Shown here piece after piece: positions 1-64,000 of a DNA stretch of 64,000 nucleotides; within the stretch, counting starts at the first letter, position 1, and each line of letters begins with the position of its first letter. Origin of the DNA: Leucoraja erinacea (lineage: Eukaryota); the NCBI RefSeq assembly GCF_028641065.1, contig NC_073381.1, forward strand, positions 39,804,001-39,868,000, read 5' to 3'. The notes beneath the pieces are model-generated. The model searched no databases. It was not told where the DNA came from and saw only the letters and a program-made list of their open reading frames with translations. A program made the translations under genes and the position numbers.

Positions 1-463
1 TGTCAGGACTGTCTTATGAAGAAAAGACTGGATAGACTTGGTTTATACTCTCTAGAATTTAGGAGATTGAGAGGGGATCTTATAGAAACTTACAAAATTC
101 TTAAGGGGTTGGACAGGCTAGATGCAGGAAGATTGCTTCCGATGTTGGGGAAGTCCAGGACAAGGGGTCACAGCTTAAGGATAAGGGGGAAATCCTTTAA
201 AACCTAGATGAGAAGAACTTTTTTCACACAGAGAGTGGTGAATCTCTGGAACTCTCTGCCGCAGAGGGTAGTCGAGGCCAGTTCATTGGCTATATTTAAG
301 AGGGAGTTAGATGTGGCCCTTGTGGCTAAGGGGATCAGAGGGTGTGGAGAGAAGACAGGTACGGGATACTGAGTTGGATGATCAGCCATGATCATATTGA
401 ATGGCGGTGCAGGCTCGAAGGGCCGAATGGCCTACTCCTGCACCTAATTTCTATGTTTCTATA
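1..463 (+). mobile_element. CR1 LINE 3' fragment (young subfamily)
   Basis: RT C-terminus [27 protein letters not shown], followed by a 3' UTR ending in (TTTCTATG)n; near-identical copies at 9803, 27580 and 51991. Confidence 0.9.
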
Positions 464-781
464 ATATGCTTGGTATTTATGCAGTCTGCAAGATGATAAA
501 TAACATTTTTGGAGAATATGGAGCTGATAAATTCGCTTGTATAATTGTGGATCGGAAGAGGTTTGGATTTATTGTTATAATTACTGTGCTTATAAACTTT
601 CCCTGATCAATAAGTAGCGCTTTCAGCATTGGATTTCATTTTGGGCATTTCAAGCTTGTGATTTTTTTTTTTATTGCTTCAATTACTTTCAACCTACCCA
701 ATTTTATCCTCATGTTGATGCCATTTTTATTGAATCTTGCCACTTAGCCATGTGGGGTCACTGAGATTAGCAGGAGATATG

Positions 782-1072
782 ATTAGTTTAGTTTAAAGAT
801 ACAGCGTGGAAACAAACCCTGGAGCCCACCAGGTCTAGGCCAACCAACGATTACCCATATACTAGTACTATCCTACACACTAGGGACAATTTACAGAAGC
901 CAATTAACCTACAAACCTGCACATCTTTTGAATGTGGGAGGAAACCGGAGCACCCAGAGAAAACCCCCGTGGTCACAGGGATAACTTGCAAACTCCACAC
1001 AGACAGCACCTGTGATCAGGATTGAACCTGGATCTCTGATGCTGTAAGGCAGCAGCTCTACTGCTGTGCCGC
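782..1072 (-). mobile_element. SINE (HE1-like shark/ray SINE)
   Basis: Tail tttagtttagagatacagc-tggaaac and core gtgggaggaaaccggagcacccagagaaaacc; related copies at ~3640-3935, ~12770-13000, ~39990-40260 and ~60730-60980. Confidence 0.7.
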
Positions 1073-3079
1073 CCTAAAGCTGATCTAAAGCTTGATCAAA
1101 AAAGGTTTGTTTTAGGAGAATCTCAAAGGTGAATGAACAGGTTTATGGTAACAACTCCAAAGCTTAAGGCAATCTTAATTTAATTTATGTCCCAGGATAA
1201 AGGCTTGAATGTGTAGAGCAGTTTTGTCTTTGCAACATTTGTCTGGGCCAAGTCAAACACCATGGCCCATCTTTTCTCTAAATCTGCGTACTATTCCAGT
1301 ATGTTTCTGAAAAAAATCTCTTTGCCAGCTCCACTCAACCTTCAACAAGATGAAATAAATTATGGAATGTCATTAAGATTAAGGCCATCTGTTCAGCTGT
1401 CTCTTCTATTTCATTTTGAATTCATTTGGGAAAATTTGACCTGGTGGGTTTCATTTCACGTCAAGTCATAGAGCAGAATGTGTTTTTCACTGTCATTCTC
1501 ACCTCGTATCCTAACTCGGTTCACCCAACTTTTCTTTCATTATATTAATTAATATGATTAACAAGATTCTACAAATGGTCCATTTTATTCTCTTCCCCAT
1601 CTCCAGCTCCTCAGACTTGCACCCTCAATCCTCCCACACATCAGTCTCATCTGCAAATTTCAGTCTGTCATCAGACCCAATCACATAATTCCCTTGTCGG
1701 ATGCTCCATTCCTTTTCCTTAACCAGACTGTTGCCGGCTTTGCTGCACTTTTTGATCCTGCAATGATCTTTCATTCTGCATTTCAGCAACGCTATCTGCA
1801 TTTACTTCTGAAATATTATTTATTATTTCATCAGCCCAACATGGCCTCTGTTAACTTGAACAAGTCATCAACCTGAAATAATAACTCTCTTTTTCCCCTC
1901 TGTAGATGTTACCTGACATGTTGATTATCTCACATATTTATGTTTTTTTCTTAAATATCTCGAGGAAGATTCAAAATAAAGGTTCATTTCTAAAATATGT
2001 GAGGAAATGTGAGAATAGCAGATTGATAGAAGCAATTAGAAGAATCTGCTGTGGATTTGGAAATAATTCTACAACTAAAATTAGAAATTCTGGTTTTGTT
2101 ATACAAATAAGCTTTTGTATATAATATTTTGTTAAGGCAAAAGGTTGCAGAACAATAACTTTAAATTGCTCTCATTTATTTCCTGATTACAGTCTTAATC
2201 TGAGTGTTGAGTAAACTGTGGGTTTATGATTAAGGCAAGTCAAGGCAGATTTACTTCTGGTTGAAAACTGGGTCAAGTGATTTCCCTAAGGATCGGGAAA
2301 GGGACATATTTTATGTTCAGATTTATACATAATATGAAGAAGATGGTGATGTATGAAAGGATGTGAACTTTTTTTAAATCTTGTGGTTAGCTCCAGTTTA
2401 TACATTTGTGTCTCGATGTGAAAGAAGTATTTGCAGAATAAATTATGTGTTCTGTTAGCACTATACATTTCCTGCTTTGAGTACCTTCTACAGTACTGTC
2501 ATGCTGTTAATATTGTGCCTTTCCACCTCAGTGGAATGTCAAATGGATTTTTTTATCAATTGTCCTATTTTACTCTGGTAAACCATCATGGAGACACCGA
2601 TTTATTTTGTTAAGCAGTCTGCTGCATTTTTGGCCACTACAGATCCAAACGGAACATCCAAGTGAATAAGTGGCAGGTACCATAACTAAAAACGGCTGGA
2701 ACTAAGAAATAAATGTTTGCTTGAGGTTTTATGTGCATGACATTTGTTTTCTTTACTGTAGAGCACAGCTTTGAACATTGAACATCTAAATGTATGTCAA
2801 TCAGGAATGCTTTCTCAGAACTCATTTATATTAAAATTAAAGGAAAAATTGCATTCCTTTTACTTCCTAATTTCCTGACCTATCGACGAGAGATTGGATC
2901 CTGTGGAAAATCTGACTAGCATTAATAGCAAAATTGGTGTAATACAACATCAATAAACATACATATCCTATTTTTCTGTTGTAAATTATCCCATGAAAAA
3001 AAACAGATTTTAATTTTCTTTCCTTGTAATGAATAGGTTGGCATGAAACCAAATGTAATCTAATTTTGTAAATTTGCAG

Positions 3080-4965
3080 CACTTCATTTGCGGGACTATG
3101 AAGACATAATCCCATCGGTGGAAATTTATTCTTTACTAGCACTGTCTGCTTGTGCTAATCGGGCCTTTGGGACATGTTCCAAAGCTTTTATCAAGCTTGA
3201 ATCTTTAGACATGTTGACATCAGAACAGAGACAGCAGTATGAGGATTTGGCCCTTGAGATCTTCATCAAGCACAGCCCGAAAGATGGCAAGAAATCTGAT
3301 TTTGACAGTATCCCTGAAGGGTGAGTACAAAACATTTGTTAGAAAAATATTGCAGGAACATTTTGATTCTGCTTATAAGTATAATTTAGATTCCTTATTA
3401 ATAAAAAATAGAAACGAAAACAGTAGAGGGAAAGATAACTGAGTAAATTGAAGGATGGCCAGAAAGATACAAATATTTTAAAAGGTGCAAACCATTGCTA
3501 CAATTCTACTGAAATGTTTTTGATTATTTGTAATGATAATAAATCATCAGTGAAAGTCAGCATGACTGTGAAATTAATGTTTAATGGAAGGGGAGCTTAA
3601 TTGCCATGGAAGAGGCTTCAAAAAAGTGCAGCTTGGTAATTTAGTTTAGAGATACAGCATGGAAACAGGCCTTTTGGCCAACCATGCCAACCAGCAATCC
3701 CTGTTGCCTAGCACTATCCTACACATTAGGGACAATTTACAATTTTTACTTAAGCCAATTAATTGACAACCCTGTACATCATTGTAATGTGGGAGGAAAC
3801 TGGAGCACCCAGAGAAAACCCACGTGGCCAGGGGGAGAACATACAAACTCTGTACAGACAGCACCCATAGTTGGGATCAAAACTGGGTCTCTGCCGCTGC
3901 AAGGCAACAACTACTGCTGCCCCACCATGCTGCCCTAGTTGCTGCGGAAGAGGTGAGGCAAAGAGACATCTCAATCGCAATAATACTTTATTAGCCAAGT
4001 CTGTTTTGCAACATACGAGGAATTTCATTTGCCAAGTCATACAAATAAAAAACAACAGAACACACAAAATACATTAACATAAACGTCCACCACAGTGACT
4101 CCTCCACATTCCTCACTGTGCTGGATGGCGATAAAAAGTTAAAATCTCTTCCCTTCTATGCTCTCCCATGGTCAGGGGCCTTGAGCCCTCCGTTGATGGG
4201 ACGCTCTTGACTCCCGTAGTCGGTGGTCGGGCCCTCTACTTTGGGGTGCTCAAGTCCTGCATCGGAGGGATGTCAGCTCCTAGCGATCGGAACCCGCGTC
4301 GGGGCTGGTCGAGCCTCTGCATCGTTGGAGCTTCCCGACTCGGCTTCTCCCAAGACTGCGAGCTCTTGATGATAAGTCTGCAGGCCGTGGTTGGAGCGAT
4401 CCCAGGCAAGGGATCAACTCCGATGTTAAGTCCACGCCCCAAGGTGGGGCTCAAGTCAGTCCAAGGAGTCCTCCAGCTCCATCGATGGTAGGCCACAGGG
4501 TGACTGGAGATGCGATCCGGAAAACAATCGCATCTCCGGCAAGGTAAGAAACTGAAAAAAAGTTTCCCCCTCCCCCCACATAAAACTGGAGAACATTTAC
4601 ACAAACTTTTAAGACAATAAAAAATGTTAAAAAGACTAAAAAAGACAGACTGTTGATGGGGTTGCCACTCGTATGGCGCCCCTGGTCGTTCTATACCTTT
4701 CTTCAAACTTACGTCCATATAATACATAGTGGACTATGTATTACTACAACCATTGGACAGCATTTGATTAAAACTTATTTTTAATGAAAATGTCAATCAT
4801 TCTTTCTTTCACAGAGGAGAAGGAAAACTTCCGACGTGTATTGTGACAGGACGGCCAATTGCAGATTACCAGTTCTGGATGTGTGGCGTCTGTAAACATT
4901 GTGCTCATGAACAGGATATCAGTAACCACAATTTCTGTCCCCTATGTCATAACCCTGTGGGGTAA
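3080..4965 (+). CDS. WDR35: WD repeat-containing protein 35 (IFT121), last two coding exons: 3080-3320 and 4815-4965
   Basis: Spliced translation [40 protein letters not shown]...[51 protein letters not shown] matches the vertebrate WDR35 C-terminus; canonical AG/GT sites, phases fit; candidate polyA signal ATTAAA at 5197-5202. Confidence 0.96.
3640..3935 (-). mobile_element. SINE (HE1-like)
   Basis: Same family as 782-1072. Confidence 0.7.
3980..4690 (-). mobile_element. Non-autonomous retroposon with Rex1-like 3' tail
   Basis: Minus strand ends in ...gaaattcctcgtatgttgcaaaacagacttggctaataaagta, a Rex1/Babar-type tail; GC-rich body; a related element lies at ~50800-51380 in the opposite orientation. 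Confidence 0.5.
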
Positions 4966-5431
4966 ATTGGCAGAGGCTAACCAATTTTAGCCTTATTTCT
5001 CCACTGAACAGTAGTTAAAATGCCTGATGTATAATCACTGATATTTCCAGTGAATTTATCTGTCTCCATCTCTTACTGAAAATGTATTTTTTTCCAATGC
5101 ATCTCATGGAAGCAGCGGTACAGAGAAATGTAATTTATTATATCTTAAAAAGTGTTGTTATAACAATTTGATAGAAGGCAAATTATTTAAACCTTAATTA
5201 AAAAAGGTGTGCACAAGTGAATTGCAGTTTCATTATTTCCAAGTAGAAGTAACAGCCGTATTTTAACCTTTCCCACTAACCCCTCATAGATACACAAACA
5301 TACCCTACTTCCTCCCCACTGTTCCCCTCCCCCCGACTTCGCCACACCCACCGTTGAAACGGCTGCCGGGCTCTGGGCGGAGCAATGCGAGGAAGTGGAG
5401 CAGTAAATGCTGTGGAAGGGTTGTGTGGGGA

Positions 5432-13408
<7,977 letters not shown>

Positions 13409-13919
13409 AACATCGCAGTTTGGCCACAAACATTAGTTTTGTGTTTGCACAATTTAAGTAAATAATATCAAAAATACACTTCTAAAAAAATATTTTGTAT
13501 GGGTTGATTGTTGAAGTTGATATTGCTTGTATCTGCTGTGAAATTTAATACAATGAAAATTACTATGGTGTCCAAATGATCACTCTTATTTTTGGATTGT
13601 AGTTACCATCACAGGATTAGAGTCTGAAGTCACATATTGTCCAGGAATAAGGATAACATATTTCTCTCCCTACAATTTATGACAATCTGCTAATTTCATA
13701 ATTGTCATTACTGTTTATTCCAGAGTTGTTATGTGAATTAAATGTATATACCATAATAGGAATTGACCTGGCATCTTTACATCTAAAGCATAGGTTTCTG
13801 AATACCCAGCAAGTTACTTAACCATTATGTTGTTAACCATGTGGTGATCTTTTTTTAAACTTAAAAACATATTTAGAATATTTTATTTTCCAAAATAAAA
13901 CTGGTAAGTCAGTTACATA

Positions 13920-14832
13920 AATGCAGATGACACAAAGTTGGATGACAGTGAGGAGGATGCTATGAGAATGCAGGTGACTTGGACAGGTTGGGTGAATGGG
14001 CAGATGTATGGCAGATGCAGTTTAATGTGGATACATTTGAGGTTATCCACTTTGGTAGCAAAAACAGGAAGGTAGATTATTATCTAAATGGTGTCACGTT
14101 GAGAAAAGGGGAAGTACAACGGGATCTGGGGATCCTTGTTCATCAGTCAATGAAAGTAAGCATGCAGGTACATCAGGCAATGAAGAATGCGACTGGCATG
14201 TTGGCCTTTATAACAAGAGGAGTTGAGTATAGAGGTCCATCTGCAGTTGTACAGGGCCCTAGTGAGACCACACCTGGAGTGCATTTTTGGAGTGCATTGT
14301 GTGCATTTTTTATCTCCAAATTTGAGGAAGGACATTCTTGCCATTGCGGGAGTGCAGCGTCGGTTCATAAGGTTAATTCCCGGGATGGCGAGACTATCAT
14401 ATGCTGAGAGAATGGAGCGGCTGGGCTTGTATAATCTGGAATGTAGAAGGATGAGAGGGTATCTTATTGAAACATAAGATTATTAAGGGTTTGGACGCGC
14501 TAGAGGCAGGAAACATGTTCCCGATGTTGGGAGAGTCCAGAACCAGGGGCCACAGTTTAAGAATAAGCCATTTAGAACAGAGATGAAGAAATACTTTTTT
14601 TTCCACAGAGAGTTGTGAGTCTGTGGAATTCTATGCCTCAGAGGGCAGTGGAGGCCGGTTCTCTGGAAACTTTTGAGAGCTAGATAGGGCTCTTGAAGAT
14701 AGCGGAGTCAGGGGATGGGGGGAGAAGACAAGAATGGGGTGCTGATTGTGGATGATCAGCCATGATCACATTGAATGGCGGTGATGGCTTGAAGGGCCGT
14801 GTGGCCTACTCCTGCACCTGTTGTCTAGTGTC
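13920..14832 (+). mobile_element. CR1 LINE fragment
   Basis: ADDTKL...DRLGEWADVWQMQFNVD RT C-terminus with frameshifts, and a CR1 tail. Confidence 0.88.
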
Positions 14833-15139
14833 TTACCAGTAAATCATCAGAAATCTCAACTTAACAAACCATTTGGTCGTTTGGGAACATGCAAGTCAGT
14901 AACTGACTTTAGTTGAATCCCACTTACCTGCTTCTATGTGCACAACCTTGAAGATTATGACCCTTCAACTATGCAGCCAAGTACATTAGACTTAATAGAC
15001 ATTTCTACATCCAGGAGTTCCAGTTCCAAACTACTGGTTGAGCAATTGGTTATTGGTTTCTTCTTTATTGTCACAGTTTTCCTCACTGTCACCCCATTAC
15101 ACGATGGATGTGGAGGCTTTGAAGGTGGTACAGTAGCGG

Positions 15140-16030
15140 TTCACCTACCTGGATTAGAGGGCATTCGCTAGAAGGAGAGGATGGCCAAATCAGGATTTTT
15201 TTTTCTTTGGCATAAGAGTGGCTGAGGGGAGACCTGATGGAAATATATAAAATTATGAGAAGCATAGATAGGGTAGACAGTCCGAACCTTTTTGCCAGAG
15301 TGCAATTGTCAGACTAAAGTGAAAAGGGGAAGGTTTAACAGAGAAATATGGTACAAGTGTTTTTCCTTTACAGCGAGCGATGGATGTCTGGAATTCGTTG
15401 ACAGAGGTGATGGCTGAGGCAGATACAATAGTGGCATTTGTGAGGCTTTTGGATAGGCATATGGAAAAGCAGGGAGTGGAGAAATATGGATCATATGTAG
15501 ACAGAGGAGATTAATTTAACTCGGCATTATGTTCTGCAAGAGCATTGTGGGCCGAAGGGCCTGGCCCTGTGCTGTACTGTTTTATGTATTATCTTTGTGA
15601 TCCTGCTTCTCAACCTCCAAATCTCTATATTTACTCCGTCGGACTTCGGTCCTTTGACAACCCATGTTGTTGATACCAATGTATTTGACGACCTCTGGCT
15701 GCTCAGCGAGTATAGACGTTGGGAGGTCATGTTGCAGTTTTATAAGACATAAGTGAGGCCACATTTAGGGTAATGTATTCAGTTTTGGGCACCGTGTTGT
15801 AGGAAAGGTGTTGCCAAGCTGGAAAGGGTGCAGAGAAGTTTTAAGAGGATGTTGCCAGGACTCAAGGGCCTGAGCTATAGGGAGGCTAGGACTCTATTCC
15901 TTGGAGCATTGGGGGATGAGGGGTGATGTACAGAATCGTGAGAGGAATAGATGCGGTAAACACACAATCTCTTGCCAGAGTCGCGGAATCGAGAACCAGA
16001 GGACATAGGTTTAAGGTGAGGGGAAGAGGA
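15140..16030 (+). mobile_element. Old CR1 fragments
   Basis: Degenerate LRGDL-E-YKIMR-IDRVD and LERVQR-F-RMLPGL segments. Confidence 0.65.
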
Positions 16031-16049
16031 GGACGGACCCGAGGGGTGA

Positions 16050-16700
16050 CTTTTTAAAAAAAACACATCTTCGCACTTTGCGTCTGTAGATGTTTGCATT
16101 GTCCCGTTTACCTGCTCCGAGAAAGGTACATTCGCGAAAGGCTTGAATTACTGATTTGAAGCAGAATGAATACAAATCCTTCTTTAAAACAGCTGGAATG
16201 CAGATATGCCGGTCTAAATGTCGACAATCCTCAATTATGTCAAAATGAAAGTTAGCGCAGTCGTTTAGTGAAAGCGGATGTTGGATACTTTTGTTTGAAA
16301 GACTCGCTTTAAGGTCACCTGGAGTTGCAATGTGAACGGGCTGAGCGTGGATTGGTGTACGGGAGTTTAGCGCGGTGTTGTTGGAAACGAGTGCAGGTCG
16401 TTCAGGTGGAGAGTGGGTGCCTGGGGAAAAGGAGCCGATCCTGCGATCACAGTGAGTTGTAGCAGCGACTTGGACGTTGTCAGCCAACGAGCTTTGGCGG
16501 CTCTTCTGACAACTCAATTTTACAGACACCCACTGCATTCGATATTTAAGAGCCCACTTATAAAGGGACAAAACCTTCCGTCTGTTTGCATATAGTCGTC
16601 CATTTCGGGTAGATATCCACGTTACCGTGTTATCTCTGAACAGAGTAAGGGGTGCACTGTTTAACCCGGCTTCATGGGCTAAAGAGCTGTTTGCCGAGAG
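16050..16700 (+). promoter_or_regulatory. CpG-rich unique segment, candidate promoter / first exon
   Basis: CpG-enriched non-repeat DNA; E-boxes CACCTG 16316-16321 and CAGGTG 16403-16408; reverse CCAAT 16351-16355; donor-like A|GTGAGT at 16452. Confidence 0.4.
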
Positions 16701-18204
16701 ACAAGTAGGTGGTTTGTAGAGATGTGTGGAAAGGAATCAGAGGCATTAGCAATGAGTCTTCTGGCGAGCAAGACGTTGGATGTCATTGGCCTAGAAAGAT
16801 GCAGAAAAGATTTACGAGGAGCAAACTACAAAGAACTGGAATAACTCAGCGGGCCAGGCAGCATCTGTGGAGGGAATGGACAGGCGACGTTTGGGTTCCT
16901 TCTTCAGACAAGAAAAGTCTCTGTCGTCAGACTAAGTTGCTAGGGTTAGAAGGACTGAGTGAAACAGAGAAGTTGGGCAAGCTAGGATTATTCTTTGGAG
17001 CGTCGGAGACAGATGGGAGATCTTATAGAGGTGTATATAACCACGAGAGGGATGGATTGGATAAATGCATGCAGTCTCCCCCCCCCCCCCACAGTACGGG
17101 AATCAAGAACTAGAGGGCATGGGTTTAAGGCGAGAGGGGAAAGATTTAACAGGAGTCCGTGGGGCAACCTTTTCCACACAGAGGGTGTGGTTGAGGCAAG
17201 TGGAATAACATAATTGAAAAAATATTTCATCATGTTTAGAGGGATATGGATGAAATGTGGGCAAATGGTGCCTAGATTAGGTGGTGTGGATGGATGGATG
17301 GGTTAAAGAGCCATATGACACAATGATTTAATGACTCTACATATTACAGTCATCACTCTTATTTTCTTCCTATTCCATTCCTGCCACATTCTGAACAGTG
17401 TTGTGTTCCTTCCCTTGCTTTCCAACCCGATTAACCCCTTTTAACATTCCCCGTCAAAGAATGGATGGCACAGGCTGAGATATTTTCTCTCTCTCAACAT
17501 CTTTCCCTTGTACGTGCTCAGCATATCTCTGAATCCAACAAACAATTCCGCTCAGAATTAAACTTTGATAAAGATGAAAATCAATTAAAAATGGGAAAAT
17601 GTTCCATCTTTCACCAGCCTCTATCTTTTGTTAATAATGTTTTGGGAATCAACTTTTCCCAATTGCTATCAATTGCGGGTGAGGAGGCAAATTACCACGT
17701 TTTTCCTGCTGCCACCAATGTAGACGCATTGTGAGTACAGAGGCGAATAAAAAGGGGCTTCAGTGGATACCGAGTAGACAGAACACAAGGTGGAAAAATG
17801 TGAGGCCAACCTCATTGTTGAATTAGTGAAAAGCAGAGTATTTGTTCAACAGTGAGAGATTGAGTAGTGTTGATATTCAGTGGGGCCCCGAGAACACTTA
17901 CACATACAAAAAATAGAATGCTAGAAAAAATTAAAACGACCCAAAAGGGCCACATAGTCCACTCTTGCTCCTATATCCTGTGTTTATAATCACTGAAGAT
18001 CATTTCAGGCAACAACATAGGTGGATGATTAACCATTTTTTAATTTTTTTTTAAATACATAAAAGTCAGGACATGGGGGAAAAATATGAATTATGGAATC
18101 CTGTCAATTTGATGAATTTTGTTGTGTCTCATAAACAGCACAATGACTTCCTATATTTTCAGTCTTGACCACAAATTACTCTGTTCAAAATACTTCCTTA
18201 AAAT

Positions 18205-18960
18205 CATTATAATAATAATACATTTTATTTATGGGCGCCTTTCAAGAGTCTCAAGGACACCTTACAAAAAATTAGCAGGTAGAGGAAAAACATGCAAGGG
18301 GAATGAAATAAATAGTAGAGACATGACCAGCACACAAAGTAAATACAGAATTCAATACAAAACACAGTACGAGGCAATTAATGCACAGATGAAAAGGGAC
18401 GGCACGTGGGGCTAAGGATAGGCAGAGGTGAAGAGATGGGTCTTGAGGTGGGACTGGAAGATGGTGAGGGACACGGAATTGCGGATCAGTTGGGGGAGGG
18501 AGTTCCAGAGCCTGGGAGCTGCCCTGGAGAAGGCTCTGTCCCCAAAACTGCGGAGGTTGGACTTGTGGATAGAGAGGCGACCAGCTGATGTGGATCTGAG
18601 GGACCGTGAGGGTTGGTAGGGGGAGAGGAGGTCAGTGAGATATGGGGGGGGGGGGCAGATGGTGGAGGGCTTTGTAGGTGAGGATCAGGATTTTGTAGGT
18701 GATCCGGTGGGAGATGGGAAGCCAGTGAAGTTGTTTGAGGACTGGAGTGATGTGATGCCAGGATTTGGTGTGGGTGATGAGTCGGGCGGCTGCGTTCTGG
18801 ACCAGTTGAAGTCGGTTGATGTAGGTGGAGCTGATACCAAGGAGAAGTGAGTTGCAATAGTCCAGTCGGGAGGAGATGAAGGCATGGATGAGTCTTTCAG
18901 CAGCGGGCGGTATGAGAGAGGGTCTGAGTTTGGCGATGTTGCGGAGATGAAAGAAGGATA
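18205..18960 (-). mobile_element. L2-type LINE 3' fragment
   Basis: FFHLRNIAKLR...IHAFISSRLDYCNSLL...LQLVQNAAARL...LHWLPISHRITYKIL; (ATT)n tail. Confidence 0.88.
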
Positions 18961-19756
18961 TTATGACCAATATAGACGGTTAACCAAAATTTAAGTATTA
19001 AAATTTAATTGCACCATTATTTAAATTTTCACTGGACTGACACAGAATATCATCAAAACACTCGGCTGGGGGCTAGATTTCAAATCATACAGTAATAACC
19101 TTCACTCCAATTCACATGGTGGGTATATGGAATGAACTGCCAGGAGATACTTCAGGCAGGTACAAAAACAATATTTAAAAGACACTTGGACAGATATGTG
19201 AATAGGAACGGTTTTCAGGGATATGGACCAAATGCTGGCAAATGGGATGAACTTAGATGGGGCATCTGTGTCAGCATGAATGATTTGGGCTGAAGGGCCT
19301 GTTGGAAGTGCTATATGACTACAGTAACTATGGAGCGTTATACTATGTGAGATTTCTAACATTGTATCACACGACTGATTTCAGTAAAACATACCCACCC
19401 TCTCCCAAACAGATTGATTTCTATAAGCACTAACACCATTTTACATATTGAAAGAATAGAAATTAGGTGGAGTAGGCCATTTATCAATATGATCATGGCG
19501 AACCTGGCTGCTGCTACCATTTGTCTTCCTACTCGCCTTTACTCAGCTTTGGTACAGCTGGGTATCCAGTACAATTTGATGCCAATGCTGGTGAAAGGGC
19601 ACAAAAAAGGGTTTTGTGCCCTTGCTGTATTTCTTCTGAATCTGAGTCTACGGCAGTTTCTATGATTTTGGCTGCACTTGGTCTTCAAGGGAGCAGAGGT
19701 CACACAAACCAGACATGCAGTTGGAGTGAGCTGTCAGTGTAGCTAAAATGGAATGC

Positions 19757-20065
19757 ACATAGAAAATAGGTGTAGGAGTAGGTCATTCGCCACTTCAAGC
19801 CAGCACCGCCATTCAATCTGATCATGCCTGATCATCCACAATCAGCACCCTGTACCGACCATCTCCCCATATCCCTCGATTCCGCTAGACCAAAGAGCTC
19901 TATCCAACTCTTTTGAATGCATCCAGTGAATTGGCCTCCACTGCCTTCCGAGGCAGAGCATTCCACAAATTCACAACACTGGGTGAAAAAGTTTTTCATC
20001 ATCTCAGTTCTAAATAGCCTACCCCTTATTCTTAAACTGTGCCCCCAGGTTCTGGACTCCCCCAA
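19757..20065 (-). mobile_element. CR1 3' fragment
   Basis: GESRTWGHSLRIRGRLFRTEM and CR1 tail. Confidence 0.85.
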
Positions 20066-20066
20066 A

Positions 20067-20271
20067 AAAAGTTTACATTCTTCCACAGGGCTTGTATTCA
20101 CTGGAATTTAGAAGGACGAGGGGATCTTATAGAAACATAAAATTATTGAGGGATTGGACACATTAGATGTAGGAAACATGTCCAATCCCCAATCATTTTA
20201 TGTTTATATAAGATCCCCTCATCCTTCTAAATTCCAGTGAATACAAGCCCTGTGGAAGAAAGTCAACTTTT
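20067..20271. repeat. Long inverted repeat (CR1-derived foldback); arms 20067-20160 and 20179-20271
   Basis: Right arm is the reverse complement of the left over ~93 bp with few mismatches; 18-nt spacer. Confidence 0.9.
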
Positions 20272-20356
20272 ATTTACTTTGCATCCATCTGAAAAAAGTT
20301 TATTTACAGCATAAACTTGCAGTACTTTAGCTTCCTGTGCTAACTCTCATAGGCTG

Positions 20357-23300
20357 ATGAGCAACATGGAGGATTGGTGTCGACAGCATTACCTGAACGA
20401 TAACACAATTAATCAGCTAAAACACCAGGTGCTTTTCACACGTGAAGGCATAAATAGCCTGACCAGGAATGACATTGAAAACATGAACATAAGCTTGGGC
20501 CAGAAAACAGCATTAAGACATCTATTATGCTCAGAAAATGCCCAAGCTAGGATGAAGCAAAGCAAGTAAGTTCTGTGTTATGAAGGGTTTAAGTAAATAC
20601 TGTGTGATTGGTGCTTCATTTGTAATGAAAGATGAATATCTACATCCAAACAGAGACAAAAAGAAACTGCAGATGCTGGAATGAGCAAAGAGCTGGAGGA
20701 ACTTAGTGGTTTTGGCAGCGTATGAGGGGGGAATGAGTAGTGGCATTTCAGACTCTGAAGTCAGTCTGAAGATGGGTCCCAACTTGAAACATCATCTGGC
20801 CATTCCCTCCCCAGATGCCGCTTGGCTTACTGAGTTCCTACAGCACTATGTGCTTTGTTCAAATCTGCATATTACTTGAGACTTAAATTAAGTATAAATT
20901 AAGTCTAGTTGAAAGATGCGAATGACCAGCTGAGGGGGTCCTGGTATGTAGGAAATAAACCATCCGAAGCAAACCAAAACGGTAATGCATGCAGAAGAAT
21001 CCAAATCATAGCCATTTCAGATTGCAGATACTTTAATCCTTAATGGGACATCAGGGTAAAGTCTTAAGTTACTATCATCCAGATTCAATTCTTAAGTATT
21101 GAACAAATGAGGTGATTCCAGGAATAATTTAAATAGAAATAAATTCAGAAAACATTAAAAGCGAAATTCCATATATGTAAATAGTTAAGCCCAAGCAATA
21201 ATACAATTTCTCTGGCTTGATAGAAACAGAAAAACTTCAAGAAATTAACCAAATATTTCTAAAATATGAAGTGCCTTTTAAAATTACATGAAAATAGCAG
21301 CAAAGTTTGTCTTCAAACCTTTGAATGAGAGATTTGCGAGAGATATATCGATATTAGTTTGATTGCTTATCAAACTATATCGATTTCTATCTCTCGCAAA
21401 TCTCTGATCAAATCAATGTTGAGAATCAATTGATCAAGACATCCAAAAGTTAGGAAATACATTTTAATAGTGCAAAAAATAAACAAAATTGAGAATTAAC
21501 AAATACTGCCATAATTACAGAATTACAAAGTATTTATGCAAAAATATGCTTCATTGAATTGTGCTCAATTTTACTATGATAAAGATTTTAATGTTATTAA
21601 AAATTAAAAAAATTCCATGATTTTAAATGTGCAAAGATAAATTTAAAAATCAATCGACAAGCCTTATCAACAACTGTATCTGATGCATTCACTGCAGGCA
21701 ATAGGAAAGTTAAGATGTTCTATCAACTGTCACTGAGGAACCAGATCTTTTCATTATAAATTTAAACAGAGAAAATAAAAATTTATTTAGTTGTGTTCTT
21801 CCATTTACCGAACAGTACAGGAACCATTCCTTCGACCCACAATGCCCGTGCTGAACATGATCTTAGGTTAGATGGACACAGATTGCTGGAGTAACTTAGC
21901 AGGTCAGGCAGCAACTCAGGAGAAAAAGGATAGGTGACATTTCGGGTCGGATGGGCCTGACCGCTGAGTTACTCTAGCACTGCGTGTCTATCTTGGATAT
22001 AGACCATCATCTGTTGTTTTTGCATGATGCCAGGTAAATTAATCTTCTCTGCCTGCATGTTATCCATATCCCTTCATTCCCTGAATTTCCATATGCTTAT
22101 TGTATCAATTTACTCCACCACCCATGGCAGCACCTTCCAGGCACCCACTACACTCAAGAGTAAAACAAACTTGCACTGCACATCTCCATTATAGCTTATC
22201 CCTCTCATCTTAAAGTTATGTCTTTGCCATTTCCACCCTGGAAAAAAAGGTTCCTTTTTTTTAATTATTTTTTTTTTATTATTATTTTTAAAAACTGGTT
22301 CCCCCTCAGCCTCTGTGGCTCCAGAGAAAAGAATCCATCTTTGGAATACTAATTCTGATGTTGGACTGAAGAATGTTGTGAATCATTGCAATTTTCTCAG
22401 TCTAAATTTCACAAAAAAAAAATTAAACAAAGAATGTTTCTGTAAAGCTTTATTTGAACATCCAATAATTACAAAGTCAAATTTCACACATTTAATGCAT
22501 CTTAATATCTTTATGCTGAAGTTAATAACTCCAGAGTAAGAAATTGCACACCATCCGTTTTATTTATATTGGAATAATATGTCACTAACAATTTTTAATA
22601 CTTCAGGATTCCACAAACAGATTATATCGATTATGGGTGGATACACAACATTACTGAACTCTTCATTTTGTAAGTGCTCTCAAATTATTAGTTATTTAGT
22701 TTATTTTTGGATCTATGAAAAGTGAAATGCAACACTAAAAAAATAAAAAACTTTTCCCATGTTCGTGATAAGAAATGAAAACTTTACCTTATTTTTCTTT
22801 TGTGGCAATCCTCTCTTTACTTCAATAATCGCATGATGTTTGTGCTTCGGAGGAAGTTATATACACATTTTAAAAATTGGAGCCAAAAAAGTTTTTGTAT
22901 ACAATGACTAACTGCAATCTCTCATTACATAGAATTGTGTTGCGTTAATAATGAAGCACATGTTAAAGAATTTATAGAAACAACTGCAGTGACCGGATTC
23001 TCTTCCATGATCAAAATAGGTGTGACGGTTGTGGAATAGACCCAATTATAGGCACCAGATTTGTGTGCAACCAATGTGACAATTTTGACTACTGCTCTAC
23101 CTGCTTTCACACAAGAAATCATAAAGACCATTCATTTGCCAGAATTGATTATCCAGGTATGTTAGAGTTCTGTCCAGATACCCAATGTCTAACATGTGAT
23201 GCAAAGTTGCACTAAAAAGGAACTCCAACACATAATTCATTTAAAATCCTGGAAACATGCATAATATTGATCGACAAGACATTTATTTTTGTAACCATTG

Positions 23301-24695
23301 CTGACCCGATCTTGCTCAAGCTGGCGTTTCAGAACATCAATCTCTCAACTACTCACGGAATCTAATCCAACCTATTGTAGATGGAACCCAGAATGTCAGA
23401 TTAAAGCACCTTGTCAGCTCTAACCGAATGGCTTCAGCCCCTGCCAAAGGCTGGCATGGTTGTGCCTGGACAGCAGTTCACTTGCTCAGGCTGGTTCACT
23501 GCGGGGTGCGGAGGGTCATATTTGGTGTAGGAGAATAGACCTCACTGTAAATCTAGAGCAGAATGTACGATTTAGTTGGATGCAGATAAACAAGGTTGGT
23601 GGATGGAAAGAACTGCAGATGCTGGTTTAAACCCAAGCCACAAAAAGCTGGAGTAACTCAGCAGGACAGGCAGCATTTCTGGAGAGAAGGAATGGGTGAC
23701 GTTTCGGGTCGAGTCAAGTTGACCCGAAATGTCACCCATTCCTTCTCTCCAGAGGTGCTGTCTGTCCTGCTGAGTAACTCTAGCTTTGAGCCTAACAAGG
23801 TTGCTGGTCCAGGATGAAATGTTTGAGTCAAAGCTAAACGATCCACAAACACAGCTGCCATGATTTGCTTTTATTTAGCTTCCCCCCCCCCCCAAAAAAA
23901 AAGTACACTTTGCATTTATGTTAGCCAAACTAGTTTGAAGTGAAAGACTTCAAGTGAAATCGGCAAGCCGATTTTACCACCACAAAAATAAATGTCAGGT
24001 ACACAGGCTTGACCACAAGCAAATTCAGTCTCCAACATGGCCCCTTAAGAACGACTCCCAAGCTATTCAAATTGAGAAACCCGCTCCTCACCACCACCAG
24101 CATTTAATCCATGGCAAACGTTGCAGACTGGGAGAGGAGCAATGGGCAAAAAGAACATACTATTGGAACATTGCATTCTAAAAGAGATTAATCTTTTAAA
24201 TTGCGCATGTTCATTAATTATACGTGTTCAAATATGGGTCTTTTGCAAATGGCTAATTTTAAATTCCTGCCCCTTTTACAGGAAAACTGTCAGCACAAAG
24301 AGGTGGTAGGTTTGGATGATTTTATCCTTGTCATTAGACCAACCTTTAAAATCGCCCAGTTTCCCCCAAAACATTTGACTTTAGACCAAACAAAAAAAAA
24401 ACTAAGATAATCTGATGTCCCGGCAATACAATACCAAATTCTATCAAAGAATACTGCTCGTGGGCTGAACTGCAAAAACAATTAATCACTGTGTACATAA
24501 AACATGCAACAATAGAATGGTTGATAATTGGACTCAAATCTTATAGCTTTGCTCTTTGATCAGAGCTTTAGTGATTATTTTTTCCCTCTCTCTAGGGTCA
24601 CAATTAATTTATGTTGGAAGATCAGGCAACAAAATACCTCAACAGAAAGATTTTTTACAGTATTGAAAGATAACCGTCAAGATTTGATGTATTGA
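20357..24695 (+). CDS. Putative small SAM-domain-like protein; exons 20353/20357-20565, 22607-22669, 24596-24695 (~123 aa from ATG 20357)
   Basis: Exon A encodes EDWCRQHYLNDNTINQLKHQVLFTREGINSLTRNDIENMNISLGQKTALRHLL (SAM-like W...L...LT..D...M.I.LGQK..L pattern), flanked by catag|G and AA|GTAAGT; exon B has branch point CACTAAC, cttcag|G and TT|GTAAGT; exon C has a polypyrimidine tract/ctag|G, is open to TGA and is followed by AATAAA 24715-24720; all junctions phase 2. Confidence 0.62.
21328..21405. repeat. 78-nt near-perfect hairpin
   Basis: AGAGATTTGCGAGAGATA (21328-21345) pairs perfectly with 21388-21405; the inner stem ATCGATAT(T)AGTTTGAT closes a 5-nt loop. Confidence 0.85.
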
Positions 24696-26791
24696 ATTAA
24701 AGACAAAACTAATCAATAAAATAGAAGCTTCTGGGACAATACCCATGTTTAAATCAATAAGGAAACAATGTGAAATAAATGGAAAATGTTGGATGAAGAG
24801 CTTTTCATGGAGTAAAATGGATGAATTAAAATAATGTTTTTAAAACTGCTGCTTGTTTTCATCTTGCATTCATAAACAGGCACCAAAAGAAAAAGACACT
24901 GCAAATAGCACCTTAATTGAAGATTAAAAATTGGGCGAGTGTATTTGACTATCAAGGGCGTCATGAGTTATGGGGAGAAGGCAAGAGAATGGGGTTGAGG
25001 GGGAAAGAAATCAACCATGATTGAATGGTAGAGTAGACTTGATGGGCTAAATGGTGTCATTCTGCTCCTAAAACTCATGAACAAATTTATGGGAGTATAG
25101 ATGAAGATTAATCACTTTTTCCTTTCTCCCAACCAAAATTGCAGCCGAATCAATACAAATGGCATACTATAGGGAGGCACAGGAAAATACGGTGGTTTTT
25201 TTGGGGTGTAAGAGGAAAAAAAAAGTTCTTCGGAAGAAAAAACCAAGTCAAAATTAGCCACTTGCCAGTCTATTTTAAACTAAAAAAAATGATTGGAGAA
25301 CATTCACTTAGATATCACAAGGTTTTGCAGATTGCTTAAAATCAATATGCAGGTTATGTGATGGCAGACTCTATGCATCTGTGACCTGAATCTGCATTGT
25401 CTAGCATGGTAGCAGAAATATGAACATTTTCCTCCCACCACAGGAGGGGAAATTCATATTTGTTTAAAAAACACACTGGATCACTTGCATTTGTCACAGA
25501 TGATAATTTTGGCCATGGCAAGATACACTAGGTTGTACCAGCACTACTTTTACTAAGGTCCTGTAGGGTAGGAGATACGACAGGGTGGTAAAAGTTTATT
25601 TAAAAAATAAATAAATAAAAGGCACTAAAAAGAAAAAACAGCTTCATAGTAAAGATACTGAAAGCCGATCTAACCAAAGCAGAGTTTCACCTCCAATATT
25701 GCCACATGAACCTTTACACTAAAATAATACAATTGTTCCATGGGACTTGTACAATTTCCAATGTCAGTAAAACCAATTAAGGGTTATTTGCCTGTAATCT
25801 TGAAAGATCAACACCAATCCTATAATCTGTTCAATTGAAAGTTGAACTCCTTTAACGAGTTGAAGGTTAACAAACACAATTAAGATCCTGGCTGGTAGAT
25901 AGATGTGGTAAAGACCATGAAGCTAGTATTTTCCACTGTCAGAGGTGCAGAATTTGGATTGCAGTTTTGCAGATATATCAATTCATGACTTGACCACAAG
26001 ATTTGTCAAGTGCAGTCTTGCAGATCAAATCTGCTCAAAGCAGGTAGGGATACACATTCACTACAGAAATCTTGCCCAGCTATTTAAAAACCTAAAAATA
26101 GTAAGTTGCTTGCAATGTCATAATATTTAGTTTAACCACTTTTGCCAACCCATATTAGTCAATAATTCATAGGACAGACGGTTCAAAAGTACCTGGAATT
26201 AAGTGGGGCATGCAAAGTGGAGATTTGAGATCCACATAAAATATGGTATTAGAGCTACCATGGACTGTATCTACCAGAGAATCTGAAGGAGAGGATGAGA
26301 CAGTTAAAGGGAAGCCAGTTTAATCAATATACTTTTATTTGCCTAATGATACACATGCACTCTTACAAGAATTATTGCAACAATCAAGAAAATTGCCAAA
26401 CCGCTTCCTAGCACCCATTGCCAATACGATCGTGTTAGTCCACCTGGAAATCAAGAGAAGATTGAATACTTTCATACTTCACATGCCAGTTCCCATGCAT
26501 CTGCCCAACCCACTGAAATGTTATATTAGCAATGGATCTGAAAAAAGTACATTCAAATTCATCCAATTTCAGACTTGTGACTTGCTTTATGGGGTTGTGT
26601 GCAATTGCAGCCACTCTTTAGTGCTCAGTTTGCAAGATCACTTATTTGGAAAGTTCCCTCTCCACCCCAAATCAGACTCGGATGGCTTTCCCTCCACCAA
26701 AAAGAAATGCAATAGTAACAAGTCAATTTCAATGCCGGAAAGCACAAACCTTCAGAAAACAATATTGTATGTCATTGATAACTAGAAAAAG

Positions 26792-29700
26792 CTACTCCTC
26801 CAGTAAAAAGTCTGAAGTACATGGGCAGTCTAGCAAAGCATGCCTTCGCAGGAATGTCAGCAAATATATGGAATGGTCATAAAGTGTGTGTTGTAGTGTC
26901 AGTCCCAAGCTTTGCAGAATCAAAACTGCCAATTTAAAATCACTGCCACTTGTAAAGTGCCCATGAAATTCAGCAATATGCCATTCCAAAAAGAAAGTCA
27001 ACTCGCCTTCAGTTTTTGCATGTTCCAACCTGCCAGCAAAAAGCCAAACTTCTCCAAGTGACACATATTCTTTGTGCATGTTCAGGTAGGTACTCTGGCC
27101 TGGAAAAAACACGTTAAAATCTTCACAGAAAATTCAAATTTAAGTAAGCAATATGTACATTAGGTCTCATCAATTACCTTTTTCTACTGTGCATTGTCCA
27201 TCGCAAGAAAAATTTGTATCTGGATTATTAATGCAGATCACAACACTGCAGTGGCCATATATCTACAAATACAATGACAATATCCATTTGGTGAATCAAA
27301 CTACATGTGGTTTCTACATGAAAAGTCAGCAATGTGGACAGATGAAGCAAAACAGTGTTTACTATTAAATTCAAATGGGTGAAGTTTTGCAGTCTCCAGA
27401 CTTACTTTTTCAGGCAACACCGTTTCTGGTGGGAGAGATAGTTTCTGTATTTTTACTTCAAATCTTTTCAGCTGGTGAAAGTTCTGGGTGGTGTTGGATG
27501 CAGGATGGAATGTAGTGACAAATATTTCTTCATTGCTTGCACAACTGTTCAGAAAACAAATTTAGTTTAGACAGATTAGGCATGCAGGTGCAGCAGGCAG
27601 TAAAGAAAGCGAATGGTATGTTAGCTTTCATTGCGAAAAGATTTGAGTATTGGAGCAGGGAGGTTCTACTGCAGTTGTACAGGGTCTTGGTGAGACCACA
27701 CCTGGAGTATTGCGTACAGTTTTGGTCTCCAAATCTGAGTAAGGACATTATTGCCATAGAGGGAGTGCAGAGAAGGTTCACCAGACTGATTCCTGGGATG
27801 TCAGGACTGTCTTATGAAGAAAGACTGGATAGACTTGGTTTATACTCTCTAGAATTTAGGAGATTGCGAGGGGATCTTATAGAAACTTACAAAATTCTTA
27901 AGGGGTTGGACAGGCTAGATGCAGGAAGATTGTTCCCGATGTTGGGGAAGTCCAGGACAAGGGGTCACAGCAAGGATAAGGGGGAAATCCTTTAAAACCG
28001 AGATGAGAAGAACTTTTTTCACACAGAGAGTGGTGAATCTCTGGAACTCTCTGCCACAGAGGGTAGTTGAGGCCAGTTCATTGGCTATATTTAAGAGGGA
28101 GTTAAATGTGGCCCTTGTGGCTAAGGGGATCAGGGGGTATGGAGAGAAGGCAGGTACAGGATACCGAGTTGGATGATCAGCCATGATCATATTGAATGGC
28201 GGTGCAGGCTCGAAGGGCCTACTCCTGCACCCAATTTCTATGTTTCTATGAGGACCAGGGACAGTAACAAGGGATGCACACTTTTTCACTCCTTACCCAG
28301 CCCTGATAACATGCCATTGCGGTAGGCTGTTGCGATCAGGAGTTGTAGTCATCCAGCAATGATCTAACACCAGGTCAGTTTGACGATTGTTATTGTTCAG
28401 AAGCTCAACTTCAAAATAAAGGGTTTGTGTCCAATTCAAAGCCACTGGATATTCTTCATCCTTGTAAAAATCAAAGTAATCAGCAGCTATGGAAACAGAA
28501 GGATTGTGTTTAAAATGGGCAAGTGTGGGGAGTAGCAAACTCATCTTGCTTTTGCAAATAAACATTTTGCTTACTTTTGTAAATCTTAGAGTACAGTTCT
28601 GAAGTATGCCTTGGTCTCTTGACTCCTGGAAGAGGAAATAAACAATTTTTCCACAACAGGTTGACAAGCCAGCCTTCTGTATTCACAACAGACTGGTATA
28701 CAAAGTGTCATAGATGTCTTTTCCAGAACAGGTAATTGAAGGGAGCATAAAGCAATATTTTAACAGACACCAAAATACATTCCCTTGTGGCAAGCTAAAT
28801 ATATCAAAGCATTCAATTTTAATGTACAATATAATTGACCAGAGAGCACTTTTCCCTGGATCTCAGTATATATGTGACAACAATAAGCCATGACCATGGT
28901 GGTAGTGTGTCTATTGTAGAGTTATTTTCAAAGTACTTCACTAATTCAAGCCATACTTACCCCTCACTATTTGCAAATTGGCAGGATGCCGGGCATCTTT
29001 CTGGTATCTCTTCACAACCCCAACAGACAGAGTATTGTTCACTTCAAATCGACAGGTAACTGTTAAACTACGGTTAGGGGAAAGAAAGTGTTACTACTCG
29101 CATCTACATTTAAGTATCGATTTTGTCTAATTCAACCTACCGATAATCAGGGTCTCTAGTTATCACTGGGAAGTTCACAGGAATAACTTCTCTTGGGTAT
29201 GAAACTTCATTCTTATAGATCAAGTAATTCCCACGAATCTAAGAATATTACATAACCACAATTAAAAATTGGATTATTGAATTTTGGAAGCCTTAATGAG
29301 ACACGTACAAGGGAGCCTCCCATCCACTCAACTGTTCTGGTGGTGCCACAACTATTAATGTTGAACTTAAAGAGTGCTTTATGATCGTTAAATTCTTTTG
29401 GTTGGCATTTTCCATCATTTAGAACCATTTTACCAGGATCCAGGTCAGGTAGTGTATCCACAACTGCCGTGATCACCATTGTTCCATTTGGAAAGCACAC
29501 TAACAAGGAAATTAAATAGTTAGATACTTGCAAGATTTGAAAAACACACACCTTCATTTTATTTTTTTGAAAAACCCCCCAAAAATAAATAAATCGTGCC
29601 TGCAAGATCTCCAGGAAGAAAATTGCAGGCTACAGAAAAGTGAATCTGAATCTTCATTGTATTTTTGTCCTTCAATGTCAGGTTGAGTCTTGCTGCAATT

Positions 29701-32700
29701 CTTTGAAGACTCAGTTCCTGAGGAGGAGCCAGAGAACAAGTTACTCAGAAAATTGGGAAATAAAAGTGTGGAGGCACAAAATAAAAATTACATACCTCAT
29801 AAATCACACTCCTTCCAGAAAGTGGAACACCAATTAAAATATGGGTTGCATTATCCACAAGCAAGTATCCATAATTTTGTGAAGATTGTTGTGTTATCAG
29901 AAGGTCATCAATGAATGGAAGCCAATAGTCGACTAAATTTCCTTGAGTTACTAGTAGATACAAGTTCTTATCATCACAGTACCCAGTAGCCTTGGGCAAT
30001 ACTGGAGGAAAGAGAAAATAATTAAACTACAGATGAACTCTGCTTCAACATGAAGGAAGGAAGTGTTTGATTACTCACCAATATCTGGTATTTCATGTAC
30101 TATTTTTACATGCTGATGAAAAGGTTCATTTTCTGGAATTATTTTGAATATATAGATGACATCAAATATGTAGAGGCGAATGTTAGTATGTAGGTGCTGG
30201 AAGACAAAAATGATCCACTTGGCATGTCAAAGCAAGTTGTTTATTTGTTGTACAAAAATGACCAAACATTTTCCTTTTGATTATCCTTTATCATACACCT
30301 TCCAAGCAAAAGTTATGAACAGTCAATCCAAGGTTCATATCAACCAAGTTATTTACATTTTAAACATTATTAAATGCCCAAAAGGAGAGAATGAAATAGA
30401 TATTTTGGTGATGCAGTTTCTTTTAATTCCAAGAGTGGGAAGCTTATTCAGAATTGTAATATCCTTTTCAGCATCGTGTGGCAAAATGAGAAAAAGTCTG
30501 GCAATCCCATCATGGAAACACTGAAGCAGTCAGATCTGATGACAACCTTGCCTTTATGAGCAAGAGAGTTTCAATACCAGGGCAGATTTAATAACAAAGT
30601 TAGGTACCTCTGTGGCACCATCAACATGTTGGATGGTGTGCAATGTTTTACCCCATTGACACAAAAGTAACCCAAATCAAAATTTGAATTAGTGCTAGTG
30701 CAAATTTACTCTCAAATTAATTGCAATTTTGTTTAATAGCTCAAAGTAGTGAGACAAGCTTCACTGCGTTTACTTAGTTCAAGATTACTCGATCAGCAAA
30801 TGATGAATTCAACCAATCGTTATGTAGCCTTGCAATAGTAGGACCTCAAAGATTATGGGATAACCATCCAGTCAAGCATTCAATTCAGAATTTGAAAGTT
30901 AGATTGGTTACTTTACCTCTTGCTCTATATTTTCATTCTCAAATGGAACTTCCACTACGTAGACTTTGGTGTTGTTAGGCAGTGGCATTTCATAGATTGT
31001 GAACCCAGTCTTGTTTGCCTCATCCACTGGGATTATCTGTGTACCTACAGTTAAAGCTACAAGCTCTACATCAGGAAGGAAGTTTCCTACAGAAACATTG
31101 AATGTGCGCTTTTCTGGAATGGTATCTGCAAGGGGAAAAAAATAATAAAAAAAATTATTCATTGCATTATTCCACATAAGTAGTCCTACTCACAATACTT
31201 ACTATTGGTCACAATTGGTGGCCGAGGCATGAAGGGAGAGGCAACTGGATGGATGATTGTGTATTTGGTCAGCTCCCATTGATGTTCTGCAAGCAGTTCT
31301 ATCGAGTACACAATGCCGTACTGTCCTTGAACTACATGGCTCTAAAACACAAGTTAATGATGGATTAAGTAGCAGTCACAACTGCACTTTACGAATTTAA
31401 AACCTCACTGATAAGTGTACAAACCTTATAATTTCCACCTTTTGCTCCAATAGGAATAGTGACAACAATGTTTGTGTCATTGTATGCCAGTGGATAATTC
31501 AGCTCTGCCATTTTATCTGGGGTTAGAGGAACACCATTAACTCCCAAAACAATAGAGTTATCATAGAACTGTTCTTCATGAGAGGAAAGTGTTGGGATGA
31601 CTCTTGGTATTCTCCAGATGATCTCATCTTCAGTGTAAGTAGTGCCACCTGTTAAAGAGCAAGAATGCCTTTTAGCTTTTATACTTCACCTATAGGTGAT
31701 GACTAACATGTCCAACACTCAACCAGATAAGCAATATTGGTGGACAAAACCACAATTCAAATTGATCAAGATTGCATGCAACACGTCTTGGCATCAGTTC
31801 ACCATATTGATACACAAAGGCCATCTACACATGCTGGTTTAGATTACATGTAGAAGAAAATCATTAAGGGTTGTGGCACTTTAACTGTATACATGAGGGG
31901 TGGGGTAAGGAAAAAGGGGGAAACTTGATAACCAAAAAAATATTCACCTGTAGGACAGGCCACTGTTGTGTCAATCAAGAGGATCATCCATTCTTGTTTG
32001 TAGAAAGTAGTTGATCGAATGCTTGAAATGGGGCACATTTTCTACCTAGCAATGTATTATAGAGAGTTATTGCAGAAATAGATTTGTCAAATTACTTTTT
32101 GTAAAGCAATTTTGCACTCACCAGTAACAGTTCAACTTCAGTTGCATTGTAGGGAGCTCTTAACAATAGACGTGAAACTGTAGTGTCAATTCTGTAATGA
32201 TTACTCAATGTTTCATTGACAGTCATTGTCTCCATTCCTTCAGGAAGATGAAATACAACTTGCCAAATGGCATTTTCAGCTTCTTGAGCCTAAATAGTGG
32301 AGAATAAAGTTAATGCAAGCAGTTTGTGCTCAACAGAGGGGAGAAATGAAAACAGTAAGCAACTTACAGATGGAACTGCTGCCATCCAATCTTCATTGTG
32401 GTCATTCTCAATTCCTGGTATTACTCTTTGTACTGAAACCTAACCAAGAAAAAAGCAAAAATGTTGCAATTATACCGCAAAACTCGTAATGTGTACAACT
32501 AAATTTCCCATCAATTGTTGAGCCTCCCAGAGGCATCATGGGACCCCAACTCAATGAAACACCAGTGATGGGAGGCACATTTTAGCACTGTATAGGCAGT
32601 GCCCATCTTTTGACCTATATTCAGAGATGTGATTGAAAATGAACATTAAATTAGAATTATTAGTGTGAATAAGTGACTTAGATCCCCTTTAAAGAGAATC

Positions 32701-34631
32701 TTGTTCTACAGGTCAATATCCAAGTACAATATCACAAATTAATTGATTAACTCAAGGACAAGCAAGATCAGAAAATTAGAAAGCAGAGAAGGCAATTTTA
32801 GTTTTAGTGCAATATCTTTAATTGACAAGATGGCAGCTCTGAACAACAGTACATAAATCTAAGTGTCACTTTCATACAAAGCATACCTCCATGTAGTTTT
32901 GCTCACACAAGATTTCTCGTGCTTGCCATGGAAAATAGGAACAGCTCATTGTATGCAAGTAAGTTGATGCTCGCTCCATGGGACCAAACTGAATTTGTAG
33001 ATTCAGGCTAAATAAATCATCACCCTGGAAATAAGAGCAAAAAATAAATAAACATCCAAGTCAGAGCATTCTGGCTGCAAATAATGATGCCAAGTATTAG
33101 ATTTCTGCTGTTACTGAAAATTATTTCAAAATGAAGGGGGGGGGGGGGGGGGGGGGGGGGAGGGGAGGGGGGGGAAAGAAGAAGAAGAAGAATGAATAGG
33201 AAAATCATGAGACAACTTGTGTCTGTGTGGAACAAATTGCAGAAGTGGTTGGGTGCAGGTACTATAACGGCATTTAAGAGACGTTTGGACAGATACATGG
33301 TTGGGAAAAAAAACCCAGAGGAATATGGGCCAAATGTAGCACAGACAAGTTGTGTCAAAAAGACTTGTTTTTGTTCTGTACGATTATAATTCAATCTAAG
33401 AGCATTTAATAACAGTTTAACTTATATACTATTGTAATTTATTGACCCCAGTTGCCAACAAGCTGAGAGTACAATTTCAGGAATGTAAAAACTACTTTGG
33501 TAAAATGAAGTAACAAGCATGAAAAATGGCAGAATGCAGAACACATTCTGAAATGCTGTAAATCTTGTAATGACAGTAAATGCTGAATGTCTACAAGTAA
33601 CGAGACTTGCATCTAAGCTTTGCAGTCCAATGCCGAAAGCCACTATTTTACAAGACTATAGCCCAGATATTGCAGCCAGTAAGACGCCCTACAAGTTGTT
33701 TAAGAAGGAACTGCAGATGCTGGAAAATCGAAGGTAGACAAAAATGCTGGAGAAACTCAGCAGGTGAGGCAGCATCTATGGAGCGTAGACAAAAATGAAG
33801 GGTCTTGACCCGAATCGTCGCCTATTTCCTTCGCTCCATAGATGCTGCCTCACCTGCTGAGTTTCTCCAGCATTGTCTACCTACAATATCTCGTGGTCAG
33901 TTGTACAGAAGTTTCCGAATTTAATAAAAGTAATTCTGGTCCGTGAGCGCTTAAATTTCATTATGTTTCCTAATCAGGACGACCTCGCCCCTGGCCTTCC
34001 GCAACAGTGTATGCACTCACCTCGTTAACTACCATACAAGCCATAACAGATGCACGAACTAGCACGTTACCAAACGGATCCTGCGATACAGTGTAGCCGC
34101 ATTCAGTTGCGAACGACGGGGTGAGCAAGTAGACTTCGCCTGCTGAACCTAGTAATCGGAAAATAAAATGAGAACGGGACAGAGCAGAAACAAAAACAAA
34201 TGTGGACATTAGTTGTAGGTTTACCGGTGACTCCGAGACTCCACGGCTTGTCTTGCAGAAAGGAAGCATTCAGACGAATCCAAAAGAGGCGTCCATAACA
34301 GTGACCCTGTAACAGACCTACCAGCAAAACAAGAACAAAAAATAATAAGAGCGAGAAGAGAGAAACATGGAACTGCATATGCTGGTTTATAAAAAAAGGT
34401 GCAGGAGTAAATGGGTCGTGGCCCACACGTTATAAATCAGTACAAGAAAACTTGCCTTCAGGGGGCGAGGGTTGCATCCATACATCATTAATAAACAACG
34501 CCCAAAGCAACGTCAACCTAGAAAACACATCAAACGCTTGTTTGCATTGGGGAAGTTGCCAAGTAAGGAGAAAAAGTTGCACATTATCCAGGATAATGCA
34601 GCCTGTCTACCAACCTCAGCCAAGCAACCAT
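26792..34631 (-). CDS. ZPAX: Zona pellucida AX-family egg-envelope protein, copy a (possibly impaired); exons 34615-34631, 34456-34517, 34225-34317, 34021-34148, 32887-33024, 32368-32439, 32122-32289, 31948-32045 (or -32041), 31425-31648, 31203-31341, 30917-31125, 30079-30196, 29796-30001, 29600-29717, 29333-29499, 29141-29238, 28961-29067, 28575-28625, 28297-28486, 27406-27544, 27178-27262, 27007-27099, 26792-26829
   Basis: Signal peptide [20 protein letters not shown]; ZPAX N-terminal motifs ([38 protein letters not shown]); ZP module CFPNGTM...[15 protein letters not shown]...LYFEVELL...[15 protein letters not shown]; exon-by-exon homology with copy b; one +1 frameshift in exon 8 and three GC donors. 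Confidence 0.85.
27580..28250 (+). mobile_element. Young CR1 insertion in ZPAX-a intron 19
   Basis: [17 protein letters not shown]...[14 protein letters not shown] with (TTTCTATG)n tail; nearly identical to 1-463. Confidence 0.92.
33136..33174 (+). repeat. Poly-G tract
   Basis: G25 followed by AGGGGAGGGGGGGG in ZPAX-a intron 4. Confidence 0.9.
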
Positions 34632-34800
34632 CCTGCAGCCCAGAACACAACCACGCCGCCAACTGCAGCAGGATCTATAATCTGGTAGCCGTGGTCGACT
34701 TTTAATCTTGTACTTCACTTTACCCACAATTAAAACAAATTAACTCCAAGGCCATTGCCAGCCAATGGCGGGGGCGGGGCGGAATATTGTCCCGAGGAAA
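34632..34800 (-). promoter_or_regulatory. ZPAX-a proximal promoter / 5' UTR
   Basis: Immediately upstream of ATG 34631; TATA-like TTATAG near 34675-34680, CCAAT near 34762, GC box GGGGCGGGGC 34771-34780. Confidence 0.5.
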
Positions 34801-35394
34801 CGCAGAGGGGAGTTGGAAAGTGAACAAAATAGTTTCCCTCGTAGACAGACACAAAATGCTCAGTTAGAGCGGGCCAGGCAGCATCTCTGGAGAGAAGGAA
34901 TAGGCGACGTTTCGGGTCGAGACCTTTCTTCAAAATCCTCTCTCGCTGCTCCCCTTCTGTGATTACTCTTTCATACACAATAGCTATACTCAACAGCCGA
35001 AAGTCTGTAGTCTCCTCTTGCTGTGGTATTTTATTTAATTCTTCACATGTTTAAATTATAATGTTTTATTTTTAATTGTCTACTGTATATCGTGTTCTTA
35101 CTTGCGAGCAAAGCACCAAGGCAAATTCTTAGTATGTATAAATACTTGGCTAATAAAATGTATTCAATTCAATTAAATTATTCAATTCAAAACAGTTTCC
35201 CTCCCTGTCAAGTTGATCTTTACTTGCTCTTCTATATAAAATCATGAGAGGAATAGATAGGATGAATGCATTGTTTTTATCCAGCGTAGGGGAATCAAAA
35301 ACAAAAGGACATATATTTTCAAGGCAAAATTTAATGCAAACCTGAGGGACAACTTTTTCACTCATAGGATGGTCAGTATACATTAAGTAAGGTG

Positions 35395-37020
35395 CAAGTG
35401 TAGGCCATTCAGCTGATCATCTAAAATCAGTACCCCGTTCCTGCTTTTTCCCCATATCCATTGATTCCTTTAGCCCTAAGAGCTATATCTAACTCTCTTG
35501 AAAACATCCAGTGAATTGACCTTCTGTAACAGAGAAATCCACAGATTCACAACTCTCTGGGTGAAAAAGTTTTTCCTCATCTCAATCCTAAATGGCCTAT
35601 CCCTTATTCTTAAACCGTGACCCCTAGTTCTGGACTCCCCCAACATCGGGCATTTTTTTTCCTGCATCTAGATAGTCCAATCCTTTAAGAATTTAATGTT
35701 TCTGTAAGATCCCCTCTTATCCTTCTAAATTGCAGTGAATACAAGCCCAGTTGACCCATTCTTTCATCATATGTCAGTCCCGCCAAGTGCGGGAATTAAC
35801 CTGGTGAACCTACGCTCCACAACCTCAATAGCAAAAATGTTCTTCCTCAAATAAGGAGATCAAAATTGCACACAATACTCCAGGTGCGGTCTCACCTGGG
35901 CCATGTACAACTGCAGTGGGACCTCTTGCTCCTAAACACAAATCCTCTCACAATGAAACATAGAAAATAGGTGCAGGAGTAGGCCATTCGGCCCTTCGAG
36001 CCGAGCATGCCATTTGCTTTTTTCACTGCCTGCTTTATCTAAATGCTTACTTTCAGTGACTGAAGTACAAGCACACCCAGGTCTCATTGCACCTCCCCTT
36101 TTCCTAATCTGACACCATTCAGATAGTCTGCCTTCCTGTTCTTGCCACCAAAGTGGATAACCTCACATTTATCCACATTATACTGCATCTGCCATGCATC
36201 TGCCCACTTACCTAACCAATCCAAGTCACCCTGCAGCCTCATAGCATCCTCATCGCAGTTCACACTGCCACCCAGCTTTGTTTCATCCGCAAACTTGGAG
36301 ATTTGTTACATTTAATTCCCTCGCCGAAATTGTTAATTTATATTATAAATAACTGGGGTCCCAGCACCGAGCCTGGCGGCACCCCAATAGTCACTGTCTG
36401 CCATTCTGAAAAGGACCTGTTAATTCCTAATCTTTTCTTCCTGTCTACCAACCAGTTCTCTATCCATGTCAATACCCTACCCACAATACTATGCGCTCTA
36501 ATTTTGCACACTAATTTCTTGTGTGGGACCTTGTCAAAGGCTTTTTGAAAGTCCAGATACACCACAATCATTGGCTCTCCCTTATCCATTTCTACTTGTT
36601 ACATCCTCAAAAATTTCAAAAGATTAGTCAAGCACAATTTCCTCTTCATTAATCCATGCTGATATTGACTGATCCTGTCACTGCGTTCCTAATGCACTGC
36701 TATTACATCTTTAATAATCGACTCAAGCATCTTCGCCACTACCAGTGTAAGACTTCTTCTTCTTATCAAGTCCATACACAAGATTAGTTGTTCAGCCAGA
36801 GATGAACACACTTCTCAGCATCTGCATACAATGGTGTCTGTCTTGCGCTTCTTGTGCATGGTGGTGGAAAGATTGGTGGAAACAAGGCCACTCTTTCCTT
36901 GACCCCAATGTAAGGCTAACTGGTCTATAATTCCCCGTTTTCTTTCTTCCCCCTTTCTTAAAGTGGAGTTACATTAGCTACCCTCCAGTCCACAAGAACT
37001 GATCCACAGTCTATATAACA
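35395..37020 (-). mobile_element. CR1 LINE, long degraded fragment (with a small insertion at ~36753-36903)
   Basis: VVYLDFQKAFDKVPHKKL...GVPPGSVLGPQLF motifs running to a CR1 tail. Confidence 0.9.
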
Positions 37021-37047
37021 TTGGAATGAGGAACAAGCTGCTATTGG

Positions 37048-38577
37048 TAGCGATGTTACAATACCTACCTTCAGTGGCACTGCAGTTCTACCACTGGCCG
37101 TGTGCGCGACTTTGCTGCCTTTGAGGGGGGGCAGGATTAAAATGACGTTTTGTACTGCATATCGGAGGCGGACTTCCTCGGGCTGCTAGCTGCTGCAAAT
37201 TAATCGATCCGCCTCCCGTTCGCACTATATTTAAAAAAAAAGAAATCGCTGGACAATTTAATATTTGGATTAAATTAAAAAACGACTTTGAACGCCCTCA
37301 ACGCCTACAACGTGACGGATCGCAAGAACGGGATGAAACAAATTGTAAGTCGTTATTTTACATATAATCTTGCTTCCTGGGATGGCTTTAATCTAATTTT
37401 AAATTGCGAAAATGTGATTTGGGCCACATACGAACTGGCAGTGATTTTCCTGCTGATATGGGGTTCAAATTCACCGCAAATGCAACGTTTAAATCGATCG
37501 CGTTCCAGAAGCAAGATTATTAAAATGCCCATTGTTTCTGTAGATAAGCTGTCTAAATTCTCCATATTTTGTGTTATTCTCTCTCTCCATGATCATTATT
37601 TTTAAACTAAATATTCACAACAGTTTGAGTCACATGTATAGTGCAAAAAGCAATAATTTGATTATATATTGGGTGGATGCTTCTAGATTAATTTATGGGA
37701 ATTAAACATTAAATTCCTTCCATCTGGGATATAAATTCATGACAGTGAGATTTGAAAATCATGTTATATTGTGAATTCCTGTGTGAATGGGATTAGTTTG
37801 TTATTTGGATACTTAGGCTATTTAAAAAAATATATCCTTTTCTTAAGAAATGGAATCTACAGGACATTGTTAATGGGAAAGTAGAGAAAGGCATCATGTG
37901 CGGTTTGAAGAGCAAAAACTTGTAGTTTACAATGCCAACATTGAAAAGTTGAGGAAAAACAAGGTGTTCAGAGTTGCTTTTTGGTTACAATCTGAGGAAT
38001 ATGATGATGCTACTGATTATGATATGCCAATGTACCAGCTAGCAACTGATCTTCTCCATAAAGACTTGATCTATTGGTAGAAATTGTTATTTATTTACCC
38101 ATCTGTTATGGACTTACAGAATATAATACAATAATATTAAAGTTCTGATCTTGAGAATATCACATTTTTGAATTTTCAAGGCTGGCTGTTTATTACTATT
38201 TCCGTCACAACGGTCAATTTTGTAATTAGCTACAATTAGGTAATTAACTAATTATATGCTTTAATTTCAGGTCATCCAAGTAAGATGTTTTATATTTGTT
38301 TCAGAATGCTTCAATCGAAAATGCCATTCCGTTCTCTTAATTTTTAAGAAAGTTATGGGCTTTTGACTGTCCTCGATCACAGCTTTTGTGTTAAGTCAAT
38401 GGAAAAGCAATAGAAAACAAGATGCTAATTTCCGAGTATCAAAATGGCCATATCTTTTTTTAATACTGAATATATGAAAGTGAATTAGGTGTCAAATTAA
38501 ACTTATTTTTATGCTTTATCTGATGAGATAAATTGCAGACTTGATTTTTTTAATCTCAAAATTTTGTAACATTGCTA
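37048..38577. mobile_element. Non-autonomous TIR DNA transposon (hAT-like) with 7-bp TSD
   Basis: TIRs TAGCGATGTTACAA (left) and TTGTAACATTGCTA (right); CTATTGG duplicated at 37041-37047 and 38578-38584; splits an old CR1 tail; internal coding-like remnant 37898-38080. Confidence 0.85.
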
Positions 38578-39129
38578 CTATTGGAGGTAGTGGAAGCTGA
38601 TACTATAACAGCATTTGAGAGGCACTTGGAGAGGTTCATGGATATGAAATATTTAGGATGTAAACTATTTGCGGAATTAGCTTAGAGGGGGCATCTAGGT
38701 CTGCCTGGTCAAGTTGGGCTGGGCTGAAGGATCTGGTTTGGTTTTGTATTGTCCCCAGACTAAAGCACTCTTTAGACACCAGTAAAATCTGTTATCTTTT
38801 AGAGAATTTTAAAGATATTAATAACATGCAAGCATTATTTCATATTCTGAGATTAGACCACCTGAATAGCATTAACTCGTTTATATTTGCAAGAACATGC
38901 GTTCTGTATGATTCTGTAAATTTATCGGTGCTTACAATGTGATAATGATAGACCCTACCCTTCCCGTCTGACGGTGATTTCAGGGTATTTTCCCCGATCT
39001 CGTTACTACACTACCATGACATTTTGTGAATTGGGTAAAAAAATCTATTGGGCTCCATTTCTGAGCTGTGATGGCTTTGTGAATAATTTGGGCTATGGGG
39101 AATCAGTATCAGACAAGGGGGAGGATGAG

Positions 39130-39906
39130 GATAAGCCACTCATCCAAGACCAAGTGGTCCGACTACAGACAGACAAATGACATACCAAACTGGGGTTCAT
39201 CCATGGCCCTGCAAAGGAACCACGTTCCTACCTGGTCGATGTCGGTGGTACCATCTACAGACGCAGCCGCCAACACTTCCTTCCAGTGAAGGAATGGCGC
39301 CCAGCGCTCCAGGGTCCTGACGCACCTCCACTCAACTTTAAAATGATCGCTGTTCCAGCCGTTCCAGTACCTGTAGCTGCTACCACCACACACTCCCTGC
39401 GTCGGTCTGTTCCCCCTTCCTCTTTTGTAACCGGTTCACCGGTGCCCCCGAGACGGTCTTCCCCTGTGGTATCTCCCCAAAGCCCCTTGGGCTCACCGAA
39501 ACGCGCCCTCAACTTTTCGGAGGAAAAGGTTGATGAGGCAGCTCCTTACCGTACGAGGACCGGACGGGTTAGCAAGCCACCTGCTAGACATGGTGATTAT
39601 CTTTAACCCCTTTATTATTAGATGTGGCAATTTGAATTTAACAATTTATTTACTCAATGTAGTGGTAACGCTTTATTTACTTTTCATTTATAGAAGAAGA
39701 GATGTAGATTGGCTATAGCATGTTTGCCAATTAGAATGCTTAGTAATTATAACGCCGCCTAATTAGAACATTCATAGTGTAAGATCCTACCCACTGTCTA
39801 CCAGTACGAGTAGCAGTGTGAACGTGTGATGACCTGCGTAGTAGTTAATGACCTGAAAAAATAAAGATGCTTGTGTTTCAACCTGTATGAGTTTGAGCTC
39901 TTTACA
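39130..39906 (+). mobile_element. Gypsy LTR retrotransposon 3' remnant: integrase C-terminus, PPT and 3' LTR (39703-39906)
   Basis: QVVRLQ...EPRSYLVDVGGTIYRRSRQH...YRTRTGRVSKPPARHGDYL*; purine tract AGAAGAAGAGA followed by TGTA...TACA LTR containing AATAAA. Confidence 0.8.
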
Positions 39907-40349
39907 CAGGATAAATTAAAGGATGATATGAGGCTCAGAAATACGTTTGTTCACACCAGAGGAGATGATCCCCAAGATCACAGTGAAGCAGCGATAGAGT
40001 TGATGCCTTTCAGTGCCAGAGACCCTGGTTCGATCCTGACTACAGGTGCTATCTGTGCGGTGTTTGTACGTTCTCTCTGTGAGTTGGGTGGGTTTTCTAC
40101 AGGTGCTTGGATTCCTCCCACATTCCAAAGACGTGCGTGTTTGTAGCTTAATTGGCTTTTGTGAATTGTCCCTAATCAGTGTCCTTAATTTGTAGAATAG
40201 AACTAGTATAGGTGATCGTCTCGGTAAGCTGAATGGCCTGTTTCCACGCTGTATCTCTAAATTCTAAACCCTAACCTGATAATTGACAGCTACGTGTATG
40301 TAGGGTGATCCATTATCATAGTTGCATATCACCCAGACACCACCACCTA

Positions 40350-40795
40350 TTGTACGATACGATAGAACTTTATTTATCTCAAGAGGGAAATTGATCTGCT
40401 AATTCATAAAACCACAAAATACATGAAACATGAAATTAAAGTGATGAGTGGAAAGGATTGGGGATGTGCAAGGATTGGGGGAGTCAGTCTACCCCTCGCC
40501 AGAAGGGGGAGGAATTGTACAGCTTGATAGCCACAAGGAAGAAGGATCTCCTGTGGCGTTCTGTACTGCATCTTGGTGGAACCAGTCTGTTGCTGAAGGT
40601 GCTCCTCAGGTTGTCCAGTGTGTCATGGAGGGGGTGAGCTGTATGGTCCAAGATGCTCCACAGATTGAGGAGCATCCTCCCCTCCAAGACCACCTCCCAT
40701 GAATCCAACTCCGCCCCAGACTAGAGCCAGCCTTATTGATGAATTTGTTAATCCTATTGGCATCCGCAGCCTTCGCCCTGCTGCCCCAGACTCTA
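40350..40795 (-). mobile_element. Rex1/Babar LINE 3' fragment
   Basis: WGSRAKAADANRINKFINKAGSSLG and HPLHDTL...PRCSTERHRRSF motifs. Confidence 0.8.
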
Positions 40796-41593
40796 TTATT
40801 CAAAGTCTAAACTGAATAAGATCTTCCCAAATGTTTCTCCTATTTGTGATAAATGTCTTCTTCAGGAAGCAACTATAACCCATTCCTTTGCCTCTTGTAT
40901 AAAGTTACATAATTTCTGGAGAGGAATTTTTGAAATTTTTTCTAAAACACTTAAAATAAAATTGGACCCCGACACTGAACTGATCACTCTAGGTACGTCA
41001 GAATCCTGTTCTGAGCTAACACTATTTCAAAGACGTTTCCTTAATTATGGCCTGATAATGGCGAAAGAACTAACACTTAAATTTTGGAAACGCACATCAG
41101 TCCCTACTGTTAAGATGTGGATTACAAACATGTCCAAGAGACTACATCATGAAAATATTAGACTTGTTTTGGCAGAAAAACCAGATCATTTTTCCAAGAC
41201 ATGGACACCCCTCACCGAATTCTTACAAGGATAGTTTGGCGCAACACAACTTTGGATTTACATCCAACTATGGGTTGGGTGAGGTGGGTGGGGAGGGACG
41301 AGAGGCAGGTATATCTCCACTTTTTTTTCTCTTTTTCTATTTGTTCTTTTTTTCCCTTCTTTTCTTTCTTTTACCCACTCTTTGGCTACGCTACTTTGGT
41401 AGTCTACGGGTCCTATCTTTGCACCTCTCACTTTTTCGCTCTCTTGCTCTTTCTCTTTTCTTTTCCTCTATTTTAAAGTTAAAAAGTTAAAATTGAAGCT
41501 GTACATTAACAGTATAATTTTATATGCCGTTTGTTTTACTCTTGTACATTTGCTTCTAATAAATAAAAATAAAAAAATTAAAATTAAAAAAAA
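40795..41593 (+). mobile_element. L1/Tx1-type LINE 3' end
   Basis: KLNKIFPNVSPICDKC...THSFASC CCHC knuckle, T-rich 3' UTR, AATAAA and A-rich tail. Confidence 0.82.
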
Positions 41594-41594
41594 G

Positions 41595-44500
41595 GAACAT
41601 AACTGGTGGTAACAGGTGCAGAGGGCGGCAAAATGGCCGGTGGACGTCCTCTACGCCACGGATTAGCCACCGCCACCTGGCTATCCTCGTCGACGTGTGC
41701 TGGCTTAAGGCGGCTCACGGAGACGATCACCTCCTTGCCACCCATGTCGAGGTACCAGTCCTCAGCACCCTGTACGGACCCTCGTACACCCGCGGTAACG
41801 GCGAGCGGTGAGCATCCCTACGAAGGGAAACATAAGCACAATCCCGTAACATAGTAGGGTCATGCACTGCGGACGACCCATGCCGGGAAGTGGGAACCGG
41901 GACCAAAGTGCGCGCCAGCTTGCGAAGGTCAGCTAACACGGCCGAAGCCGGGACCTGCTGATCCCGGGGAATGGGCAGCAAATCCCCAGGTACTCGCAAA
42001 ACTAAGCCATAAACCAGCTCGGCCAAGGAGGCTTTGAGGTCCTCCTTAGGCGTGGTTCTGATGCCTCGGAGGACCCAAGGCAACTGGTCGACCCAATCTG
42101 GGCTGGTGAGTCGAGCTTTCAACGCCGACTTGAGGTGCCTGTGGAAACGCTCAACCAACCCGTTGGACTCTGGATGATACGCGGTGGTCTGATACAGCTT
42201 CGCTCCATACAGCTGTGCCATACCGCACCACAGGAAGGACATGAACTGGGCCCCTCGATCAGTAGTGATATCGGAGGGAATCCCGAAACGAGCAATCCAA
42301 TGTGAGACGATAGCCCACGCATAAGCCTCAACGGAGGTATCAGTTAACAGTATCGCCTCCGCCCACCTGGTAAACCTGTCCACGATAGTCAGTAGGTGAG
42401 TGGCCCCGTGCGAACACGGCAAGGGACCTACCAAGTCGACATGGATGTGCAGGAACCTGCTGTCCGGGACAGCGAAATCCTGCACGGGCGGGCGCACATG
42501 CCTCTGTACCTTGGAAGTCTGGCAGGGGATGCAAGAGTGGGCCCATGCTGCGACCTGCTATCGTAACCCATGCCAGACAAACTTGGCCGCGACCAGGGCA
42601 GAGGTGGCGCAAATGGACAGGTGTGCTAGGCTGTGGATGGTGTTGAAAATCCGACGCCTCCAGGCAAGCAGGACAATGGGAATGGGCTTTGCCCATGGAG
42701 ACATCACAAAGGACCCGCACGCCGGCGGCGCTGCAGGGCACCTTAACCAGCTTAAGTCCTGATTCAGCATTGCTGTAAACCTCCATACGGGCATCTACCT
42801 GTTGGGCAGCGGCCTGCTCCTCATAATCCACGCCTAGACAGAGCGGAAACCTCGGGGGCTGCCGGACGGGACAGCGCGTCAGCTACAACGTTCAGCTTCC
42901 CAGCCACATGCCGAATATCAGATGTGAATTCGGAAATGTAGGCGAGGTGCCTCTGTTGCCGGGCAGACCAGGGATCGGACACCTTGGTCAAAGCGAACGC
43001 GAGTGGTTTGTGGTATGTGAATGCGGTGAACGTGCGCCCCTCTAGGAAATAACGGAAATGGCGGATCGCTAGGTAGAGCGCGAGGAGTTCCCGATCGAAA
43101 GCGCTGTACTTAACTTTGGGGGCTCGCAGCTGCCTGCTGAAAAATGCCAGCGGCACCCAGCAGCTACCTACTCGTTGTTCGAGGACAGCATCCACCACGA
43201 CGTCGGATGCATCCACGGTGAGGACCGTTTGGGCTGACCGCCTACGGTGTTCCAGCATAGTGGCGTTGGCCAATGCAGTCTTAGCCCCCTCGAACGCCGT
43301 CTCCGCCTCCTTGGACCAGACCAGGTCCTTAGGTTTACCAGCCAGACATTGGAACAACGGCCGCATGATGGCGGCTGGTGATGGTCGAATTGGTGGTAGA
43401 AATTAACCATTCTGATAAACTCCTGTAGACCCTTGACTGATAGCGGCCTCGGGACAGGCGACGGATAGCATCGACTTTCTCGAGCAGCGGCTGTGCGCTG
43501 TGACAGGTGATGCTGTGATCCAAGAATGAAATGGAATGGAATCCAAACTGGCACTTCGCGGGGTTGATCACCAACCCGTGTTCGCGCAGCCGTTCGAAAA
43601 GCAGGCAGAGGTGCTTGACATGCTCCGCCTGCGAGCTGCTGGCCACCAGAATATGAACGGCAAACCCCGACCGACCTGATTCATTAACCTTTGGAACGCC
43701 TGAGCAGCGTTCTTCAGGCCAAAAGGCATCCTTAGCCATTCGAAAAGGCCGAAAAGGGTGATGGTGGCCATCTTAGGGACGTCGTTGGGATGGACCGGAA
43801 TTAGATTATACCCGCGAATGAGGTCGACCTTCAAGAAGAAGGTTCCGTCCTCCAAATGCGCCGAGAAATCTTGGATGTTCGGGACTGGGTACCGATCTGC
43901 CATGGTTATGGAGTTAAGGTGCCAGTAATCACCACAAGGTCTCCAACACCCGGACGCTTTAGGTACCATGTGCAGCGGGGAAGCCCAAGGGCTATACGAC
44001 CGCCGGACAAACCGCATGTCCTCCATAAGCTGGAACTCGTCTTGTGCGATGCGCAGTTTATCGGACAGGAGGTGGCGTGCACAGGCGTGAACCGGTGGGC
44101 CCTCGGTGGGAATGTGGTGGACCACGCCATGACGGGGTGCGGCCCCGTTGAATCGGGGCATGAGCAACCCTGGGAAATCGGCAAGCAGGGCTGCAAAAGG
44201 TTGCTGGATCTCAGCTACCTCGTCGAGTTGCTGTAGGGGCATGGACGGATTACGCGGCTTGGCAGGTCATAGGTCCGACACGGGGACCATGCGCCCGCCT
44301 CGCGCATCGACTAAGAAGGAGAACGCGCGCAAGAAATCGTCCCCCAGGATCGGTTGGGCGACGTCAGCAACGGTGAACTTCCACCTATATGGACAGGAGT
44401 CGAAATTTAAGTCCAGGGTCCGCGTACCATAAGTGCGAATGTCGTTCCCGTTATCAGCCGAGAGGACGGGTCCTACCTTACCGACGCGAGTATCTCGGGC

Positions 44501-45312
44501 GCTCGGCAGCAGGATGCTGGCAATGGCACCGGAGTCCACCAGGAAACAGTGGCCGGAATGGCGATCACGTTAGTGCCGATCGCGTTCGCCTCTATGGACG
44601 ATCGGCCGAGGCATTTCCCTGAAACGAGCAAATGCTCCGGCATCTTCGGGCTTCGGGGCCATAGTGCTGATGGTAGTAGCACCAACAACGTCGGCTGTAG
44701 ACCACTGGAAACGGTGATGCTTCTTCGGCGCTGGGCTGGGCTTCTTCTTCCTCCCGATGTTGTCTCGGTTTCACCCGTGCCCATAATTTGTCGGCTCTCT
44801 CTGTGTGAGGTGCTGGGGGTCGCTGAAATCAGCTCCAGTGAGCATCAGTCGGACTTCGTCGGGCATCTGCTCCAGGAACGCCTGTTCGAAGAGCAGACAT
44901 GGTCGGTGCCCATCCATCAGGGCTAACATCTTCGCCATGATGGTAGATGGTAGATGGCTGCCGATCGTCGATGCTAGGATCTTCCCCGCCCTGTCTCTGC
45001 GACTGAGACCGAACGTGTGGAGCAGGAGCCCTTCATACTTGACGATGGTCGGCGGGTCTCTGATGTAAGGCATCGGGATCACCAATTTGGCGGTCACAAG
45101 AATGACAACTGAGTTTTCAAACGTATTTTTATTCACAAAATAACTTCTCAGTTCACAGACTCTCACATACGTTTGGCCACATTGGTGGTCAGCACTGACC
45201 TGCCACACAAAAGCAAAACCACGTGAAAACAAGCAGCCCCTCCCGAGTCACGTAAACCGCGGCTTCCGAACGCCGGGTTTGATACCTGCGTGCGCCAGCA
45301 GATGCCGCTACA
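41595..45312 (-). mobile_element. Gypsy LTR retrotransposon, degenerate: 5' LTR 45086-45312, tRNA-Trp PBS 45071-45084, gag-pro-RT-RH-IN; 3' LTR absent
   Basis: LTR starts TGTAGCGG, ends CCGCCAAA and contains AATAAA; PBS TGGTGATCCCGATG; gag (HTFGLSRRDRA, PCLLFEQAFLEQMP, CYYH..YG..ARRC), protease FLVDSGA, RT (SPWASPLHMVPK, RMPFGLKNAAQAFQR), RNase H (TVDASD, YSAFDRELLA), integrase (HVDLVGPL, TTDRGAQF, YHPESNGLVERFH); many frameshifts. Confidence 0.93.
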
Positions 45313-45314
45313 TT

Positions 45315-45575
45315 AGCGCCCATCAGCGGGACTGCAAACCCCGGTGCTGCTCCAAAACCCTGCCACCGTCGCATTGCAAAAACTCACCCAAATATCAGCG
45401 CCATGGTCCAGAGTTCGCCCGTCCAGGCGGTGTCTGTCTTGTGCTGTTGCATCGTCCCCATTTGCAAGAGACAGCGCGTGAACCCGCTGTGAGTGGAAGC
45501 AGTGGGCGGGGGGGCGCGCTGTTTTGACCTGCCGCTGATTGCAGGCGGGCACGTGTCCCATGTCCAGGTGATGCG
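45315..45575 (-). pseudogene. Orphan duplicate of ZPAX-b promoter, exon 1 and part of intron 1
   Basis: Colinear with 62683-62992; retains gaccATGG (ATG 45404), coding MALIFG and donor GG|GTGAGT (45387); truncated by the Gypsy LTR at 45312. Confidence 0.88.
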
Positions 45576-45879
45576 GGCCGAGGCATTGCCCTCAGTCATT
45601 AACTTTTGCGTCATTTAGGGCATCAATCCAGCGGATGGAAACAAAGTCCATCGCAGGGATTTAATTGAAGCACTGAAGATTGGTGCAGCCAAATGAATGC
45701 CCTATGGAGAAGACCCCACCCCATTGTCCTTCGTTGTTGGATGAGGGGCTGAGTCCGGTGGGAGCATCCCTCAAACAAGTGAAGTGATATGACCCCTGGG
45801 GACAAACGGAAATAGCAAGGGTGTTTTGTTTAAAGATAGGTGCGAGCACCACTGAGTATGACACTGCACACATTCACTA

Positions 45880-46540
45880 GGATGCAGGGTGACTTGGACA
45901 AGTTGGGTGAGTGGGCCAATGCATGGCAGATGCAGTATAATGTGGATAAATGTGAAGTTATCCACTTTGGTGGAACAGGAAGGCAGATTATTAGTTGAAT
46001 GGTGTCAGGTTAGGAAAAGGGGAAGTACAACGAGACCTGGGTGTCCTTGTACATCAGACACTGAGAGTAAGCATGTAGGTACAGCAGGTAGTGAAAAACG
46101 CTAATGGCATGTTGGACTTCATAACATGAGGAGTTGAGTATAGGAGCAAATAGGTCCTTCTGCAGTTGTACAGGGCCCTGGTGAGACCACACCTGGAGTA
46201 TTGTGTGCAGTTTTGGTCTCCTATTTTGAGGAAGGACATTCTTGCTATTGAGGGAGTGCGGCATCGGTTCACGAGGTTAATTCTCGGGATGGCGGGACTG
46301 TCATATGATGAAAAAAATGGAGCGACTGGGCTTGTATTGACTGGAATTTAGAAGGATGAGAGGGAATCTCATAGAAACATATAAAAATTATGAAGGGATT
46401 GAACAAACGTGTTCCCGATGTTGGTGGAGTCCAAAACCAGGGGCCACAGTTTAAGAATAAGGAGTAGGCAGGTCATTTAGAACTGAGATGAGGAAAAACT
46501 TTTTCACCCAGAGAGTTGTGAATTTGTGGAATTCTCTGGT
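45880..46540 (+). mobile_element. CR1 fragment
   Basis: [18 protein letters not shown] motif with stops. Confidence 0.88.
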
Positions 46541-48232
46541 AAAGGAACAATTTAACAGATGTTTAATAGTGAGATAATTGAATTGAGTTTGTTGTGGATC
46601 CAGAGCACAGGTTACCTGTTATTGGTGAGGGAGAAGGCTGGTTCACCTCAGGTGCACGATCAATCATTTGTGACATTATTTTCCTTGCATACTCATTATA
46701 TGCTTTCTAAACCCCTGCCTGGAGTTCTTCTGCCAGAAGTTTCTGTTTTTTTTTTCATTTATGGCATTAGTTACCATAGAGATGGCACCAACAGCATCCT
46801 CATCATCTTGAGTTAGCGCACACCAGTCAGGCATGATATTTCTATTGTATAATACGTCTCTAAACTACTTTCTCTCTGTCCACATTTGTGCCATGGAGTC
46901 ATTGAGAGATACACATGTTAACAAAGCCCCTCACTGAGTCGTGTAGACCATAAACACCCATTTTTACACTAATCCAATTTTAACCCATTTTATCCACCCA
47001 TCAACCTCCTCCCCAATTCTAACACTGAACTAGTGACAATTTGCATCGTCAGGTGAACTGCCCAACAAATTTAGGATTTGAAAAGAAACCAGAGGAGAAA
47101 CTGGAACAATCACCAGGAGAATGACTCAATATGACTTTAGTATTGAAAGTATTATTAAAGATTAAAAAGCAAAACTGTACCGTAAAGTGGGCAGCCTTTA
47201 AAGAGGAGATGATTTAGGTATAGTCTGGGTACATTCCACCAAGATGAAAAGTAAAGAGACCAAACCCAAAGCTTGGCATCAAAAATAAAGAATAATATCA
47301 AGCATAAAAGGGGGTATATGACAGATGATCAGTTGATACATAAGATAATCAGGCTGAATATAGAGATATCAGCAGGGATATAAAAAAAAATGAAAGTGCA
47401 AATATTGTTCATAAGATTAGACCGGCAATTATCATATAATGGTATCAGAAAGACTTCTTCAGGAATGGGTTTAAGAAGGGTTGGGGCTGATTAGGGATCA
47501 AAGGGAAATGTACTTTATAAGAAAAGACAGAAATACAAAATGGTGCTTTGGCAATGTCTTTATTCATGATAAAGCCATCCTAAAATCATTTTAAAATAAG
47601 ATAATTGAAATCATTGGTGAGACAACACATGAGATATTATGCATCAGTCTGGTTCCCTGGCAAACAAACAATATAATTGAGATAGAAGGAATGGAATGAG
47701 GCTCACCAGATTGATCCCTGGGTCAGGTGTGTGTGTCTATATATGTGTGGAGGGGGAAAGGTGGAGTTATCCTGAACAACAGATTAAACAAATAGGGCCT
47801 ATACACTCAAATTTCAAAAATTACATATTCTAAATGTAGAAAAATCTTATGGGTCTTGACAAAGTTGAAGTGGAATTAAGGTTGATCCAGCTGCTGTGTG
47901 TAAAAGTGAAGGCCTCAGGCTCAAAATAAGTGATCAGCCATTCAAGATTGAGAATAAATTACTTCAATTGCAGAGTACTGAATCTTTGCAATTCTCTGTC
48001 CAAGAGGGTTGTGGTGCCTCAGCCGAGTATACATATTCAAGACAACGATGGACATATTTTTCATTTAGTAATGAACCAGGGGCAGGAAAATAGCACAGAA
48101 GTAAACAAAATCAGCCTCAACCTTGTTGAATAATCAAGCAGGTTGAATGGAAGAACCAAAAGGGAATTAAAAAAGGTAGATTAAGATATATGGCAAATAA
48201 ATCAGGTTTGGATTGGGTGCACTCTAGATTTC

Positions 48233-48640
48233 TGGGCAGTGGGCAGGTGCTATAGACCTGCACGGGAAGGTAGACGCTCCCACCCCCACGAGTCACGGGC
48301 AGATGGGGCTCATCAGTCTGGGAAGGCAGTCCATCTAGGAGAGGGAAAATTCTGATTTAAAACCTCCACTGCCTTGTGGCCATATCCAGTCATGGAAAAG
48401 ACTCCTGGAGTAAACCTCAAGAAAATCCGGAGTCGGAGCCCCTAAGGCAGTTCGTCATTGTCTACAACCTTGCTCAGGCAGCTCCTGTAACAGCCTTGCT
48501 GTTCCTTTGGATCGAACAGCGACGTGGAGAGGGGGGACGTGCTGCATGGGCAACAGCCGATCTTCCACATGATATCACCAGGCTTGCATCTGATCAGGAT
48601 GCATCACCCATGGTCAGTCTTAACTGATAGGGGCCTACTA
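48233..48640 (+). mobile_element. Short non-autonomous RTE-like retroposon
   Basis: TSD CTAGATTTC at 48224-48232 and 48641-48649; (CTA)n tail; RTE-5'UTR-like motif GGCAGTCCATCTAGGAGAGGGAAAATTCTGATTTAAAACC. Confidence 0.6.
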
Positions 48641-49221
48641 CTAGATTTCCGAGGGAAGTAAAATTTTGACACATTTCCAGACCTTGTTAGGGGCATAGGG
48701 TTGGAAAATGATACCATTTTAAATTAATGTCAATGATCCCGGCATTTTAAAAGTGGTAAACAGTGAGGAGGATATTGTTTTGATTACAAAATTGGGGAGG
48801 GGGGAGTGCTGGAGGAGCTCAATGGGCCTGCCAGCATCTGTGGAAGGCATGGACAGATGACATCTTGCATCAGAACCTTGTTCTAACTGAATGGGAATCC
48901 ACATGGCAGATCAAATTCAATGCAGAAGTTTGTGATATAATGCACTTTGGTAGGAAGAACAAGCAAAAACAAGAAGGTTTTTGAAGTTCACAAATCTTCG
49001 CTTGACTGCAATCAGATTATTGGTGTCCATTCTGATGGTGCCCTTCACGTGTCTCAGAAAAGATGGGAAAGAATAGAACCAGCAATGAGTACTTTGGATC
49101 AATTTGAAACGCTTTGAGCTAGAGAAAAGATGGCAAGAAGAGTTAGAAGTGTTTGGCATTAAGGTTGTAGAGAAAGTGAATAAAGAGGAATTATTTCCCT
49201 TGGAGGAATACTAAGAGGATA

Positions 49222-50116
49222 CTAAGATAGGTGGTGTTGTAGATAATGAAGTAGATTTTCAAAGTCTACAGAGAGATTTAGGCCATTTGGAAGAGTGGGC
49301 TGAAAGATGGCAGATGGAGTTTAATGCTGATAAGTGTGAGTTGCTACATCTTGGCAGGACAAATCAATATAGGACATTCATGGTAAATGGTAGCAAATTG
49401 AGGAATGCAATAGAACAGAGGGATCTAGGAATAACTGTGCACAGTTCCCTGAAGGTGGAATCTCATGTAGATAGGGTGGTAAAGAAAGCTTTTGGTGTGC
49501 TGGCCTTTATAAATCAGAGCATTGAGTATAGAAGTTGGGATGTAATGTTAAAATTGTACAAGGCATTGGTGAGGCCAATTCTGGAGTATGGTGTACAATT
49601 TTGGTAGCCTAATAATAGGAAAGATGTCAACAAAATAGCGAGAGTACAGAGGAGATTTACTAGAATGTTGCCTGGGTTTCAGCACCTAAATTACAGAGAA
49701 AGGTTGAACAAGATAGGTCTTTATTCTTTGGAGCACAGAAGGTTTTGATTGATGTCTTTAAAATTATGAGAGGGATAGACGGAGTTGACGTGGATAAGCT
49801 TTTTCCATTGAGAGTAGGGAAGATTCAAATAAGAGGACATGATTTGAGAATTAAGGGGCAAAAGTTTAGGGGTAACATGAGGGGGATCTTCTTTACTCAG
49901 AGAGTGGTAGCTGTGTGGAATGAGCTTCCAGAGGAAGTGGTGGAGGCAGGTTCGATTTTATCATTTAAAAATAAATTGGTTAGGTATATGGACGGGAAAG
50001 GAATGGAGGGTTATGGTCTGAGTGCAGGTAGATGGGACTAGGGGAGAGTAAGTGGCCGGCGCAAACTAGAAGGGCCGAGATGGCCTGTTTCCATGCTGTA
50101 ATTGTTATATGGTTAT
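49222..50116 (+). mobile_element. CR1 (second subfamily) 3' fragment
   Basis: Highly similar to the reverse complement of 10481-11400; EEWAERWQMEFNADKCE. Confidence 0.9.
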
Positions 50117-50227
50117 AGAAGGGATAAGAACTAGAGGACATGGATTGCAGAGAGCTGGGAAAACAACAAGGGGTAATAAATAAAATATTTCACACAGAGA
50201 GCAGCTAAAATCTGAGAAGCAGATTCT

Positions 50228-50617
50228 TTTTTTTTTTTTTTTTAATTGGCAGTACAGTAACTTACATTAATACACATCACATATATCTTATTACATTATG
50301 TTGTACCACTTCATTTTTTGAGCTTTAAAAAAGATAGAAATAAAAGTAGTAAGGAAAGTAAGCAAGAATCGTGAAGGTGCAGGAAAGTGTTGGGAGAAGA
50401 AAGCCCCTTAGGGAAGGAATTAGAGAAGGAAGTAAAGAAAGGAAATAAGACCCTAGAAAGAAAAGAAAAAAAGAAGAAAGGAAAAGCAATCGCTCTATTG
50501 TAACACAAAACTCCGCAAAAAAGGATATACCAACTGTGTTTTTATTTTTAAATTATTTTATACCCCCCGTTACCAGATCCTGGTACCCTTTATATTTTAA
50601 CTTACTATTGCACCTTA
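50228..50617 (-). mobile_element. 5'-truncated polyA-tailed retroposition (L1-type 3' UTR)
   Basis: Poly-T run at the left end; 15-bp TSD TGAGAAGCAGATTCT at 50213-50227 and 50618-50632. Confidence 0.85.
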
Positions 50618-51990
50618 TGAGAAGCAGATTCTCAAATGGATAAATGATTGTTGGAGAAAAATAATTCTGTTCGGGGAACGGCTGGATCATTCTTGTAATG
50701 GGCAGACATTGGTCAGTGCTTGCTTAGCTGCTTATCTGAGCTGCAGTGATTTATAGTCAGCTGTTCAAACACTAGAACCTTGTGATTCCATCTCAGATTG
50801 TGTAGGTGCCAACAGTCTGTCCCTTCCTTCTTTGTTTTTCAATGGTATGTGTCAAATGTATGTTTTTAGTGTTCATTAGCTTGTTGTATGCAGGGGGAGG
50901 ATTGGGGGAAACATTTTCTAATCCCACCTCGACAGAGAGGCGATTCTTTTCCGTATCGTATCTTCATTCACACTGCGGTCTAACATCGAGGAGTCGGCGG
51001 CCTTTGCTGGAGACCGATTTTGAGAGCTCCACCGCGGGTGCCGGCAGGACTTTAATATCGGAGCTCCAACCATGGTGCTTGCGGACTTAACATTACGGAG
51101 CACGTGATCTCTAGTCAGAGACCGACATCGGGAATTCTAAGCCTCGGGAGTTTCGACCGCCCTGACGCGGGCGTTTCGATCGCCCCAACTCGGGAACTTC
51201 GATAAAGAGGAAGAAGATTGGACTTTTTTGCCTTCCATTACAGAGGAAACTGCTGTGGTGGATGTTTATGTTAACGATCATGTATTTGTGTGTCTTGTTG
51301 CGTTTTTTTTGTATAGCTGTATGGTAATTCGCATATCACTGTACCTTAATTGGTACATGTGACACTAAAAGACATTTGAAAATATTAAGGCTGCATCCGA
51401 GCCGCTCTGATCAGTATTGGTTTATTAACATCACACCTACCGCGATAGTGAAAAACGTAATGTGCATGCTATCCAGTCAACTCATACTGTACACAAGTAT
51501 TATTAACCCATTACATGACAGGCAGACTAAAGAGTAAAATACCAGAGTGCAGAATATACTTATAGTATTATAGCATTACAGTTACAGAGAAAGTGCAAAG
51601 AACACAATGTGATTGGGAGAACAATCTGCATTTTTTATCTTTTAACAGGACCATTCAAAGCAGTCTGATGATAATAGGAAATAGGCTGTTCCTGAGACTA
51701 GTGGTATGTAGTTTTAAGCTTTTGTATTTTCTGCCACAAAAGATGAAAAAGAGGGAATGACCAGGGTATAAATTGATACGTCTGAAGTAGGGTCTCGACC
51801 TGCAATGTCACCCATTTCTTCTCTCCAGAGATGCTGCCTGTCCCGCTGAGTTACTACATTATTTTGCAGGAAGAAATGAGTGTCCTTGTTCTCCAGATAA
51901 TGCAGCAAAGAATGTAGAGCCAGGGAGATGGCATCTGCCATGGACCAGTTGCAATTGTAGACAAACTGAGTGGATCAAGACTGGCTGGAT

Positions 51991-52368
51991 TAGAAACATA
52001 GAAATTAGGTGCAGGAGTAGGCCATTCGGCCCTTCGAGCCTGCACCGCCATTCAATATGATCATGGCTGATCATCCAACTCAGTATCCCGTACCTGCCTT
52101 CTCTCCATACCCCCCTGATCCCCTTAGCCACAAGGGCCACATCTAACTCCCTCTTAAATATAGCCAATGAAGTGGCCTCAACTACCCTCTGTGGCAGAGA
52201 GTTCCAGAGATTCACCACTCTGTGTGAAAAAAGTTCTTCTCATCTCGGTTTTAAAGGATTTCCCCCTTATCCTTAAGCTGTGACCCTTGTCCTGGACTTC
52301 CCTAACATCGGGAACAATCTTCCTGCATCTAGCCTGTCCAACCCCTTAAGAATTTTGTAAGTTTCTAT
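51991..52368 (-). mobile_element. Young CR1 3' fragment
   Basis: Near-identical to 9803-10194. Confidence 0.9.
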
Positions 52369-54675
52369 ATTAATATGACCAACCTTTTGAAACACTTCAT
52401 AATGAAGTAAAATTTGTGGTCGATGTTTCTAAATTACTTTTTAAATAATGCTCCAATTGTACATTGAGTAAGAGAATTTGAATAGCTTTGAAGATATGGT
52501 TGTCAAGGATCTGGAATATCCCATCTCCTCCCATGTGAATAATATTGCAATGCAGGAGGGGTAAATCTGATTAATAAATTGAAGTTGATGGGTCCAGAAA
52601 TAAAAGTCAAGAATTGGTGTGTATTTTATTGGTGAGCCACTGGAAAGACAGCTTGTCCAGCAAAACAGCTTCTATTGTATCAACAAATCAAATCAGACAA
52701 TGAGGTGTTTTTGTAATAGTTTTAGGAATCTCTCAGAGCATTTAAGTGCTATCAGTGAACCAAATTAAGATTGAGCCTACAATAACTTTTTTGCTGTGGG
52801 TGCAACCTGTGGTCAGAACATGAACCATCTCTGATACTCAAGCATTTATCACCATTGCATACAAATTCAATATAATTACTACAACTTGCTATGGTATTAA
52901 AGCTGGAGTAACTCAGGCACTACCTCTGGAGAACATGGGTGATGTTTCAGGTCAGGAAGATCTGAGAAAGATCCCAACCTGAACCACCTCTACACATTTT
53001 CTCCAGAGATGGTGCCTGACTTGCTCCAGCAGTGTCAATTTTTGTAAACCAGCATCAGCAGTATTTCAGTGACCACTTGCAGTTAAAGTAGAGTCAGTTG
53101 CATACTTGAGACAATTGTTTCCGATTACTGGGGGAAGGAAGCAACATTTTCTCCTCTTGTTTATTTCCAAAACACTCTTAAGTGGTTCTCTTATTCCCAA
53201 TTGAAATTGTATTACCTGTATAGCCAATTCAGTTCAGATATAAAATCTTCCTAAATTAATTGTATATCAAAACCATGTTCTGGAGATATGTAAAAGCAGA
53301 ACTTCTTGTATACTGTTAATACTTTGGAGAAATAGAAACTGCATTTCTTGCAGCTCTATGCAACTGCACAAATACAACCACAAATATGACAAGCTCTGAT
53401 TTATCATGTTGGCAGCTTCTTGTGAAACTGCCAGCATTTGCATCTATAGGTAATTGTTCCAAATTTTGAAATCAGCAAGTTGGAGGTTTAACATAAGGTA
53501 AGAAACACTGAGCTACATTGGTAGATCATGTAACTTTAATGCAATAACCTAGATGTATTTTTCCAATACTAATGATCGGTAGTGCAGTTTAATGATTGGT
53601 ATAGTCAAATTAAAAACCTAGCTTACAGCAAACCTCTGGGCAGTAAAGATTTTATTGAGCAAACAAGCCTTCAATGCAAAAATGTTCATCCATTGCTGCA
53701 TAATGCTACTCCAGGACCAATTGCTACAACTAGGTTATTACAGATGCATTCTGCAGCCCAAATTTAAAGGATATTTTGATTGTCCCTTTTAACTTATCCC
53801 TACTAGGTATTACAATATGGAGAAAGTGGCAAAAACAGAATTAATTTAACAACAAGTGCCTTTGCTTAACTGTCCATGAAATTATCTCAATAAGACACGA
53901 CCCAGAAATCTATCACATGACTTATCCAGGAAGCTTCAAATAGGTGCAATCTCTTGCCAAGAACTGGTGTCAAATAATAAAACGGAGTATACAAATTAAG
54001 GGAGACAAAGTTACAAATCAAAATAAAGCAGCATGTAGTGAGGAGATTGAAGTTTGTGCAGTGCCCAACTATGTGAATACCCATTTTGAAATTTGGCAAA
54101 CTGTTTCTGAAACCGACTAATCTGTCCCATTAAAATGGGCCAAGGTTTACAAATGGATAAGGCAGTAAAGGACAAGGCAAACCCAGGGATATTCATGGGA
54201 TTTAGGTACTTTAGCCTCAAGGAAAAATTTAGGATAGCAGAAAATGGCCAGCAAGGTTATGCAATACCAAACAGGGCACCAAGTCAGTAATAGGAATCAA
54301 GTCCAAAGGGCCACTACCTGAAATGTTACCCATTCCTTCTCTCCAGAGATGCTCCAACAGGAGTTACTCCAACATTTTGTGTCTATCAAAAGTTGAGCTT
54401 GAAAGTTTATTGGAATTAGCACAAGTGACAACATGGAATTCAATGGTACTTTAGTTCAGGATAGTGGCACCTCGAAAATTAGATTAAATTAAAAAAATCC
54501 ACATAAACACCAAGCCAGATGCAAAAGGCAACAGCCCACGGACTAGACATTGATGGAAGTTTTTCACATCTTTCATAAAACCCAAAGTTCAAGAAAGTAA
54601 ATTACCTTCACAGCAAACTTACACTAAAAGGCAACTGAAGACTCGGGTAATAAACATTTCAATTAAGAGCTTGTT

Positions 54676-57600
54676 TTAATCAGAGTCACTGCTTTTTTGA
54701 CATACACGACCAACAATTCCAAGTGCAATTGAACTAACAATAATTGTTGCACCTCCAATCAGCAGCACTGGCCAGGAATAAAATTCCATTTGGGCATCTG
54801 TGGGCCAGGGAAAATTAACAATTACAATTTTGAAAATTATGTTGCCTTGTAATAGCTCAAGAATGCTACCTCACCTCTCATGTCATGCTCTACATTTGGA
54901 AATTTTGCTACGAGCACTGCTCCCGACGATACAGATCCCTCCAAATGGTGCACTCCATCTACACTCCGACCTGCAATGACACCATGATCAGCACCAAGCT
55001 ACAAGCCACAAACAACCTTGCCATATTGTTAACTTACCCATTCGTTGTTTTCTTGGCATACATTTACCAGGACAGAGAAACTCGTTAATTGGGTCCTTCT
55101 TGCACAAAACTACACTGCAATGAAAGTACACCTGAGGGAGGAAAACATTAGTGAGACACTGCTCACTGGGTTTGAACATAATGTGGATAGCAATTCTCAC
55201 CTCTCGCAACAAGGTATTGAGATCTCCCAAGATGAATGCAAATGTCTTCACTTCAAATCTTTTCACATGGCTAGGATATCTCACCCTCTCATTCCTCACA
55301 ACACGATGGAAGATGGTCACTTGCAGATCAGCTTCATACTCACAGCTATTAATAAAACAAATTAGTCCATGCCAATTATTAATTGCCAACTATCCTTCAT
55401 CAGCAATGGTCACACTTACCTTTGGACAATGATGGGCCACTGTGGAATACTGTCTCTTCCTGGTGAGGCAGTTGCCCAGCAGGATTGCAAGAACAACTCA
55501 ATTTGTGGATCTTCATTGTGCAGCAGTTGCACTTCAAAGTAGAGGGGGACAGCCAGATACTTCACTACTGGATATTCATCTTTTTTGTACAATGTAGTAT
55601 AGGATTCATCTGCAAATTCAAAGGAAAATGTGGGTAGGTATCCAAAATAAAGTTGGGCCAGGAGAGTCATAAATCCCAGTGATCACTATTGAGAGTCAGG
55701 TCATTGTAAAGACTGAAAATATACCAAAGACTTTTACCTTTGGCAAGTTGCATAACCAAGACGATGGGTCCCATCCCAGGTACAACAACTGGCAGAGGAT
55801 TAATTTGGTGTTCAAACTGAAGATGCAGAGAATCATTTATGGGGTAACGACAAGATATTGCAAGTCTAGGAGGAGAAAATGTATAATTTATTCATACACA
55901 CATGGAATAAGGCAAACCCATTTAAATCGTTCTTACTGAAAGGTTGGCTCTTTAGTTGATTTGGCATCCATGTACACCACTTCATTCTCATAGATCATGT
56001 AATTCTTCTCAAACTAAGAAACAAAAAAAAAATGTTCAGCTATTAAATGGTTGTCCAGGACTTCCTGCAGACTCCACATGCCATTTACACACCAATTGTT
56101 TACCCTTCTCGTTGTGCCACAGGAATCCACAGAAAAGTCAAAGACTGCTTCGAACTTGCTTTCCTTTGCCTTGCAAGTCTGGTCTTTCAGCACGATTGTG
56201 CTAGCATCCATTCTCAACTGTCTTCCAAGTTTCACAGCAGTAATCATAATCCAGCCATTTGGGAAACATCCTGAAAGAGGAAAGGTTCATCATCACCAAG
56301 AATAAATGATGGCATGCAGCTATTAGTTGGGAAGTAAAACCAAAAACTTACTTATGAAGTCAGCAGTAGGAAAGCTGCAGGAAAGAGAAAAGTTCATCAG
56401 CACCTCGAAGGTTTTATTATCCCTCAGTTGGAAGTCAAATCTGCTCCGAAGGCCTTGGTGATTAATTGCCTGTGATGAGATAGCAATTGATTAATTTTGA
56501 TTCCATTCTAATAATTGCAAGACAGACCATTTGTGGAAACCACATACCTCATGGACAACTTCAGGTGAATCATGTGGAACAGTGATTGTTAAGTGGGTAC
56601 CATTCTCCCTCAAGATATACCCATCATGTTCAGAGTGTAGAGAGAGCTGCACGTTTCCAATGAAAGGGATCCAATATTGATCCAAAGTTCCGTGTGTAAT
56701 CAGTAAAGTCACATTTTCCTGGTCACAAAAGCCACTTGCCACTGGAAGTACTGGAGGAGGAAAGAGTTCCTTAATCAGTCAGGGGATCTCGAAGTTACAA
56801 GAAGAAGGCCAAAACAACTCACCTATGTTGTGCTTGTGTACTAATTGAGCTACATAGGTGAACATTTCATCTTCTGGCACGACAGCCAAGGTGTAGATGA
56901 TGTCAAGGGTATATTGTTCAACACCATCTCCTATATACTAAAATATAAAGCAGAGACTTAGCAGCTGGTCAGATGACAGGGACATTTTACAAATAGGCCA
57001 TTACCTTCCTATCAACGACTGGAGACTCCATTGGAACTTCAAGAACAAATATTTTATCAAGGGTCGTCTCATTTGGGGTAGTCGCATTGTAAACATCAAA
57101 CAACTGGTTTGGTTCATCCACAGAAAAGGACTGAGAACCAAGAGTGAGTTTGTGCAGTTCCACATCAGGAAGAAAATTGCCCAATGATACATTGAATAGC
57201 CATTGTTCAGGTTTGGTATCTGAATAAGAGAAGTAGAATTAATTCTTGGAGATGCAGGTAAAATATTTCTACCAATTGGTATGAACAGTCTTCAGACCAC
57301 AATCTTTCACTTTGATTCTAGATACTAGACATTGTTTTTGATTATAGTTGTAAGATCACACCAGATCATTTGGATCCAGTCAATTACTTCCAAAATATTT
57401 GGTTCAGTCAACCAAGATTTCAGCAAAAAGAGCGAAAGAATACAGCAAGATGGAGTCTCTAGTTATTCACCCACAGCATTGTGTATGGTCAAACCCTGCA
57501 AAGTCAAGTACATTGCTTTCTTCTTTGTATACACTAACACATTGTTTCACTTATAAGTGGTGCCTCCCATGAATGGCAATAGCATTTTTCCCTTCCCTGG

Positions 57601-60600
57601 TTCTATTATTGGCAGCCATATTTCATTCATGTTCTTCCAATAGCATTTGGATAGTTAACCATTTCCTGCTTTGATAGGAAATCAATCCTGAATTTAAACA
57701 ATTCTCAGTAACTATAGAATGATTGAGAACCTTTGTCAATAAATAGCTCAAGTTTACATTAACGACCCACAGTACCTACCATCAGTGAGAACCAGAGGCT
57801 TAGGAATAAAGGGAGTGGTGGCTGGATATATCACATTCATTTTATTCATTCCCCAGGTTTCATCTTCCCACACGTGTTCCAAAAACAGATTAATGCTATA
57901 CTTGATGCCATACTGGCCATCCATTACATGGCTCTGAAATAAAACATTTAAGTTATTAGAACCAAGTCACTTAAAGCTTCATTGGTAGACATTTAAATGT
58001 TTCTGATTGCGCATTGAGCCCTTCAAGTTCAAGTCTTCAGCTACATGCAGTCAAAAGTGGATGTGCAATTATGTAGAATGCTAAACTGGGTAGGGGCTTT
58101 GGTAGCACTATAGACTGCCAAGCCCAAGATATATTTGAAGTATGAACCACATTGCTCAGCGTACATGTGCTCCAGCCTCAAGACCTCAATCTTACTAATT
58201 TAGCAAGATTAAGATTAGCTTCTATAATTAAAATTGGTTAATATTTAGATGGATGCATTTAAATGTCCAGAGGGCCAAAGGTGATGTCTTCATTTGATAC
58301 TTATGGACATTCATTCCAGCAGCAAATTCAACTAACCTTGTAGTGTCCATCTTGTGCTCCAATTGGAACCTTTACAGCAAGTGCAGTGTCATTTTTATCC
58401 AAAGAATAATTTCTTTCTGTCATTATTTCAGGATCCAATTTGATACCATTTACTCCCATAGAACTGTTGTCTTTAAGAACTGCACTGGTCACAATTGGAG
58501 TGAATATTCTTGGCAATGTCCAGGTGATTAGGTCATCCACAAATGAAATATCACCTGGCAAGTGCAAAGAGAAAACTCGTTGGTTAAGATGCCACATACC
58601 CAATTATTTTAGACAAAGATTAAATAATGTCCTTTAAAAGATAAACTAGAATCTAGTGTTGTGGATCATTTCAAGGATGTGGTTTAGGATGCACTCATGG
58701 TGGGAAGCATATGGTCGATTATTGTGCAGAAAACATCCAGAATTTAATTTCAAACATGTCATTGGTAGACTTGTCTTTAGACTGATAAGGATTTGTTAAA
58801 GGCAAGGTAATCTTAGATCAACTTCACACCCAATTCAGCCAAATCAAATATTACTTAAAGCTTCAACCATTCTGCATGGCTTGATATTTCATTAAAGACA
58901 GGAAAATGACTAGTATCTGCTCACATTGGTAATAATTACCACAGATTACAAGAATGAAATTTTATATCTATTACACCTCCAAGACCACAGGATTGAAGTC
59001 CAGGCTCGAAAGAAAGCTGGCCAACATGTAATTTAGTTGAACATAGTTTTAAATAGAATGCAAATCAGTCAAATACAATTAATAGAACTGTAAAAATATT
59101 TTTACCAAGAGGACAAGCCACTGCAGTGTCAATTAACAGAATGATCCAATGCTGTTTGTAGAAGCTTGTTGATTTGATAACAGACAAGGGAACACCTTGG
59201 ACCTAAGGGAAGAAAGTTAAAGTATTATCTCACTCATCAGTGTTTTGAAGCACCACACACACACACTGCTACTAAGTGGAAAAGTAATTTGTGAACTCAC
59301 CAAAACGACTTCAGCTTCTTTTGTATGATAAGGAGCACGGAGCAAGATACGAGACACTGTGGTGTTGATTCCGTAATTTAGCTGATGTGCTTCTTTCACG
59401 GTCTTACTCACTTTACCACTGGAAGTGTGAAATACCACTTGCCATATTCCAGTTTCTCCTCCGACTGCCTGCATGGAACACCAGGGAAACATGAGCAACT
59501 TGAAAGTAATGAAGCAAATTCAGAAATTAATAACTCCAATTGCATTTCACTTTTGTTCCCAATCAAAACAATGTATTTTATGGATAAATATCAGTTTGAG
59601 AAAGTCCTCAACTTAATCGATACACTTCTTATTTGTAGAATGAAACTGTTGCTATTCATTAAATTAGATTTAATTTGGCAAAACAGGTAGAGAAAAAGGT
59701 GAACCTACTTCAGGAAATGCTAAAGCCCAATCTTCAGCATCTTGAGCGTAATCCTCCTCTATGGTCGGTATCTTTCTTTGTACAGAGACCTGTGCACAAT
59801 TGCAAGATTAGTGCATTGCAATAGAAACATTTGTACTCGAGTACAAACATTAATTTATATTTAATAGAATTGGCCAACACTTTCTCACAAGTTAGTGGCA
59901 AGGTACATTTTAAGATCTTTATTTATTTTGAGTGTTTTCAGTGAAGTTAGGTGGAAAGATGAGATTTAGACATGTAACTAGGGACAACCCAGGATTGTTT
60001 TGGTGTTGCAGATCATGCTCTTTGTCAACTATGGCTATAGTTCTGATCTTAAAAAACAATCAATGGAGTGGCAGAAATTTTGTTCACATTAACTACACAT
60101 TGTGGCACATGGCTCCATCTTGAACAAACAATTTTCTAAACTAATCATGTAGGTCAACAATTTCACAACTTCAATTTTGATGAAAGAATCTCAGCAATGT
60201 CTACAAATCAGAAGTTCAAATGTAATAAAATTTGATGAATTGTAGAACAATTCCTGTATTTGAGGTATGTGCAGAAGCCTCTGATAAAGTTAGTCTGATC
60301 AACTCATCTTCATCATATAGAATGGAGTTTACCTGCATGTAGTTTTCTTCACAGAAGATTTCCCTTTCAGCCCATGGAGAGTACATACAAGATAGAGTTT
60401 CAATGTATGTTGCAGCTCTGGAGGCAGGTCCTGACACTTGTATTTGTATGGTCAGATTAAACTGCTCATCATTCTGCAAATGAATTGGAAATGTACAAGT
60501 TATACCAAGAAAAGCACATGGTGATAATCTTGTCATCCATTGACACCACATGTGTACAATGTTGGGCTTGCTTTAGCATAGATCCATAATGCCATAAGCA

Positions 60601-62781
60601 CTACTTCCAGCTCACCTCCTACTTCAATGGCAGATCACATCCTTAGGATATAGTACTTAACCAAACAGTTGGACATCTAATTTTAAAGCAATCCCCATCA
60701 TCTATGCTGTAGCCATGTGCTCAAATATCCCCATGAAGTACCAGGGAATAGAGTTCAAACCTGACCTTTAGGAGCTCTCTGAAATTTACACATTCTCCTG
60801 CAACTGTGGGTTTGTTCCAGGAGCTCCAACTTTCGCACATCCCAAAGATGTTCAGGTTGGTAGTTTTTTTTTTGGCCAATGCAACATTGTATAGGGAGTG
60901 AATGTGAAATAGGTACAACAGAAATAATGCAAATGGGTGATTGATGGCCGACATAGTTTGGGACCAAAGGGACTGTTTCCATGATGGATCTTGCAATCAA
61001 AACCGTCATCTTCCTAGTAATTACTTACCAGTATTTGCACACCACAGCTGAGGACAGATGCACGGAATTCAACATTCCAGTAATCTACTGAAATTGTGTA
61101 ACCACACTGCGATGCAAATCTTGGTGTTACGGAGAATATATAACCCGACTGATCTGAGACAGGAAAACAGGATAAGTTAAACAGAAGATAGACAAAATGC
61201 TGGAGTAACTCATCAGGACAGGCAGCATCTCTGGAGAGAAGGAATGGGTGATGTTTCATTTAGAGACCCTTCTTCAGCATCTGCAGTTCCTTCCTACACA
61301 CAACAGGATAAGTTACTGTATTTAGTAGGTAGACACAGAATGCTGGAGAAACTCAGTGGGTGAGGCAGCATCTATGGAGAGAAGGAATTTGCAATGTTTC
61401 GGGTCAAGACCCTTCTTCGGAATGTGTATATCGCTACACATAGAAAAAAGCATTGGAATGAAGGACACAAATCCAAAAATTCAGGGAGTAAAGAACCAAA
61501 TAATTACAAATGTTACAAATGGATTAGGAGAATTGTTGCCCCAGTACAGGTAGGAAAGCTGTTGTACTAATTGGTAGGGAGTCAACCTGACAAAGTAACT
61601 GCCAAACCATTACAGACAACATATCAAATGCAACCAAGACAAATTCTAAGACTACAGCAGTAAACTTAAGACTTTATATTAAATTTTTCATAGGACAAGG
61701 TGTTAGATGATTAATGTTGCACTGAACATCCTGATCATCAAATGAAATCATGTTCAAGGATAGATGTGAGATATATTAGGACAAGTACATGGATGGTTTA
61801 GAGAGATATTGGCCAAACAGACAAATAGGACTAGCTTAGAGGAGTATCAAGGGCAGTTGGGCTGAAAGTGTTCCACATGTGTATCTGTACAAAATTGGTG
61901 TGAATAATCTTGCAAAGGGATACTATCTTGTTTCTGCTTAAATCTAACCTAATCACAAAAGCTTAATAGCTTATACAAGGTATTATCTTGGACAAAAGGA
62001 CAGATTTCCAATTCAAACATTGATTAGACAATTACAAACTCTGGTAACAGATGCCCTTATTCAGGATTGTATGCTTTTGAAGCTTCTCGGACTGAAAGTG
62101 CAAAGTGGCTTAAATCACCAATGGAAGTAGAGTGAAACTGCAGCAACATTTAACTAACTTACCCAAAACTTAAATTCAAAGCGAGCAATATTTTCATTGT
62201 ATCTATATCCCATCCTTGGGACAATAAACTGAATTAGAATCTGTTCTATGAATGTTGTATTCAAATTAGATATACTAATCTACTCCCAACATCCACCTTC
62301 AGGTGTAATGTTTTGCGCATAATTGTGAATTGTTTACTCCGCTAGTAATGATCAGTAACGTGGACAATAAACGTCGAGTCAGTGTAGTATCGTTCAACGC
62401 GGTTATAGCTCACGGAAAACTCACCGACGACGTTAATCTGCCACAGTTTCCCAGCGAGAAAGCGCTTGTCCAGTCCGACCCAAAATACACTGTCTCGGCA
62501 TTCAGTCTTCACAAAGCCTGCAGGAAAGTACAGAACACTCCAGTGTTAAGCGGACTGACCCGGCGCCTTTCCTGCCCTCCCCTCCCTCTAGTGCCACCCG
62601 GACACTGACCTGCAGGCGCACTTTGTATCCCCCTGTCAGGAGCTGCCGCGACCGTCGCCACCACCACCCTGTAAAATAAACGAGCGCCCATCAGTGGGAC
62701 GGCAAACCCCGGCGCTGCTCACAAACCCTGCCACCGTCGAATGACAAAAACTCACCCAAATATCAGCAGTACACGCGCCAT
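54676..62781 (-). CDS. ZPAX: Zona pellucida AX-family egg-envelope protein, copy b (intact, ~943 aa); exons 62756-62781, 62610-62668, 62425-62517, 61029-61153, 60333-60473, 59709-59789, 59301-59468, 59106-59202, 58337-58554, 57780-57933, 57005-57219, 56823-56937, 56548-56750, 56352-56469, 56104-56270, 55937-56013, 55738-55865, 55420-55609, 55201-55345, 55038-55131, 54875-54970, 54676-54797
   Basis: Signal peptide MARVLLIFGVVVATVAA; [38 protein letters not shown]; ZP module CFPNG...SCGTTRR, YKKDEYPVVKYLAVPLYFEVQLL...LQSCWAT, KRFEVKTFAF, VYFHCSVVLC; basic site RKQRMGR|S; TM WPVLLIGGATIIVSSIALGIVG; all introns GT-AG; exon lengths sum to 2832 nt in frame. Confidence 0.92.
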
Positions 62782-63000
62782 GGTCCAAAGCTCGCCCGTC
62801 CGGGCGGTGTCCGTCTTGTGTTGTTGCATCGTCCCCGTTTGCAAGAGACAGAGCGTGAACCCGCTGTAAATGGAAGCAGCGGGAAGGGGGCGCGCGCTAT
62901 TTATCCGGGTCCGGGTGGGACAGCGCGGCGGACACCTGGCGCTGATTGCAGGCGGACATGTGACCCGCGTCCAGGTGATGCGCCGAAAATGAATGATACC
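62782..63000 (-). promoter_or_regulatory. ZPAX-b CpG-rich promoter with E-boxes
   Basis: TATA-like ATAAATA 62898-62904; E-boxes at 62933-62938, 62957-62962 and 62982-62987; E-boxes bound by FIGLA are the known oocyte element of ZP promoters. Confidence 0.65.
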
Positions 63001-64000
63001 GGGGTATAGGATTGACCGTAATAAACACCGCTAGTGGAATTGTTTACTCACCGCTCCAGTGAACCGCTACCTAAGTATACTGGGACTTGATGTAACAGCA
63101 GTAGTTTTGAGAGCATTGCACCGGTAAGCCAGCATTGATTTTCATGTTCAGGTCTCATGGTGAAAGTGGATCCCACAACATTCTGACTCAAATGCAAGGA
63201 ACTTTCAATTGACTAAGGTCAGAGTACCAATTGTTAGATATCAACATTTCCAACATAAAATACTGTAACGTTAATTTGCAACTGATGTATAAAAATCATG
63301 CTTTGTCAATATTTCTCTCACTTTATGATGGCATAAAGACTCTTAACAACATTGATGTAAAATTGATCTTCACAATTCACAAGTGCCCAGCTCTTTGAAA
63401 GTGGCAATACAGTGGCAATACCCAGATTTTAAATACTCTAATAAATGAGTGATTTTTGATATCCTAACATACTCTCACACATAAAACAGCTGACATTGTA
63501 CATTTCAGATTATAGGTTTGATATGTGAACTGAAATTCCATTTAAATCTGCTACAATTGTCAAGTAAATTGACAGTTTCTAACAACTTTTTACCCTGCAA
63601 AATGAGGAAGTTAAACCATACAAATTCTGAAGAAGGATCTCGACCCAAAACATTTATTCTCTCCAGAAGTGCTGCCTGTCCCTCTGAGTTACTCCAACAT
63701 TTTGTGTCTACCATGCAAAGTTACACAATCTGTGCAAAGTTATACAATCGATCTCAACTGAAAAATTATCTCTTGTGCAATGGTTAGGCTTAAATATTAG
63801 GTATTATTTATTTTGTTTTGTTTGGGAAGAGAGTTATTGCAATAATATTATTATACTAGTCCATCTAACTAAATACCTTTAGTAATTATTTTCTTGAATA
63901 AAAGACACAAATTATATTAATACAGTGGCAGTGTCCTTTAATAATGTAAGTGACTGGAGAAGTTAAGTGACGTGCCAACTCAGTGTGACTCACAAAGAGA

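Follow-up and report, generated by a model that had tools for sequence, protein, structure and literature searches.

Within the 64,000-nt window of the little skate (Leucoraja erinacea) genome that was analysed, a spliced gene of four coding exons lies on the same strand as TTC32, 7 kb downstream of it, and encodes a product of 156–159 aa depending on the start codon (Table 1). TTC32 in its canonical 135-aa form has exons of its own (5432-5550, 8544-8710 and 13287-13409), and the ZP-domain neighbour is transcribed from the other strand, its 3' end facing that of the gene, so that the two have no common promoter. The introns are canonical GT-AG and contain repeats, and the region was found to be single-copy in protein and DNA searches. 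ATG 20357, the NCBI start, gives 159 aa; ATG 20366, the Met common to the orthologs, has a better Kozak context and gives 156 aa. As the 5' border of coding exon 1 is a splice acceptor (20353), an upstream exon must exist, and the CpG-rich stretch between the last exon of TTC32 and the SAM–ZZ exons, judged by its sequence, is a candidate for the gene's own promoter and non-coding first exon. The likely poly(A) signal is followed by a second AATAAA at 24774. A search of Rfam over 4,000-27,000 returned no match, and none of five nearby open reading frames exceeded a Pfam cut-off.

Table 1. Features of the SAM–ZZ gene and its surroundings, in window coordinates.
Feature	Position	Strand	Remarks
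TTC32 exon 1, coding part	5432..5550	+	phase 2 donor
CpG-rich single-copy stretch	16050..16700	+	CpG o/e about 1.0; GTGAGT donor after 16451
Coding exon 1	20353..20565	+	213 nt; phase 2-2; predicted SAM-fold domain
Coding exon 2	22607..22669	+	63 nt; phase 2-2; conserved linker
Coding exon 3	23020..23156	+	137 nt; entered in phase 2, left in phase 1; ZZ zinc finger
Last coding exon	24596..24666	+	entered in phase 1; stop TGA 24664-24666
Alternative stop TGA	24693..24695	+	reached only with the ZZ exon skipped
AATAAA, likely poly(A) signal	24715..24720	+	from sequence only

Splicing was assessed with a transcript contig spanning 20361-20565, 22607-22669 and 23020-23141, which joins the first three coding exons directly and was present in one of four contig runs among the matches listed. 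This contig ends at 23141, so that junction 23156-24596 lies beyond its reach and was taken from the four-exon model, which corresponds letter for letter to NCBI entry XP_055491381.1 (little skate, 159 aa). Two bases of the contig depart from the genomic sequence (one change is silent, the other Arg-to-Ser) at a depth under 5, and these may be errors. Junctions 16451-20353, 22669-24596 and 23156-24596 are absent among the contig matches listed, which proves nothing. Raw reads of four runs, taken from 1–25% of each, indicated near-nil expression, with mean depths of 0 to 1.5 in the exon-1 and ZZ bins, and no exon junction was found among the joints listed. These reads were swamped by SINE-like repeats.

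A sequence-only reading of the locus had proposed an unannotated gene of three exons encoding a 123-aa, SAM-only protein. Exons 20353-20565 and 22607-22669, the acceptor at 24596, ATG 20357, TGA 24693-24695 and the AATAAA at 24715 were all correctly placed, the three-exon join does translate to the claimed 123-aa sequence, and junction 20565-22607 is present in the contig. However, that contig also joins 22669 to 23020 rather than to 24596, and the proposal had missed the 137-nt exon 23020-23156, whose translation matches the ZZ zinc finger of Pfam (PF00569, E 8e-12). Inclusion of this exon shifts the frame of the last one, whence the stop at 24664-24666 and the length of 159 aa; the last 32 residues of the 123-aa product, and with them most of its hydrophobic stretch (LFILVTINLCW), derive from the exon-skipped frame. 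The product is a SAM fold plus a ZZ, not SAM-only, and the four-exon protein was already in NCBI, filed as a TTC32 isoform.

Orthologs of 153–161 aa with 62–99% identity occur in 11 shark and ray species, as expected of the lineage-restricted spliced gene that had been inferred. Their frames are intact, the ZZ exon is included in all 11 aligned proteins, and 60 alignment columns are invariant; over the 10 full-length rows, the invariant columns amount to 32/67 in the SAM part, 10/21 in exon 2, whose product has a predicted helix at residues 79-88, and 33/45 in the ZZ. The databases hide the gene under three wrong names: NCBI labels it TTC32 in five of the 11 species and uses other names in six, among them 'ref(2)P-like' in two rays, a label derived from p62/Ref(2)P. 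No relative was found outside sharks and rays in searches of annotated proteins. Among the best 150 of 2,699 phmmer matches from 1.84 billion representatives, only two covered the SAM region well, both from the same family; a SAM-region profile run against 171 proteins retrieved nothing beyond the family (best E 0.66), and an alignment search returned five family clusters among 14 matches from 824 candidates.

The ZZ is a member of PF00569, which scored 43.3 bits in the skate against a cut-off of 21.4 and was matched in 11/11 proteins, with the zinc ligands C92, C95, C107, C110, C116, C119, H125 and H128 invariant throughout. The best solved relatives of this ZZ are the HERC2 ZZ structures 6ww3 and 6ww4. 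Loss of D2709 or D2730 of HERC2 abolishes binding (PMC9001736), and the equivalent D93 and D114 are invariant in all 11 proteins, so that two of the three pocket aspartates are common to both. At the middle pocket position, HERC2 D2728, the gene has Asn112 in every member, for which reason affinity or specificity may differ. The HERC2 ZZ is also one residue longer between the two His.

The N-terminal domain encoded by exon 1 was predicted to consist of five helices (residues 3-10, 15-24, 29-33, 37-41 and 47-68, the last of 22 residues), with pLDDT values of 72-86 over residues 1-50, and Trp in helix 1 is conserved in 10/10 full-length rows. The 12 top fold matches are all SAM or SAM-type domains, the best being ASK3 (6v0m; Z 8.8, rmsd 2.1, 67 aligned residues; Z 8.2 for a second model), a moderate Z, given that values near 8 can be commonplace among helical domains. 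The same five-helix fold with a long helix 5 is seen in EphA5/SAMD5 (5zrz), CASKIN2 and SANS, and identity in the structural SAM matches is 9-22%. The SAM-like character that had been proposed for this segment was thus upheld by structure comparison but not by Pfam: the skate exon has no match above the SAM_1/SAM_2 cut-offs, SAM_2 reached a best E of 0.14 in three of 11 members, and exon 1 otherwise gave nothing but a sub-threshold LPD3 match. Neither model gave a Foldseek match with E below 0.001. ESM Atlas leads, which were not counted as evidence, stayed below 0.9 for exon 1, including three SAM clusters at 0.83-0.86, and comprised ZZ clusters only (0.75-0.76) for the full horn shark protein. 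We therefore file the domain as a predicted SAM fold outside Pfam SAM membership.

Introns and sequence point to HERC2 as the source of the second half of the gene. Among skate ZZ genes, HERC2 alone has intron positions and sequence in common with the ZZ exon and the exon that follows: 15 skate ZZ N-halves were inspected, and the acceptor precedes the first Cys codon by a single base in none but those of the gene and HERC2; both ZZ exons also end in phase 1, after Pro, so that the borders of exon 3 are those of the HERC2 ZZ exon. The two exons are identical at 89/140 nt, and the encoded ZZ is 57% identical to that of skate HERC2 and 36% to that of a skate SQSTM1-like protein. Homology continues into the last exon, whose first 12 codons correspond to the beginning of the HERC2 exon that follows the ZZ; when 8,220 AG-flanked, phase-1 open starts were scored, the gene's last exon reached 33.9, the next HERC2 exon 32.2 and the next best 19.6. 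The skate HERC2 locus, whose identity was checked, appears intact and lies on another contig. In phylogenetic trees, the gene groups with HERC2 (support 96/95; 87/78 with a larger set, with a long-branch warning), separated from it by a long stem branch, while placement next to MIB1/2 (p 0.08) or SQSTM1 (p 0.10) also survived an AU test. As intron positions and sequence are common to HERC2 alone, we conclude that, very probably, a stretch of HERC2 comprising no fewer than two adjacent exons (the ZZ exon and the beginning of the one after it) was duplicated and joined to a SAM exon from a different source before the shark–ray split, roughly 270-300 million years ago. Exon 2 was also considered as HERC2-derived and was discarded, as it had no significant match to the upstream HERC2 exons (444 and 868 of 1000 shuffles scored as high).

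Compared with HERC2 (PDB 6ww3, 6ww4 and 7rgw, covering the ZZ and the ZZ–DOC linker), the gene has introns at the same positions and in the same phases on either side of the ZZ and retains the beginning of the following exon, but has a SAM fold upstream, lacks HECT, RLD, CPH and DOC (Pfam matches of 11 members, E up to 1) and encodes about 160 aa instead of 4,834. Beyond the exon structure, splicing of the first three exons, conservation, ZZ membership and intron positions, which were established for the gene itself, the retained pocket makes it fairly likely that the ZZ would recognise the free N-termini of proteins, for example Nt-Arg or tails resembling that of histone H3. The SAM domain would tether the protein to itself or to a partner, and there is perhaps an even chance that it thereby gathers substrates, or competes for them with HERC2 and p62, without ubiquitinating them. 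Taken as a whole, the chain leading from a HERC2-derived ZZ plus SAM to a ligase-free, N-terminus-reading adaptor strikes us as about as likely as not.

Several other readings were weighed against this adaptor. The protein might be a second p62-like receptor of sharks and rays, in which head-to-tail SAM filaments display many HERC2-derived N-degron ZZ pockets and cluster their substrates into condensates, so that proteins with an N-terminal arginyl residue, or histone tails, would be sequestered without any need for ubiquitin ligation. p62 combines a polymerising domain with a ZZ, a layout that the gene would match, and p62/SQSTM1 and Drosophila Ref(2)P likewise have a small N-terminal interaction domain before the ZZ. 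Of the skate SAM domains seen, the one nearest in sequence belongs to CTBP2/RIBEYE (9wbj; hhalign probability 82, 31% over 58 columns). This domain itself falls below the Pfam cut-offs and reportedly assembles into filaments by way of a helix 5 of unique length (bioRxiv 10.64898/2026.04.28.721253); helix 5 of the gene product is predicted to span 22 residues. Yet this match is the best pick of a genome search, in which its E was 8.9, and the RIBEYE salt bridge E294/R334 becomes H11 and T51/A when mapped by residue spacing. Moreover, the gene has a SAM fold and not PB1, no UBA or PB1 matched in 11 members, leaving no evident link to ubiquitin or autophagosomes, and its ZZ exon borders differ from those of the skate SQSTM1-like gene. 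Modelling of residues 1-90 as a complex of three chains, run with the alignment not used, scored 0.01 and is evidence for neither side. We consider such a receptor unlikely. Similarly improbable is a ZZ that has lost or changed its N-terminus binding and acts as a structural or protein-contact module in a plain two-domain scaffold: the invariant Asp-to-Asn exchange at the middle pocket position and the long stem from HERC2 would fit, but both essential aspartates are retained, and a skate MIB1-like ZZ also has Asn there, MIB1/2 being named in a passage on H3-reading ZZ proteins (PMC9001736).

Alternatively, the SAM–ZZ exons could form an alternative 3' end of TTC32, with a 200-aa fusion as the working product. 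Apart from the NCBI label in five species, this is suggested by the acceptor that opens the first coding exon and by NCBI 200-aa skate models, in which TTC32 exon 1 is spliced in frame onto 20353, so that such joining is possible in skates. Against this, the fused protein is found in two skates only, other records starting at the conserved Met or being truncated, one catshark model of 230 aa has an unrelated N-terminal extension without a match in the window, and six species carry non-TTC32 names. The CpG-rich single-copy stretch intervenes, the TTC32 contigs listed splice exon 1 to exon 2, and junction 5550-20353 is absent among the contig matches listed. No TPR was found in 11 aligned proteins, TPR_1 sitting in TTC32 exon 2, and the fusion has only the ZZ in precomputed Pfam annotation. 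We regard this reading as unlikely. The 123-aa SAM-only adaptor or RNA-binding protein, with 22669 joined to 24596, is much less probable still. A ZZ-skipping thorny skate model (XP_032877393.1) means that this junction may be used in a minority of transcripts; however, its end differs from that of the little skate skipped frame although the two skates are 99% identical elsewhere, and the observed contig and all 11 aligned orthologs contain the ZZ exon. Nothing other than the fold speaks for RNA binding: the Smaug and Vts1 SAM domains rank 42 and 48 of 50 fold-match rows (Z 5.8 and 5.7), and the net charge ranges from -2 to +2 in six orthologs. Oocyte expression, thought possible in the sequence-only reading because of the neighbouring genes, likewise gains no support, as the ZP-domain gene has no promoter in common with this one. 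Finally, low expression in the runs examined and the intronic repeats would suit a transposon gag fragment, pseudogene or chance open reading frame, but a single-copy gene with GT-AG introns, intact frames in 11 species and 60 invariant columns makes this practically inconceivable; here the sequence-only reading, which had favoured a genuine spliced gene, was right.

The ligase-free adaptor thus remains our preferred reading. Both modules and the gene-birth process are of known kinds. For the pairing of a SAM fold with a ZZ in a vertebrate gene, no relative was found outside sharks and rays among annotated proteins, and searches of the open literature brought up no paper on the gene; passages of PMC6262864 contain nothing on the locus. 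The birth of the gene can be traced to HERC2 at exon resolution, as a case of exon shuffling under strong constraint across the shark–ray split. If the pocket works, the protein would amount to a HERC2 ZZ that occurs naturally without a ligase. It would then offer a compact, testable system for what the reader does on its own, and would be a candidate for a regulator of N-degron or histone-tail recognition specific to sharks and rays.

The three exons of the sequence-only reading, together with their ATG, stop codon and poly(A) signal, were located as proposed, and their joined translation reproduced the 123-residue product. A six-frame scan further revealed a cysteine-rich open frame (22967–23212) within the second intron of that model, which Pfam identified as a ZZ zinc finger (E 8e-12); an upstream acceptor and a downstream donor delimit it as exon 23020–23156. 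With a phase 2 entry and a phase 1 exit, this exon changes the reading frame of the last exon, whose stop then falls at 24664–24666. Protein and DNA searches of the skate genome showed the locus to be single-copy.

The SAM-ZZ gene is transcribed in this four-exon form. A 390-nt contig from run X1, presumed to be RNA, spans the first three coding exons in pieces 20361–20565, 22607–22669 and 23020–23141, with breaks exactly at the splice sites. The predicted junction 20565–22607 was thereby recovered, while 22669–24596 was not, the same contig splicing 22669 to 23020. The last junction (23156–24596), beyond the contig end, rests on NCBI models, orthologs and HERC2 homology. In four raw-read runs, the bins covering exon 1 and the ZZ exon had a mean depth of 0 to 1.5, indicating very low expression in those runs.

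The gene had been taken as unannotated; its four-exon translation is little skate XP_055491381.1 (P0005), "TTC32 isoform X2". Orthologs were recovered from 11 elasmobranch species, among them skates, rays and sharks, with 62–99% identity to skate and 60 invariant alignment columns. Their database names are misleading: in 5/11 the protein is called a TTC32 isoform, and the other six carry the labels "ref(2)P-like", "probable E3 ligase DDB_G0283893" or hypothetical. Non-skate records begin at the methionine equivalent to ATG 20366, with two exceptions: one record is truncated, and the catshark model P0014 (230 aa) carries an unrelated N-terminal extension of 75 residues. This extension had no match in the skate window and probably reflects either another upstream exon or an artefact of gene modelling. 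One thorny skate model (P0001) does skip the ZZ exon, but its tail differs through a frame change, which argues that this frame is not under selection. No relatives covering the SAM region were found outside elasmobranchs among the best 150 of 2,699 phmmer matches or in profile and alignment searches.

An acceptor opens the first coding exon, so there must be a 5′ exon upstream. Candidates are TTC32 exon 1, which a 200-residue model (P0003) adds in frame to the SAM-ZZ exons, and a CpG-rich stretch with a good donor after 16451; neither TTC32 exon 1 to 20353 nor 16451 to 20353 was among the contig matches listed. The CpG-rich stretch, whose 241-codon minus-strand open frame had no Pfam match, is likely a promoter. 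Because the conserved product lacks TPR, and canonical TTC32 needs none of the SAM-ZZ exons to be complete, we treated SAM-ZZ as a separate coding unit, which may share the TTC32 promoter.

Features in the window and related skate loci
Feature	Position	Strand	Remarks
Canonical TTC32, three exons, 135 aa	5432–5550, 8544–8710, 13287–13409	+	both junctions contig-supported
CpG-rich single-copy stretch	16050–16700		between TTC32 and SAM-ZZ exons
SAM-ZZ gene	20353–20565, 22607–22669, 23020–23156, 24596–24666	+
Two ZP-domain genes	about 26,000–34,300 and 54,000–61,300	-	ZP-C matches
GC-rich retroelement	about 41,000–45,600	-	reverse transcriptase match, broken frames
CTBP2/RIBEYE A domain large exon, with SAM	L004, G000:C15:15578362-15580200		closest skate sequence seen to the SAM-ZZ SAM
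HERC2 exons for CPH, ZZ and DOC	L010–L014, G000:C6:3517001-3567000		open frames

The proposed SAM identity held at the level of fold, by structural matches to SAM domains, and drew no call from the Pfam SAM profile. AlphaFold2 predicted five helices (pLDDT 72–86 over residues 1–50), again so with an alignment, and the top 12 structural matches were SAM or SAM-type domains. The best was ASK3 (Z 8.8, rmsd 2.1, 67 aligned; second model Z 8.2); a Z near 8 may be commonplace among helical domains, though here the match list was consistent and the whole domain covered. The nearest skate sequence among those compared, a weak and selected match, was the CTBP2/RIBEYE SAM, likewise missed by Pfam. That domain is reported to form filaments (bioRxiv 10.64898/2026.04.28.721253); SAM-ZZ lacks the salt-bridge pair of that domain. 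The N-terminal domain is filed as a predicted SAM fold.

The closest solved structures to the ZZ half were HERC2 ZZ (E 6e-14) and then MIB1, and its closest skate paralog was HERC2 itself (57%). Searching the skate genome for the family yielded 20 ZZ matches, 15 with the first Cys pair visible; among these, an acceptor precedes that pair by one base only in SAM-ZZ and HERC2. Both ZZ exons (137 and 140 nt, 89/140 bases identical) exit in phase 1 after the same proline, and the next HERC2 exon opens with the motif of the last SAM-ZZ exon. Against 8,220 acceptor-like starts as a null, only those two scored >32 (next best 19.6). The putative HERC2 origin is carried by this exon evidence and not by the tree, which grouped the family with HERC2 at 87/78 (19 rows, with a long-branch warning) and at 96/95 (12 rows, leaving out two partial ZZEF1-like rows, two unnamed fragments and three orthologs); an AU test did not reject other placements. 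Exon 2 matched upstream HERC2 exons no better than chance. We infer that, before the shark-ray split, a genomic HERC2 piece comprising no less than the ZZ exon and the opening of the exon after it was duplicated to a site next to TTC32, where it would have been captured by, or itself captured, a phase-2 SAM exon.

The ZP-domain genes, called "ZPAX-like" in the sequence-only reading, lie tail to tail with SAM-ZZ. Tc1-like transposase remnants were observed in a HERC2 intron (near 3,526,400–3,527,300, G000:C6). We found no paper on the SAM-ZZ gene or any SAM-ZZ domain pair; SAM, ZZ and exon shuffling are each already known. Overall, the original observation was partly confirmed and its interpretation partly supported.

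HERC2 ZZ is reported to bind free N-termini, including an Nt-Arg mimic (Kd 1.2 µM) and histone H3, through D2709, D2728 and D2730, with D2709A or D2730A abolishing binding (PMC9001736). Counted along the aligned motif, these correspond to D93, N112 and D114, invariant in 11/11 orthologs, as are all eight zinc ligands. HERC2 D2728 thus differs, being Asn112 in SAM-ZZ; ZZ pockets reportedly use residues other than aspartate in some cases, their contacts being mainly with the amino end of the backbone (bioRxiv 10.1101/2021.02.07.430097). Neither Pfam on 11 members nor the translated sequence revealed a ligase, ubiquitin-binding or transmembrane segment. With two of the three pocket aspartates and all zinc ligands kept and no ligase part, the protein, judged from sequence, would most likely read N-termini without ligase activity while being tethered through its SAM domain. 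The pocket would bind free protein N-termini, and the SAM domain would link the protein to itself or to a partner. It may act as an adaptor, or as a decoy against HERC2 and p62.

Follow-up and report, generated by a model that had tools for sequence, protein, structure and literature searches.

A truncated copy of a ZPAX promoter and first exon adjoining a Gypsy-type LTR in the skate Leucoraja erinacea

Introduction

The window analyzed here, that is, the whole stretch of 64,000 nucleotides of contig NC_073381.1 from the skate Leucoraja erinacea, contains two egg-coat genes of the ZPAX type and, between them, an orphan copy of the promoter and first exon of one of these genes. Does this copy supply the other gene with an alternative first exon, or is it what is left of a dead duplicate? 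Promoter capture between paralogs was the headline of an earlier, sequence-only reading of this DNA, and its second option was that the copy is left over from another ZPAX gene into which a Gypsy element had inserted. A survey of titles and abstract beginnings turned up no published description of the locus; supplementary gene tables could bear on the skate ZPAX annotation.

Results

ZPAX-a (26346..34631, minus strand) comprises 23 exons, with three GC donors, and ZPAX-b (54676..62982, minus strand), the source of the copy, comprises 22 exons; both have open frames. Spliced alignment of homologs yielded stop-free coding sequences of 959 codons in 22 exons for ZPAX-b and of 932 codons in 22 aligned exons (23 including its own first exon) for ZPAX-a. 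The ZPAX-b frames are 99.7% identical to the L. erinacea protein P0150, one ZPAX-a exon is 100% identical to P0003, and the ZPAX-a frames of the window are 73-78% identical to ray ZPAX-a. Pfam searches with P0150 and P0142 revealed Ig-like repeats followed by ZP-N and ZP-C domains, and the homologs matched by the two genes include proteins named ZPAX1; both neighbors of the copy are ZPAX genes, with 43% identity between their proteins. Both also look constrained, judging by the identity to their Amblyraja counterparts (98.5% for ZPAX-b and 97.6% for ZPAX-a).

ZPAX-a possesses a promoter of its own, with GC boxes, ATTGG and TTATAG, and a 17-nt, phase-2 coding exon 1 at 34631-34615, the two together spanning 34615..34800 on the minus strand. 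Counterparts of this exon of the same length are found in the models of Hypanus, Hemitrygon and Pristis (stingray, sawfish) and of the sevengill shark Heptranchias, and the segment 33950-34860 lies on one contig in both related genomes, denoted B and C. The native first exon is old and intact, and ZPAX-a does not seem to need the copy. Since all three skate ZPAX-a models are devoid of exons 1-3, first-exon use in the skate gene is judged here from the ray and shark models; a protein search with exon 4 (4 hits among 10 candidates) detected no spliced skate N-terminal fragment of ZPAX-a, P0179 being an unspliced genomic ORF. In ZPAX-b, exon 1 is joined to exon 2 in the spliced Logan protein P0152.

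In the window both genes have open frames, whereas the skate models from NCBI either begin at a wrong start or pass around the three GC donors. The NCBI model of L. erinacea ZPAX-b begins at an ATG inside intron 1 (62668-62691, minus strand); P0152 and the Amblyraja ZPAX-b model use exon 1 and carry an additional Leu, absent from the window, where exons 1 and 2 meet. GC donors, the usual rate of which is 1%, are present in 3 of the 22 ZPAX-a introns (34455, 29599 and 27006, minus strand; P about 0.001) and in none of those of ZPAX-b, and one of them (GCACGA) is of the lowest-scoring type. Given that the NCBI models of both Leucoraja and Amblyraja skirt these three places, the GC donors may be shared among skates. 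Downstream of ZPAX-a, the plus strand carries exon-like frames of other genes (3064-3321, 5267-5551, 8524-8757 and 22967-23212), which, by eye, we take to be WD-repeat tail-like, TPR-like and ZZ-zinc-finger-like.

The copy itself (45315..45575, minus strand) is, by alignment, a duplicate of part of ZPAX-b that takes in its proximal promoter, its leader, exon 1 and 73 nt at the start of intron 1. Self-BLAST matched it to ZPAX-b 62683-62982 with 78% identity over 300 columns with gaps (E 1e-69); the local alignment score is 289, compared to a maximum of 27 among 100 shuffles, and the global alignment contains 27 mismatches in 261 columns and two deletions, one of 9 nt from the coding exon and one of 29 nt around the TATA-like site. 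Thus, the copy is a colinear, DNA-level duplicate that includes both promoter and intron, as the sequence-only reading had it, with the correction that the ZPAX-b counterpart ends at 62982 rather than at 62992; the in-frame 9-nt deletion is indeed the only indel in the coding part. An assembly artefact is ruled out by the 10% divergence and the two deletions. Exons 2, 3 and 4 of ZPAX-b were not found between 45314 and 34700 (BLAST, best E 0.28, with tblastx in agreement), which bears out the reported absence of exon 2, and tblastx of 52500-64000 found no third set of exons. With the later exons gone, the copy cannot encode a ZPAX-b protein. An unequal crossover between ZPAX-a and ZPAX-b was considered as well and appears implausible, given the low identity of the two proteins and the expectation that the product would carry the ZPAX-a 5' end.

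In the copied promoter, one E-box is retained at 45565..45570 (CACCTG on the minus strand, CAGGTG forward), along with a second CANNTG site, CACGTG at 45550-45555. At 45517..45527 (minus strand), the place of the 29-nt loss, the third E-box and the TATA-like GATAAA of ZPAX-b (at 62905 in that gene) are gone. The region 34600-35300 of ZPAX-a contains no CACCTG, its only CANNTG sites being CAGTTG at 34665 and CATGTG at 35049. On all these points, the motifs kept, the elements lost and the lack of CACCTG in the proximal promoter of ZPAX-a, the earlier description proved accurate. A sigma-70 promoter scan was set aside, the host being a vertebrate.

The copied exon-1 frame (45388..45461, minus strand) includes in-frame ATGs at 45461, 45452 and 45404, and its final 17 nt, with the 9-nt deletion, end in phase 2. 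The ATG at 45404 has A at -3 and G at +4, and the GTGAGT donor (45382..45387, minus strand) is intact and identical to that of ZPAX-b, so the Kozak ATG and the donor are preserved as claimed. Counted from 45404, the coding exon (45404-45388) is 17 nt long and in phase 2, like exon 1 of ZPAX-a; because the two upstream ATGs, which had been overlooked, are in frame, it may instead be 74 or 65 nt long, and the Amblyraja ZPAX-b model begins at the counterpart of the second of these (45452). The donor of the copy scores 9.8 vs 7.0 for the ZPAX-a donor, the ZPAX-b donor having been among the training sites.

When spliced to ZPAX-a exon 2 (acceptor before 34517), the copied exon produces a frame without a stop, and the resulting leader is hydrophobic, as had been proposed, with a maximum Kyte-Doolittle 11-mer value of 2.37 compared to 2.0 for the native ZPAX-a leader. 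In this respect, with an intact start codon and donor and in frame with ZPAX-a exon 2, the copy looks like an alternative first exon. However, the undeleted exon 1 of ZPAX-b also joins ZPAX-a exon 2 without a stop, to form an even more hydrophobic leader (2.59), and since it fits equally well, the matching phase is inherited.

The copy is abruptly followed by a retrotransposon. Its homology to ZPAX-b ends at 45315, and a Gypsy-type 5' LTR (45086..45312, minus strand) begins at 45312, with 2 bases between them; an apparent exon-2 remnant right after the copy was dismissed, the likeness falling in the start of the LTR (BLAST E 3.4). The LTR has inverted termini with 2 mismatches in 8 and contains a strong acceptor before 45199 and an AATAAA at 45133, with a PBS-like TGGT at 45084; we presume that the primer site is tRNA-Trp-like. 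The sequencing depth at 45254, within the LTR, is 16047 and 39532 in the two related genomes, single-copy DNA being at about 35. The element lies in the intron and in the same direction as the copy, the arrangement of a gene trap. Behind the LTR is a broken internal region (41600..45084, minus strand) that encodes a reverse transcriptase and then an integrase in several frames, an order that we take to mark the element as Gypsy; in Pfam searches, rve scored above the cut-off (E 1e-9), and RVT_1 and Integrase_H2C2 below it. The second, 3' LTR was not found in the window. The Gypsy-type element halts near 41600, against a 5'-truncated 3' end with an A-rich tail (40780..41594, plus strand) that we assign, presumptively, to an L1/Tx1-like family and for which a search found no target-site duplication.

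Several other repeats were noticed in the window. The tail of a fused ZPAX model from Narcine (P0002, residues 1766-1889) matches the Gypsy region 44093-44467 (minus strand) at 37%, so a related element seems to sit after ZPAX-a in that model. Another fragment that resembles a retrotransposon (38920-39603, plus strand) runs the opposite way and is integrase-tail-like by eye, with no Pfam match; the segment 38605-39236 is common to the window and genome B; and short inverted repeats at 20064-20274, 23644-23787 and 33732-33882 consist of back-to-back SINE/LINE pieces.

The signals that lie between the donor of the copy and ZPAX-a exon 2 were scored with an acceptor weight matrix derived from 43 acceptors of both ZPAX genes, with the ZPAX-a exon-2 site excluded; this is a small set, and a motif score is not equivalent to use. 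The LTR acceptor at 45199 scores 11.9, the highest of the 713 AG sites from the copy donor to 34517, whereas the ZPAX-a exon-2 acceptor scores 6.5 and is matched or beaten by 11 of these sites; long introns always hold decoy acceptors. The LTR acceptor is located 188 bases past the donor, and AATAAA at 45133, which leads a series of 20 poly(A) hexamers between the donor and ZPAX-a exon 2, follows 66 bases further (254 from the donor). Under this motif model, the copy differs from an alternative first exon in having a stronger acceptor and a poly(A) site before the shared exon; the copy donor, the LTR acceptor and AATAAA are predicted to form a gene-trap layout.

The divergence of the copy from ZPAX-b is nearly uniform. 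Block by block, we counted 6/49, 7/65 and 6/57 mismatches upstream (promoter and leader) and 8/67 in the intron, so promoter, leader and intron are alike at 10-12%. The exon (0/17) and donor (0/6) are free of mismatches, which has a probability of 0.08 at the overall rate and of 0.3 if half of the changes are on the side of the copy; this clean stretch counts in favor of promoter capture, yet is not significant. Seven of the 23 CpGs of ZPAX-b are TG or CA in the copy, compared to 2 of 19 in reverse (Fisher p 0.15), an asymmetry that leans towards methylation and decay without reaching significance; the CpG observed/expected ratio of the copy is still 0.81.

These data bear on the possibility that the stub, with two E-boxes in CpG-rich DNA, serves as a distal oocyte enhancer acting on the ZPAX-a promoter, with no exon involved. 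Although both CANNTG sites are kept, compared to only the two other sites of this type near ZPAX-a, and ZPAX-a appears to be under constraint (97.6% identity to Amblyraja), the E-box block (6/49) is about as diverged as the intron (8/67), and ZPAX-a, which is equipped with a promoter of its own, long predates the copy, so we consider such a role unlikely.

Outside CpGs, the copy differs from ZPAX-b at 14 of 205 positions (6.8%). Relative to genome B, the flanks in the window show 25, 22 and 10 changes over stretches of about 910, 630 and 310 bases, respectively, a difference of about 3%; relative to genome C, there are 43 in about 880 and 34 in about 570 bases, or 5-6%. On this comparison, the duplication is probably of similar age to the splits from B and C. 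The bin depth at the copy in genomes B and C (X4 and X6) is 218 and 215, values that speak neither for nor against the presence of the copy there; among the 16 pieces of these genomes listed (254424 more exist), none spans 45315-45856, and a gap there proves nothing.

Of 24 sequencing runs, four were covered, X4 and X6 for genomes B and C and two of RNA. The RNA runs X9 and X13 (5-6% of each; 2 of the 18 RNA or possible-RNA runs) had no reads at any of the 14 ZPAX-a positions listed in 34005-34668, and since ZPAX-a is not expressed there, these runs do not bear on the 45388-34517 junction; this joint is not among the 15 listed of the 2396 joints in these runs, in which the RNA depth over the bin 45416-45856 is 0-0.15. 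The exon-1 5-mer and the upstream 10-mer of the copy occur in none of the 179 proteins collected, among which there are few skate transcripts. An exact look-up of ORFs over the copy (0/5 in the protein collection) is uninformative because the ZPAX-b control ORFs (0/2) were missed too.

Duplication of ZPAX-b is not confined to the skate. Heptranchias has 7 ZPAX-b-like proteins that are 2-32 aa apart, and ZPAX-b-like pairs at 90-94% are present in Scyliorhinus canicula, two Chiloscyllium species and Heterodontus, one of them partial, with the members of a pair placed on contigs of equal length; ZPAX-b-like duplicates recur in sharks, and their order is presumably tandem. The many near-identical ZPAX-b-like and ZPAX-a-like proteins of Heptranchias perlo (P0014, P0161-P0166 and P0132-P0140) suggest recent amplification of its array. 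NCBI models of Pristis, Narcine and two Mobula (P0001, P0002, P0144 and P0148) fuse ZPAX-b with ZPAX-a into proteins of 1857-1936 aa with differing linkers; these are probably model artefacts, but they show that the b-then-a order is old in rays.

Discussion

The anatomy of the locus is best explained if the copy is the relic of a ZPAX-b duplicate that a Gypsy LTR of the same orientation interrupted, that a subsequent deletion shortened, and that is now silent or trapped, a reading to which we assign a probability of roughly 0.7. It fits because the homology ends 2 bases from the start of the LTR and exons 2-4 are all gone, and it upholds the second option of the sequence-only reading. We infer that the 261 bases are the surviving 5' end of a ZPAX-b duplicate that was originally longer and was situated between the two genes. 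A Gypsy-type retrotransposon would have inserted into intron 1 of the duplicate, in the same direction. The 3' end of the Gypsy, together with the remainder of the duplicate, would afterwards have been lost in a deletion that was probably linked to the L1-like insertion at 41594. Since then, the stub would have been decaying, with ZPAX-a not supplied by it; if its promoter still fires, the donor would most likely be spliced to the LTR acceptor and the RNA would end at the LTR poly(A) signal, with a predicted product of 17-36 codons. Against the relic stand the failure to find any remnant of the remainder of the duplicate in the window and the combination of the unchanged exon and donor (0/23), the in-frame deletion and the strong donor.

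The most direct alternative, that the stub of a dead ZPAX-b duplicate became a skate oocyte promoter and first exon for ZPAX-a, so that a secreted product with a ZPAX-b-type leader is made, is very unlikely in our estimation, and so, to the same degree, is the route that it implies, namely, splicing over 10.9 kb across the Gypsy and L1 insertions and past the strong LTR acceptor, under ZPAX-b-type E-box control. The intact ATG, frame and strong donor, all within the clean stretch, and the hydrophobicity of the joined leader speak for it, as do the missing first exon in all three skate ZPAX-a models and the two E-boxes kept in the copy, set against a ZPAX-a promoter without CACCTG; according to PMC1906760, FIGLA binds an E-box lying in the initial 200 bp of Zp promoters of the mouse. 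All the same, the frame is inherited, there is no significant constraint, the TATA-like site and one E-box are gone, the LTR places both a higher-scoring acceptor and a poly(A) signal in between, 188-254 bases on, and the native exon 1 is old and intact, being common to rays and a shark; the absence of the copy's peptides from the proteins collected is a weak additional point. For these reasons, the headline claim of the earlier reading is not supported.

Two further explanations were weighed. The copy might never have been longer, with about 300 bases of ZPAX-b copied into a repair junction, the LTR landing at or with its edge, and the result inert. The upstream boundary is sharp, its flank (45576-45860) has no other match in the window, and the later exons leave no trace, all as expected; but the position of the LTR start within 2 bases of the end of the copy must then be chance or one event, and the loss of the Gypsy 3' end means that a deletion took place here in any case, which makes this origin quite unlikely. 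Alternatively, the stub could be an active oocyte promoter of a trapped exon-1/LTR RNA or a Gypsy read-through RNA, for example, a source of small RNAs against the Gypsy family. The donor, the strong LTR acceptor and AATAAA follow in order within 260 bases, and this family is abundant in both related genomes; however, such an RNA would have the sense orientation of the element, the promoter has lesions, and no expression was seen in the two runs without ZPAX-a reads, so that a function of this kind is highly improbable.

The relic is not without parallels. Like truncated, unprocessed pseudogene fragments in tandem ZP arrays, the copy keeps promoter and intron and lies beside its parent, with most of the gene gone. 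PMC13704971 describes catfish ZP arrays shaped by tandem and segmental duplication, with pseudogenes among their members; compared to these, the copy survives as only 261 bases, and its silence is inferred. In mouse, according to PMC6466679, nearly all mutagenic ETn insertions are intronic, point in the direction of the gene and exert their effect by way of an acceptor in the LTR, followed by a donor or poly(A) signal, and the ETn and IAP alleles share with the skate locus the placement in intron 1, the same direction and a strong LTR acceptor followed by a poly(A) signal. The differences are that the skate element is Gypsy-type, its host was a redundant duplicate, and trapping is a prediction based solely on motifs. 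Variable first exons, as in UGT1, GCNT2 and the clustered protocadherins, also involve a duplicated promoter and first exon, in the same phase, upstream of common exons. Those exons, however, duplicate exon 1 of the same gene and account for most of the encoded protein, whereas the copy comes from a paralog with 43% identity and, through a putative junction, encodes part of a signal peptide. The copy resembles a variable first exon in layout but differs in the stronger acceptor and poly(A) signal ahead of the shared exon; clusters of such exons also hold pseudogene or relic exons, as PMC1885805 indicates.

Conclusions

Should ovary reads join the copy to ZPAX-a, it would be a clean example of a gene that has acquired a promoter and the beginning of a signal peptide from its paralog. 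As a relic, the copy matters little by itself; it would represent a further instance in which a ZPAX-b copy arose and died at a shark and ray locus that often duplicates, with a clear candidate for the cause of death.
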